A stretch of DNA of 64,000 bases, from NCBI GenBank assembly GCA_951406725.2, contig OX597818.1, positions 54,436,001-54,500,000 on the forward strand, written 5' to 3'. Below the pieces are notes generated by a model. It was not told where the DNA came from. It did no database searches and saw only the letters and a program-made list of their open reading frames with translations. The stretch comes from Octopus vulgaris. Its lineage: Eukaryota. Positions 1-64,000 of the stretch are shown one piece after another (within the stretch, counting starts at the first letter, position 1; every line of letters begins with the position of its first letter). A program made the position numbers and the translations under genes.

Positions 1-16
1 ATATATATATATGTGT

Positions 17-498
17 ACGGCAAAAAATAAAATGAAGGCGATATACAATCAACAGACATCAATCAGCAAACATTCAATTATGTCTATTTATTAAATGATT
101 ACACACATATGCAAGAGGGATACAAATTAACGAATGGAAACAGTAAATAACTGCATAAACAAATATATATACAAACACACATATATATAAAATATAGAAA
201 CGAATGAATAATAAAAGATGGGTGTTGGTTGATGTCTTTCGATTGTATATCCCCTCCATTATCTTATTTGCCGTATAAATCCTGGGTAAATTCCTAATAT
301 ACCCACCTCCATACATAATACTCAATTGCGATATTGCTATGTAATAGCAAGCACTTGACCATAAATAATCGGATGCAAAATTTTGGTTTAATAGTTCTTT
401 TATTACTAAATTTCTTTTGTGAAAAATCTATCTGCAACTTTGACTGCTTGTTTCCTTCAAAATAATTTGAAAGTTTTCCTTCCGTCTTGTCCCACTTA
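17..498. repeat. Inverted copy of 61797-62280 (distal upstream region of caspase D)
   Basis: Near-identical reverse complement; the ORF-track peptides 74..325(-) and 62037..62222(+) are essentially the same. Confidence 0.9.
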
Positions 499-726
499 AT
501 CGACGTAATTTCATTGCGAACTTTTTGTTCAATGCGTCTAGTCTCGCAGATGTACATTTGAACACGAATGCACACACACGCACGCACGCACACACACACA
601 TACACACACATACACACACACACACATACACACACACACAAACACACACACATACACACAGACGTACACGACCTCCACACACATACATACTTACGCTCAT
701 ATCTATATACAAACCTATATACATAG

Positions 727-833
<107 letters not shown>

Positions 834-937
834 CATACATACATATATATATATACACATATATATATATACGTATATATATTAATAATATCAGTGTGAT
901 AAAGATTTTATTGCACGCCATTTCATATATATGCATA

Positions 938-1117
938 GGCGATTTTTTTCCCTGTCTTCCCTTCTTTGGATCTTTCCTTCTCCTATGTTTCAGACGAAGA
1001 ACTCCGCTCGAAACGCTAAACCCTCCTTCTTTCCTTCTTTCCTGAGCCTCCAATAATACTATATTTGTTCCACGTCCTTAGTTGTTGTGTTTTTTTGTAC
1101 TTTCTTGTTTGGATTAA
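938..1117 (+). mobile_element. Penelope 3' tail fragment with degenerate hammerhead (also 7870-8050 +, 43110-43282 +, 55390-55571 -, 58170-58355 -)
   Basis: c[a/c]gacga-agagc(tcc)gctc-GAAA-cg[c/t]t...agcg-TC consensus; same sequence as the tail of the 39-43 kb Penelope. Confidence 0.6.
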
Positions 1118-1634
1118 CTTTATATATAAATATAGTAGAAATAAAATATATGGAATGTGTAATAGACTATGTTGGGTACAATACATGTTTCGACCCGTTC
1201 AATGCCTCTTCAGGTACGTCTATAAAAAGTCTCACTACTTCCTTTACTTTCTCTTAACATTTACAACACTGATAGCAGATTACGTCATTTTCTCTAAACC
1301 AGAATGTATACTTCCCTAGTTCATATTTGAATTTTTTGCGTTTCAATAATTTTTCTCTGGTTTTACTCATTCTCGAATTTGGATATATAGCGATACGTAA
1401 GCCGACTCCAGAAATCTCTAATGAGACATTTTATTGATGCACCCGAAGAGACCCAGAACGGGTCCAAACATGTGTCTATTACACATTCCCTCTCCTATTT
1501 CATTAATGCTATTACCCCAACCGCCACTACGAAGTCCCTGCAGCAAATCTATGGATAACAAAAGGAAATCGAAAATGTAACGGTGCTTTACACATCATCC
1601 GCTTAAACATTTTGTACATTTTCTCCATTATTTA

Positions 1635-1713
<79 letters not shown>

Positions 1714-1725
1714 TGTATATATCTA

Positions 1726-1790
<65 letters not shown>

Positions 1791-1838
1791 GAATAAGTGA
1801 GCAAGAAGGAGTTGGATATAAACATATATATATGTATT

Positions 1839-1888
<50 letters not shown>

Positions 1889-1985
1889 CATATATATATA
1901 TATACATACATATATATACATATATATGTATATATATATACATATACATATATATATATATACATATATATACATGTATATATAA

Positions 1986-2020
<35 letters not shown>

Positions 2021-2346
2021 CATATATGTATGTATATATATATATATATACATACATACATACATATATATATATACATATATATATACATATATATACA
2101 TACATACATATACATATATACATATACATGTATAAGAAACAGGAAGGGATGAATTTCGATTATCCCTACGTGGTGGTTGTAATATAAACAAGAAATTAAA
2201 GATTCAAAATCCCCACACTTTACATAGGTTTAATATAATTTTTAATATATCTTATATCGTGTTTGTCAACCGGTTTAGGTTTTGCTAATCATGACATTAA
2301 AACTTATTAAGATACTTATTTTTTTCACAAATTTTTTTTGTCCATG

Positions 2347-2408
<62 letters not shown>

Positions 2409-2562
2409 TTGATTGTATTCCTATTTTATATGCATAGAATAATATGCTATATGTATGTTACTATAGTTATCATTTTACTCATTAATTAACATTTTAATGT
2501 CCTAAAGTTGATGAACCAAATATTGTGCTTCTCTATTTACTCTTTTGCAATATATTATATAT

Positions 2563-2634
<72 letters not shown>

Positions 2635-5251
2635 TATAACGGGAAGCTTTATGAAAATAGACAAAAGACGAAGGCAGGTGGAAAACAAACGAACAATTGT
2701 ATTAGTATGGCGCTACATATACATGTATAAGAAAAGAAAAGGAGGAATTTCGATTATCCCTACGTGTTGAGTTGTAATATAAACAAGAAATTAAAGAAGC
2801 AAAATCTCCACACTTTACATAGGTTTAATATAATTTTTAATATATCTTATATTATGTTTGTCAACCGGTTTAGGTTTTGCTAATCATGACATTAAAACTT
2901 ATTTAGATACCCATCTTTTTTCATTTTTTTTCTCCATGTGTGTGGAATTTGTGAATGATTCAAGAAGTAGAAATATATACGGTGAGGTAATTATTAATAT
3001 TGTGGATAAGAGAGATATTTGTTCATCTTTCGGTGGTGATGGGGAATTATACATATGCACAAAATTTCAAAAACTAGAGTTGTGGGAAGAAAAATGTACA
3101 GTGATGTGTATGTGACCATGAATTGAAATAGGTATAGAGATTAAAGTTTGTTATGCTTTCATATTTAGACGTGTTCTGTATTTTTCGATGATTGAATTTC
3201 CTTTACTTAAACGTCCTTGTATAGAAATTATACCTTTGCACTGGTAGAAGGGAAAAGCTGAAATTTGGTTTGGTGTTACCCGATGTGGATTTACCTTCTT
3301 TCATTTCTTGGATAACCGGGTGCAGAGCTCAATATACATCTGCATCATGACGAAGAGTTCGTCGAGTACAGAATTGCAAGAAGAAAATGAGATGACAAAA
3401 GAATAAAGAATTATCTTATGAACTGCAGAATCTTACAGTCGTTTCTGCTATCGGATGCAATGGAGTCATAGTTGAGTACCGGAATAACACCTTATAGCTT
3501 CATCGGAGAGAGCGAGGAAGGAAGAGAGTGAGTGAGAGAGAAAGAAAAATAGAAGGGGAGAGAGAGAGAGAGAGAGAGAGGTATGTTACATAAATACAGT
3601 GTGCGTTGCCAGATAAAAGTATGTGAATGTAGTCGTTTTGCTGGCTTGTTTTGACGGGTAGTTGGTGGCCACCTCGCTGCACTGGAGTGTTTTCTTTGAA
3701 TGTTTTCTCTTTTTCATTTTGAGGTGCAAATAAGTACTGTCTCGACTCCTAGGATTCACGTGTCGGGATTCCCGATTCCACAGACTTTCAGTAACCGAAA
3801 GCGCAACATTCGTCCTCAACAGGATTCAAGTCCGTCACAGGGTTACTCATTTACGACCGAGTGGACTGACACAATAAGAAATGAAGTGTTTTGCTCAATA
3901 ACACCACACACTGCCAGGTCCTAGAATAGAAACCATGATTTTGAACTCGTGGGTACAACTAACTAACCGCTTGGCCACGCACTCCCGCTCCAGTCTTTAT
4001 ATCTATCAAATATTCTCGTTTATTTAATATCGTATATCCACTGTATTCTCTGTTTTTACTTTTGAATCGATCAAGATATCAGAGGAAACATTCCACGGTT
4101 ACAATTTGGTCGAAGAGATTCCAGTCAAGAACTGAGGAATGGCTCTTAATTTCCAAGCCCTGCATGAATGTATCCTTGGACTTTATCTTAGCAGTGTAAA
4201 TAGAAACATTATTTCCAATCTCGTATTAGTCAGCAATGATATGTTGCGCAGCTGTTGTTAAATTTATCGCTAGTTCTTGAGCATGGTTCTTCAGCCTTGC
4301 AATTTTAACAAAGTCTTAGTCATCGTATTATTGGCAATCTTTGACTCTTGAATCGTAGCTCAATCTGCGCCTGCGACATTTGGTTGAAAAATTCTTTACC
4401 TTGCAGCCGGCGTAAGGTGTTGTTAATTAGGTAAATCAATCGGAAAAAAAAGTGAAATTGTTAACAGGTTATAAACGTAAGTGCAGCAGTGGTGACTGAG
4501 CATTCAAACAACTCTGAAATAACAGCCAACCGTGTTAAGAATTGATTGACCGTATAAAGCGAAGTAGTCTTAATAAAAAATAACGAAAACAGATGTTCAT
4601 GGTTACAATGTAATTTTATTATAAGTCCAATGGACAACAATTGAACAAGGAAATAATAGTTTCTGCCATTAATATTAAGAAGTAAAATAAACTTCCCAAT
4701 GTTATCAGTTCTCTGTCATATGTTACTGAATAAATTTTGATGAACATAAAAACAATCTTACAATCAAACAAAATAAGTTCTCAGAAAAGAACTGAAAACG
4801 GAGAAGTAGAAATATCAAGGTTATATATATATATGTGTGTGTGTGTGCGTTTGTGTGTGTGCCATTAGTATTAAGATTAAACCGAATTATCAATGTTATA
4901 CTTTTACAGCATTCTAATTATTTCAGCGAAAATGTTCGTAAAGACAAAGATTTAGTAAAGTAGTAGAGTTTAGTAAATTTCATGTTTTATCAGTGTTATA
5001 ATGGAAACTTTGCAATGTCGTGTTATCATCCTCAACAGTAGAAATGATAAGTTTACAAAGGACCGGCTGCAAGGCTCACTCTCAAATATTACAGGAAATA
5101 AATGTTGATGTACGCAAAAAATATTACTATTAAACGAAATACCAAGTTCTGACAACAGAACAGAAAACGGTGTAAAAAGCTTATGTATGTATGTATGTAT
5201 GTACGTATGTATGTATGTATGTATGTATGTATGTATGTATGTATGTATGTA

Positions 5252-5288
<37 letters not shown>

Positions 5289-5510
5289 ATGTATGTATGT
5301 ATGTATGTATGTATGTATGCATGCATGCATGCATGCATGTATGTATGTATGTATGTATGTATGAATGTATGTGTGCATGCATGTATGTATGTATGTGTGC
5401 ATGCATGGATACTTACATTAATAGTGGTAAATTATATGGTTATTGACGTCTTATCTATTTTCGGAATATTTGACATTAGAATTTTTTTCTTTTGCCTTTG
5501 TTTATAAGTT

Positions 5511-5588
<78 letters not shown>

Positions 5589-5612
5589 GAATTGAGGGCA
5601 GATTGGGAGAAC

Positions 5613-6503
5613 TTATGTTAAAGGAAGCTTTTTCCTGTAAAAGTATAATTCTTTTGTTAACATGCTGACTATGGAAGGAACTTGTTTCATTCCATTCATC
5701 TCTGAACCCCCAGCATTAGACTCATATTCATAGGCAACCCTACGATTTACCGAAAGCATTAAGTGTTGCAGTTCAAGTTGGGGTCCGTCTTTTTCCAAAA
5801 TGTGGGCTAACGACTGAATAAATCACGATCCATTAGTGGAACTTCTCCAGGAGTAAAATCCAGGGACAGTGGAATAAGCCAGAAGAATGTCGGCCCAAAC
5901 TGGTACTTTGTGAGGTGTGACTTTTTTATATATGTCTCTAGCATCGACGCTAGCTGCATCGAGCACATCTACACCGCTGTCCATTTTTGTTCCACGACAA
6001 GCTTGTATGAAGAATAGTTTTGGCTTACCTATTAAGCTCGGACATCTCTCACGAAGCAGCATCTCTACTAAAGTATCCAGCTTTACTTTGCCATCAGTGC
6101 CATAAATCTGATTATCGTCTTCACCGTGGGTCAATATAACACAAACGAAGCAGTTATACTTCGTATAGTCCATCCTGGATATATCCGTAAAGATATGCGT
6201 CATCGCATTCACTGATAAATTCTTGCGGTCGAACACCTTAAAATGCAATGACTTCAAAGTTTTTTTTAATTGCTGTTGCATCTCTGTCGGATCCTTGTCG
6301 TTTAGACATTTTAGTCGATTTTTCAAACTTTTCGTTATTTATTATTAAAGCCAGGTTCTCTTTGTTACGATCCATGTCATATCTGGCATTTACAGATTCG
6401 CTATTTTCTTCATGAGACACCATTTCAACATCTTGAGGTTGTGAATCGGGATCTCTCTCTTTAAAAATATACCTTCAACACGTTGTGCATCTACGTAGTC
6501 CAT
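5613..6503 (-). pseudogene. Effector caspase (caspase-3/7-like) copy A, intronless, disrupted
   Basis: ATG at 6503 (MDYVDAQRVEG). Pieces 6238-6423, 5823-6326 and 5613-5798 carry LIINN, ILTHG, FFIQACRG, YSWR and KQVP motifs. Lesions versus copy C: -1 nt in a T-run (~6463-6467), +1 nt in an A-run (6260-6267) and TGG->TGA at 5823-5825. The C-terminus extends to YRKKLPLT. Confidence 0.93.
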
Positions 6504-7635
6504 GGTTGAGCGGAATATCTATAAAGCAGCCGAAATGTAGCAGTACAACTTTAAGCCGTGAAATATTGTTGCAAAATTTGAGGAACGGAAAATAACGATA
6601 TATTACCTCGGTTTTTCCCTTTGTTCAGCTCAGAAATAGCGGTTAAATTGATCCTGATGTTGCGGATAACACATGCGATTATTCAAAAAAGTATTAATTA
6701 ATATAAGATAAGAATTTGTAGGATAAAAGATGTAGTTTGATGAACGTACTCCTGGGTTTAATCAATATTTAAATGCTGAGATCAGTTGATAATTAAGCAA
6801 ATGTCCACATAGAACTTGATAATAAAAAGACAGTCCGCTGAGTGTCAATTTCACTGACGATGGGCGTGATTCTACAAGAGTTACTCAACGCAAAACTACT
6901 TCTACGTCTTATTTATTTTCTATGCTATATATATGATATTATCTGTGATATATGTTATGCTTCAATAATCATGGTTACGCATGAAGCAATGAGAGATAAC
7001 AAAGAAGCTGTCTATGCAATTTCCAAGAAAGAAATAACACAAATATTTTCTGAGAAAACGATATGATAAATCATTGCTAGGTTTTTGTCCAGTCATATAA
7101 GGAAACTGAACACACACAAACACATTCTCACTTTAACAAAATGTGCCCACACAACTTGATAATAAAAAGGACACTCTGCTGAACGTCAATTTCACTGACT
7201 ATGGACGTGATTCTACAAAAGTCATTCAACACATGACAACTTCCGCATCATATTTAATTTATATATTGTGTGAACGTTATCATCTTACTTGTAAGAGATG
7301 TTATGCTTCAAAATTAATGGTTAAAAATGAACCAATGAAAAATGAACTACAGTTAGGACGACGCCGATGACAGAAAAGTTTTCTTTGTAATTTACACGGA
7401 AGAAATAACAAAAAGATATTTGTTACAAAACGACATATTATATTGCGAGCTTTTTGTTCAATGCGTCTAGCCTCGCAGATGTGCTTTTGAACACGAATAC
7501 ACACACGCACGCACGCACGCACGCACACACACACGCACAAACACACACACTTACACACACATACACACAGGCGTACACGACCTCCACACACATACATACT
7601 TACGCTCATACCTATATACAATCCTACATACATAG

Positions 7636-7672
<37 letters not shown>

Positions 7673-7772
7673 TGCATATACATGAAATGGTGTATATTAA
7701 AATCTTTATCACACTGATATTATTAATATATATACATATATATATATGTGTGTATATATATATATATGTATT

Positions 7773-7863
<91 letters not shown>

Positions 7864-8059
7864 ACATAAGCGATTTTTTCCCTCTGTCTCACCTTCTCTG
7901 GATCTTTCCGTCTCCTATGTTTCAGACGAAGTGCTACGCTCGAAACGTTAAACTCTCCTTCTTTCCTTCTTTCCTAAGCTTCCAATAATACTATATTTGT
8001 TCCACGTCCTCGCGTTGTTGTGTTTTTTTGTGCTTTCTTGTTTGGACTTTATATATATA

Positions 8060-8570
8060 TAGTATTAATAAAATATATGGAATGTGTAATAGACATTATT
8101 GGGTACAATACATGTTTCGACCCGTTCAGGGTCTCTTCAGGTACGTCTATAAAACGTCTCACTACTTCCTTTACTTTCTCTTAACAGTTACAACACTGAT
8201 AGCAGATTACGTCATTTTCTCTAAACCAGAATGTATACTTCCCAAGTTCATATTCGAATTTTTTGCGTTTCAATAATTTTTCTCTGGTTTTACTCATTCT
8301 CGAACTTGGACATATAGCGATACGTAAGCCGACTCAAGAAATCTCTGATGAGACATTTTATTGATGCACCCGAAGAGACCCAGAAAGGGTCGAAACACGT
8401 GTTGTACCCAATAAAGTCAATTACACATTCCCTCCCCTATTTTATTAATGCTATTACCCCAACCGCCACTACGAAGTCCCTGCAGTAAATCTATGGATAA
8501 CAAAAGGAAATCGAAAATGTAACGGTGCTTTACACATCATCCGCTTAAAAATTTTGTACATTTTCTCCAT
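8060..8570. mobile_element. ~500 bp Penelope-derived module with two outward-facing hammerheads (also ~1135-1630, ~16890-17400, ~57670-58160; half copy 55212-55370)
   Basis: Minus 8091-8150: atagac gtac-CTGAAGA-gaccc(tgaac)gggtc-GAAA-catgta-TT-gtac..gtctat. Plus 8361-8420: gcac-CCGAAGA-gaccc(agaaa)gggtc-GAAA-cacgtg-TT-gtac. Confidence 0.72.
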
Positions 8571-8580
8571 TATATACATG

Positions 8581-8669
<89 letters not shown>

Positions 8670-8774
8670 TATATGTATACACATATATATATAAAATAAC
8701 ATAAACAATTATTAGAAACAATTGTAGTGATTGTAAATAAATATCCAACTGTACACCTTCTTGCTGACTTATTC

Positions 8775-8821
<47 letters not shown>

Positions 8822-8884
8822 AGTCTGCAAGAAGGAGTACGGTTGGATATGTATATATATATATATGTATATATATATAAATGC

Positions 8885-9000
<116 letters not shown>

Positions 9001-9018
9001 GAAATATTAAAATTACTA

Positions 9019-9076
9019 AGTCTCTCTACATTGACAAGGGGAAAATACCCTGAAACGCGTCTGTAGCTGTCTGACT
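9019..9076 (+). ncRNA. Type I hammerhead ribozyme, U3-A8 core variant
   Basis: ctaca-TTGACAA-gggg(aaaata)ccct-GAAA-cgcg-TC-tgtag. Stem I is 5 bp plus a distal agtc/gact pair, stem II is 4 bp, stem III is palindromic, and the GUC cleavage site is at 9059-9061. Confidence 0.8.
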
Positions 9077-9270
9077 AGCAGTGTGAAGCGGCTGATCTCC
9101 CTTGTTCGAAGGTTCTAATGGACACAGTTTGTGTGTCATATAGCCATCTTAAAGCGATGGCCTCATGGAGCTAATCAGCAACAGCTTTTATTCTTATATC
9201 TATAAGATTGCCATATTAATATGGCAATAACAATTAATATATATATTTATATATTTATATATTGTTATAT

Positions 9271-9802
9271 TTATCCGTACAGGGGGTTCTACTAAAATGA
9301 TAGGTTCTACCAATTATAGATTTGATACGGATAACTATTGCACTGTATGTAGATTTAGCCCACAAACAAACTGTAAAGCCAGAAATGTAGTCTATAGTAT
9401 AAGATGTATAGAGGGACGATGCAGTAACAAGACAATAACATACGTAGGGGAAACGGCAAGAAGCATAGGAGAGCGGGTGAATGGACATTGGAGACAACTC
9501 AAGGAAGGTAAAAGTTCATCGATTCTGTACCAACACGCCGAACAGGAACACGGGGGATCAATCAATAACATAGAGATTAAGATATTGTCCACACATAGAA
9601 CAGATGCAACAAATAGACAAATTACAGAAGCTACACATATAATAGAAAATAAACCTAGCCTGAATAGAAAACTAGAATGGAGCAAGAGCACACACCACAA
9701 CATATGACGATAGAAGATCCTGAAAACATAATAAATACACAGATAAATAAACAAATAGAAATGAATAACTATATATATGTATATATATCTATGTATATGT
9801 GT

Positions 9803-9866
<64 letters not shown>

Positions 9867-9879
9867 GTATATGTGTATA

Positions 9880-9910
<31 letters not shown>

Positions 9911-10440
9911 TTTTTTTTTCGATTAGATTTATTTTTATTATTACTAATATTGTTGTTATACATACATACAAGCATATGTAATGATAATAATGGGTGGATG
10001 TAAACACATGAACAAAATTAGAACAAAAGCAACAACAACAAAAACAAAATACAAATTACAGGAATGTATATAAACAGAAGATACAAATATTACAGGCATC
10101 CCCCCACACACACTAAATAAACATAGACGCACATAGAGATATAAGCATGCGCAAATGAAGACATACAATAGAAATCCAAAATGGCTGACGGTTAGTAAGG
10201 AGAGACATAAATACGAAAAAAGAAAACAAAGGATCACTGATGCGGTCACAGGAGTGTGACGAAAGAACTCTGGCCGAAATAAGATTAAGATTAATGTAAG
10301 AAATAAATATCACTGAAGCAAAATAACACCAATTATATAGTGCGTGTGTTTTTATTGGCTAAACTGGTAATATGACCATTCCGAAATATAACAATATCTG
10401 TTTCAACACACGACTTCACATAAACAATCTTGCACAACAA
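9271..10440 (+). mobile_element. Penelope-like element, GIY-YIG 3' part (Naiad-like) with 3' UTR
   Basis: ORF 9297-9707: [11 protein letters not shown]...[27 protein letters not shown]. The clade call is an inference from motif style. Confidence 0.85.
10231..10275 (+). ncRNA. Degenerate hammerhead in the Naiad-like 3' UTR (copies at ~54181-54226 - and ~57349-57393 +)
   Basis: (g)ga[t/c]ca-CTGA[T/C]GC-g-gtcaca(ggag)tgtgac-GAAA-gaac-TC-tggcc; A9->C in all three copies. Confidence 0.6.
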
Positions 10441-10477
10441 ATATTTAAACATATATTTATATATATATACATATATA

Positions 10478-10578
<101 letters not shown>

Positions 10579-10853
10579 TGCTTGTATTCCTATTTTATAT
10601 GCATAGAATAATATGCTATATGTATGTTACTATAATTTTCATTTAATAAATAATTAAAATTTTAATGTCCTAAAGTTGATGAACCAACTATTGTCATTCT
10701 CTATTTTCTTATTTGCAATATATATAATACAATTGTTCGTTTGTTTTCCACCTGCCTTCGTCGTTTGTTTATTTTCATAAAGCCTCCCGTTATATATATA
10801 TATGTATATGCATAAATATATATACATACATATACATGTATATATTTATATAT

Positions 10854-10912
<59 letters not shown>

Positions 10913-11774
10913 CATACATATATATACATACATATATACATGTATAAGAAGAAGAAAGGAAGAATTTCCATTATCCCCACGTGGTGAGTTGTAATATAAA
11001 CAAAAAATTCAAGAAGCAAAATCCCCACACTTCACATAGGTTTGATATAATTTTTAATATATCTTATATTGTGTTTGTCAACCGGTTTCGCTTTCGCTAA
11101 TCATGACATTGAAACTTATTTAGATACTTCTACTCTTCAGAAAATTTTTTTGTTCATGTGTGTGGAATTTATGAATGATTCAAGAAGTAGAAAAATGTAC
11201 GGGGAGGTAATTATTAATATTGTGGACAGGGGAGATATTTGTTCATCTTTCGGTGGTGATGGGGAAATATATATATGCACAAAATTTCAAAAACTAGAGT
11301 AGTGGGAAGAAATATTTACAGTGATGTGTATGTGACCATGAATTGAAATATGTATAGAGATTAAAGTTGGTTATGCTTTCATATTTAGACGTGTTCTGTA
11401 TTTTTCGATGATTGTATTTCCTTTATTTAAACGTCCTAGTATAGAAATTGTATCTTTGCACTGGTAGAAGGGGAAAGCTGAAATTTGGTTTGGTGTACCC
11501 GATGTGGATTTACCTTCTTTCATTTCTTGGATAACCGGGTGCAGAGCTCAATATACATCTGCATCATGTCGAAGAGGTCGTTGAGTACAGAATTGCAAGA
11601 AGAAAATTACCTGACAAAAGAATAAAGAATTATCATTTGAACTGCAGAAACTCACAGTCGTTTCTGCTATCGGATGCAATGGAGTCATAGTTGAGTACCG
11701 GAATAACACCTTATAGCTTCATCGGAGAGAGCGAGGAAGGAAGAGAGTGAGTGAGAGAGAAAGAAAAATAGAAG

Positions 11775-11829
<55 letters not shown>

Positions 11830-13865
11830 GTTACATAAATACAGTGAGCGTTGCCAGATGAAAGTATGTGAATGTAGTCGTTTTGCTGGCTTGTTTTGAC
11901 GGGTAGTCGGTGGCCACCTCGCTGCACTGGAGTGTTTTCTTTGAATGTTTTCTCTTTTTCATTTTGAGGTGCAAATAAGTACTGTCTCGACTCCTAGGAT
12001 TCACGTGTCGGGATTCCCGATTCCACAGCCTTTCAGTAACCGAAAGCGCAACATTCGTCCTCAACAGGATTCAAGTCCGTCACAGTGTTACTCATTTACG
12101 ACCGAGTGGACTGACACAATAAGAAATGAAGTGTTTTTCTCAATAACACCACACACTGCCCGGTCCTAGAATAGAAACCATGATTTTGAACTCGTGGGTA
12201 CAACTAACTAACCGCTTGGCTACGCACTCCCGCTCCAGTCTTTATATCTATCAAAGATTCACTTTTATCTCGAGTTTTTCTTAATATCGTATATCCACTG
12301 TATTCTCTGTTTTTACTTTTGAATCGATCAAGATTTCAGAGGAAACATTCCACGGTTACAATTTGGTCGAAGAGATTCCAGTCAAGAACTGAGGAATGGC
12401 TCTTAATTTCCAAGCCCTGCATGAATTTATCCTGGGACATTATCTTAGCAGTGTAAATAGAAACATTATTTCCAATCTTGTATTAGTCAGCAATGATATG
12501 TTGCGCAGCTGTTGTTAAATTTATCGCTAGTTCTTGAGCATGGTTCTTCAGCCTTGCAATTTTAACAAAGTCTTATTCATCGTATTATTGGCTATCTTTG
12601 ACTCTTGAATCGTAGCTCAATCTGCGCCTGCGACATTTGGTTGAAAAATTCTTTACCTTGCAGCCGGCGTAAAGTGTTGTTAATTAGGTAAATCAATCGG
12701 AAAAAAAAGTGAAATTGTTAACAGGTTATAAACGTAAGTGCAGCAGTGGTGACTGGTGAGAAACTGAAGAAATGTCGATGTAGCAATCAAACAACTCTGA
12801 AAAAAACAGCCAACCGTGTTAAGAATTGATTGACCGTATAAAGCGAAGTAGTCTTAATAAAAAATAACGAAAAAAGATGTTCTTGGTTACAATGTAATTT
12901 TATTATAAGTCCACTGGACAACAATTGAACAAGGAAATAATAGTTTCTGCCATTAATATTAAGAAGTAAAATCAAATTACCAATGTTATCAGTTCTCTGT
13001 CATATGTTACTGAATAAATTTTGATGAACGTAAAAACAATATTACAATCAAACAAAATAAGTTCTCAGAAAAGAACTGGAAACGGAGAAGTAGAAATATC
13101 AAGGTTATATATATATATATGTGCTAGCGTGTGTGTGTGTGTGTGTTTGTTTGTGTGTGTGCCATTAGTATTAAGATTAAACAGAATTATCAATGTTATA
13201 CTTTTACAGCATTCTAATTATTTCAGCGAAAATGTTCGTAAAGACGAAGATTTATTAAAGTAGTAGAGTTTAGTAAATTTCATGTTTTATCAGTGTTATA
13301 ATGGAAACTTTGCAAAGTCGTGTTATCATCCTCAACAGTAGAATGATAAGTTTACAAAGGACCGGCTGCAAGGCTCACTCTCAAATATTACAGGAAATAA
13401 ATTTTGATGTACGCAAAAAATATTACTATTAAACGAAATACCAAGTTCTGACAACAGAACAGAAACGGGGAAAAAAGCTTATGTATGTATGTATGTACGT
13501 ATGTATGTATGTACGTACGTATGTATGTATGTATGTATGTATGTATGTATGTATGTATGTATGTATGTATGTATGTATGTATGTATACTTGCATGCATGT
13601 ATGTATGTATGTATGTATGTATGCATGTATACTTGCATGCATGCATTTATGTATGTATGTATGTATGTATGTATGTATGTATGTATGTGTTCATGCATGC
13701 ATACATATATTAATAGCGATAGAATATATGGTTATTGACATTTTGTCTTTTTTCGGCATTTTTGGCATTATAATTTTTTTTTGCCCTTGTTTATATGTTG
13801 CTTATATATATATATATATATATGAATTGAGGGGAGGTTGGGAGAACGTATATTAAACGAAGAAT

Positions 13866-14733
13866 TTACTTGTAAAAGTGTAGTTCTTTTGTTAACATGC
13901 TCACTATGGAAGGAACTTGTTTCATTTTATTCATAGACGAATGGCTGGCATTAGACTCATATTCACAGGCAACCCTACGATTTACTGAAAGCATTAATTG
14001 TTGCAGTTCAAGTCGGTCTCCGTCCTTTTCCAAAATGTGGGCTAACCACTGAATAAACCACGATCCATTAGTGGAATTCCTCCAGGAGTAAAATCCAGGG
14101 ACAGTGGAATAAGCCAGAAGAACGTCGGCCCAAAGTGGTACTTTGAGAGGTGTGACATTTTGATATTCGTCTCTAAAAGCTTGAGCATCGTGCATAATTA
14201 CACCTCTGTCCAGTTTCGTTCCCCGACAGGCTTGTATGAAATATAGTTTTGGCTTACCTATTAAACCTGGGCATCTATCAGGAAGCAACATCTGCACTAA
14301 CTCGTTAAGATTTAGTTTGCCATCAGTGCCATAAATCTGGTTATCGTCTTCACCGTGAGTTAATATAACACAAACGAAGCAATTATACTTCGCATGCTCC
14401 CTCTTGGATATTTCCGTGAAGATTTGCCTCATATCACTCACTGACTAATTCTTGCGGTTCGATCACCTCAAAATGCAATGACTTCAAAGTTTTTTTAATT
14501 GCTGATGCATCTCTGTCGGATCCTTGTCGTTTAGACATTTTAGTCGATTCGTCGAAACTTTCATTGTTGATTATTAAAGCCAGGTTTTCTTTTTTACGAT
14601 CCATGTCATATCTGGTATTTACAGATTCGCTATTTTTTGCAACAGACTCCATTTCAACATCTTGAGGTTGTGAATCGGGATCTCTCTCTTTAAAAAATAT
14701 ACCTTCAACACTTTGTGCATCTACGTAGTCCAT
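13866..14733 (-). pseudogene. Effector caspase copy B, intronless, frameshifted; palindromic partner of copy C
   Basis: ORFs 14434-14733 and 13866-14441 are colinear with copy C. There is a +1 nt insertion at ~14456-14459 and an in-frame TAG at 14445-14447. THG, QACRG and YSWR are intact. Confidence 0.92.
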
Positions 14734-15409
14734 GGTTGAGCGGAATATCTATAAAGCAGCCGAAATGTAGCAGTACAACTTTAAGCCGTGAAATATTGTT
14801 GCAAAATTTGAGGAACGGAAAATAACGATATATTACCTCGGTTTTTCCCTTTGTTCAGCTCAGAAATAGCGGTTAAAATGATCCTGATGGTGCGGATAAC
14901 ACATGCGATTATTCAAAAAAGTATTAATTAATATAAGATAAGAATTTGTAGGATAAAAGATGTAGCTTGATGAACGTACTCCTGGGTTTAATCAATATTT
15001 AAATGCTGAGATCAGTTGATAATTAAGCAAATGTCCACATAGAACTTGATAATTAAAAAGACAGTCCGCTGAGCGTCAATTTCACTGACGATGGGCGTGA
15101 TTCTACAATAGTCACTCAACGCAAGACTACTTCTGCGTCTTATTTATTTTCTATGCTATATATATGATATTATCTGTGTTATATGTTATGCTTCAATAAT
15201 CATGGTTACGTATGAACCAATGAGAGATGACAAGGAAGTTTTCTATGCAATTTCCAAGAAAGAAATAACACAAATATTTTCTGAGAAAACGATATAAAAT
15301 CATTGCTAGGTTTTTGTCCAGTCATATAACGAAACTGAACACACACACATACACACACTCATACTTATCTCTTTATATAGATATGTACATATATAACATA
15401 CACACACAT

Positions 15410-15452
<43 letters not shown>

Positions 15453-15775
15453 TACATATCTCAAGCGTTGCTCATTGCAATTCGTGTAGGCCTAACGACC
15501 CTTAATGTCTGTCTCCATCGTTTGTCTACTCTGCACGTCCACTCTGTATTCGTTCGTTCGTTCGTTCGAAGCTCTGACTCTCCACAAATTTCAGGATGCT
15601 GCTTATGTTTTATGAAGGTTTCCTACGTTATCGTTAAAAGCATGAAACAGGAGTAATAAACAGACCGACAACAGATGTGGAGTTATCTTCTTTTGCTATT
15701 TTGTATTTTTCTCTCGTATGTTTACGTATTTTTCACTCGATGGTGATGCCCTGTACACAATGTGTATCTTTCATT

Positions 15776-15847
<72 letters not shown>

Positions 15848-16013
15848 ATATGTAGAAAAATACAAACTGGGACAAAAACGTAAAACATTTAGAAGACGAT
15901 ACAAAAAACACGGTCGGGACATCTATAGAGAAATAAATATTTGCACATGCAAAATTTCAGCTAGATCAACCAACTGCAAGTGGGTCAGGGGCATTACGTA
16001 ATGAACGTCCGCC

Positions 16014-16055
<42 letters not shown>

Positions 16056-16185
16056 CAAATAGAGAAGCACAATAGTTGGTTCATCAACTTTAGGACTTTA
16101 AAATGTTAATTGTTTATTAAAATGATAATTATAGTAACATATATATAGCATATTATTCTATGCATATAAAATAGGAATACAAGCA

Positions 16186-16268
<83 letters not shown>

Positions 16269-16391
16269 CGCGCGTGTGTGTGTGTATGTGTGTATTTTAT
16301 ATGTATATAATTGAATAAGTCAGCAAGAAGGAGTACATACAGTTGGATATTTATTTACAATCCCTACAATTGTTTCTAATAATTGTTTATG

Positions 16392-16431
<40 letters not shown>

Positions 16432-16559
16432 TATAATTAAGGGCTAAACAAGGTTATTCTAAAGCCAATACACTGATTTATCCACTTATAATCCACTTGT
16501 TACAGGAAAATTGAACTGAAAACGGGCAACTAACCTTTAGAAAATTTAAATTTCGTTAT

Positions 16560-16619
16560 CTCTGTATTGAATCAATTTCGGAATTAATCTTATAAAGGAT
16601 ACATTCTTCGTCAGTAGAG
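16560..16619 (-). ncRNA. Hammerhead motif, partly decayed
   Basis: Minus strand reads ctcta-CTGACGA-agaat...attcc-GAAA-ttgattcaa-TA-cagag, with A.C mismatches at the first pair of stems I and II. Confidence 0.62.
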
Positions 16620-17394
16620 CTTACGAGGGAATATAAATAGAATACTCACATGCGATTATGGAAAAAGCAGAAGCTAAAAACATAACTACATTTAAGTACG
16701 TCATTTATATCTAAAAATAAAAATTCCTTGGTCAGCCTCAGAACAACGTCTTGACCTTTCACCGCTACATATTGTAATGGTTATCGGTCCCCTTGTAACA
16801 AGCAGTGAGTTTACTACTAACAATATAGGATGAAGTCCCTTTCTCTACAGAAAAGGAATCTATCAGATACATATATATATATATATATAATGGAGAAAAT
16901 GTACAAAATGTTTAAGCGGATGATGTGTAAAGCACCGTTACATTTTCGATTTCCTTTTGTTATACATAGATATGCTGCAGGGACTTCGTCGTGGCAGTTG
17001 GGGTAATAGCATTGATAAAATAGGAGAGGGAATGTGTAAATAGACTTTATTGGGTACAACACATGTTTCGACACTTTATGGGTCTCTTCGGGTGCATCAA
17101 TAAAATGTCTCATTAGAGATTTCTTCAGTCGGCTTACGTATCGCTATATATCCAAATTCGAGAATGAGTAAAACCAGAGAAAAATTATTGAAACGCAAAA
17201 AATTCAAATATGAACTTGGGAAGTATACGTTCTAGTTTAGAGAAAATGACGTAATCTGCTATCAGTGTTGTAACTGTTAAGAGAAAGTAAAGGAAGTAGT
17301 GAGACTTTTGATAGACGTACCTGAAGAGACCCTGAACGGGTCGAAACGTATTGTACCCAATAATGCCTATTACACATTCCATATATTTTATTAA

Positions 17395-17430
<36 letters not shown>

Positions 17431-17601
17431 GCATATATATGAAATGGTGTACATTAAAATCTTCATCACCCTGATGTTATTAATATATATACATATATGT
17501 ATATATGTGTGTATATATATCTATGTATGTATAACTATGTATGTAGGTTTGTATATAGGTATGAGCGTAAGTATGTATGTGTGTGTGTTTGTATGAGTTT
17601 C

Positions 17602-17651
<50 letters not shown>

Positions 17652-18189
17652 CGTGCGTGTGTGTGTATTCGTGTTCAAATGTACATCTGCGAGGCTAGAC
17701 GCATTGAACAAAAAGCTCGCAATATAATATGTCGTTTTGTAAGAAATATCTTTTTGTTATTTCTTCCTTGTAAATTACAAAGAAAATTTTTCTGTCATCG
17801 GCGTCGTCCTAATTGTAGTTCATTTTTCATTGGTTCATTTTTAACCAGTAATTTTGAAGCATAACATCTTTTACAAGTAAGATGATAACGTTCACACAAT
17901 ATATAAAATAAATATGACGCGGAAGTTGCCGTGTGCTGAATGACTTTTGTAGAATCACGTCCATAGTCAGTGAAATTGACAGCGGAGTGTCCTTATTATT
18001 ATCAAGTTGTATGGGTACATTTTGTGAAAGTATCAACTTATATCAGTCCCCCAGAACATCACTTGGTTCTGGAGGTGGTCCTTACGTCCTGCAGTAATTT
18101 TGGGACCTGTACTTTTGTGATCCTTTCTAAAAATTCAGGGAACAATCCGATGGTGCCCATCTGGAAGTTATAATTTTCTTCCGGGTTTT

Positions 18190-18460
18190 GTTTGAGGTGG
18201 CGCAGGAACTGGTTGACTTCGGTCCGGGTCTCAAATTCGTCACAGTGGCGCGTGAGAGGCATGAAGTGGAGTCCCTTACTGAGGAGAGAGCGCTCGACAG
18301 CGGAGAGGGGGAGATTGGGGGGTATATTGACAACAGTGCCAGGAAGCAAGGTGGTGGGATGAGTGGGGTCAGGAAGAAGGGGTGCAGAGGTGTGGGGAGG
18401 AGAGTTGGAATAGTTGGGTGAAGATGGGGTAGGCGTAGGAAGGTCAGTGTGGGGTGTGTA
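18190..18460 (-). mobile_element. Penelope-like 5' fragment (mirror of 39000-39266)
   Basis: VVNIPPNLPLSAVERSLLSKGLHF matches the 39107 ORF; fused to a Tc1 fragment at ~18190. Confidence 0.85.
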
Positions 18461-21164
18461 AATTTACAACATAAAATGTACGAAAAACTACACTTGCAAA
18501 ACAATGTGACAACAGAAATGAACGGACCGGTACCCTACGAAAATGACGACCGTCAAAATAATGGGCCGGGCGTTGTTCCTCATGTCCCGCAAATAAAACC
18601 CAAAAGACATAAATGGACACGTGAGGAATACATTTCTATCCTACACGCTTACTTTACAGCAGTGCTCTACCCAAAGAATGAAAATACAACAACACATACA
18701 TACAAAATATAGAAGAAAAATAACATAAATAAAGACCTGAATACAACAATGAACCCTAATAAACTAGCAAATATACGGAGATATATTCTCAACGCAAAAA
18801 AATATCAGAAATAGAAATAGAACATTTAAAAGAAAAATTACATCAGGAAAATGTAGATAGAAGCCACACAACAATGCCAAATAATATAAACATTGAAACA
18901 GTAAAACACGAAGACAAACGTAACATTTCCAACAAAAACGATGTAAACAACAAAAAAAACCAAAACAAACCCAGACCGTAAGGATACATAATAATACACG
19001 ACAAACAGCAAGCCAAAACACAACAAACAAACATACGGATGAGATAGAAAGCGACACAAATCTAAAACCTGGAAACAACAAAGGGGAGCCTAATGATTAT
19101 GAAACTATAAAAAGTAGAATAATCAAAGAACTGAAAACCACAGAGCTCAAAATGGACCACCGACCATACCTCCCAAAAATTAAAATAGACAAAACAACAA
19201 CATCAATTATAAACAACATATACCTAGCCGTCACGGAACTAATAGCCACTGAACCAAAAAGCGATATCACTGAGCTAAATGACTTAGTATATGCAGTAGC
19301 CACTGCAGCCACAAAAGAACCTGGATACTCACTCAAACCCATCCAAACAGGAGTACCACCACCCAAACAAACCCTGTGGATAAATAACATCCAAACCAAA
19401 ATACAAAAAATGAGAAAAGATCTGTTGATTCTTAATGAAATCAGTAGACAATCAACGCTACTGAGCAACAAAAAGAAAACAAAAATACTCCGAAAATACA
19501 ACACCACAGAAAAAGATTCACCCGAGATAAAAGAAAAGCTGAAGCAAGATATCCTTGCCAAAGCACAAAGGATCCGCCGGTACGAGAAACGCCAACGTTT
19601 CTTTGAACAAAACAAACAGTTCAACTCCAACCCCCAAAAGTTCTACCAAGAACTTGGCAAAAATAAAATAGAAATCACTGCAGCACCAACGGCAGAATTA
19701 GTGGAAGAATTCTGGAGAGAAATATGGTCGGCGAACGAACAACGAAAAAAAAGGAGTATTAAAACAACAAACTCAGCATCTGAGCAACTCTGGACCCCCA
19801 TAACAACTGAAGAGGTCACCCAGGCACTGCAAAGACTAAGCAACTGGAAGGCACCTGGGCATGACAAGATCCCCAACTTCTGTTTGAAATATCTAACAGG
19901 AATGCACAAAAAGCTGGCTGAAAACTTTAACAACATTCTGACAGAGCCAGAGACAATGCCTGAATGGCTCACGAAGGGGAAAACCATCTTAATTCCCAAA
20001 TCAAACGAGACAGCAAAACCAGAAAACTACAGACCAATAACCTGTCTCCCTACAACGTATAAAGCATTTACTGCTGTAATATCGCAAAGATTGAACAAGC
20101 ACCTGGACGAAAACAACCTGTTCCCAGAAGAGCAGAAAGGATGCCGCAAAGGCTCATATGGCTGTAAAGATCAACTAATGATCAATAAAGCCATAACTGA
20201 AGACAGCCACAGAAGGTAGAAAGGCCTCAGTATGGCCTGGATCGACTACAAAAAGGCGTTTGATAGCATCCCCCACACATGGATCCTCGAAACACTAGCC
20301 ATGAATAAAGTTGCACCAACAATTATAAAGTACATAGGACACTCTATGAATAAATGGTAAACAGTGCTACAGCTCCAAACAAAAGAGGGACTTGTGAAAA
20401 CCAAAACCATCCCCATTAGAAGAGGAATATTCCAGGGAGATACGCTCTCTCCACTCCTTTTCTGCTTGGCACTGTCACCTCTATCGGATATGCTAAACAG
20501 AACTGGATGCGGATATAAATGTTACGGCAAAAAGATCAGCCGTCTTTTGTATATGGATGACCTAAAACTTTATGCTACAAATGACAAACAGCTGGAAACA
20601 CTACTAAAGACAGTTCATGGATTTACCAAAGAAATAGATATGAAATTTGGATTAGAGAAATGCGCCAAAGTAACCCTGAAAAGAGGAAAACTAATTAAGA
20701 GTAGCAACATCACACTAGATAAAACCAATGAAATAAAAGAATTAGACCAAAGCCAAACTTACAAATACTTAGGAATCCATGAACTAGATAAGACACAACA
20801 CACACAAATGAAAGAGAAAATAAAAAGAATATTATAGACGAGTTAGATCAATACTAAAAACAGAGCTCAATGCTAAGAACAAGATAATAGGTATTAACAC
20901 TTTAGCGGTCCCACTTATAAGTTACAGCTACAATATCCTTAACTGGACACTAAATGAACTGACCTAAATAGATAGGAAAACAAGAGAAATAATGACATGA
21001 TCTAGGATGCATCACCCAAAATCTACTAGGCACTGCACACATCCTACGCAGAACACTTTCCATACAATAACCGTCAGAGCATCACAACAAATCACAGCAC
21101 ATACCCAAGGCACACAGAGCTGCCCTCGGTAGTGAATTGAAGGCACGATATAAAAAATATACTA

Positions 21165-21167
<3 letters not shown>
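18460..21167 (+). mobile_element. R4/Dong-clade non-LTR retrotransposon, degenerate, C-terminal deletion
   Basis: N-terminal KRHKWTREE motif. RT motifs KAPGHDKI, YRPITCL, EEQKGC, DYKKAFDS, GIFQGD and YMDDLKL. The junction HHPKS|LGTAHILRR removes the ZnF/endonuclease region. The 3' end runs into (TAA)n. Confidence 0.9.
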
Positions 21168-21189
<22 letters not shown>

Positions 21190-21195
<6 letters not shown>

Positions 21196-24050
21196 TAAAA
21201 ATTAAATAATACGGCGATTATCTAACAAAGGGATTGGAATTTTTGTGATATAATTATTAAATAACTAGTAGATATAATTAGTATAATAAAAGGAAAGTGG
21301 TATATTTATTACTAAAAATGTAGAAAATAAAAGATTGTAAAAGCAGAGAGAAAATAATACTAACAAACAGAAACTAAATACAAGTACTGAGAGAGAAAGT
21401 ATATGAAATACAGGGATTGATAAGAACGAGAAATACTAACAATATTAAATTTAGTGGATGGAAATTCATGCAAAAAACCAAGTCTAGAAATAATGCAAGG
21501 GAGAGAACAATCGATAAATTATTATTATTATCTCCCTTCATCTGTGCATTGATTTTGAAAACTCTTGTAGCATCTCAAAATGCAGATCACCACCACTTTG
21601 CAGTTTACTTTTAAGTAAATATTTAAGAAATTCATAAAAAGTATGGAGTACAATGAGAATAATATTAGTATAAATAAAGAAGACAGTTGTCTCATAGGAA
21701 AAGAAAGATTTATTAAGATATTAGGCGCAGGAGTGGCTGTGTGGTAAGTAGCTTGCTAACCAACCACATGGTTCCGGGTTCAGTCCCACTGCGTGGCATC
21801 TTGGGCAAGTGTCTTCTGCTATAGCCCCGGGCCGACCAATGCCTTGTGAGTGGATTTGGTAGACGGAAACTGAAAGAAGCCTGTCGTATATATGTATATA
21901 TATATATGTGTTTCTTTGTGTGTCTGTATTTGTTCCCCTAGCATTGCTTGACAACCGATGCTGGTGTGTTTACGTCCCCGTCACTTAGCGGTTCGGCAAA
22001 AAAGAGACCGATAGAATAAGTACTGGGCTTACAAAGAATAAGTCCCGGGGTCGAGTTGCTCGATTAAAGGCGGTGCTCCAGCATGGCCAGAGTCAAATGA
22101 CTGAAACAAGTAAAAGAGAAAAGAGAAAGAGATATTAGGAAATAATTATTACATAATTTTGGTATAAGAAAAGGAAGATCATATATTTATCCTTTATAGA
22201 GACAGAGTTTCCGAAATATAAAGCTGGATATCCTGGGAGGGAGCCACTCAATTAGAGCGAGCCCAATACGCAACTGATACTTAATATATCACTCCAGAAA
22301 GGATGAAAGGCAAAGTCGACCTCGGCGCAGTTTGAACTTGGAACGTAGCGGCAGACAAAATACCTATTTCTTTACTACCCACAAGGGGCTAAACACAGAG
22401 GGGACAAACAAGGACAGACACACGGATTAAGTCGATTACATCGACCCCAGTGCGTAACTGGTACTTATTTAATCGACCCCAATTGGATGGAAGGCACAGT
22501 CGACCTCGGCGGAATTTGAACTCAGAACGTAACGGCAGACGAAATACGGCGTGCTAACGATTCTGCCAGCTCGCCGCCTTAATAGGGCTGGATATCAACA
22601 ATAAAAATATGAACAACATTAAAAAACAAAAAAAAAAAGGTGGTGCTCCAGCATGGCCGCAGTCAAATGACTGAAACAAGTAAAAGAGAATGTAAAAGAG
22701 AATAGGTTCAAATATATAAGTAAATAGAGAAAAGATAGTAATATAGGATAAGATTAGTATAATTCAGTATTGTAGAATGGGATAGATTAAAGTATATGCC
22801 GTAAATAATCGGAAAAAAAATATTGATATGCAATCATTAAAATATTGTTTAAAATACATAATTATAGTTATAATACAGGTAGATACGCTAAAAATTACTT
22901 TTATACCTAAATATCTTATAAACATTGTTAGTATTTCAATATGTTCAAAGTATGAATTGTTTTATTGAAGATGATGCAATTGACAATAAAAATAGTTAAA
23001 TATTATTACATGGAGTATAAATGATTATTATTAGTGAAGAAGGGAAATAACAATAAAGCTATCATTTGTATTTATGCAGACATGAAAATCACTCATTTAT
23101 GAATAAATGAATTTATTCATAAATTTATTTATTTATTTATAGATAACATAAAATAATATATATATTATAAAATAAATTACGCGTATATGTTTTAATTTAT
23201 GAAACAATCTATTGTGATATTTGAATTTTTCTATGGTTAAGTAAATTTCTCCATACTAATTTTCTCGTCATTTATAAATTCACACACATACTCACACACA
23301 CACAAACACACACACGCACGAACGAACGCAGACACATACACACACACACGCATGCATACTGATGCACTAATATATCTGCATATGTGTACATTTGCATTCT
23401 CGTATTTTGAACGATGTACATAGATGCCATACTTGGGTATGTGTATGTATGTATGTATGTATGTATGTATGTATGTCAGGTCACTTTCGAGTGCTACTGG
23501 TAACATGTATTTACTTATATATTTGAACCTATAATCATTAATTTCAAGTTGTTCATATTCTTCTTGATGATATCCAGCTGATATCCAGCGCTATATTTTG
23601 GAAATTCTGTCTCTATAAAGGATTACAATATGATTTTCTTTTTCTTATACCAAAATTATGTAACAATTATTTCCTAATCTATTAATAAATCCCCCTTCTC
23701 CTCTTAGAAAACCCTCTTATTAATTTATATTCATATTATTCTCATTGTACTCCATACTTTTTATGAATTTCTTAAATATTTACTTATATTTTCATGACTA
23801 AAATTTAATATATATCATATTTCTCTTGTTGGTATCCATCCCTGTATTTCGTAAACATTGTCTCTAAATACATTTATTTGGTTTCAGTTTGTTAGTATTA
23901 ACGTTTATTTTCTACAGTTTTAGTAATAAATATACCACTTTCCTTTTTTTATACTAATTATATCTACTAGTTATTTCATAATTATATCACAAAAATTCTC
24001 TTCCGTTTTTATAGATAATCGTATTATTTTATATTAATTTTATTATTATT
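21190..24050. repeat. AT-rich element with long diverged inverted repeats (foldback-like); mirror at ~33390-36380
   Basis: 21200-21720, 22135-22230 and 22588-22727 together are the reverse complement of 23505-24040; the left repeat is interrupted by SINEs. Confidence 0.75.
21724..22130 (+). mobile_element. tRNA-derived SINE (Octopus-type); mirror at 35442-35849 (-)
   Basis: A box (gtggctgtgtggtaag) and B box (ggttcagtccc), internal (TA)n, and tail ...gtcaaatgactgaaacaagtaaaagag. Confidence 0.85.
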
Positions 24051-24276
24051 ATCTTCCACAACTTCTAACGTTCTGTTTAAAGATTAACTTTGCGATTTTG
24101 GAACTTGATGTCGAGACATTAATATGTAACAAAGATTTTAAAAATTTTACCTGAGGATGTAGTTTACAATCAATCAACCATCTATCCATCCATCCATCCA
24201 CCTATCCATCTATCAATCTGTCTCTTTTAATACTTTGCATGTACCCTGTCTTCGCGTTGTTGTTTCTTTTTCTTGT

Positions 24277-24327
<51 letters not shown>

Positions 24328-24499
24328 AAATTAGGGAAAAAACCCTATTATGCAATTCAAACAACGATAGACATAAACCGAATCATAAAGAAAACATAAA
24401 ATATATTATAAAACATTTATATATATTATATATTTATATTGTGAAATTTGATTTAATACTAAATTGAATTTTTCCCTGTATGGTTGGAGTTATACTCCC

Positions 24500-25510
<1,011 letters not shown>

Positions 25511-25516
25511 TGGCAA

Positions 25517-26942
25517 AAATGGCAAACAGTGCTACAGCTCCAAACAAAAGAGGGACTCATGAAAACCAAAGCCATCCCCATTAGAAGAGGAATATTCCAG
25601 GGAGACACGCTCTCTCCACTCCTTTTCTGCTTGGCACTGTAACCTCTATCTCATATAATAATGACAGAATCTAGGATACATCACCCAAAATCTGACGTAG
25701 ATAGACTATATATACAACGTATAGAAGGTGGTAGAGGCCTTATACAGCTGGAAAACTACTATAAAATAACCACCATAGGACTGCAAAAATATCTACTTCA
25801 GAAGGAAGGAAAACTGATACAAATAGCGGCAAAACACGAGCAAAACAAAAAACTGTTCTCAGTATTTAAGGAAGCTGACAAATACAAACAAGAAATCATA
25901 CCACCTAATAAATATGAAGAAGAAGAAGAAGAAGAAGAAGAAGAAGAAGAAGAAGAAGAAGAAGAAGAAGAAGAAGAAGAAGAAGAAGAAGAAGAAGAAG
26001 AAGAAGAAGAAAAAACAAAAGCTATAAAACAAATGAAATCCAAACTGAAAATAGAACAGCAACGAACCGTGATAAAACGATGGCAAGAAAAGCCTCTTCA
26101 TGGTAAATACTGGACTAAACTAAACGCAAAAGAAATAGACAAAGAAAAATCCCAGCAATGGTTGAAAAGCTCAGGACTCAAAGCAGAGACAGAGGGATTT
26201 TTTATTGCAGCACAAGACCAAAGCCTCCCCACCAGAAATTACCAAAAACATGTAATGAAAAGAAATATAACGAGTAACTGCAGAATATGTGGAGATGGAC
26301 AAGAAACTATAAATCATATTATCTCTGGCTGCCCAGTCCTGGCTAAGAAGGAATATATTCACAGACATGACAGAGTTGGAACCTACATACATTGGAAGCT
26401 ATGCCAACATTATGGAATAACAACAGAAAAAAGATGGTATAGGCTCACACCAGAAAGGGTCACAGAAAACGAGAAAGCAACCATATTCTGTGATATAACG
26501 ATACACACAAGTAGAGAAATTAAGGCCAACAGACAAGATATAGTTGTCCGAGATCATGAAGAAAAAAAATGCTTTCTAATTGATGTATCAATACCGGCAG
26601 ATGACAATGTGTCTCTAAAAGAAATGGAGAAACTTTCAAAATACAAAGACCTGGAAATAGAGGTAACCAGAATGTGGAATCTAAAAACAGAAACAATCCC
26701 TATCATAGTAGGTGCATTAGGCATGATTAAAAAATATTCAGACAAATACATAACAAAAACACCAGGACTTACAAACACATATAACATACAGAAAATTGCA
26801 CTACTAGGCACTGCACACATCCTACGCAGAACACTTTCCATACAATAACCATCAGAGCAGCACAACAAATCACAGCACATACCCAAGGCACACAGAGCTG
26901 CGCTCGGTAGTGAAGTGAAAGCACGCTATAAAAATAAAACTA

Positions 26943-26945
<3 letters not shown>
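25517..26945 (+). mobile_element. R4/Dong-clade LINE 3' part: CCHC finger and restriction-like endonuclease
   Basis: ORF 25661-26848 has GGRGL, CRICGDGQETINHIISGC, RHD and RQD...LIDV...EKLSKY (PD-(D/E)xK-type with P->Q). Its 3' UTR matches the arm copies and ends in (TAA)n. A short RT piece lies at 25517-25650. Confidence 0.9.
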
Positions 26946-27013
<68 letters not shown>

Positions 27014-27050
27014 TAATAATATTTATAATAATAATAATAATAATAATAAT

Positions 27051-27088
<38 letters not shown>

Positions 27089-27090
<2 letters not shown>

Positions 27091-27644
27091 GCCCTGATGC
27101 AGTACCAGGCAGTGGCTCTCATGGCTTCTGATCTTAACTGATTAGAAGTGTTATCATGTACATTGTTTTGTCTTGGTATAAAAGATGGGCTACAGCAAAT
27201 ATTCTGCTCAATACCACAGATTTGCTTGTCAGTTGTTTGACCTTAACCAGTTGAGCATGTCCCTTAGTGGCTGACGATATGTGCATCTCTGATCACGAGC
27301 AGAAGTAGTGGGGGAGCATCATAGCCATGTGTTGAGAGGGATTCTTTGGGGTTTGAATAGTTCACCTCTGGAAACATGGGTGGTTCTTTCAACATCCTTA
27401 AACAACCCTTATTCAGGGACCGTTTGAGCGGGATGGGCTACTCAACCTGAAGAAAATTCTAACTGGGCCCCACCTGCAAGGTCATGTGCTGTTTATCTTG
27501 ATATGAGATCACCATGTCGCGCACATATGGTTGTGATGCATGTGCCTGGTGTACCTTTATCAGACGGGTAGTCATGATGGGTATATTGGGCTTCGTATAT
27601 TTTACCCCAGTGTCACTTTGATGGCATGAACTGCTCTCTCACTC

Positions 27645-27645
<1 letters not shown>
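27089..27645 (+). mobile_element. 5'-truncated retroposon 3' end inserted in (TAA)n, family unassigned
   Basis: ~555 bp of complex sequence with (TAA)n on both sides, ending ...ctctctcactc-aataataat; no ORF. Confidence 0.55.
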
Positions 27646-27728
<83 letters not shown>

Positions 27729-27739
27729 TATTATTATTA

Positions 27740-30700
27740 TAATATACGCACACTAACTAACGCATATATACGTATAAATACATATATGCGGACACACATA
27801 TAAATATTAATAAAATAAAGAGAAAAAGATTATAAGTCCTGAGTGGTTCTCTCCCCTTGTGAGAAATTCTCCCATCATTCTATTTCTTATTAATCTCACT
27901 CGCTTCGGAAGCATCCGTAGGTGGAAGTACTAACAGTCGCCTGTCGAAATTCTCACGTGTGTGTTATACGATGCTAGAATTCTGAATGCTACTAATGGCA
28001 ATGTACCATGGCGAAATGAAACATATAGGAAATTGATCCCTCCTAAGTCATCTTGACGTGGAAATACGAAAAGAGTCCTGGAATTCAAACCCGAGAAAAA
28101 CGCAGTGAGGCATGTATGTAGTTTGTAGAGAAAACGGTAATCGAGCTTACACGAAGAACTATAAAACAAGGTGAATAAGTACTGGAAAGAATGAGAGGAA
28201 TAAAATAAGATCCTCCAAAGACTCACAGGATGAAATCTTGAACAGTTAAGAGATTTTCCCTCTTTCTTTCATTCAATCTCTTTGACTCTTTGTCTCTCCT
28301 CTACTGGACCAAAAACAGAAAATATAGATTGCTCTTGCGTATAACGTAAATTTAATTTTAAATTACTCTGAGGATTTCATTGCCTTACCTCTGTCTCTTC
28401 ACTTTTTGTTTCCACTGTAAAGAGAGAAAAACAACAACAAAAAAAAAGACAAAGAAGAGAAGAAGATCGATCGCATATAGTTCCTAAAATGTTTTAAATG
28501 AATATAGACCAACTAGTTTCATAATCCCGGGTTACGTTGCATCGATATGCTCCAATGAGAGCGAAATAACGTTATATGCAGGTACAAGGACACCCAAAAT
28601 GGGAAAAAAATTAAAAAAACTATTTTTAAGGAAATATTATTTCATGTTCACTAAATCATAGGAAAATGCTATCACTCTATAATAATGAGGCAAAAAGATT
28701 AAAAATGAAAAAAGAGTGTAAGTCCTGAGCGGTTCTCTCTCTTGGAGGGAAAATTTTTCCTCCTTTCTATTTCGCAAACTCTCTTTCTCTACGTGTTACT
28801 GCTCCAACGGTCGCCGAACAGACTGTTTAGCTCGTTATCGTCAAAGTCTAGAGTTTCCCCGAGAACTTCGTCGCATTTTTCTTCCACGAATCCTCTATAA
28901 AACGTTAGAGTGGAACTACTACCGATCGCATTGCCCGCTTGGCGGAGGGCTGAGAGAGCTTGACGGCACTCGAGGTGCCAAGCGCCCTTTCTCGGTTTGC
29001 ATTTGATCCAAGATTGCAGCTCTGTCAAAGAGACGAACTGCGGAAAGTCGCGTCTGAAAAAAGACGACCACACCTGTTCACCGTCTAGGAAACGCTTGAG
29101 ATGCCGTAGCCTGAGCGTATGTCTGCGCATCAGTAAACAAGGCATGCCAAGGCCTCCGTTCATCGGCCGTTGACAGCAGATGGAGCGCCTGGCCAGTGGT
29201 ACTCGACCCTTTCACAAAAAGTTGAAGAGCAAACGCACCAGCGAGATGTCGAACGGCTCCGAGCAGAGTGATGGGCCTAAAGTTCCCTATAACGTCCACC
29301 TTGTTTGTGTCCTTTCTCAGCAAAGCCACCACTCCTCGACAAACAAAAGCAGGAATTCTCCCGTTTTGTTGTCAGTTGCAGTAGACGTTTGCCAAGAGGC
29401 CCGCAAACAAGTCTGGCATTGAAGTGTAAAGCTCGTAGGGCAGAACATCCAAACCCGGCGATCTGCCTCTCGTGCAGCTCTTCATTGCTTCCTCCACTTC
29501 CCAGGCAGATATCGGTCTTTCGCAGCACTCCACCTCGCTGTCCGAGAGTTGCGGTAGGCCGTCCAGGTACACACTGAAGTATGTCCCGTTGTCCGTCCCA
29601 AACAGTTGAGCAAACACCGCACACATCTGCTTTGGCTCGGAAACCTCGCACCCGTTCTGGTCCACCAAAGACCGAATGGTCGCTTTGTTGCCGCGCTTCG
29701 CCTCCGCCACGCGGGCCCATCGAGCGGCCTTAGTTCCCTCCCCGCTTAGCGAACGTGCCTTAGCTCTGACAACGCAGCCTTCGTGTTTGGCGTCAAAGTG
29801 TTGGTCGAGGGCCAACCTTGCCGCCAATACGTCGGTTGCAATGCCTGTCTCAAGAGCCTCGTCTAGTTTTCTAACTAAATCCCGCTCTGTTTTCCTACGT
29901 TCTACTGCTTGAGCTTTAATAAACCTAATCGATTCTGCTCTAATTGTTCTCTTGAGAGCAAACCACCAGTTGCTGTTGATGACTGTCCCCGTGAGAGCCC
30001 GTTTAACTAATAAAATAATCCGGTCTCTGTAGGCTTTGCACGCCGTTAACGATGCGTTCAGCTTCCAGTAGCCAGGACCCTGTCTATGTAGCCAATATAA
30101 GTCGATTGTACAGATCACGAATTTGTGGTCCGTGTAGTCGACTAGGTGGAATTGTGGACACCTTATGCTGTCCTTATCCGCTGGCCTACAGAAAGTACGA
30201 TCTAGACGATCCGATGCGATTAGTCCAAGTCCACATTGGCACATTCGAGTTGTCCAGTCGAAACCTGCCGGACAGCTGAAAGCGCCTGAGCAGGTTGGCG
30301 AGGCTCTTGCACCCCTCTCTCCCATCAGATGCTCCCGTGCCCACCCGATCGAAACGTTCGTCTAAGACAGCGTTCCAATCCCCAACTAGCACTAGAGTGC
30401 GTGACGTTCCCAAGAAAACCTCCAAACGTTTGAAATAATCGGACTGCCCTGCCCCTGTCGGAGCGTAGGCAGCCAGCAGTCTGAAAACACCGCCGTCACT
30501 ACCGTCAACGTCGAGGACCACCAACTTACTTTCTGGATCCAGGAAGACCGTCTTTATTTTCAAATCAAGGCACTTCCGAAACAACACCGCAGTACCACCA
30601 CCGCCCGCTTCCGACCGACACGGAGATAGAAAAATCTCGTATCCGCCGAAAAGGGCTGCGAGTTACCGCGGGTCAGAGAGCCTGGTTTCGCTAATGGCTG

Positions 30701-32875
30701 CTACGTCCACGCTATGAAACCTCAGGTCGTTTAACGGGTGACCCTGTTTCCAACGTGACCCGAGGTCTCTCACATTTATGCTACCGATTCTGAGTTTGAC
30801 CATGTTTTAAAAGGGTATGAAGGAGAAAAAGGCTCTACTTACTGTTGTTGTTGTTGTTTGGTGTGGGTGGCTCCCTTGTGCTTTTGCACGGGTGTTTCCA
30901 TCGGGTTTTTGTATAGTTTTGTTTGAGAAATTTCTCCCTAGCGACCGAACATCGTTTGAGTATTTCTCTTTAATTATGTTATATTTATTTTCATTGATTT
31001 TTATGGCGAGAATGTGTGCTGGTGGTGTGTTGTGTGTGGGTATAATAAAATCTGTAATTTTCGTGTCTGTGTTTTCCTTCAGGTATGTAATAAGTTGCTC
31101 ATCTTTTGTGTTTATTGCTGTAACGGTGTCTGTGTGTATTGGTGTGTGTGGCAGTAGTGGTGGAGAAAGTGTTGTTGATTGTTGTAGTGAGTGCTTGTTG
31201 TCGTTGTTGATGTTGGGAAGCTCTATTTGTTCGCGCCTCAACAGTGTGTCATGTGTTGCTTTGTGTTTTTTCTTCTCTTTTTCTTTAGTGGCACTGTGTA
31301 CCACTCCCCTTTCTCACTATCAGTGCTCGCACAATCCGAACTGATTTGGTCTGGAAAGGGGACGTCTGTCGGGTCCGTTTCAACAGTTTGGCGAAATGCT
31401 GTTCATTCTGTTGGAAACGGCGGCGCTGCTATTATTGTTGGTGTTGGTGACGGTGCATCTGTTTCCTTCTGTGTGCTCTTTCTTGGTGTTGGTGTTGGTT
31501 TGGTGGTGGTTGGAGGTGTTGTCGCTCTTCGTGGTGGTGGTGGTGGTGGTGGTGCAGAAACACTTGGTGTCCCACGCTTTTGTTGTTGTTGTTGTTGTTG
31601 TTGCTGCTGCTGTTGCTGTTGTTGGTGCTGCTGCCTCTTTCTTTTCTTTGCTTATAAATGGGGCAGTCCTTTTTTTAGATGTTTTTCGCTGCTGCAGAGG
31701 TAGCACTTTAGTTTTCGCCCCTCTACAGCAACGTGTAATCTGGTGCCGTCTGGCAAATTAACCGAGTCGGGTATGGCATTTATATTTTCCTGATGAATTT
31801 GCACCAGCAGCTAAACCCTCATACCTGACCAGTTCCGCTCTCGCAACCTGTGCACTTCCAGAATAGCGGCAGTCTCATTTATGTCATAGAGGACAGCTGC
31901 CACTTGCCAAGATATGCTTAGCTCTGGCGGCACCTGGTCAATTTTAATTTTTGTTACTCGTCGACCAAGGTATGTTGGTACGAGCAACAACTTTTCTGTT
32001 TGCAAGGGCGAAATAGCATGCTTCCTTGCCTCTTCCTCCGTTGGTAATCGAACCTCCACGGTTCCAAACCGCTTTCCTTTGGTCACATAGCTCTTTTGAC
32101 CCCATATGGGCTTTAAAGCTATGTCCAGTTGTTGTGGTGCTGCATTGCTCAATTTCTTATATTTTCTTTCGAAAATCCTATAGATGATTATTTTTTTGTT
32201 TGTGTAATTTATTAGTTGTTGTGGTGTATTGAGGAAAACACTGTTTCCCTGTTTCCTCAACAACTCTTTTGCACTTTTAATTTCTTCCATCGTAACTTTT
32301 ATTTCCTCCGAGCTCTGTTTTGCAGCGGAGGCGAAACCGTTACGATGACTTTCACTTGTTGTGTCGTTGCTGGTGGTCATGTCGGAGTCGTTGCTGGTCT
32401 TCTTTCCATCCTTCTCCGGTACTGGAGTAATGGTGGAGGGAAGAGCAGGGAAATCTTGGAAGACATCAAAAGTGACGCCTTCGTTTACACTTTCATTTGG
32501 AACGTTGCACGCGCAGGCACGTTCTTTCGAATTTTCTTGTTTGCCTTTTAAGGCACGAAATGGGCGGTTTGGAGCCGTTTTCGAAATTGTCTGTGTTTGT
32601 GGAGGGTGTGATGTTTGAAGAAGGGAACAGCTAATTGCTCTCTTCAACGACATTTTTTTGTAAAATAAATGTGAATGTTTGCAAAAATTTAAAAGTTCAA
32701 ACGAAAATTTTACCCCTAATAGGGGAAAATTTGCCTAACCAACTAGCTCCACAAGAGGTTAGTTGGCTTGGCCACACAAATATACAAAAATATTTAAACT
32801 TTTTCCGAAGTTTCAGGCAGAAATGGTGCAAAAACTTACGAGCTTCGGGAAAACACATCCGCCCACTTCGGAAGA
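27740..32875 (-). mobile_element. L1/Tx1-clade non-LTR retrotransposon, degenerate, RT core deleted
   Basis: ORF1 (32653->30807) has a frameshifted CYLCSSEKHLKKDC zinc knuckle near 31670-31706. ORF2 starts at ATG 30803 with APE motifs (SINVR, ISETR, YAP, GDWN, TDH), then GYWKLN, SPGLD, NFRPITLL and GGLGMP. Confidence 0.88.
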
Positions 32876-32936
<61 letters not shown>

Positions 32937-33106
32937 TTAGGAGTATAACTCCAAACATACAGGGAAAAATTCAATTTAGTATTAAATCAAATTTCACAAT
33001 ATAAATATATAATATATATAAATGTTTTATAATATATTTTATGTTTTCTTTATGATTTGGTTTATGTCTATCGTTGTTTGAATTGCATAATAGGGTTTTT
33101 GCTCTA

Positions 33107-33157
<51 letters not shown>

Positions 33158-33981
33158 ACAAGAAAAAGAAACAACAACGCGAAGACAGGGTACATGCAAA
33201 GTATTAAAAGAGACAGATTGATAGATGGATAGATGGATGGATGGATGGTTGGATGGATGGATGGTTGATTGTAAACTACATCCTCAGGTAAAATTTTGAA
33301 AATCTTTGTTACATATTAATGTCTCGACATCAAGTTCCAAAATCGCAAAGTTAATCTTTAAACAGAACGTTAGAAGTTGTAGAAGATAATAATAATAAAA
33401 TTAATATAAAATAATACGATTATCTATAAAAACGGAAGGGAATTTTTGTGATATAATTATAAAATAACTAGTAGATATAATTAGTATAAAAAAAGGGTAA
33501 GTGGTATATTTATTACTAAAACTGTAGAAAATAAACGATAATACTAACAAACTGAAACCAAATAAATGTATTTAGAGACAATGTTTACGAAATACAGGGA
33601 TGGATACCAACAAGAGAAATATGATAAATATTAAATTTTAGACATGAAACTATAAGTAAATATTTAAGAAATTCATAAAAAGTATGGAGTACAATGAGAA
33701 TAATATGAATATAAATTAATAAGAGGGTTTTCTAAGAGGAGAAGGGGGATTTATTAATAGATTAGGAAATAATTGTTACATAATTTTGGTATAAGAAAAA
33801 GAAAATCATATTGTAATCCTTTATAGAGACAAAATTTCCAAAATATAGGGCTGGATATCAGCTGGATATCATCAAGAAGAATATGAACAACTTGAAATTA
33901 ATGATTATAGGTTCAAATATATAAGTAAATACATGTTACCAGTAGCACTCGAAAGTGACCTGACATACATACATACATACA

Positions 33982-34015
<34 letters not shown>

Positions 34016-34977
34016 CATGCATACATACATACATACATACATGCATACATACATACATACATACATACATACATACATACATACATACATACATACATAC
34101 ATACATACATACATAAATACATACATACATACATACATATATACATACATACATGCATACATACATACATACATACATACATACACACACCCAAGCATGG
34201 CATCTATGTACATCGTTCAAAATACGAGAATGCAAGTGTACACATATGCAGATATATTTGTGCATCAGTATGCATGCGTGTGTGTGTGTGTATGTGTCTG
34301 CGTTCGTGCGTGTGTGTGTTTGTGTGTGTGTGAGTATGTGTGTGAATTTATAAATGACGAGAAAATTAGTATGGAGAAATTTACTTAACCATAGAAACAT
34401 TCAAATATCACAATAGATTGTTTCATAAATTAAAACATGTACACGTAATTTATTTTATAATATATATATTATTTTATGTTATCTATAAATAAATAAATAA
34501 ATTTATGAATAAATTCATTTATTCATAAATGAGTGATTTTCATGTCTGCATAAATACAAATGATAGCTTTATTGTTATTTCCCTTCTTCACTAATAATAA
34601 TCATTTATACTCCATGTAATAATATTTAACTATTTTTATTGTCAATTGCATCATCTTCAATAAAACAATTCATACTTTGAACATATTTAAATACTAACAA
34701 TGTTAATAAGATATTTAGGTATAAAAGTAATTTTTAGCGTATCTACCTGTATTATAACTATAATTATGTATTTTAAACAATATTTTAATGATTGCATATC
34801 AATATTTTTTTTCCGATTATTTACGGCATATACTTTAATCTATCCCATTCTACAATACTGAATTATACTAATCTTATCCTATATTACTATCTTTTCTCTA
34901 TTTACTTATATATTTGAACCTATAATCATTAATTTAATGTTGTTCATATTTTTATTGTTGATATCCAGCCCTATTAA

Positions 34978-35310
34978 GGCGGCGAGCTGGCAGAATCGTT
35001 AGCACGCCGGGCGAAATGCGTAGCCGTATTTCGTCTGCCGTTACGTTCTGAGTTCAAATTCCGCCGAGGCCGACTGTGCCTTCAATCCAATTGGGGTCGA
35101 TTAAATAAGTACCAGTTACGCACTGGGGTCGATGTAATCGACTTAATCCGTGTGTCTGTCCTTGTTTGTCCCCTCTGTGTTTAGCCCCTTGTGGGTAGTA
35201 AAGAAATAGGTATTTTGTCTGCCGCTACGTTCCAAGTTCAAACTGCGCCGAGGTCGACTTTGCCTTTCATCCTTTCGGGAGTGATATATTAAGTATCAGT
35301 TGCGTATTGG
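34978..35310 (+). mobile_element. tRNA-derived SINE, second family, nested/duplicated; mirror at 22270-22578 (-)
   Basis: ggcggcgagctggcagaatcgttag head and gagttcaaattcc B box, followed by a second partial copy. Confidence 0.82.
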
Positions 35311-36376
35311 GCTCGCTCTAATTGAGTGGCTCCCTCCCAGGATATCCAGCTTTATATTTCGGAAACTCTGTCTCTATAAAGGATAAATATATGATCTTCC
35401 TTTTCTTATACCAAAATTATGTAATAATTATTTCCTAATATCTCTTTCTCTTTTCTCTTTTACTTGTTTCAGTCATTTGACTCTGGCCATGCTGGAGCAC
35501 CGCCTTTAATCGAGCAACTCGACCCCGGGACTTATTCTTTGTAAGCCCAGTACTTATTCTATCGGTCTCTTTTTTGCCGAACCGCTAAGTGACGGGGACG
35601 TAAACACACCAGCATCGGTTGTCAAGCAATGCTAGGGGAACAAATACAGACACACAAAGAAACACATATATATATATACATATATACGACAGGCTTCTTT
35701 CAGTTTCCGTCTACCAAATCCACTCACAAGGCATTGGTCGGCCCGGGGCTATAGCAGAAGACACTTGCCCAAGATGCCACGCAGTGGGACTGAACCCGGA
35801 ACCATGTGGTTGGTTAGCAAGCTACTTACCACACAGCCACTCCTGCGCCTAATATCTTAATAAATCTTTCTTTTCCTATGAGACAACTGTCTTCTTTATT
35901 TATACTAATATTATTCTCATTGTACTCCATACATTTTATGAATTTCTTAAATATTTACTTAAAAGTAAACTGCAAAGTGGTGGTGATCTGCATTTTGAGA
36001 GGCTACAAGAGTTTTCAAAATCAATGCACAGATGAAGGGAGATAATAATAATAATTTCTTGATTGTTCTCTCCCTTGCATTATTTCTAGACTTGGTTTTT
36101 TGCATGAATTTCCATCCACTAAATTTAATATTGTTAGTATTTCTCGTATTTATCAATCCCTGTATTTCATAAACATTCTCTCTAAGTACTTTTATTTAGT
36201 TTCTGTTTGTTAGTATTATTATCTCTCTGCTTTTACAATCTTTTATTTTCTACATTTTTAATAATAAATATACCGCTTTCCTTTTATTATACTAATTATA
36301 TCTACTAGTTATTTAATAATTATATCACAAAAATTCCCATCCCTTTGTTAGATAATCGCCGTATTATTTAATTTTT

Positions 36377-36450
<74 letters not shown>

Positions 36451-36453
<3 letters not shown>

Positions 36454-38998
36454 TAGTATATTATTTATATCGTGCTTTCACTTCACTACCGAGCGCAGCT
36501 CTGTGTGCCTTGGGTATGTGCTGTGATTTGTCGTGATGCTCTGACGGTTATTGCATAGAAAGTGTTCTGCGTAAGATGTGTGCAGTGCCTAGTAGATTTT
36601 GGGTGATGCATCCTAGATCCTGTCATTATTTTTCTTGTTTTCCTATCTATTTTGGTCAGTTCATTTCGTGTCCAGTTAAGGATATTGTAGCTGTAACATA
36701 TAACTGGGACAGCTAAAGTGTTAATACCTATTATCTTGTTTTTAGCATTGAGCTCTGTTTTTAGTATTGATCTAACTCGTCTATAATATTCTTTTTTATT
36801 TTCTCTTTCATTTGTGTGTGTTGTGTCTTATCTAGTTCATGGATACCTAAGTATTTGTAAGTTCGGCTTTGGTCTAATTCTTTTATTTCATTGGTTTTAT
36901 CTAGTGTGATGTTGCTACTCTTAATTAGTCTTCCTCTTTTCAGGGTTACTTTGGCGCATTTCTCTAATCCAAATTTCATATCTATTTCTTTGGTAAATCC
37001 ATGAACTGTCTTTAGTAGTGTTTCCAGCAGTTTGTCATTTGTAGCGTAAAGTTTTAGGTCATCCATATACAAAAGACGGCTGATCTTTTTGCCGTAACAT
37101 TTATATCCGCATCCAGTTCTGTTTAGCATATCCGATAGAGGTGACAGTGCCAAGCAGAAAAGGAGTGGAGAGAGCGTATCTCCCTGGAATATTCCTCTTC
37201 TAATGGGGATGGTTTTGGTTTTCACAAGTCCCTCTTTTGTTTGGAGCTGTAGCACTGTTTGCCATTTATTCATAGAGTGTCCTCTGTACTTTATAATTAT
37301 TGGTGCAACTTTGTTCATGGCTAGTGTTTCGAGGATCCATGTGTGGGGGATGCTATCAAACGCCTTTTTGTAGTCGATCCAGGCCATACTGAGGCCTTTC
37401 TACCTTCTGTGGCTGTCTTCAGTTATGGCTTTATTGATCATTAGTTGATCTTTACAGCCATATGAGCCTTTGCGGCATCCTTTCTGCTCTTCTGGGAACA
37501 GGTTGTTTTCGTCCAGGTGCTTGTTCAATCTTTGCGATATTACTGCAGTAAATGCTTTGTACGTTGTAGGGAGACAGGTTATTGGTCTGTAGTTTTCTGG
37601 TTTTGCTGTCTCGTTTGATTTGGGAATTAAGATGGTTTTCCCCTTCGTGAGCCATTCAGGCATAGTCTCTGGCTCTGTCAGAATGTTGTTAAAGTTTTCA
37701 GCCAGCTTTTTGTTCATTCCTGTTAGATATTTCAACCAGAAGTTGGGGATCTTGTCATGCCCAGGTGCCTTCCAGTTGCTTAGTCTTTGCAGTGCCTGGG
37801 TGACCTCTTCAGTTGTTATGGGGGTCCAAAGTTGCTCAGATGCTGAGTTTGTTGTTTTAATACTCCTTTTTTTTTTTTGGTTGTTCGTTCGCCGACCATA
37901 TTTCTCTCTTGCTTCAGCTTTTCTTTTATCTCGGGTAAATCTTTTTCTGTGGTGTTGTATTTTCGGAGTATTTTTGTTTTCTTTTTCTTGCTCAGTAGCG
38001 TTGATTGTCTACTGATTTCATTAAGAATCGACAGATCTTTTCTCATTTTTTGTATTTTGTTTTGGATGTTATTTATCCACAGGGTTTGTTTGGGTGGTGG
38101 TACTCCTGTTTGGATGGGTTTGAGTGAGTATCCAGCTTCTTTTGTGGCTGCAGTGGCTGCTGCGTATACTAAGTCATTTAGCTCAGTGATATCGCTTTTT
38201 GGTTCAGTGGCTATTAGTTCCGTGACGGCTAGGTTTATGTTGTTTATAATTGATGTTGTTGTTTTGTCTATTTTAATTTTTGGGAGGTATGGTCGGTGGT
38301 CCATTTTGAGCTCTGTGGTTTTCAGTTCTTTGATTATTCTACTTTTTATATGATCATAATCATTAGGCTCTCCTTTGTTGTTTCCAGGTTTTAGATTTGT
38401 GTCGCTTTCTATCTCATCCGTATGTTTGATTGTTGTGTTTTGGCTTGCTGTTTGTCGTGTATTATTATGTATCCTTACGGTCTGGGTTTGTTTTGGTTTT
38501 TTTTTGTTGTTTACATCGTTTTTGTTGGAAATGTTACGTTTGTCTTCGTGTTTTACTGTTTCAGTGTTTATATTATTTGGCATTGTTGTGTGGCTTCTAT
38601 CTACATTTTCCTGATGTATTTTTTCTTTTAAATGTTCTATTTCTATTTCTGATATTTTTTGCGTTGAGAATATATCTCCGTATATTTGCTAGTTTATTAG
38701 GGTTCATTGTTGTATCCAGGTCTTTATTTATGTTATTTTTCTTCCATATTTTGTATGTATGTGTTGTTGTATTTTCATTCTTTGGGTAGAGCACTGCTGT
38801 AAAGTAAGCGTGTAGGATAGAAATGTATTCCTCACGTGTCCATTTATGTCTTTTGGGTTTAATTTGCGGGACATGAGGAACAACGTCCGGCCCAATATTT
38901 TGACAGTCGTTATTTTCGAAGGGTACCGGTCCGTTCATTTCTGTTGTCACATTGTTTTGCACGTGTAGTTTTTCGTACATTTTATGTTGTAAATTTAC
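36451..38998 (-). mobile_element. R4/Dong-clade LINE, mirror copy
   Basis: ORFs 38597-39007, 37816-38583, 37400-37735 and 36761-37387. It has the same C-terminal deletion as the left copy, plus a private ~170 bp deletion near 37905. Confidence 0.9.
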
Positions 38999-38999
38999 A

Positions 39000-41900
39000 C
39001 ACCCCACACTGACCTTCCTACGCCTACCCCATCTTCACCCAACTATTCCAAATCTCCTCCCCACACCTCTGCACCCCTTCTTCCTGACCCCACTCATCCC
39101 ACCACCTTGCTTCCTCTCACTGTTGTCACTATACCCCCCAATCTCCCCCTCTCCGCTGTCGAGCGCTCTCTCCTCAGTAAGGAACTCCGCTTCACACCTC
39201 TCACGCGCCACTGTGGCGAATTTGAGACCCGGACCGAAGTCAACCAGTTCCTGCGCCGCCTCAAACTTTGCGCGTTTTCCCACGCGTCCCCACATCGTCA
39301 CGACAATCAGGATTGCTTTTTGGAGCTGGGTCGCCGCCCATCCAACTGGACGCCACCCCCAGGCCAATTCAGTAGCCTAGATTTGTTCGTGAACGACTGC
39401 AATGCGTTGGTCAACCAATTCAACTTCAAAAAAGACCTCTCCGAGACAACCTCACTCGGGCTGAATCGATTGCCCTTCGCAACCTCCGTCGCCGCAATGA
39501 CATTGTCATCAAACCGGCAGACAAAGGCGGAGCAGTGGTGGTGTGGCGAGCGTACCTATACAGGGAAGAAGCGCTCAGCCATGTTCAAAATCCCCTCTTC
39601 TATCGCCTACTCCCCTCCAATCCTACCTCCTCCTACCAACAGCGAGTGTCCTCCACCATCCACGACCTCATCTCCTCTTCTGCTTTCCAACCCACCGTCA
39701 CCAACCTTATCGTCCGTACACCCCGAAGCTCTACCATCTATTTCCTTCCCAAAATTCATAAACCCAATAACCCTGGCCACGCCATCGTTTCCACCTGTAA
39801 TTGTCCCACCGAACGCATTTCCCTATACCTCGACCGCATTCTGTCTCTGCCCTCCCATCTCACATACATGACACTAACCACGCCCTTCGTCTCTTCAATT
39901 CCTTTTCCTTCCCTCCCAGCCCCTCACACCTCCTCTTTACCTTAGACATCAAATCCCTTTACACTGTGATTCCCCACAACGACGGTTTCTTAGCCCTCCA
40001 ATACTTCCTCGACCGTCGAAGCGACCCCTACCCCAGCACCCCACCCTTCTCCGCTTAGCAGAGCTCGTCCTCACCCTCAATTGCTTTACGTTCGCCGGGG
40101 AAATGTACGAACAGTGTCTGGGGTCGCGATGGGAATGAGAATGGTCCCCAATTTTGCCAATCTCTTTGTTGGCTACATTGAGGCCCAAGCATTCTCCCAA
40201 TTCTCCGAGCCGACCGCAGAGCTATACGGTCGCTACATAGACGACTGCATAGGCGCCACATCCCTCTCCCGCGAACAACTCTGCCACTTCATCTCTTTCC
40301 TCTCTAACTTCCACCAATTCTCTCCAATTCACTTCTACCATCTCTTAATACCTCTGTTAACTTCCTTGACATCTCTCTTAGCATCGACCACCCATCCCAC
40401 TCTCTCACCAACTCCTCCTTCTTCATACCCACGGATTCCCACCTCTATCTCAACTTCTCCTCCTCCCATCCCTTCCACACCAAACAGGCCATCCCCTACT
40501 CCCAGTTCCTCCGCCTTCGACGCTTGTGCAGCCGCGACCAGTATTTTGAGACTCAGTCTCAGTACCGGGCACGCCTGTTCAGGCATCGAGGATACCCCCC
40601 AACCCTGGCCTTGAACGCCCTTACCCGCTCTCGCCGAATCGACCGCACCACCGCCCTTTCTCACTCCTCTCACCAACCCACTAACCGCACCCCCTTTCCC
40701 CTCCTTTCCACCCCTCCACTCTACCCTTTCGTCGGAGGATACTACGTGCCTTCCGTCGTCTCCAGCTCGATCCCACGACCCGCCTCATTTTCCCCGACCC
40801 ACACTCGTCATCCTTCAAACGAGCCCGGAATCTACGCGATCTCCTGGTCCGTAGCACCCTCTCCTCTTCCCCCTCAGCCCCACATGGATCCTTCCCGTTC
40901 TCCAGATACCACTGCAACACCTGCCCCTTCATCACCAACACCACTGCTGTCACCGGCTCCAACCAGCGAACTGTACGCATTAGACATTCTTTTACGTGCA
41001 CTTCGTCTGGCCTCATCTATTGCATAAAATGCAACCTCTGCTTTATGCAGGACAGACGGGCCGCCGACTGGCCGACCGGTTCGCCGAACATCTAAGGGAT
41101 GATCGGCTGCGTACCAATTCTCCCGTCGCCCGTCACTTGTGCTCGGCCAACAATTTCCCCGGTGACATCTCTGTGTTTGATCTCGCCCCACACAACGGAC
41201 CTCCACAATCCAGGCTTCACTTGGAGCAACGGTTTATTTTCACTTTTACAGACTAATACCACGCACGGACTCAACACAGCCCCCTCCTCTTAGTGACTGC
41301 GTCTCCACCTCCCGCAACAAGCAACTTTATTTCTTATTTCTTATCTCTTCCTTCTTTTCTTTTTTTCTTATTTTCTTTTCTTTGTCTTTTTTTCATTTTC
41401 TTTCCTCACGTGCTATTACGTCTTTTATTTTATTATTTTATTGTTTTATAATTTTTTTGTTTTCTTAGTGTTTAAATTTTTTATTATTTTATTATTTTTA
41501 TAAATTATTGTTCTTATACACAAACACATACACACACATACTCACGTATCCACGAACACACACACATCTCTAACACACCACACACATACAACATACATGC
41601 ACATATACGCACACATACTTCCACACACATACACACACGCATACATACACAAATACACACACCCACACACACCCACGCGCACACACACATATGGCCATGT
41701 ACACACACATATGCCCGTGCACACACACACATATGCCCGTGCACACACACACGTACACAAACGTACACACACGCAAAGAATGCACAGAAACCTATCCCAT
41801 CCAACCCCATGCACACACAGACACGCATACCTTTAGACACACACACATAGCCACATACACGCACATACTCAAGCACACGCGCGTACACACAATCAAATGA

Positions 41901-42868
41901 ACACAACCTGACACACATCTCCACGGTCACACACACGCACATACACATACACGCACGTACATACGCACACAATACACGCACACACACATATACACACATA
42001 CATACACACGTACATACACACACACCAGCACAGATGCCTACATATACCTCCAACAAACAATACTCATACAGATACGTACACACATGAGCACAGACACACA
42101 CGCACATACACGCACGTAAGCGCACACACGCACACAAGCACACGCACGCAAATTATGCCCACACAACTCCAAATACCCCTCCACACACACGCATAGACAA
42201 ATTCACATACACACCGATACATATACATACATACAATATACGCCTACACGCGCGCACACACATACACATACGTATACACATATAGACACAGGCACACACA
42301 CACACACGCACACAAAAACATGCGCACACATACGCACGCACACACGCACACGAATGCACACACCCAAAACTCACAACCCCATGGATACATGTATATACAC
42401 CCATATACGCTTACATACACACATACAAACGCACACGTACACGCACACACAACTACACGCACATACGACACGCACGCACGTACACACACACACACACACA
42501 CACACACAAATGAACCCACACATACATCCCATACACACAGCACTCAATTATACATACATGTATACACACATACGCACGTACAAGCACACACGCACACATA
42601 CACTAAGTAAAGCACAGTTATTCGCCACACACCCAAACTCTACGCATACACACACGAACACACACATACATACACACACAGACTACAAACAAAACACACA
42701 CACGATACATATACATACATGCATACCCACACATACTTCAAACTAGCAGTAACTACTATTGACCTGTGGTAGAGACAAAAGGAGTCACTCCTAAATCCTT
42801 CTTCCTTGACCTTAAACACTACTAGCCCTACAACACGCAAAGATTAACAGCCACAACGACACACACAC

Positions 42869-42909
<41 letters not shown>

Positions 42910-43282
42910 CGTGTTATCATTGCATACATACACTCATACACACACACGCACACGCAGACCTTCCCGCAGGCACATATCCACACTTACACGCACATTCCTC
43001 CTCCTCTACCATTCTCCTGTCTTTGAAAGAACCACCCTCCTGCCTTTGAAAGAACTTTTCTTCACCCATTTCCTTCCGGTCATTCAAAATGTGACAGCGT
43101 GTGTGCCGTTGGCGATTTTTTTCCTCTGTCTTCCCTTCTCTGGATCTTTCTTTCTCCTATGTTTCCGACGAAGAGCTCCGCTCGAAATGTTAAACCCTCC
43201 TTCTTTCCTGAGCGTCCAATAATACTATATTTGTTCCACGTCCTCGCGTTGTGTTTTTTTGTGCTTTCGTGTTTGGATTAAC
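39000..43282 (+). mobile_element. Penelope-like element (RT + GIY-YIG), frameshifted, with CA-rich 3' region and hammerhead-like tail
   Basis: Motifs LLSKEL, KPADKGGAVVV, YFLPKIHK, TLDIKSLYT, GVAMG..PNFANLF, RYIDD, IYCIKC and YAGQTGRRLADRFAEHL..GLN are spread over frames 39107-41293. The tail lies at 43110-43282. Confidence 0.88.
41515..42960. repeat. Degenerate (CA)n-rich low-complexity tract
   Basis: Direct reading. Confidence 0.92.
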
Positions 43283-43391
<109 letters not shown>

Positions 43392-43420
43392 GTATATATA
43401 TATATATGTATGTATGTATG

Positions 43421-43462
<42 letters not shown>

Positions 43463-43569
43463 TGTTGGCTGTGAGATAAGTAGCTTGCTTAAAACCACAC
43501 GGTTCCGGGTTCAGTCTCACTGCGTGGTAATTTACGCAAGTGTCCTCTACTATATAAATTACGCAAACA

Positions 43570-44640
43570 ATCACACACACACACACACATTCACACATAC
43601 ATAAACACTCAAAAGAAAAATAAACAATCCTTTGCGCGTGGTGATCGAACGTTTTTTTTTAAAATTATGAATGGAATAGAATGGAATAATATTTAATCAA
43701 CGTAAATATACAGAATTTACTCCAAAATCATTAATAAACCAATCATGATAATGAAACCCATATATACATATAATGATAAAACTCCCTTTAACATACACAA
43801 TAATACCTATATAGCAATCCCCATAATACATTTACACACAAAAATACACATACGTAAAACACACACCCACAACATATACTTATACCCCCTCACATATACA
43901 TATACATACGTACTAAACTCGATATATACAACAATATATTCACACCCACACCCATACAGATAAATAAATTACACAACCAAATACGCACACACACACACAT
44001 TCACACATACATAAACACTCAAAAGAAAAACAACATTTCTACACATAATACGACATATAAAATACTCCATAAGTAACCAGATTATCAGAAGTAACAAGAT
44101 TAACATAAGGAGAAATAAAATACCTACCTTCTAATCAGTTTTAATTTATGAAGTGAATTCAAACTCTAGCCGTTATAACTTTAAACAAAATTACGTTACC
44201 ATAGAAGCCGAACATATTTATAAAAATTCTTAGCTCGGTGAACGAACGTTATTTAAAATTCTGAATGGAATAGAATGGAATTATAAAATTCTTTGCGCGT
44301 GGTGAACGAACGTTATTTAAAAATTATGAATGGAATAAATGGAATAATATGTTAAACACTTAAACAGACAGAAATTACTACAAATTCTTTAATAAAACTA
44401 CCATGATAAACGAAAACTCATATATACATATAATGATAAAATCTCCCTTTACTAAACACTATAACATACCTATATAGCAATCCCCCTAATCTATACATTC
44501 ACACACAAATAAACACACGTAAAACACACACCCACTACATATACATATACCCACTCCACTCACACATACATATACATACGTACAAACCTCGATATATACA
44601 CCAAAATATTCACTCCCACACCCATACAGATAAATAAATA
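43570..44640. repeat. Diverged local direct duplications (~400 bp; ~50 bp motif three times)
   Basis: 43626-43970 resembles 44286-44640; the ctttgcgcgtggtga[t/a]cgaacg..aaaattatgaatggaata motif occurs at ~43630, ~44228 and ~44290. Confidence 0.7.
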
Positions 44641-45097
44641 TAAATATCCTTAAAAAATGGGTGCAATCTCACGCACATCAATCATGCATGTATACAAGTG
44701 CATACACAAGCACACACTTTTACATAACAATCATGCACTTATACACGCGCACACATGCACACACACCCATGCACATGCATATTCACGGACACTCTCCTAG
44801 ACATCTAAATATACGTATAAATGGCTACAAAACAATACCCAATAAAAAACTACCATGTTTTTTGTTTTTTGTCTTTTTGTTTTTTGTTTTTTGTTTCTTG
44901 TACATCTTTAAATATGAGAACTTTAATAATAGGTTTCTTTATATTCAATTGTTTATAGGGTTTATTTTAGATTATATATTGATTATATATAGATTATATA
45001 TAGATTATATATAGATTATATATATTTATATTTTTTCATTGATAATTTTATTATTTTAAACTTATATTTTAAAATATTGATATTTTAGATCGGAAAT

Positions 45098-45141
45098 CCA
45101 CCTGACAAATGTCATTTGAAGACATGAAACAATTGTAGTGG
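45098..45141 (+). ncRNA. Hammerhead motif, C3/A8 mismatch (probably decayed)
   Basis: ccac-CTGACAA-atgtc(atttgaa)gacat-GAAA-caattg-TA-gtgg. Confidence 0.7.
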
Positions 45142-45611
45142 CGGTTTATTTACTTTATATTAAAATTTTTATGTATTGATTAAGTCTTTCCTTGTTTGTT
45201 TTGCAAAATAGTGGTTTTGTCTCGAATTAATATTATATAATATTTTACTATAAAATTGGATTTAATCCTAAATCTGATTTTTTCCCTGTAAATTTGGATT
45301 TATTCCCTAATATTTATTATTATTATTATATATATATATACATAAACATGTATGTATATATATATAAATGTATGTGCGTGTGTGTATAGATATTTGTATG
45401 TATGCATATGTTTGTGTGTCTGTGTTAATCCCCTCACCATTACATAACAATCGATGGTGGTGTGTTTACGTCTCCGTAACTTAGCGGTTCGGCAAAAGAG
45501 GCCAATAGAATAGCTACTAGTCTTACAAAAAATAAGTGTTACGGTCGAATTGTTCGACTAAGTGCGGTGTTCCACCATGGCTGCAATCAAATGACTGAAA
45601 CAAAATATAAG

Positions 45612-45662
<51 letters not shown>

Positions 45663-45663
<1 letters not shown>

Positions 45664-45730
45664 TAGATGGACCCCGTGCCGTCAAAAATGACGGCTAATT
45701 ATCGTATTTTATATATAAATAAGGCACAAA
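45663..45730 (-). mobile_element. Helitron 3' terminus fragment
   Basis: Minus strand has the hairpin gccgtca-tttt-tgacggc, an 11 nt spacer, then CTAG followed by T. Confidence 0.65.
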
Positions 45731-45736
45731 AACAAG

Positions 45737-45770
<34 letters not shown>

Positions 45771-45890
45771 AAAAGCAATAAAGATTCAAGTTAATTTAAA
45801 TGAATTTACTTGAATATGGTACCTAACTTAGATGCACCAAAAAAAAAACTATACTGTTTTAACAATACAGTAATGTGGGGTGATTATAAG

Positions 45891-47248
45891 CGAGAAAGAA
45901 GCAACAAGAATGGATAGGTTTTTAGTACAATCGTTTCATACAAGGACAGGCTTTATTAAAAGTTGCAAAAATTACAGCATATAAACGTGTCCCGTACTCA
46001 TCAGCTAAAATACATTTGAGTTCTCTAGACATCCTATTGGTTGAGGCTATACTCATGAAGTAATGTAGATAATTAAGTAACATAAACAGATTTCCAAAGT
46101 TCATTAAAGTTCTTTAAAGATGATGTACAGTCTTATCACAGAATTTTAAAAAAGGTTTAATAGCATCACAGAGAAGGTGACCTAATCCATAGTGCACATA
46201 TGAATTTCCAGAGATATGATGAGGGATTACATACTCACAGACGACAAATTTATCCATTGTTAATCACAACGAGGTGGGTCTCAATTCCTGCTTATTAGCA
46301 TTACAGAGAGGGTGAATTAATCCTTTGTATAGATGCACAATTTCCAATGGTGTAGATGTAAATTTCCAGAGAAATGAAGAGGAATTTCATATTCACAGGC
46401 GATAAATTTATCAATGGTTGAACACAATGAGGTAGGTATCAATTCTTGTTATATGATTAGGTATTTGCCACATTACTCACATTACTGCTATTTACAAGAG
46501 GCTGTAGCTATTTAACTTTTAAAGGCTGAAGGGCTTTCTAGAGAGGCAAAGAATAGAAAAGGGAAGGGAATAGAAGAAAAGAGAGAAAATAAAGGAGGAG
46601 GGAGCAAAAAGGGGGGGAGGGGGACTAAAAGAGAAGAGAAAGGAAAAAGAGAATAGGAAGAAGAAAAAGAAAAAAGAGAAAAGAGAAAGAAATAGGGAAA
46701 GAAGGGAAAAAAGAAAAAGAAAAAAAGAGGGTTCTAGTTATACAGAAGAATTAGTAGACGGCAAGTCTGGTTTTAATTTACAGGCATCTAGGAACTAGAG
46801 GAGAATATTATTCTTTGACCAGTAAAACAGCTAATTTATTGCTGTTGAAATCAGCTATGAATTTAAAGAGAATCTAAAGAGATAACACAGTCAGGGGTTT
46901 AGGGGTCAGATGCTAAAATCAAAAGAAAATACATTAGGAAAATCTAAGTATAATCTTATCAAAAAGTCATTAAAGTTTACTTATTTAATTTATTCATTAT
47001 ATTGTCTTAAGGAGTTGCCTTTATTATTCATACATTGACGGACTACAGGTCAAATCTTAGAAGATCATTTACAAGGTGTTAGGGGATTGTCTATCATAAT
47101 GAAGATAATCATATTATCACCGAGGGAGTAGCCTTATTTGAGTACGGGACACGTTTATATGCTGTAATTTTTGCAACTTTTAATAAAGCCTGTCCTTGTA
47201 TGAAACGATTGTACTAAAAACCTATCCATTCTTGTTGCTTCTTTCTCG
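45891..47248. mobile_element. Non-autonomous Penelope-like element with inverted pseudo-LTRs
   Basis: 45891-46000 is the reverse complement of 47139-47248. The repeat contains a hammerhead motif, complete on the left and truncated on the right. The interior is a decayed ORF-like and purine-rich tract. Confidence 0.7.
45920..46010 (-). ncRNA. Type I hammerhead ribozyme with long stem II
   Basis: Minus strand reads ttttag-CTGATGA-gtacgggaca...tgtccttgtat-GAAA-cgattg-TA-ctaaaa, with a 6 bp stem I and intact core. Confidence 0.78.
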
Positions 47249-47257
47249 TATATATAT

Positions 47258-47290
<33 letters not shown>

Positions 47291-47293
47291 GAC

Positions 47294-47390
<97 letters not shown>

Positions 47391-47443
47391 TAGATATATA
47401 TATACATATATATACACAAACACATATATTATTACACATATGC

Positions 47444-47488
<45 letters not shown>

Positions 47489-47556
47489 CGTACATAATAA
47501 ATACATACATACTGTCCAGATGTTTTGCGTTCTTGTCCCATTTTGTATATATATAC

Positions 47557-47595
<39 letters not shown>

Positions 47596-47606
47596 CATTT
47601 ATATAT

Positions 47607-48080
47607 ACGGGTTGGACAAAATAATGGAAACACCGGGCATCATAGCATCATAATATTTAAATATCTATAAAACCCGTCAAAGCTTGATTATTTTTATGCT
47701 TTGTGATTTGTTATTAGTGTTGCTTAATATGTTTTAATAAAATTGCTGTTTCTTTTCAGGTATCATCAGAAAAAGGTAATTAAAATTTATTGCAATGACA
47801 GATCTCTCGGACTTTGAAACAGGTCAAAATTGTCGGTGCTCGGATGGCAGGTGCTAGTGTAACGGAAAAAGCCGAAATGTTTGGTGTATCAAGAAGTAGT
47901 GTCTCGAAAGTAAGAGGGAAAACCTCCTCCTCGAAACAAAACCCGGAAGAAAATTATAACTTCCAGATGGGCACCATTGGATTGTTCCCTGAATTTTTAG
48001 AAAGGATCACAAAAGAAAAGGTCCCAAAATTACTGCAGGACGTAAGGACCACCTCCAGAACCAAGTGATGTTCTGGGGGA
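47607..48080 (+). mobile_element. Tc1/mariner left end with transposase N-terminus (also 59165-59638 - and fragment 18045-18193 -)
   Basis: TA + gggttggacaaaataatggaaacacc TIR; MTDLSDFE..IVGARMAGASVTEKAEMFGVSRSSVSKV HTH-type N-terminus. Confidence 0.8.
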
Positions 48081-48484
48081 CTGATGTAAGTTGATACTTT
48101 AACAAAATGTACCCATACAACTTGATAATAAAAAGGACACTCCACTGAACGTCAATTTCACTGACTATGGACGTATTTCTACAAAAGTCATTCAACACAT
48201 GACAACTTCTGCGTCTTATTTATTTTATATATTGTGTGAACATTATCATGTTATTTGTAAGAGATGTTATGCTTCAAAATTACTGGTTAAAAATGAACCA
48301 ATGAAAAATGAACTACAATTAGGACGACGCCGATGACAGAAAAGTTTTCTTTGTAATTTACAAGGAAGAAATAACAAAAAGATATTTCTTACAAAACGAC
48401 ATAATTTTATTGCGAGCTTTTTGTTCAATGCGTCTAGCCTCGCAGCTCTACATTTGAACACGAATACACACACACGCACGCACG

Positions 48485-48575
<91 letters not shown>

Positions 48576-48762
48576 ATACACACACGGAGAGAAACTCAAA
48601 CAAACACACACACATACATACTTACGCTCATACCTATATACAAACCTACATACATAGTTATACATACATAGATATATACACACACATATATACATATATG
48701 TATATATATATAATAACATCAGGGTGATGAAGATTTTAATGTACACCATTTCATATATATGC

Positions 48763-48819
<57 letters not shown>

Positions 48820-48828
48820 GTGTATAGC

Positions 48829-48880
<52 letters not shown>

Positions 48881-49174
48881 GTCTGTTTCATGCTTTTAAC
48901 GATAACGTAGGAAACATTCATAAAACATAAGCAGCATCCTGAAATTTGTGGAGAGTCAGAGCTTCGAACGAACGAACGAATACAGAGTGGACGTGCAGAG
49001 TAGACAAACGATGGAGACAGACATTAAGGGTCGTTAGGCCAACACGAATTGCAATGAGCAACGCTTGAGATATGTATGTGTGTATGTGTGTGTGTGTGTG
49101 TGTGCATGTGTGTGTATGTTATATATGTACATATCTATATAAAGAGATAAGTATGAGTGTGTGTATGTGTGTGT

Positions 49175-49781
49175 GTTCAGTTTCGTTATATGACTGGACA
49201 AAAACCTAGCAATGATTTTATATCGTTTTCTCAGAAAATATTTGTGTTATTTCTTTCTTGGAAATTGCATAGACAGCTTCTTTGTCATCTCTCATTGGTT
49301 CATACGTAACCATGATTATTGAAGCATAACATATAACACAGATAATATCATATATATAGCATAGAAAATAAATAAGACACAGAAGTTGTCTTGCGTTGAG
49401 TGACTATTGTAGAATCACGCCCATCGTCAGTGAAATTGACGCTCAGCGGACTGTCTTTTTATTATCAAGTTCTATGTGGACATTTGCTTAATTATCAACT
49501 GATCTCAGCATTTGAATATTGATTAAACCCAGGAGTACGTTCATCAAACTACATCTTTTATCCTACAAATTCTTATCTTATATTAATTAATACTTTTTTG
49601 AATAATCGCATGTGTTATCCGCACCATCAGGATCAAATTAACCGCTATTTCTGAGCTGAACAAAGGGAAAAAACCGAGGTAATATATCGTTATTTTCCGT
49701 TCCTCAAATTTTGCAACAATATTTCACGGCTTAAAGTTGTACTGCTACATTTCGGCTGCTTTATAGATATTCCGCTCAACC
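49175..49781 (+). promoter_or_regulatory. Conserved ~600 bp caspase upstream region (also 6504-7110 -, 14734-15340 -, 62790-63395 +)
   Basis: Near-identical non-repetitive sequence precedes all four ATGs. It ends ...gctgctttatag|atattccgctcaaccATG, a possible splice acceptor 15 nt before the ATG. Function is inferred only. Confidence 0.45.
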
Positions 49782-50648
49782 ATGGACTACGTAGATGCAC
49801 AACGTGTTGAAGGTATATTTTTTAATGAGAGAGTTCCCGATTCACAACCTCAAGATGTTGAAATGGAGTCTGTTGCAAAAAATAGCGAATCTGTAAATAC
49901 CAGATATGACATGGATCGTAAAAAAGAAAACCTGGCTTTAATAATCAACAACGAAAGTTTCGACGAATCGACTGAAATGTCTAAACGACAAGGATCCGAC
50001 AGAGATGCATCAGCAATTAAAAAAACTTTGAAGTCATTGCATTTTGAGGTGGTCGAACGCAAGAATTTGTCAGTGAGTGATATGAGGCAAATCTTCACGG
50101 AAATATCCAAGAGGGAGCATGCGAAGTATAATTGCTTCGTTTGTGTTATATTAACTCACGGTGAAGACGATAACCAGATTTATGGCACTGATGGCAAACT
50201 AAATCTTAACGAGTTAGTGCAGATGTTGCTTCCTGATTCATGCCCAGGTTTAATAGGTAAGCCAAAACTATATTTCATACAAGCCTGTCGGGGAACGAAA
50301 CTGGACAGAGGTGTAATTATGCACGATGCTCAAGCTTTTAGAGACGAATATCAAAATGTCACACCTCTCAAAGTACCACTTTGGGCCGACGTTCTTCTGG
50401 CTTATTCCACTGTCCCTGGATTTTACTCCTGGAAGAATTCCACTAATGGATCGTGGTTTATTCAGTCGTTAGCCCACATTTTGGAAAGAGACGGAGACAA
50501 ACTTGAACTGCAACAATTAATGCTTTCAGTAAATCGTAGGGTTGCCTGTGAATATGAGTCTAATGCCAGCCATTCGTTTATGAATAGAATGAAACAAGTT
50601 CCTTCCATAGTAAGCATGTTAACAAAAGAACTACACTTTTACAAGTAA
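49782..50648 (+). CDS. Effector caspase (caspase-3/7-like, peptidase C14A) copy C, 288 aa, single-exon CDS
   Basis: Uninterrupted ORF with Kozak-like caaccATGG. Catalytic His126 (ILTHG) and Cys169 (QACRG) are present. It has p20 and p10 motifs (LIINN, KPKLYFIQAC, DVLLAYSTVPG, GSWFIQSL, KQVP) and a short prodomain with no CARD or DED. Confidence 0.96.
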   Translation: MDYVDAQRVEGIFFNERVPDSQPQDVEMESVAKNSESVNTRYDMDRKKENLALIINNESFDESTEMSKRQGSDRDASAIKKTLKSLHFEVVERKNLSVSDMRQIFTEISKREHAKYNCFVCVILTHGEDDNQIYGTDGKLNLNELVQMLLPDSCPGLIGKPKLYFIQACRGTKLDRGVIMHDAQAFRDEYQNVTPLKVPLWADVLLAYSTVPGFYSWKNSTNGSWFIQSLAHILERDGDKLELQQLMLSVNRRVACEYESNASHSFMNRMKQVPSIVSMLTKELHFYK

Positions 50649-50804
50649 AATCTTCGTTTAATATACGTTCTCCCAATCTCCCCTCAATTAATATATATAT
50701 ATATATATCAAAGCAACTTATAAGCAAGGGCAAAAAACAATTCTAATGCCAAAAATGCCTAAAAAAGACAAAATGTCAATAACCATATGTTCTATCGCAA
50801 TTAA

Positions 50805-50936
50805 TGTATGTATACATGCATGAACACATACATACATACATACATACATACATACATACATACATACATACATACATACATACATAAATGCATAAATGCA
50901 TAAATGCAAGTATACATACATACATACATACATACA

Positions 50937-50970
<34 letters not shown>

Positions 50971-50984
50971 CATGCACGCATGTA

Positions 50985-51018
<34 letters not shown>

Positions 51019-51096
51019 CATGCACGCATGTATACATACATACATACATACATACATACATACGTACATACATACATACATACATACATACATACA

Positions 51097-51130
<34 letters not shown>

Positions 51131-51190
51131 CATGCACGCATGTATACATACATACATACATACATACATACATACATACATACATACATA
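50805..51190. repeat. (TACA)n tetranucleotide tract 3' of the caspase (equivalents 5183-5405, 13481-13705; others 33963-34185)
   Basis: Direct reading; length differs between units. Confidence 0.95.
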
Positions 51191-52409
51191 AGCTTTTTCC
51201 CCGTTTTCTGTTCTGTTGTCAGAACTTGGTATTTCGTTTAATAGTAATATTTTTACGTACATCAAAATTTATTTCCTGTAATATTTGAGAGTGAGCCTTG
51301 CAGCTGGTACTTTGTAAACTTATCATTCTACTGTTGAGGATGATAACACGACTTTGCAAAGTTTCCATTATAACACATGAAATTTACTAAACTCTTCTAC
51401 TTTACTAAATCTTTGTCTTTACGAACATTTTCGCTGAAATAATTAGAATGCTGTAAAAGTATAACATTCATAATTCGGTTTATTCTTAATACTAATGGCA
51501 CACACACAAACACACACACACACACATACACACACGCGCGCGCGCACACATATATATAACCTTGATATTTCTACTTCTCCGTTTCCAGTTCTTTTCTGAG
51601 AACTTATTTTGTTTGATTGTAATATTGTTTTTATGTTCATCAAAATTTATTCAGTAACATATGACAGAGAACTGATAACATTGGTAATTTGATTTTACTT
51701 CTTAACATTAATGGCAGAAACTATTATTTCCTTGTTCAATTGTTGTCCAGTGGACTTATAATAAAATTGCATTGCAACCATGAACATCATTTTTCGCTAT
51801 TTTTATTAAGACTACATCGCTTTATACGGTCTTTCAATTCTTAACACGGTTGGCTGTTATTTCAGAGTTGTTTGAATGCTACATCGACATTTCTTCAGTT
51901 TCTCACCAGTCACCACTACTGCACTTACGTTTATAACCTGTTAACAATTTCACTTTTTTTCCGATTGATTTACCTAATTAACAACACTTTACGCCGGCTG
52001 CAAGGTAAAGAATTTTTCAACCAAATGTCGCAGGCGCAGATTGAGCAACGATTCAAGAGTCAAAGATTGCCAATAATACGATGACTAAGACTTTGTTAAA
52101 ATTGCAAGGCTGAAGAACCATTCTCAAGAACTAGCGATAAATTTAACAACAGCTGCGCAACATATCATTGCTGACTAATACAAGATTGGAAATAATGTTT
52201 CTATTTACACTGCTAAGATAATGTCCCAGGATAAATTCATGCAGAGCCATTCCTCAGTTCTTGACTGGAATCTCTTCGACCAAATTGTAACCGTGGAATG
52301 TTTCCTCTGAAATCTTGATCGATTCAAAAGTAAAAACAGAGAATACAGTGGATATACGATCTTTAGAAAAACTCGAGATAAAAGAGAATCTTTGATAGAT
52401 ATAAAGACT

Positions 52410-52650
52410 GGAGCGGGAGTGCGTGGCCAAGCGGTTAGTTAGTTGTACCCACGAGTTCAAAATCATGGTTTCGATTCTAGGACCGGGCAGTGTGTGGTGT
52501 TATTGAGAAAAACACTTCATTTCTTACTGTGTCAGTCCACTCGGTCGTAAATGAGTAAACCTGTGACGGACTTGAATCCTGTTGAGGACGAATGTTGCGA
52601 TTTCGGTTACTGAAACGCTGTGGAATTGGGTAACCCGACATGTGAATCCG
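52410..52650 (+). mobile_element. Old tRNA-derived SINE in the caspase unit (also ~3760-3992 - and ~12005-12235 -)
   Basis: gcgtggccaagcggttag A box and ggtttcgattct B-box-like motif; conserved body gttattgagaaaaacacttcatttc..gtccactcggtcgtaaatgagta. Confidence 0.65.
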
Positions 52651-53688
52651 AGGATCTCGAGACAGTAATTATTTGCACCTGCAAAAGGAAAAAGAGAAAA
52701 CATTCAAAGAAAACGCTCCAGTGCAGCGAGGTGGCCACCGACTACCCGTCAACACAAGCCAACAAAACGACTGCATTCACATACTTTTATCTGGCAACGC
52801 TCACTGTATTTATGCACCATACATCTCTCTCTCTCTCTCCTTCTTTTTTTCTTTCTCTCTCAAACACTCTCTCCGATGAAGCTATAAGGTGTTATTCCGG
52901 TACTGAACTATGACTTCATTGCATCCGATAGCAGAAACGACTGTAAGTCTCTGCAGTTCAAAAGATAATTCTTTATTCTTTTGTCATCTCATTTTCTTCT
53001 TGCAATTCTGTACTCGACGAACTCTTCGTCATGATGCAGATGTATATTGAGCTCTGCACCCGGTTATTCAGGAAATGAAAGAAGGTAAATCCACATCGGG
53101 TAACACCAAACCAAATTTCAGCTTTCCCCTTCTATCAGTGCAAAGAAGCAATTTCTTTACAAGGACGTTTAAATAAAGGAAATTCATTCATGGAAAAATA
53201 CAGAACACGTATAATATGAAAGCATAACCAACTTTAATCTCTATACATATTTCAATTCACGGTTACATACACATCACTATAAATATTTCTTCCCACTACT
53301 CAAGCTTTTGAAAGTTTGTGCATATATATATTTCCCCATCACCACCGAAAGATGAACAAATATCTCCCCTGTCCACAATATTAATAATTACCTCCCCGTA
53401 CATTTTTCTACTTCTTGAATCATTCATAAATTCCACACACATGGACAAAAAAAATTTTCTGAAGAGTATAAGTATCTAAATAAGTTTTAATGTCATGATT
53501 AGCGAAAGCGAAACCGGTTGACAAACACAATATAAGATATATTAAAAATTATATCAAACCTATGTGAAGTGTGGGGATTTTGCTTCTTTAATTTTTTGTT
53601 TATATTACAACTCACCACGTAGGGATAATGGAAATTCCTCGTTTCTTCTTCTTATACATGTATATATATGTATGTATATGTATGTATG

Positions 53689-53736
<48 letters not shown>

Positions 53737-53935
53737 TATACATGTATATGTATGTATATATATTTATGTATATACGTATATATATATATTGCAAATAAGA
53801 AAATAGAGAAGCACAATAGTTGGTTCATCAACTTTAGGACATTAAAATGTTAATTATTTATTAAATGATAATTATAGTAACATACATATAGCATATTATT
53901 CTATGCATATAAAATAGGAATACCAGCAATACATA

Positions 53936-54009
<74 letters not shown>

Positions 54010-54579
54010 TAAATATTTGTTGTGCAAGATTGTTTATGTGAAGTCGTGTGTTGAAACAGATATTGTTATATTTCGGAATGGTCATATTACCAGTTTAGCC
54101 AATAAAAACACACGCACTATATATTTGGTGTTATTTTGCTTCAGTGATATTTATTTTTTACATTAATCTTAATCTTATTTCGGCCAGAGTTCTTTCGTCA
54201 CACTCCTGTGACCGCATCAGTGGTCCTTTGTTTTCTTCTTTCGTATTTATGTCTCTCCTTACTAACCGTCAGCCATTTTGTGTTTCTATTGTATGTCTTC
54301 ATTTGCGCATGCTTATATCTCTATGTGCGTCTATGTTTATTTAGTGTGTGTGTGGGGGGATGCCTGTAATATTTGTATCTTCTGTTTATATACATTCATG
54401 TAATTTGTATTTTGTTTTTGTTGTTGTTGCTTTTGTTCTAATTTTGTTCATGTGTTTACATCCACCCATTATTATCATTACATATGCTTGTATGTATGTA
54501 TAACAACAATATTAGTAATAATAAAAATAAATCTAATCGAAAAAAAAAAATATATATATATATACATATATATACACAT

Positions 54580-54644
<65 letters not shown>

Positions 54645-55215
54645 TACATACATATACATACACATATACATAGATATATATACATATATATAGTTATTCA
54701 TTTCTATTTGTTTATTTATTTGTGTATTTATTATGTTTTCAGGATCGTCTCTCGTCATATGTTGTGGTGTGTGCTATTGGTCCATTCTAGTTTTCTATTC
54801 AGGCTAGGTTTATTTTCTATTATATGTGTAGCTTCTGTAATTTGTCTAATTGTTGCATCTGTTCTATGTGTGAACAATATCTTAATCTCTATGTTATTGA
54901 TTGATACCCCGTGTTCCTGTTCGGCGTGTTGGTACAGAATCGATGAGCTTTTACCTTCCTTGAGTTGTCTCCAATATCCATTCACCCGCTCTCCTATGCT
55001 TCTTGCCGTTTCCCCTACGTATGTTATTGTCTTGTTACTGCATCGTCCCTCTATACATCTTATACTATAGACTACATTTCTGGCTTTACAGTTTGTTTGT
55101 GGGCTAAATCTACATACAGTGCAATAGTTATCCGTACAGGGGGTTCTACTAAAAGGATAGGTTCTACCAATTATAGATTTGATACGGATAACTATTGCAC
55201 TGTATGTAGATTTAG
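54010..55215 (-). mobile_element. Penelope-like GIY-YIG 3' part, mirror copy
   Basis: Reverse complement of 9271-10440; ORF 54755-54985. Confidence 0.85.
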
Positions 55216-55574
55216 AAAATGACGTAATCTGCTATCAGTGTTGTAACTGTTAAGAGAAAGAAAATGAAGTAGTGAGACTTTTTATAGACGTACCTGAAGA
55301 GACATTGAACAGGTCGAAACATGTATTGTACCCAATATAGTCTATTACACATTCCATATATTTTATTAATAATATATTTATATATAAAGTTAATCCAAGC
55401 AAGAAAGCACAAAAAAACACAACAACTAAGGACGTGGAACAAATATAGTATTATTGGAGGCTCAGGAAAGAAGGAAAGAAGGAGGCTTTAACGTTTCGAG
55501 CGGAGTTCTTTGTCTGAAACATAGGAGAAGGAAAGATCCAAAGAAGGGAAGACAGAGGGAAAAAATCGCCCATT

Positions 55575-55627
<53 letters not shown>

Positions 55628-55643
55628 GTATGTATGTATGTAT

Positions 55644-55682
<39 letters not shown>

Positions 55683-56176
55683 AATGCATATATATGAAAT
55701 GGTGTACATTAAAATATTTATCACCCTGATATTATTTATATAAATACATATATATATATGTATATATATATATGTATATATATATATGTATATATATAAA
55801 TATTTATAACTATGTATGTAGGTTTGTATATAGGTATGAGCGTAAGTATGTGTGTGGAGGACGTGTACGTCTGTGTGTAAGTGTATGTGTGTGTGTTTGT
55901 GTGTCTTTGTATGTGTGTGTGTGTGCGTTCGTGCGTGCGTGCGTGTGTGTATTTGTGTTCAAATGTACATCTGCAAGGCTAGACGCATTGAACAAAAAGC
56001 TCGCATTAAAATTATGTCGTTTTGTAAGAAATATATTTGTGGTATTTCTTCCGTGTAAATTACAAAGAAAACTTTTCTGTCATCGGCGTCGTCCTAATTG
56101 TAGTTCATTTTTCCTTTGTTCATTATTAACCAGTAATTTTGAAGCATAACATCTCTTACAAATAACATGATAATAT

Positions 56177-56959
56177 ATAAATCTACATACAGTACAGTAC
56201 TTATCCGTTCAGGGGGTTCTACTAAAAGGGTAGGTTCTACCAATTATAGATTTGATAGGGTTGCCTGGCTTTTCAATAACCTTAATTCTTAGCTTAAGTT
56301 TGTCTAGGGTCCTTCTAAAGCGGTACGCCAGTTCACCTCCAGGGGTGGTGTCAACGAACATGACACTCTGGTATTTATGGCTATCATACCAAGAGTTGGC
56401 TTTCCCTATTTTCTTTTTTGTCCTTTCTATAATGTTCCATGACTTGTTCCTATAGAGTGGGCAAATCCCATTCCTATCATTACATAATATATTATCAAAT
56501 TTCTTAATGGCTCCTTTGTATACTCTGATCCTTTCTTTATGGCTGTAACCTGAGAACTGCATGCGGTGAATGAAATATTGTATGTGTCTCTTTAACTCTG
56601 TGGGCTTGCACATGCGTAACACGTTTCTCATTATTCTGACGAGGTCTGCCATCAAAATATTGAATTTGGCATTGTCCGCAATGGCTGAGTTCCGGTGGAT
56701 CAAGTATTTTGAAGCCATAGGTTTGGCATAGTATGAATGAAGGATTTGGGTTTTATTATTCACAATTTCTAGCCAGAGTTCAGTGTCTAGTACTGGTAGT
56801 CTATGGTTGGGGTGTTTAGTGGGGTAGTCTATTGTGACCTTAATACTAGAATGGAGCACTAACACACACCACAACATATGACGATAGAGGATCCTGAAAA
56901 CATAATAAATACACAGATAAATAAACAAATGGAAATGGATATATATATGTATATATATA

Positions 56960-56991
<32 letters not shown>

Positions 56992-56997
56992 TATGTA

Positions 56998-57028
<31 letters not shown>

Positions 57029-57507
57029 TTATTTACTTTTTTCGATTCGATTTATTATTATTATTACTAGTATTGTTGTTATACATACATACATACAAGC
57101 ATATGTAATGATAATAATAAGTGGATGTAAACACATGAACAAAATAAGAATAAACAACAACAACAAAAACAAACTACAAATTACATGAACGTATGTAAAC
57201 AGAAGATACAAATATTACAGGCATCCCCCCACATACATACACTAAATAAACATAGACGCACATAGAGATTTATATCTCTATATAAAATGGCTGACAAAAT
57301 GGCTGACGGTTAGTAAGGAGAGACACAAATAAGAAAGAAGAAAACAAAGGACCACTGACGCGGTCACAGGAGTGTGACGAAAGAACTCTGGCCGAAATCA
57401 GATTATGATTAATATAAAAAATAAATAACTGAAGCAAAATAACACCAAATATATAGTGCGTGTGTTTTTATTGGCTAAACTGGCAAAATGACCATTCCGA
57501 AATATAG

Positions 57508-57510
<3 letters not shown>
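56177..57510. mobile_element. Same Penelope-like family: RT thumb/linker (- strand, 56209-56845) joined to an inverted 3' UTR (+ strand, 56846-57510)
   Basis: LPVLDTELW...YYAKPMASKYLIHRNSA...FSGYS...KPGNPIKSII continues into the sequence preceding the GIY-YIG of 9297. The 3' UTR matches 9673-10390. Confidence 0.8.
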
Positions 57511-57575
<65 letters not shown>

Positions 57576-58354
57576 AATAAGTCACCAAGAAGGAATACGG
57601 TTGGATATTTATTTACAATCACTACAATTGTTTCTAATAGTTGTTTATGTTATATATATATAGATATATAATGGAGAAAATGTACAAAATGTTTAAGCAG
57701 ATCATGTGTAAAGCACCGTTACATTTTCGATTTCCTTTTGTCATCCATAGATTTGGGGTAACAGCATTAATAAAATAGGAGAGGGAATGTGTAAATAGAC
57801 TTTATTTGGTACGACATGTGTTTCGACACTTTCTGGGTCTCTTCGGGTGCATCAATAAAATGTCTCATTAGAGATTTCTTCAGTCGGCTTACGTATCGCT
57901 ATATGTCCAAATTCGAGAATGAGTAAAACCAGAGAAAAATTATTGAAACGCAAAAAATTCAAATATGAACTTGGGAAGTATACGTTCTAGTTTAGAGAAA
58001 ATGACGTAATCTGCTATCAGTGTTGTAACTGTTAAGAGAAAGAAAAGGAAGTAGTGAAACTTTTTATAGACGTACATGAAGAGGCATTGAACAGGTCGAA
58101 ACATGTATTGTACCCAATATAGTCTATTGCACATTCCATATATTTTATTAATACTATATTTATATATAAAGTTAATCCAAGCAAGAAAGCAAAAAAAAAA
58201 CACAACAACCCGAGGACGTGGAATAAATATAGTATTATTGGAAGCTTAGGAAAGAAGGAAAGAAGGAGCCTTTAACGTTTCGAGCGGAGTTCTTCGTCTG
58301 AAACATAGGAGAAGGAAAGATCCAAGAAGAGAAGACAGAGGAAAAAAAATCGCC

Positions 58355-58420
<66 letters not shown>

Positions 58421-58694
58421 GTATGTATGTATGTATATATATATGCATATATATGAAATGTGTACATTAAAATGTTTATCACCCTGATATTATTAATGTA
58501 TATACATATACATATATATATATATATATGTGTGTGTATATATATATATATGTATGTATATATATGTATATATATTTAGATTTATACATATAACTCTGTA
58601 TGTAGGTTTGTGTATAGGTATGAGCGTAGGTATGTATGTGTGGAGGTCGTGTACGTCTGTGTATGTGTGTGTTAGTGTATGTGTGTTTGTTTGT

Positions 58695-58761
<67 letters not shown>

Positions 58762-59652
58762 CGTGCGTGTGTGTGTGTGTATTCGTGTTCAAATGTACAT
58801 CTGCGAGGCAGGACGCATTGAACAAAAAGCTCGCAATAAAATTATGTCGATTTGTAAGAAATATCTTTTTTTTATTTCTTCCGTGTAAATTACAAAGAAA
58901 ACTTTTCTGTCATCGGCGTCGTCCTAATTGTAGTTCATTTTTCATTGGTTCATTTTTAACCAGTAATTTTGAAGCATAACATCTCTTACAAATAACATGA
59001 TAATGTTTACACAATATATAAAATAAATAAGACGCAGAAGTTGCCATGTGTTGAATGACTTTTGTAGAATCACGTCCATAGTCAGTGAAATTGACGTTCA
59101 GTGGAGTGTCCTTTTTATTATCAAGTTGTATGGAAACATTTTATTAAAGTATCAACTTATATCAGTCCCCCAGAACATCACTTGGTTCTGGAGGTGGTCC
59201 TTACGTCCTGCAGTAATTTTGGGAACTGTACTCCTGTGATCCTCTCTAAATATTCGCGGAACAATACGATGGTGCCCATCTGGAAGTTATAATTTTCTTC
59301 CGGGTTTTGTTTCGATGAGGAGGTTTTCCCTCTTACTTTCGGGACACTAATTTTTGATACACCAAACATTTCGGCTTTTTCCGTTACACTAGCACCTGCC
59401 ATCCGAGCACCGACAATTTTGACCTGTTTCAAAGTCCGAGAGATCTGTCATTGCAATAAATTTTAATTACCTTTTTCTGATGATACCTGAAAAGAAACAG
59501 CAATTTTATTAAAACATATTAAGCAACACTAATAACAAATCACAAAGCATAAAAATAATCAAGCTTTGACGGTTTTATAGATATTTCAAAATTATGATGC
59601 TATGATGCCAGGGGTTTCCATTATTTTGTCCAACCCCTATATATAAATAAAT

Positions 59653-59728
<76 letters not shown>

Positions 59729-59808
59729 TATATATATATATGCATATGTGTAATAATATATGTGTGTGTGTATATATGTGTATATATATGTATATATATA
59801 TATATATT

Positions 59809-59867
<59 letters not shown>

Positions 59868-60956
59868 TGTTACGAGGTGACCTCCGTTTCGAACGAACGA
59901 AAGCTGTCACGGAATCCCTCACACAGGCCCGTTCGATGCAGCGAATATTCGCCACGGAAACTCGGAGACGAGAGAGAGATACAACAACAACAACAACAAC
60001 AGAAGCAGCAGCAAGATACACCGGAGGCAATCGAGAGAGACACAAGAGGCAAGGCAATTGGCTTACATTTAAGAACTAGTTTATGACAATCAATTGTTAC
60101 AACATCAATTACATTTCAGATACATTTAAAAGAGGACATGCAAGTAACAACTCATTACATCATACAGGTATACCACAGATCAAAGCATTTAAACATGCAA
60201 GTAACAATATAACCGTCCGGTAACAACACATCAAGTTCAATAACAACAGCATTTCAAGAGTACACGTCCGGAGACACAGTTCTGTTTCAAAACGCATTAA
60301 AGTTACAGTTCAAAGGACATTAAAGGCCTATACAGTTCAATATTCGATTCTTTTCATTGTCCCATTTCTTTAGCACTGTTCTTCTCGTTAACATAATGTC
60401 TTTATACATTTCTTTTCAACATTTCGATACATCGATTCTTTTTTTCCTCTTTTTCTTCACATATCAATACACAATTCACGTACCTTAATTCCTACTAGAA
60501 TAGCCAGTGTCTCATATTGCACCTCATCTCTCTCAGTACCGCTAACTCCAAGTTGCCAAACTCTTGCCCCGAATCCCAAATCCTCGCTCCTAAGTCCAAC
60601 CGCTCGCTTTGACGACCAAATACCGACTGCCAAAATCTCTTGCTCTCCCACCACCCCTTATCTGTCTTACCACTGCCAATACTCTCTCTATCTGCTCTTG
60701 ATCCTATGTGCCTATCTTCATCGACGCTGTCGCTGTCACTCTCTCACGACAGCTCTCAGATTCCTTAATCTGTCTTCCTCACTACTTTCTTCTTCCTCAC
60801 ATCTCTCTGACCCCTTCTCGACCGGCACAAGGCCAAAGGTCCTTCCAAAAGCCATCAGTCTTCCGTAAACAAAGGACTATAATTTTGTACTGTAGACTTC
60901 CAGACTCCACTCCCAAGAAAAGTAGGTCATAGAAGTGTCCTTGACCATTTACAACA
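59868..60956. mobile_element. Probable solo LTR (TGTT...AACA) in a (TA)n tract
   Basis: 1089 bp complex island starting tgttacga and ending tacaaca, flanked by atat on both sides. The TSD is uninformative inside a TA repeat. No ORF. Confidence 0.6.
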
Positions 60957-61234
60957 ATATATATATATATAAGTTTGACTTGTGTGATTCTTTGTCTTGG
61001 GATTCACGGTCAATCGGCTGGGTGGAATTGCGCTAAAAATTGCAGAGATGTGTAGAATGATCCGGTGCTAACGCTGGCTTTGTATTTTTTCATAGATCTC
61101 ATGGTTACCGAGATAATCTACTATAATAATACTCATGTGTTTATGAATGATAAAGATAGGAGTGATAGATGAATAAGGAAGGAGGGGGTAATGTCATACT
61201 AGGTAGTGGGATGATGAAAATTGTACGCTGAAAA

Positions 61235-61915
61235 AATAAATCAAACAGCATTTCAAGTCTGTGTGAATATGCGAGTGCATATAAAAGGTGGGTATGTGAA
61301 TGTGTGTGTGCTTGTGTTTGTGTGCGTGTGCGTGTGCGTGCCCAATGGAAGTGGGATGCTGAACATTCAACGATGAAAAGAAAAATCAAACAGCGTTTCA
61401 ACTCTGTGCATTTGGTATTTACTTGCCAGCTCCCGTATTTAGTCACGGACAGCTGCATGTGGCCTTAAGTCGGACAATAAAGAAGGAAAACTTTAAATTT
61501 CTTTTAATTAGTTGTGGGTAGATTTTTCACAGGTTTTGTAGTAAAAGAATTATTAAAGTAAGAACTTGGTTTTGTACCTTATCTACTATAATCATACTAT
61601 TGGGTTTTTTTCTCCGTCACAACATATGAATGAAAAAAGAAGAAATAATAGATAAAAAAAGGAGTGATGGCAATATTCATAGTGGGGTGATAGAAACTGT
61701 AAGGTGAGAAAGAAAACTCAAACAGTGTTTCAACTCTGTGTCTATGGTATTTACTTACCAGCCCTTGTGTTTGGTCACGGCCAGAATTATGTGGCCTTAA
61801 GTGGGACAAGAAGGAAGGAAAACTTTCAAATTCTTTTGAAGGAAACAAGCAGTCAAAGTTGCAGATAGATTTTTTACAAAAGAAATTTAGTAATAAAAGA
61901 ACTATTAAACCAAAA
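61235..61915. repeat. Diverged local tandem repeat
   Basis: aaacag.gtttcaactctgtg...ggtatttactt.ccagc...gtggccttaagt.ggacaa at ~61388 and ~61720, with a partial copy at ~61243. Confidence 0.7.
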
Positions 61916-63395
61916 TTTTGCATCCGATTATTTATGGTCAAGTACTTGCTATTGCATAGCAATATCGCAATTGAGTATTATGTATGGAGGTGGGTAAATT
62001 AGGAATTTACCCAGGATTTATACGGCAAATAAGATAATGGAGGGGATATACAATCGAAAGACATCAACCAACACCCATCTTTTATTATTCATTCGTTTCT
62101 ATATTTTATATATATGTGTGTTTGTATATATATATGTTTATGCAGTTATTTACTGTTTCCATTCGTTAATTTGTATCCCTCTTGCATATGTGTGTAATAA
62201 TTTAATAAATAGACATAATTGAATGTTTGCTGATTGATGTCTGTTGATTGTATATCCTCTTCATTTTCTTTTTTGCCGTATATATATATATATAAAATGA
62301 AATACACATTGTGTACAGGGCATCACCATCGAGTGAAAAATACGTAAACATACGAGAGAAAAATAGAAAATAGCAAAAGAAGATAACTCCACATCTGTTG
62401 TCGGTCTGTTTATTAATCCTGTTTCATGCTTTTAACGATAACGTAGGAAACCTTCATAAAACATAAGCAGCATCCTGAAATTTGTGGAGAGTCAGAGCTT
62501 CGAACGAACGAACGAACGAATACAGAGTGGACGTGCAGAGTAGACAAACGACGGAGACAGACATTAAGGGTCGTTAGGCCAACACGAATTGCAATGAGCA
62601 ACGCTTGAGATGTATATGTGTATGTGTGTGTGTGTGCCCCCGTGTGTGTTTGTGTGTGTGTTTGTGTGCGTGCGTGCGTGCGTGTGTATGTTATGTATGT
62701 ACATATCTATATAAAGAGTTAAGTATGAGTGTGTGTGTGTGTGTGTGTCTGTGTGTGTGTGTGTGAGTGAGAGTGTGTGTATGTGTGTGTGTTCAGTTTC
62801 GTTATATGACTGGACAAAAACCTAGCAATAACTTCATATCGTTTTCTCAGAAAATATTTGTGTTATTTCTTTCTTGGAAATTGCATAGAAAACTTCCTTG
62901 TCATCTCTCATTGGTTCATACGTAACCATGATTATTGAAGCATAACATATGACACAGATAATATCATATATATAGCATAGAAAATAAATAAGACGCAGAA
63001 GTAGTCTTGCGTTGAGTGACTATTGTAGAATCACGCCCATCGTCAGTGAAATTGACGCTCAGCGGACTGTCTTTTTATTATCAAGTTCTATGTGGACATT
63101 TGCTTAATTATCAACTGATCTCAGCATTTAAATATTGATTTAACCCAGGAGTACGTTCATCAAACTACATCTTTTATCCTACAAATTCTTATCTTATATT
63201 AATTAATATTTTTTGAATAATCGCTTGTGTTATCCGCCACATCAGGATCAATTTAACCGCTATTTCTGAGCTGAACAAAGGGAAAAACCGAGGTAATATA
63301 TCGTTATTTTCCGTTCCTCAAATTTTGCAACAATATTTCACGGCTTAAAGTTGTACTGCTACATTTCGGCTGCTTTATAGATATTCCGCTCAACC

Positions 63396-64000
63396 ATGGA
63401 CTACGTAGATGCACAACATGTTGAAGGTATATATTTTAAAGAGAAAGATCTCGATTCACAACCTAAAGATGTTGAAATGGTGTCTGTTAAAGAAAATAGC
63501 GAATCTATAAATGCCAGATATGACATGGATCGTAACAAAGAGAATCTGGCTTTAATAATCAACAATGAAAGTTTCGACGAATCGACAGGAATGCCTGAAC
63601 GACAAGGATCCGATGAAGACGCATCAAAAATTAAAAAATCTTTGAAGTCATTGCATTTTGAGGTGATCGACCACAATAATTTATCAGTGAAAGAGATGAC
63701 GCAAATCTTCACGGATATATCCAGGATGGACCTTGCGAAGTATAACTGCTTCGTTTGTGTTATATTGACCCACGGTGAAGACGATAACCAGATTTATGGC
63801 ACTGATGGAAAAGTAAATCTGGATACTTTAGTGGAGATGTTGCTTCCCAATAGATGCCCAGGTTTAATAGGTAAGCCAAAACTATTCTTCATACAAGCTT
63901 GTCGGGTAAAAAAAATGGACAGCGGTAAAGATGTGGTCGATGCAGCTAGAGAAACACATGAAAAAGTCACATCTCACAAACTACCAGTTTGGGCCGACTT
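63396..64000 (+). CDS. Effector caspase copy D, partial (runs off the window end)
   Basis: Hand translation from ATG 63396 is open to the window end: MDYVDAQHVEGIYFKEKD...LALIINN...ILTHGEDD...KPKLFFIQACRVKKMDSGKDVVDAARETHEKVTSHKLPVWAD. It is missing from the ORF track because no stop lies in the window. Confidence 0.93.
   Translation, partial: MDYVDAQHVEGIYFKEKDLDSQPKDVEMVSVKENSESINARYDMDRNKENLALIINNESFDESTGMPERQGSDEDASKIKKSLKSLHFEVIDHNNLSVKEMTQIFTDISRMDLAKYNCFVCVILTHGEDDNQIYGTDGKVNLDTLVEMLLPNRCPGLIGKPKLFFIQACRVKKMDSGKDVVDAARETHEKVTSHKLPVWAD

Follow-up and report, generated by a model that had tools for sequence, protein, structure and literature searches.

The linker between the catalytic subunits of human procaspase-6 is reported to be cut by caspase-3 at DVVD179 (PMC5849602). 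This DVVD occupies the position of the IETD of caspase-3, and coral caspases that prefer DxxD substrates are described as cutting procaspase-6 and not procaspase-3 (PMC7586219). In the coral caspases themselves, the P4 residue was demonstrated to decide cross-cleavage (PMC7586219). Two linker classes occur there, DVTD in PaCasp7a/OfCasp3a and VESD in PaCasp3/OfCasp3b. On the enzyme side, Asn at the S4 position is reported to mark DxxD-preferring caspases, while Glu at that position, as in caspase-6, gives a preference for VxxD (PMC6874516). A preference for Asp at P4 is also attributed to the initiator caspase-2, which needs a P5 residue and has VDVAD as its canonical peptide; VDVAD-type peptides are bound by caspase-3 too (PMC9666555).

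Caspase-9 is reported to be absent from molluscs, with caspase-2 as its suspected stand-in (PMC10959488). An account of bivalves agrees on this absence (PMC7836458), and a squid study names an EsCasp9 (PMC9389742). Octopus effector caspases already figure in the tree of a study that also tabulates linker lengths in a supplement, and the expansion of the cluster considered here appears to be at least partly on record (PMC11543851). A search of the literature outside most subscription journals turned up no publication that treats the linkers of the octopus genes in this cluster.

The window analyzed here is a 64,000-nucleotide stretch of Octopus vulgaris contig OX597818.1 (assembly GCA_951406725.2, positions 54,436,001 to 54,500,000, forward strand), and coordinates below count from its first letter. 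It holds four copies of one single-exon, caspase-3/7-like CDS, here called A, B, C and D. A sequence-only reading of this stretch had proposed that B and C, with a hydrophobic P4 residue in the linker, are activated by initiators, and that A and D, with DxxD, are activated by effectors or by themselves, giving a two-tier cascade within one cluster. We lean, by no great distance, towards a different explanation, in which the DxxD side branch is a short-lived, eroding variant in a birth-and-death cluster and not a stable second tier.

Caspase copies in the window

Copy C (49782..50648, plus strand) is an intact CDS of 288 aa, corresponding to protein P0001. Its single Pfam family is Peptidase_C14 (PF00656, E 1.3e-61, residues 50-284 of 288); the prodomain is short, and the Pfam search found neither a CARD nor a DED. 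Across the 60 best PDB sequences listed, the closest solved structures are caspase-3 and -7. A shorter-protein homologue search gave nine matches, none of them close (38-51% identity). The linker of C reads I-M-H-D/A from P4 to P1' (50316..50330, with the IMHD codons at 50316-50327; a slash marks the predicted cut) and belongs to the dominant class of the cluster.

Copy B (13866..14733, minus strand) is an inverted duplicate of C with the same linker, GVIMHD/AQAFRDEY (IMHD codons 14187-14198, minus strand). As assembled it is disrupted by a +1 frameshift and a TTG to TAG change near 14445-14463 (about codons 93-96). B and C are 97.9% identical (dS 0.02) and count as one observation, because they are the two arms of a single large inverted duplication. 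This duplication pairs about 7900-24200 with 33300-55600 at mostly 94-98% identity around a spacer of ~9 kb, and both arms also carry retrotransposon-like pieces beside B and C. The stretch between the two copies is filled by non-LTR retrotransposon-like ORF fragments (18924-20837, 25643-26848, 28789-30662 and 36761-41027), called by eye as reverse transcriptase- or endonuclease-like.

Copy A (5613..6503, minus strand) has a double linker site, D-V-L-D/A followed by A-S-V-D/A (5940..5969; DVLD 5958-5969, ASVD 5943-5954), within the sequence GVDVLD/AASVD/ARDIY. Its lesions, as assembled, are a -1 change in a T run near 6459-6473, a +1 change in an A run near 6259-6273, TGG to TGA at 5823-5825 (the Trp214 equivalent) and loss of the normal stop. 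The A-type linker is found as a loose contig end in sequencing runs X1 and X2. A may be less broken than assembled: its two frameshifts offset each other as indels in homopolymers, and the contigs of the runs that have the A linker list no deletion of 1 nt at the T run. The latter gives a weak hint that the T-run frameshift is an assembly error, since contigs cannot prove the deletion absent.

Copy D begins at 63396 on the plus strand and runs off the window at 64000; its full ORF of 286 aa is protein P0013. The linker, GKDVVD/AARETH (D-V-V-D/A at 63930..63944, DVVD 63930-63941), has the tetrapeptide of human caspase-6 DVVD179 at the same position. The catalytic pentapeptide is QACRV (63894..63908), with Val for a conserved Gly. 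The region 63380-64000 was compared with contigs of 4 public runs out of 24 listed. Run X2, guessed to be RNA, has a contig equal to 63877-64000 with zero differences at depth 107.7, spanning both QACRV and DVVD, and a second contig matching 63764-63879 at depth 142.5; D-identical contigs in this run thus lie at depths of 108-143, and paralogue contigs there at ~80-350. Run X6, also guessed to be RNA, has an identical 258-nt 5' piece of D at depth 2.4 with the linker uncovered. Run X8, likewise guessed to be RNA and from a second organism, has an identical 88-nt piece of D, and its linker bin is covered too. The combination of QACRV and DVVD in D is genuine. An assembly artefact, in which two compensating homopolymer errors produced QACRV, was rejected because the X2 contig matches without difference. 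A spliced exon upstream of the D start, considered because of a loose contig end in run X2, was not established.

Residue numbers here are those of caspase-3, transferred through an alignment to C. The His/Cys dyad (THG and QACxG motifs) is found in all four copies, with QACRG in A, B and C. D has the whole S1 triad Arg64/Gln161/Arg207, as do A and B when read through; in C the third position is Lys. Judging by the motif, we take this triad to be the counterpart of caspase-7 Arg87/Gln184/Arg233, which is described in PMC4357240. The codon for this Lys is AAG (50433..50435, plus strand, as assembled), at a position where B and most relatives have Arg in a YSWR motif. As assembled, every copy in the window thus departs from an intact, canonical gene: A and B by their lesions, C by the Lys in place of the S1 Arg, and D by QACRV. 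The Asn208 equivalent, the S4 signature of group II (DxxD-preferring) caspases, is present in B, C, D and the full-length copy P0140 from outside the window, and in 27/37 octopod proteins overall; A has Ser.

Counting database proteins (clustered at 90%, with look-ups of cluster members) together with the read-throughs of A and B, the tandem cluster has at least 16 copies, A and B included, a count that misses unannotated pseudogenes outside the window because it comes from protein databases. We infer that C (P0001) and D (P0013) belong to this Octopus vulgaris tandem cluster, their accessions being neighbors of named Octopus vulgaris caspase-3-like proteins. Turnover is seen throughout: besides B, the proteins P0021, P0022, P0023, P0025 and P0036 are truncated or degenerate.

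Linker types across octopods

The linkers were surveyed in 40 octopod rows, made up of 38 database proteins and the read-throughs of A and B; for four O. bimaculoides loci, a longer cluster member took the place of the shorter model, and one O. sinensis locus contributes three rows, which are named isoforms. In A, B, C and D alike, the P1 Asp lies 13 residues past the catalytic Cys, which places Ile at P4 in B and C, and Asp in A and D. The linker sequences given by the sequence-only reading are exact for all four copies. Its expectation of two conserved classes across the family was not borne out. At position +13, x-M-H-D is found in 32/40 rows (O. vulgaris 13/16, O. sinensis 8/12, O. bimaculoides 7/8, Argonauta 3/3 and one unnamed) and VMYD in one; two rows are degenerate, and five form a non-MHD group. 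DxxD at +13 is confined to 2/40 rows, A and D.

The five non-MHD members hold three linker forms. A has DVLD/A plus ASVD/A, D has DVVD/A, and both P0140 and the O. sinensis protein P0039 have DVLG followed by ASVD/A. The fifth member, P0034, has a frameshift right after QACRG, before the linker; its gene model is partial, as is that of P0039. The sole intact canonical member of the clade is P0140, a full-length protein that has both QACRG and YSWRN, yet it has lost the DxxD Asp and kept ASVD/A.

In a 38-row tree from which the linker columns were removed and the two degenerate rows left out, these five sequences still group together (93/62; inner four 100/97). The possibility that the clade is an artefact of the linker columns was ruled out in this way. 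The clade is confined to O. vulgaris and O. sinensis and is sister to the IMHD copy P0004; the position of A is weak in split trees (SH-aLRT 41-65).

Outside the octopods, DxxD at this site is not rare; it occurs in the relatives P0028 (DTTD) and P0035 (DVRD). Among 150 cluster representatives, DxxD at the first linker Asp was counted in 8/115 short linkers, or in 8/69 with a site found, no site having been called in 46/115. At the P0021/P0143 locus, the linker DVTD/G is an independent DxxD form in a truncated copy. P0021 and P0023, both from O. bimaculoides, end at GFYS, just before the Trp of YSWR.

Comparison with known caspases

The dominant octopus class resembles human caspase-3 and -7 in having a Peptidase_C14 domain, a short prodomain, QACRG, a YSWRN loop and one linker Asp with a hydrophobic P4. 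It differs in that the octopus genes are single-exon and arranged in tandem in at least 16 copies, many of them broken or altered in the substrate-binding loop, and in that x-MHD lies at +13 whereas IETD lies at +12.

Human caspase-6 (DVVD179 and TEVD193) is the nearest match to the side branch, as D has the same DVVD at the same linker position and A, too, has two linker Asp sites. However, the octopus proteins are caspase-3/7-like in sequence, with Asn (D) or Ser (A) at the S4 position where caspase-6 has Glu. The second site is at +18 from the catalytic Cys in octopus and at +30 in caspase-6, the octopus linker is much shorter, and the octopus DxxD state is young and unstable instead of fixed. 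Orthology to caspase-6 is not supported, A and D nesting within the octopod x-MHD cluster in trees that contained no caspase-6.

The coral caspases introduced above are likewise invertebrate caspase-3-like enzymes with either DxxD or hydrophobic-P4 linkers. As reported, the coral enzymes with DxxD linkers are initiators that carry a CARD and have a linker suited to their own specificity, whereas the octopus copies all have short prodomains; the coral classes are old and common to two species, whereas the octopus DxxD form is recent. The caspase-3/6/7 group of the bivalve C. gigas is similar to the octopus cluster in comprising lineage-specific, tandem effector caspases with altered pentapeptides and linker-based regulation (PMC11543851, PMC7836458). 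There, inhibitory linkers of 63-286 aa are described, in contrast to the short octopus linkers, which differ in the cleavage tetrapeptide.

Divergence, selection and gene conversion

The sequence-only reading had described the cores flanking the linkers as nearly constant. This holds for B against C, which are identical at 117/121 p20 positions, but not between the linker classes (A-C 93/121, C-D 96/121); the A-D value is 98/121. All of P4-P2 differ between the classes, as do 7/197 (A-C) and 10/196 (C-D) consecutive triplets within codons 1-200. The change from IMH to DVL comprises four base changes, all non-synonymous, in an otherwise strongly conserved motif. In the linker, no excess of dN over dS was significant (P 0.13-0.9), and positive selection on the linker was not supported in any pair or segment. 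The sole P below 0.05 came from the C-D prodomain (0.049, uncorrected, 1 of 22 tests). In codons 1-47, each pair among A, B, C and D differs by 3-14 replacement changes and by 0 synonymous ones.

Most of the divergence between A and D in codons 111-168 is synonymous (pS 0.22, pN 0.058), which argues that the A/D branch either experienced a period of purifying selection or received its sequence by conversion from functional genes. In their upstream non-coding DNA, the four copies differ from one another by 1.6-3.1%, against a core dS between the classes of 0.23-0.35. This likeness upstream suggests gene conversion, mosaic copies or a constrained regulatory region. It also restricts what the trees and dN/dS can tell.

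In the 580 nt 5' of each ATG (for example 49201-49781), 26 of 580 columns are variable, none of them among the last 100, and the first 600 nt of the CDS contain 114 variable columns among the four copies. The ATG is preceded, at a distance of 15 nt, by an AG with a pyrimidine-rich stretch ahead of it. A second repeat family, ~70% like the caspase upstream region, is found at about 7130-7500, 17670-18200, 47600-48470 and 58780-59650; no match to the caspase CDS follows any of these four repeats.

Catalytic state of D

The fifth position of the pentapeptide is Gly in 143/147 motifs from the 150 cluster representatives and Val in 0/147; Val is also found there in 0/93 non-octopod homologues. D retains Arg64, His121, Gln161, Cys163 and Arg207, that is, the catalytic and S1 residues. 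Activity of D once cut is in doubt, since Val replaces a conserved Gly two residues past the catalytic Cys. Loss of this Gly need not inactivate the enzyme, because an oyster caspase with QACRS is reported to be active and to cleave DEVD (PMC11543851). D is therefore of doubtful activity but not necessarily dead. Nothing usable on mutation of the pentapeptide Gly or the S1 Arg was found in the literature searched.

Origin and meaning of the DxxD linker

The simplest history of the side branch would be one gain followed by reciprocal loss of one site per descendant. An ancestral x-MHD/A would have changed once to DVLD/A together with the second site ASVD/A, a state kept in A. D may then have lost the second site by a 12-nt microhomology deletion, and P0140 and O. 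sinensis P0039 may have lost the first Asp. The linkers of A and D do differ by a 12-nt indel between two copies of GCTAG. The sequence-only reading had taken this as an insertion in A relative to D; the indel is real, but since P0140 and O. sinensis P0039 also have the long form, a loss in D is no less likely. Since each descendant keeps an Asp-Ala junction, selection appears to have favored a cleavable linker and not DxxD as such.

Because the DxxD branch likely replaced its linker once and is likely eroding now, A and D probably form no stable second tier. Their cleavage and that of their siblings can be predicted from the linkers: x-MHD/A would be cut by an initiator that prefers a hydrophobic P4, and the DVVD/A of D by DxxD-preferring proteases, whether its active siblings or an initiator of the caspase-2 type. 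Cleavage of D by siblings would be plausible, because most octopod proteins carry the Asn208 equivalent. The reading of an eroding variant is opposed by the full ORF of D, by the X2 contigs, by the synonymous-rich divergence of the A-D core and by the non-synonymous nature of the IMH to DVL changes. The chance that A is less broken than assembled and the activity reported for the oyster QACRS enzyme (PMC11543851) also count against it.

In the two-tier cascade, initiators would cut the x-MHD copies and these, as DxxD-ases, would cut D and any intact A alleles at DVVD or DVLD, which would make a caspase-6-like tier of independent origin. This arrangement is unlikely, even though it has a precedent: caspase-3 is reported to cut human procaspase-6 at DVVD in the same position (PMC5849602), and so are coral DxxD-ases, which leave IETD alone (PMC7586219). 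The sibling Asn and a core under purifying selection agree with it, as do the full ORF of D with its unaltered recurrence in run X2, the presence of the A linker in runs X1 and X2 and the cover of the D linker bin in X8. Against this, there is one dominant linker class and one unstable clade, with A disrupted, D carrying QACRV and the intact, canonical P0140 deprived of DxxD. The classes are moreover blurred by an overlapping DxxD three residues downstream in 17/33 x-MHD/VMYD rows, where P1' is bulky in 16 and Gly in P0143. A related proposal is a recent re-invention of caspase-6 wiring, with D and intact A alleles expressed, active despite QACRV and switched on by siblings, and with P0140, which has ASVD alone, wired otherwise. 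If true, it would reveal a cascade tier in the course of formation, but it too is unlikely. The DxxD copies are probably not all pseudogenes, because the ORF of D is complete and a second run shows its linker unaltered, though its motif is QACRV and the RNA status of that run is guessed.

A move of the whole branch from a caspase-8-like activator with hydrophobic-P4 preference to a caspase-2-like one is quite improbable. The VDVLD of A is close to the VDVAD of caspase-2 (PMC9666555), Val is at P5 in both A and P0039, and caspase-2 is the suspected substitute in molluscs that are reported to lack caspase-9 (PMC10959488). P5 is Lys in D and Gly in P0140, however, the P1 Asp is absent from P0039 and P0140, and VDVAD-type peptides are not exclusive to caspase-2, being bound by caspase-3 as well (PMC9666555). 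D could also be a pseudo-caspase with little or no activity, which through its effector-type site would serve as a decoy substrate or would pair with active siblings as a dimer and damp them. An intact ORF with QACRV, whose Val is unseen among the representative motifs, and its unaltered recurrence in a second run would suit such a role, and a catalytically dead caspase-6 variant has been tested as a dominant negative (PMC5849602). Retention of every catalytic and S1 residue, together with the reported tolerance of QACRS in oyster (PMC11543851), makes this very doubtful.

The sequence-only reading had also equated DxxD with activation by effectors, which does not stand, as the initiator caspase-2 is reported to prefer DxxD too (PMC9666555). 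Initiator and effector input cannot be read from P4 alone, because caspase-2 has this preference and molluscs are reported to lack caspase-9. Nor does P4 assign tiers, since the coral enzymes with DxxD linkers are the initiator-like ones as well. A cross-cleavage assay with the caspase-9 of the species, as had been suggested, would have no enzyme, given that reported absence.

In this cluster, nature has provided a series of short-prodomain caspases that are nearly identical but differ in linker design (four forms: x-MHD; DVLD plus ASVD; DVVD; ASVD only) and, in several cases, in the active site (QACRV; Lys, Glu or Thr in place of the S1 Arg). Should D prove to be active and activated by siblings, four base changes would be seen to suffice for a caspase-6-like tier, with a bearing on the origins of cascade hierarchies. 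If it is not, the branch is a case of ordinary gene birth and death. Either outcome warns against wiring initiators and effectors by P4 in molluscs, where caspase-2-like DxxD-ases may be initiators.

Other variation in the cluster

The S1 Arg is variable across the cluster, being replaced by Lys in C, by Glu in three proteins and by Thr in one. YSYEN, with Glu for this Arg, is common to one O. vulgaris and one O. sinensis copy, and the S4 Asn position is Arg in five proteins. Altogether, variants of the substrate-binding loop occur in C, P0010, P0022, P0025, P0020, P0011, P0014, P0015 and P0127. Judged by these alignments, specificity or activity may have diversified more in this loop than in the linker.

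At the N-terminus, all four copies in the window share M-D-Y-V-D/A, a putative DxxD site in the prodomain (49782..49799 in C, plus strand), and most octopod copies start with M-D-[YF]-x-D/A. Exposed N-terminal Ala ends bind IAP proteins in other caspases. The predicted cut in the octopus proteins would remove five residues and expose such an Ala.

Follow-up and report, generated by a model that had tools for sequence, protein, structure and literature searches.

The caspase-3-like cluster

The 64,000-nucleotide stretch of Octopus vulgaris DNA analysed here (the window) lies within a tandem cluster of caspase-3-like genes that occupies about 375 kb of contig C5 (G000:C5:54146356-54521227) and contains fifteen intact and seven broken intronless open reading frames in mixed orientation (extraction of the copies gave 24 rows, in which two broken copies each appear twice). 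Identical proteins carry the name caspase-3-like, Octopus vulgaris, in the database sources, and named related copies exist in O. sinensis, O. bimaculoides and Argonauta. Four copies fall within the window; codon 218 (copy C numbering) is the site discussed below:

5631..6503, minus strand: copy A (L019), a pseudogene with frameshifts and a TGA at Trp225; AGA at codon 218
13866..14733, minus strand: copy B (L016), 97.8% identical to copy C, the inverted arm facing it; AGG (Arg) at codon 218
49782..50648, plus strand: copy C (L001), an intact single-exon caspase-3/7-like executioner gene encoding 288 amino acids
63396..64000, plus strand: copy D (L013), truncated by the window end; the genome copy is intact, encodes 286 amino acids and has AGA (Arg) at codon 218

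An earlier note on this DNA had taken copy C for the only complete intact caspase. That impression arose because the window edge cuts copy D, which is one of the fifteen intact frames; the note's reading of Arg in both A (AGA) and B (AGG) is correct. Copy B is broken by a 1-nt insertion and by a TAG at C-frame codon 96. The cluster shows signs of gene conversion and is probably a birth-and-death array whose copies exchange sequence.

Copy C and its Lys218 codon

The copy C frame is open throughout and matches a single Pfam family, Peptidase_C14 (PF00656; residues 50-284, E=1.3e-61), preceded by a prodomain of 49 residues; no CARD or DED was found. The best PDB matches are to caspase-3 (E about 1e-67), and the YSWKN of copy C aligns without gaps to the YSWRN of the caspase-3 chains, so Lys218 occupies the position of caspase-3 Arg207 and caspase-1 Arg341. 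This second S1 arginine lines the pocket with Arg179 and Gln283 (caspase-1 numbering), and according to PMC10088814 and PMC12550167 it also binds P3. The frame and the alignment confirm that the AAG encodes this lysine, and the role given earlier to the replaced arginine, binding of the P1 Asp, holds as well. The residues that matter here are:

49986..49988, plus strand: Arg69 (CGA), the other S1 arginine (caspase-3 Arg64), kept
50157..50159, plus strand: catalytic His126 (in THG), kept
50280..50294, plus strand: QACRG motif with S1 Gln167 and catalytic Cys169, kept
50433..50435, plus strand: Lys218 (AAG), the position of caspase-3 Arg207 and caspase-1 Arg341; L002 has the same codon

His126, Cys169, Arg69 and Gln167 are thus all present, and lysine stands solely at the second S1 arginine. 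Like the executioner caspases-3/7 (C14A, PF00656), copy C has a short prodomain, a His-Cys dyad, QACRG, equivalents of Arg64 and Gln161, and a YSW-x-N-x-x-x-GSWF loop; unlike them it has Lys for Arg207, is intronless and belongs to a cluster of fifteen intact copies. Among four features of the pocket or the catalytic centre, three are normal. The S1 triad (Arg179, Gln283 and Arg341 in caspase-1) is incomplete, its third residue being Lys218, and this lowers the claim to canonical Asp-specific activity and leaves family membership unaffected. On its sequence, copy C is a C14A caspase of the executioner type, predicted at most to perform DEVD-type cleavage after Asp. It lacks the marks by which a pseudogene was recognised: its frame has neither a shift nor an early stop, and the catalytic dyad is intact.

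Residue 218 in related caspases

Twelve of the fifteen intact cluster copies have Arg at this site (AGG in three, AGA in nine), two have Lys (copy C and L002) and one, L012, has Glu. Among the best 120 of 641 homologues the counts are Arg 111, Lys 2 (copy C itself and P0028), Glu 3, Thr 1 and gap 3, and from rank 37 downward all 84 of them have Arg. The arginine, which had been called invariant, therefore holds in the great majority, but octopuses depart from it with Glu in L012 and in O. sinensis P0010 and P0025, and with Thr in O. bimaculoides P0020. P0025 and P0020 are read from their alignments as further independent arginine losses in octopus expansions. P0025 also has its catalytic Cys replaced by Ala. 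At the other caspase loci of the same genome (29 frames at 26 loci, a subset of 77 genome caspase matches), the site is Arg in 19, a gap in 4 and another residue in 6: Ile in two, and Glu, Asn, Ser (in a poor alignment) and Lys (in a 133-aa fragment) in one each. Among the Arg-bearing caspases outside the cluster are one without introns, on C3, and one on C7 that appears to be split into exons. Because the site has also changed to Glu, Thr, Ile and Asn, which editing could not restore to Arg, ordinary mutation is the favoured source of the lysine.

L012 (G000:C5:54350690-54351553, minus strand) is intact and has Tyr-Glu in place of Trp-Arg at 217-218, a reversal of charge in the S1 pocket. It may have been maintained as a decoy or as a caspase of altered specificity, and it seems of greater interest than copy C.

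The same could be asked of Lys218, which, like Glu218 of L012, might have been selected, in a cluster that diversifies its substrate groove, because it alters P1/P3 preference or makes the copy a decoy, a partner of low activity that tunes its Arg siblings. Such a role would fit the variation of residues 216-224 among the intact copies (Ser/Ala, Trp/Tyr, Arg/Lys/Glu, Asn/Ser/Arg, Ser/Thr), the retention of Lys in two intact frames, and the 99.7% identity of L012 to O. sinensis P0010, the closest ortholog pair among those compared. The loop as a whole speaks against it: conserved columns that vary make up 4 of 10 in residues 209-228 versus 9 of 48 elsewhere, a difference that is not significant (Fisher p=0.15), and pN/pS in the loop is low (0.35). 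Also against it, no named Lys ortholog from O. sinensis or O. bimaculoides is present among the best 120 of 641 homologues, and the sister Lys copy has a probably damaging substitution (below). We regard selection for a new specificity or a decoy function as unlikely.

Three more tandem clusters of caspase-like open reading frames are present in the genome, at C19:7.04-7.13 Mb, C28:6.29-6.38 Mb and C26:33.70-33.81 Mb (L026-L036, L038, L039 and L043-L049). Several of their frames have altered catalytic motifs (EASRG, QTCRG and ATCRG, and NTCQ in the C26 set), and some have Ile or Glu at the second S1 position.

History of the Lys-bearing copies

A young clade (support 100/100, dS 0.02-0.03) unites C with L002 and B. 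L002 (G000:C5:54393218-54394081, minus strand), the second copy with Lys218, encodes a protein 95% identical to that of C; the exact L002 protein is absent from the protein collection searched. Within a conserved strand it carries the probably damaging change Leu205Pro, which falls in a column where conservation among 93 outgroups is at least 95%. Together with the two lesions of B this is decay within the clade, a point in favour of drift. Pairwise dN/dS within the clade is 0.77-0.99, versus 0.51 for the full set of intact pairs. These ratios come from small counts, and high values are also reached by other young pairs (0.46-0.86), so they give weak support for relaxed constraint, and not for one peculiar to this clade. 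Copy C is in addition a mosaic, with scattered bases common to L003, L004 and L006 where L002 and B differ, which suggests gene conversion and active exchange between copies.

The reading that we prefer, with a probability of roughly 0.68, is that a paralogue that is both young and redundant acquired Lys218 through an ordinary G>A transition, which has been tolerated there and has left a weakened aspartate-specific protease. The transition would have created a genomic lysine now common to C and one young sister copy, and it is likely tolerated because twelve siblings keep Arg. Lysine would preserve the positive charge and lose the two-point salt bridge to the P1 Asp as well as the contact with a P3 Glu; with these guanidinium contacts gone, activity on DEVD-type substrates is expected to be lower. 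The copy would then drift, its constraint relaxed, among the sequence-exchanging members of a birth-and-death array, and an ADAR step would be unnecessary. The earlier note had as its fallback a G>A transition that leaves the enzyme weakened or altered, and this is the best-supported of its proposals. The intactness of C, the presence of C-type segments in RNA-like runs (below) and the existence of two Lys copies fit selection as well as drift. A search of literature listings for the activity of an executioner caspase with Lys in place of this arginine found nothing relevant.

Proposed RNA editing of A50434

Copy C had been proposed to be switched by A-to-I editing, in which a single edit of A50434 would turn AAG into AGG and restore Arg, the ancestral residue by the counts given above. 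The base has A on its 5' side and G on its 3' side. ADAR neighbour preference favours this 5'A/3'G context, and an A-C mismatch is preferred likewise. The distance of one edit and the favourable context are true of the codon, but both are automatic for any AGG>AAG change and so are no evidence of editing; a 5'A/U with 3'G context is found at 29 of the 289 adenosines in the copy C coding sequence. In folds of 50-300 nt on each side, A50434 belongs to the base pair that closes the loop of a 5-bp hairpin (probability 0.58-0.81), folding predictions being a weak guide for coleoid editing sites. No long local duplex over A50434 was found and no long complement lies downstream within the window, which would count against editing. 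Long complements occur in the window solely as the inverted copies B and A, which lie upstream by 36 kb or more on the divergent side. A point on the other side is that a hypothetical antisense RNA from B could form a 97% match with C across the site and would set A50434 opposite a C base, in an A-C mismatch.

According to PMC6881472 and PMC8382921, restorative sites, at which the edit reverses a G>A change at a conserved position, are enriched among coleoid editing sites, so the idea of a restorative edit here is not absurd. Copy C resembles such sites in having a conserved-site G>A that an edit could reverse. It differs in that one-to-one orthologues were analysed (PMC6881472), whereas C is a young multicopy paralogue in which a duplex was not found. 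The published rates are low: for O. bimaculoides the same source gives the edited fraction of potential restorative sites as 0.0093-0.0095 (brain) and 0.0003-0.0023 (other tissues), and it places 89.78% of Octopus restorative sites at editing levels of 0-20%, with a median under 2.5% (PMC6881472). The words caspase, CASP3 and CASP7 are absent from the 64,827-character text of the PMC8382921 editome supplement, which perhaps lacks the site tables. Literature listings contained nothing relevant on A-to-I recoding of caspases in cephalopods, and at the level of listings and abstracts no report was found on this cluster or on editing of the caspase S1 residue.

The cluster itself gives little encouragement. 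A switch could be circumvented through the twelve siblings that encode Arg without editing. Arg and Lys both occur at 14 of the 288 columns among the fifteen intact copies, and over 216 codons the cluster pN/pS is 0.74 for G>A, which does not exceed the 0.78 for A>G. Nonsynonymous G>A is not in significant excess relative to C>T (Fisher p=0.41), so the cluster bears no harm-permitting signature. With the contigs described below, in which the differences match paralogue bases, these results leave the proposed activity switch unsupported, and we consider it very unlikely that ADAR restores Arg in some transcripts, whether as harm-permitting editing or, in the strong form, as a tissue-specific switch. 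If it did, recoding would be gating the substrate pocket of a protease, for which cases are rare. The most elaborate version, to which we give hardly any credence, would make both C and L002 editing-gated executioners, weak by default with Lys218 and fully active with Arg218 once A50434 is edited, for instance in a duplex with antisense RNA of the inverted pseudogene B that puts an A-C mismatch exactly at the site; RNA editing would then set the threshold of cell death tissue by tissue.

Sequencing-run contigs

The run evidence consists of assembled, collapsed contigs from 8 of 24 listed runs, among which X3, X5, X6, X7, X13 and X19 are presumed to be RNA and X1 is a DNA run. Among X1, X2, X3 and X5, every contig that covers position 50434 has G there (five in X3, three in X5 and three in X1), and X2 does not cover it. 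G-only contigs in the RNA-like X3 and X5 are what editing would give, but the DNA run X1 is likewise G-only, which shows that the pattern arises without editing. In X3 and X5 the differences, 32 in all and 7 of them A>G, each correspond to a base of a genomic paralogue (37 difference rows were recorded in that run set, 32 of them from X3 or X5). For these two reasons the contigs are neutral on editing.

A uniform G raises another explanation: the sequenced animal may carry a Lys allele that is private or rare and that gene conversion has copied between C and L002, or else the codon may be an assembly artefact, and most animals would have Arg in copy C. The lack of A at 50434 in any contig of X3, X5 or X1 would agree with this, as would the active exchange implied by the L003, L004 and L006 tracts in C. 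An artefact is contradicted by the genome, in which the 29-nt context of the AAG occurs exactly twice, in C and in L002, 92 kb apart and with different flanks, so that an assembly error is unlikely; as for an allele, contigs lose the variants of lower depth, and the absence of A is uninformative. A private allele or artefact is in our view quite improbable, and an ordinary transition remains the preferred origin of Lys218.

Exact C-type segments are present at 50010-50183 in X3 and 50016-50183 in X5, both spanning the C-unique base 50052, and at 50469-50577 in X6, with near-exact pieces in X19 and in X13, the latter under another organism label. Since these runs are RNA-like, copy C is probably transcribed. 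Bases diagnostic of B also occur in RNA-like runs (50467G in X3 and 50068A in X6, in C coordinates), and broken copy B or one of its alleles may still be transcribed. The idea that the X6 contig with the B base at 50068 represents an intact B in other animals was dropped, as that base itself makes a stop.

False A>G editing calls are to be expected in this cluster, for which it serves as a warning, because AGG paralogues match C on both sides of the site, L003 for 54 and 40 nt and B for about 195 and 32 nt. The polymorphism suggested earlier for phasing, TCG versus TGG, is not specific to C: TCG is present in fourteen other intact copies including L003, and since L003 combines it with AGG, phasing on it would mislead. 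The bases that do serve lie in the following span:

50368..50473, plus strand: valid phasing span, in which 50368T, 50467C and 50473C together separate C from the AGG copies L003, L005, L007 and B, and from L002

Comparison with known systems

The nearest precedent is murine caspase-12, whose activity is reportedly confined to self-cleavage. Like copy C, it has a natural genomic replacement of Arg by Lys at the second S1 arginine, and by analogy the Lys218 enzyme is probably weakened as the Lys341 enzyme is. It is an inflammatory-type CARD caspase, whereas C belongs to the executioner type and is a young paralogue surrounded by many Arg siblings. PMC2709109 reports both the Lys at the Arg341 position and proteolytic activity of the murine enzyme. 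With this precedent, the most likely reading matters little in itself, since it concerns one drifting paralogue in a multigene array. The natural Arg, Lys and Glu variants of a single S1 position in a near-identical background do offer a cheap test of what the arginine contributes.

In its lineage-specific multiplication of executioner caspases the cluster resembles the caspase-3/7 expansions of bivalves and Euprymna scolopes, as described in abstracts and in PMC9389742. In titles and abstracts, the literature on molluscan caspase expansion yielded nothing on the octopus cluster or on S1 variants. Caspase-3-like proteins, which might include products of this cluster, have been detected in octopus skin mucus (PMC11431876).

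The inverted duplication and other features of the window

A large inverted duplication pairs about 2700-15650 of the window with about 48900-55100. B mirrors C within it, and its arms agree at 90-97% across several kb and, for the segment around the two copies, at 95.7% over 2.2 kb. The centre of the duplication lies near 32 kb in a retroelement-rich region. Degraded non-LTR retrotransposon frames with RT-like pieces, putative from their translations, are found at 18924-26848, 28789-30662, 36486-38688 and 39376-41095, and two of these copies are alike at about 97%. GIY-YIG-like fragments, also putative from translations, lie at 9231-9707 and 54755-55231, and an imperfect (AAT)n/(TAT)n trinucleotide repeat of about 900 bp is present at 24434-25415.
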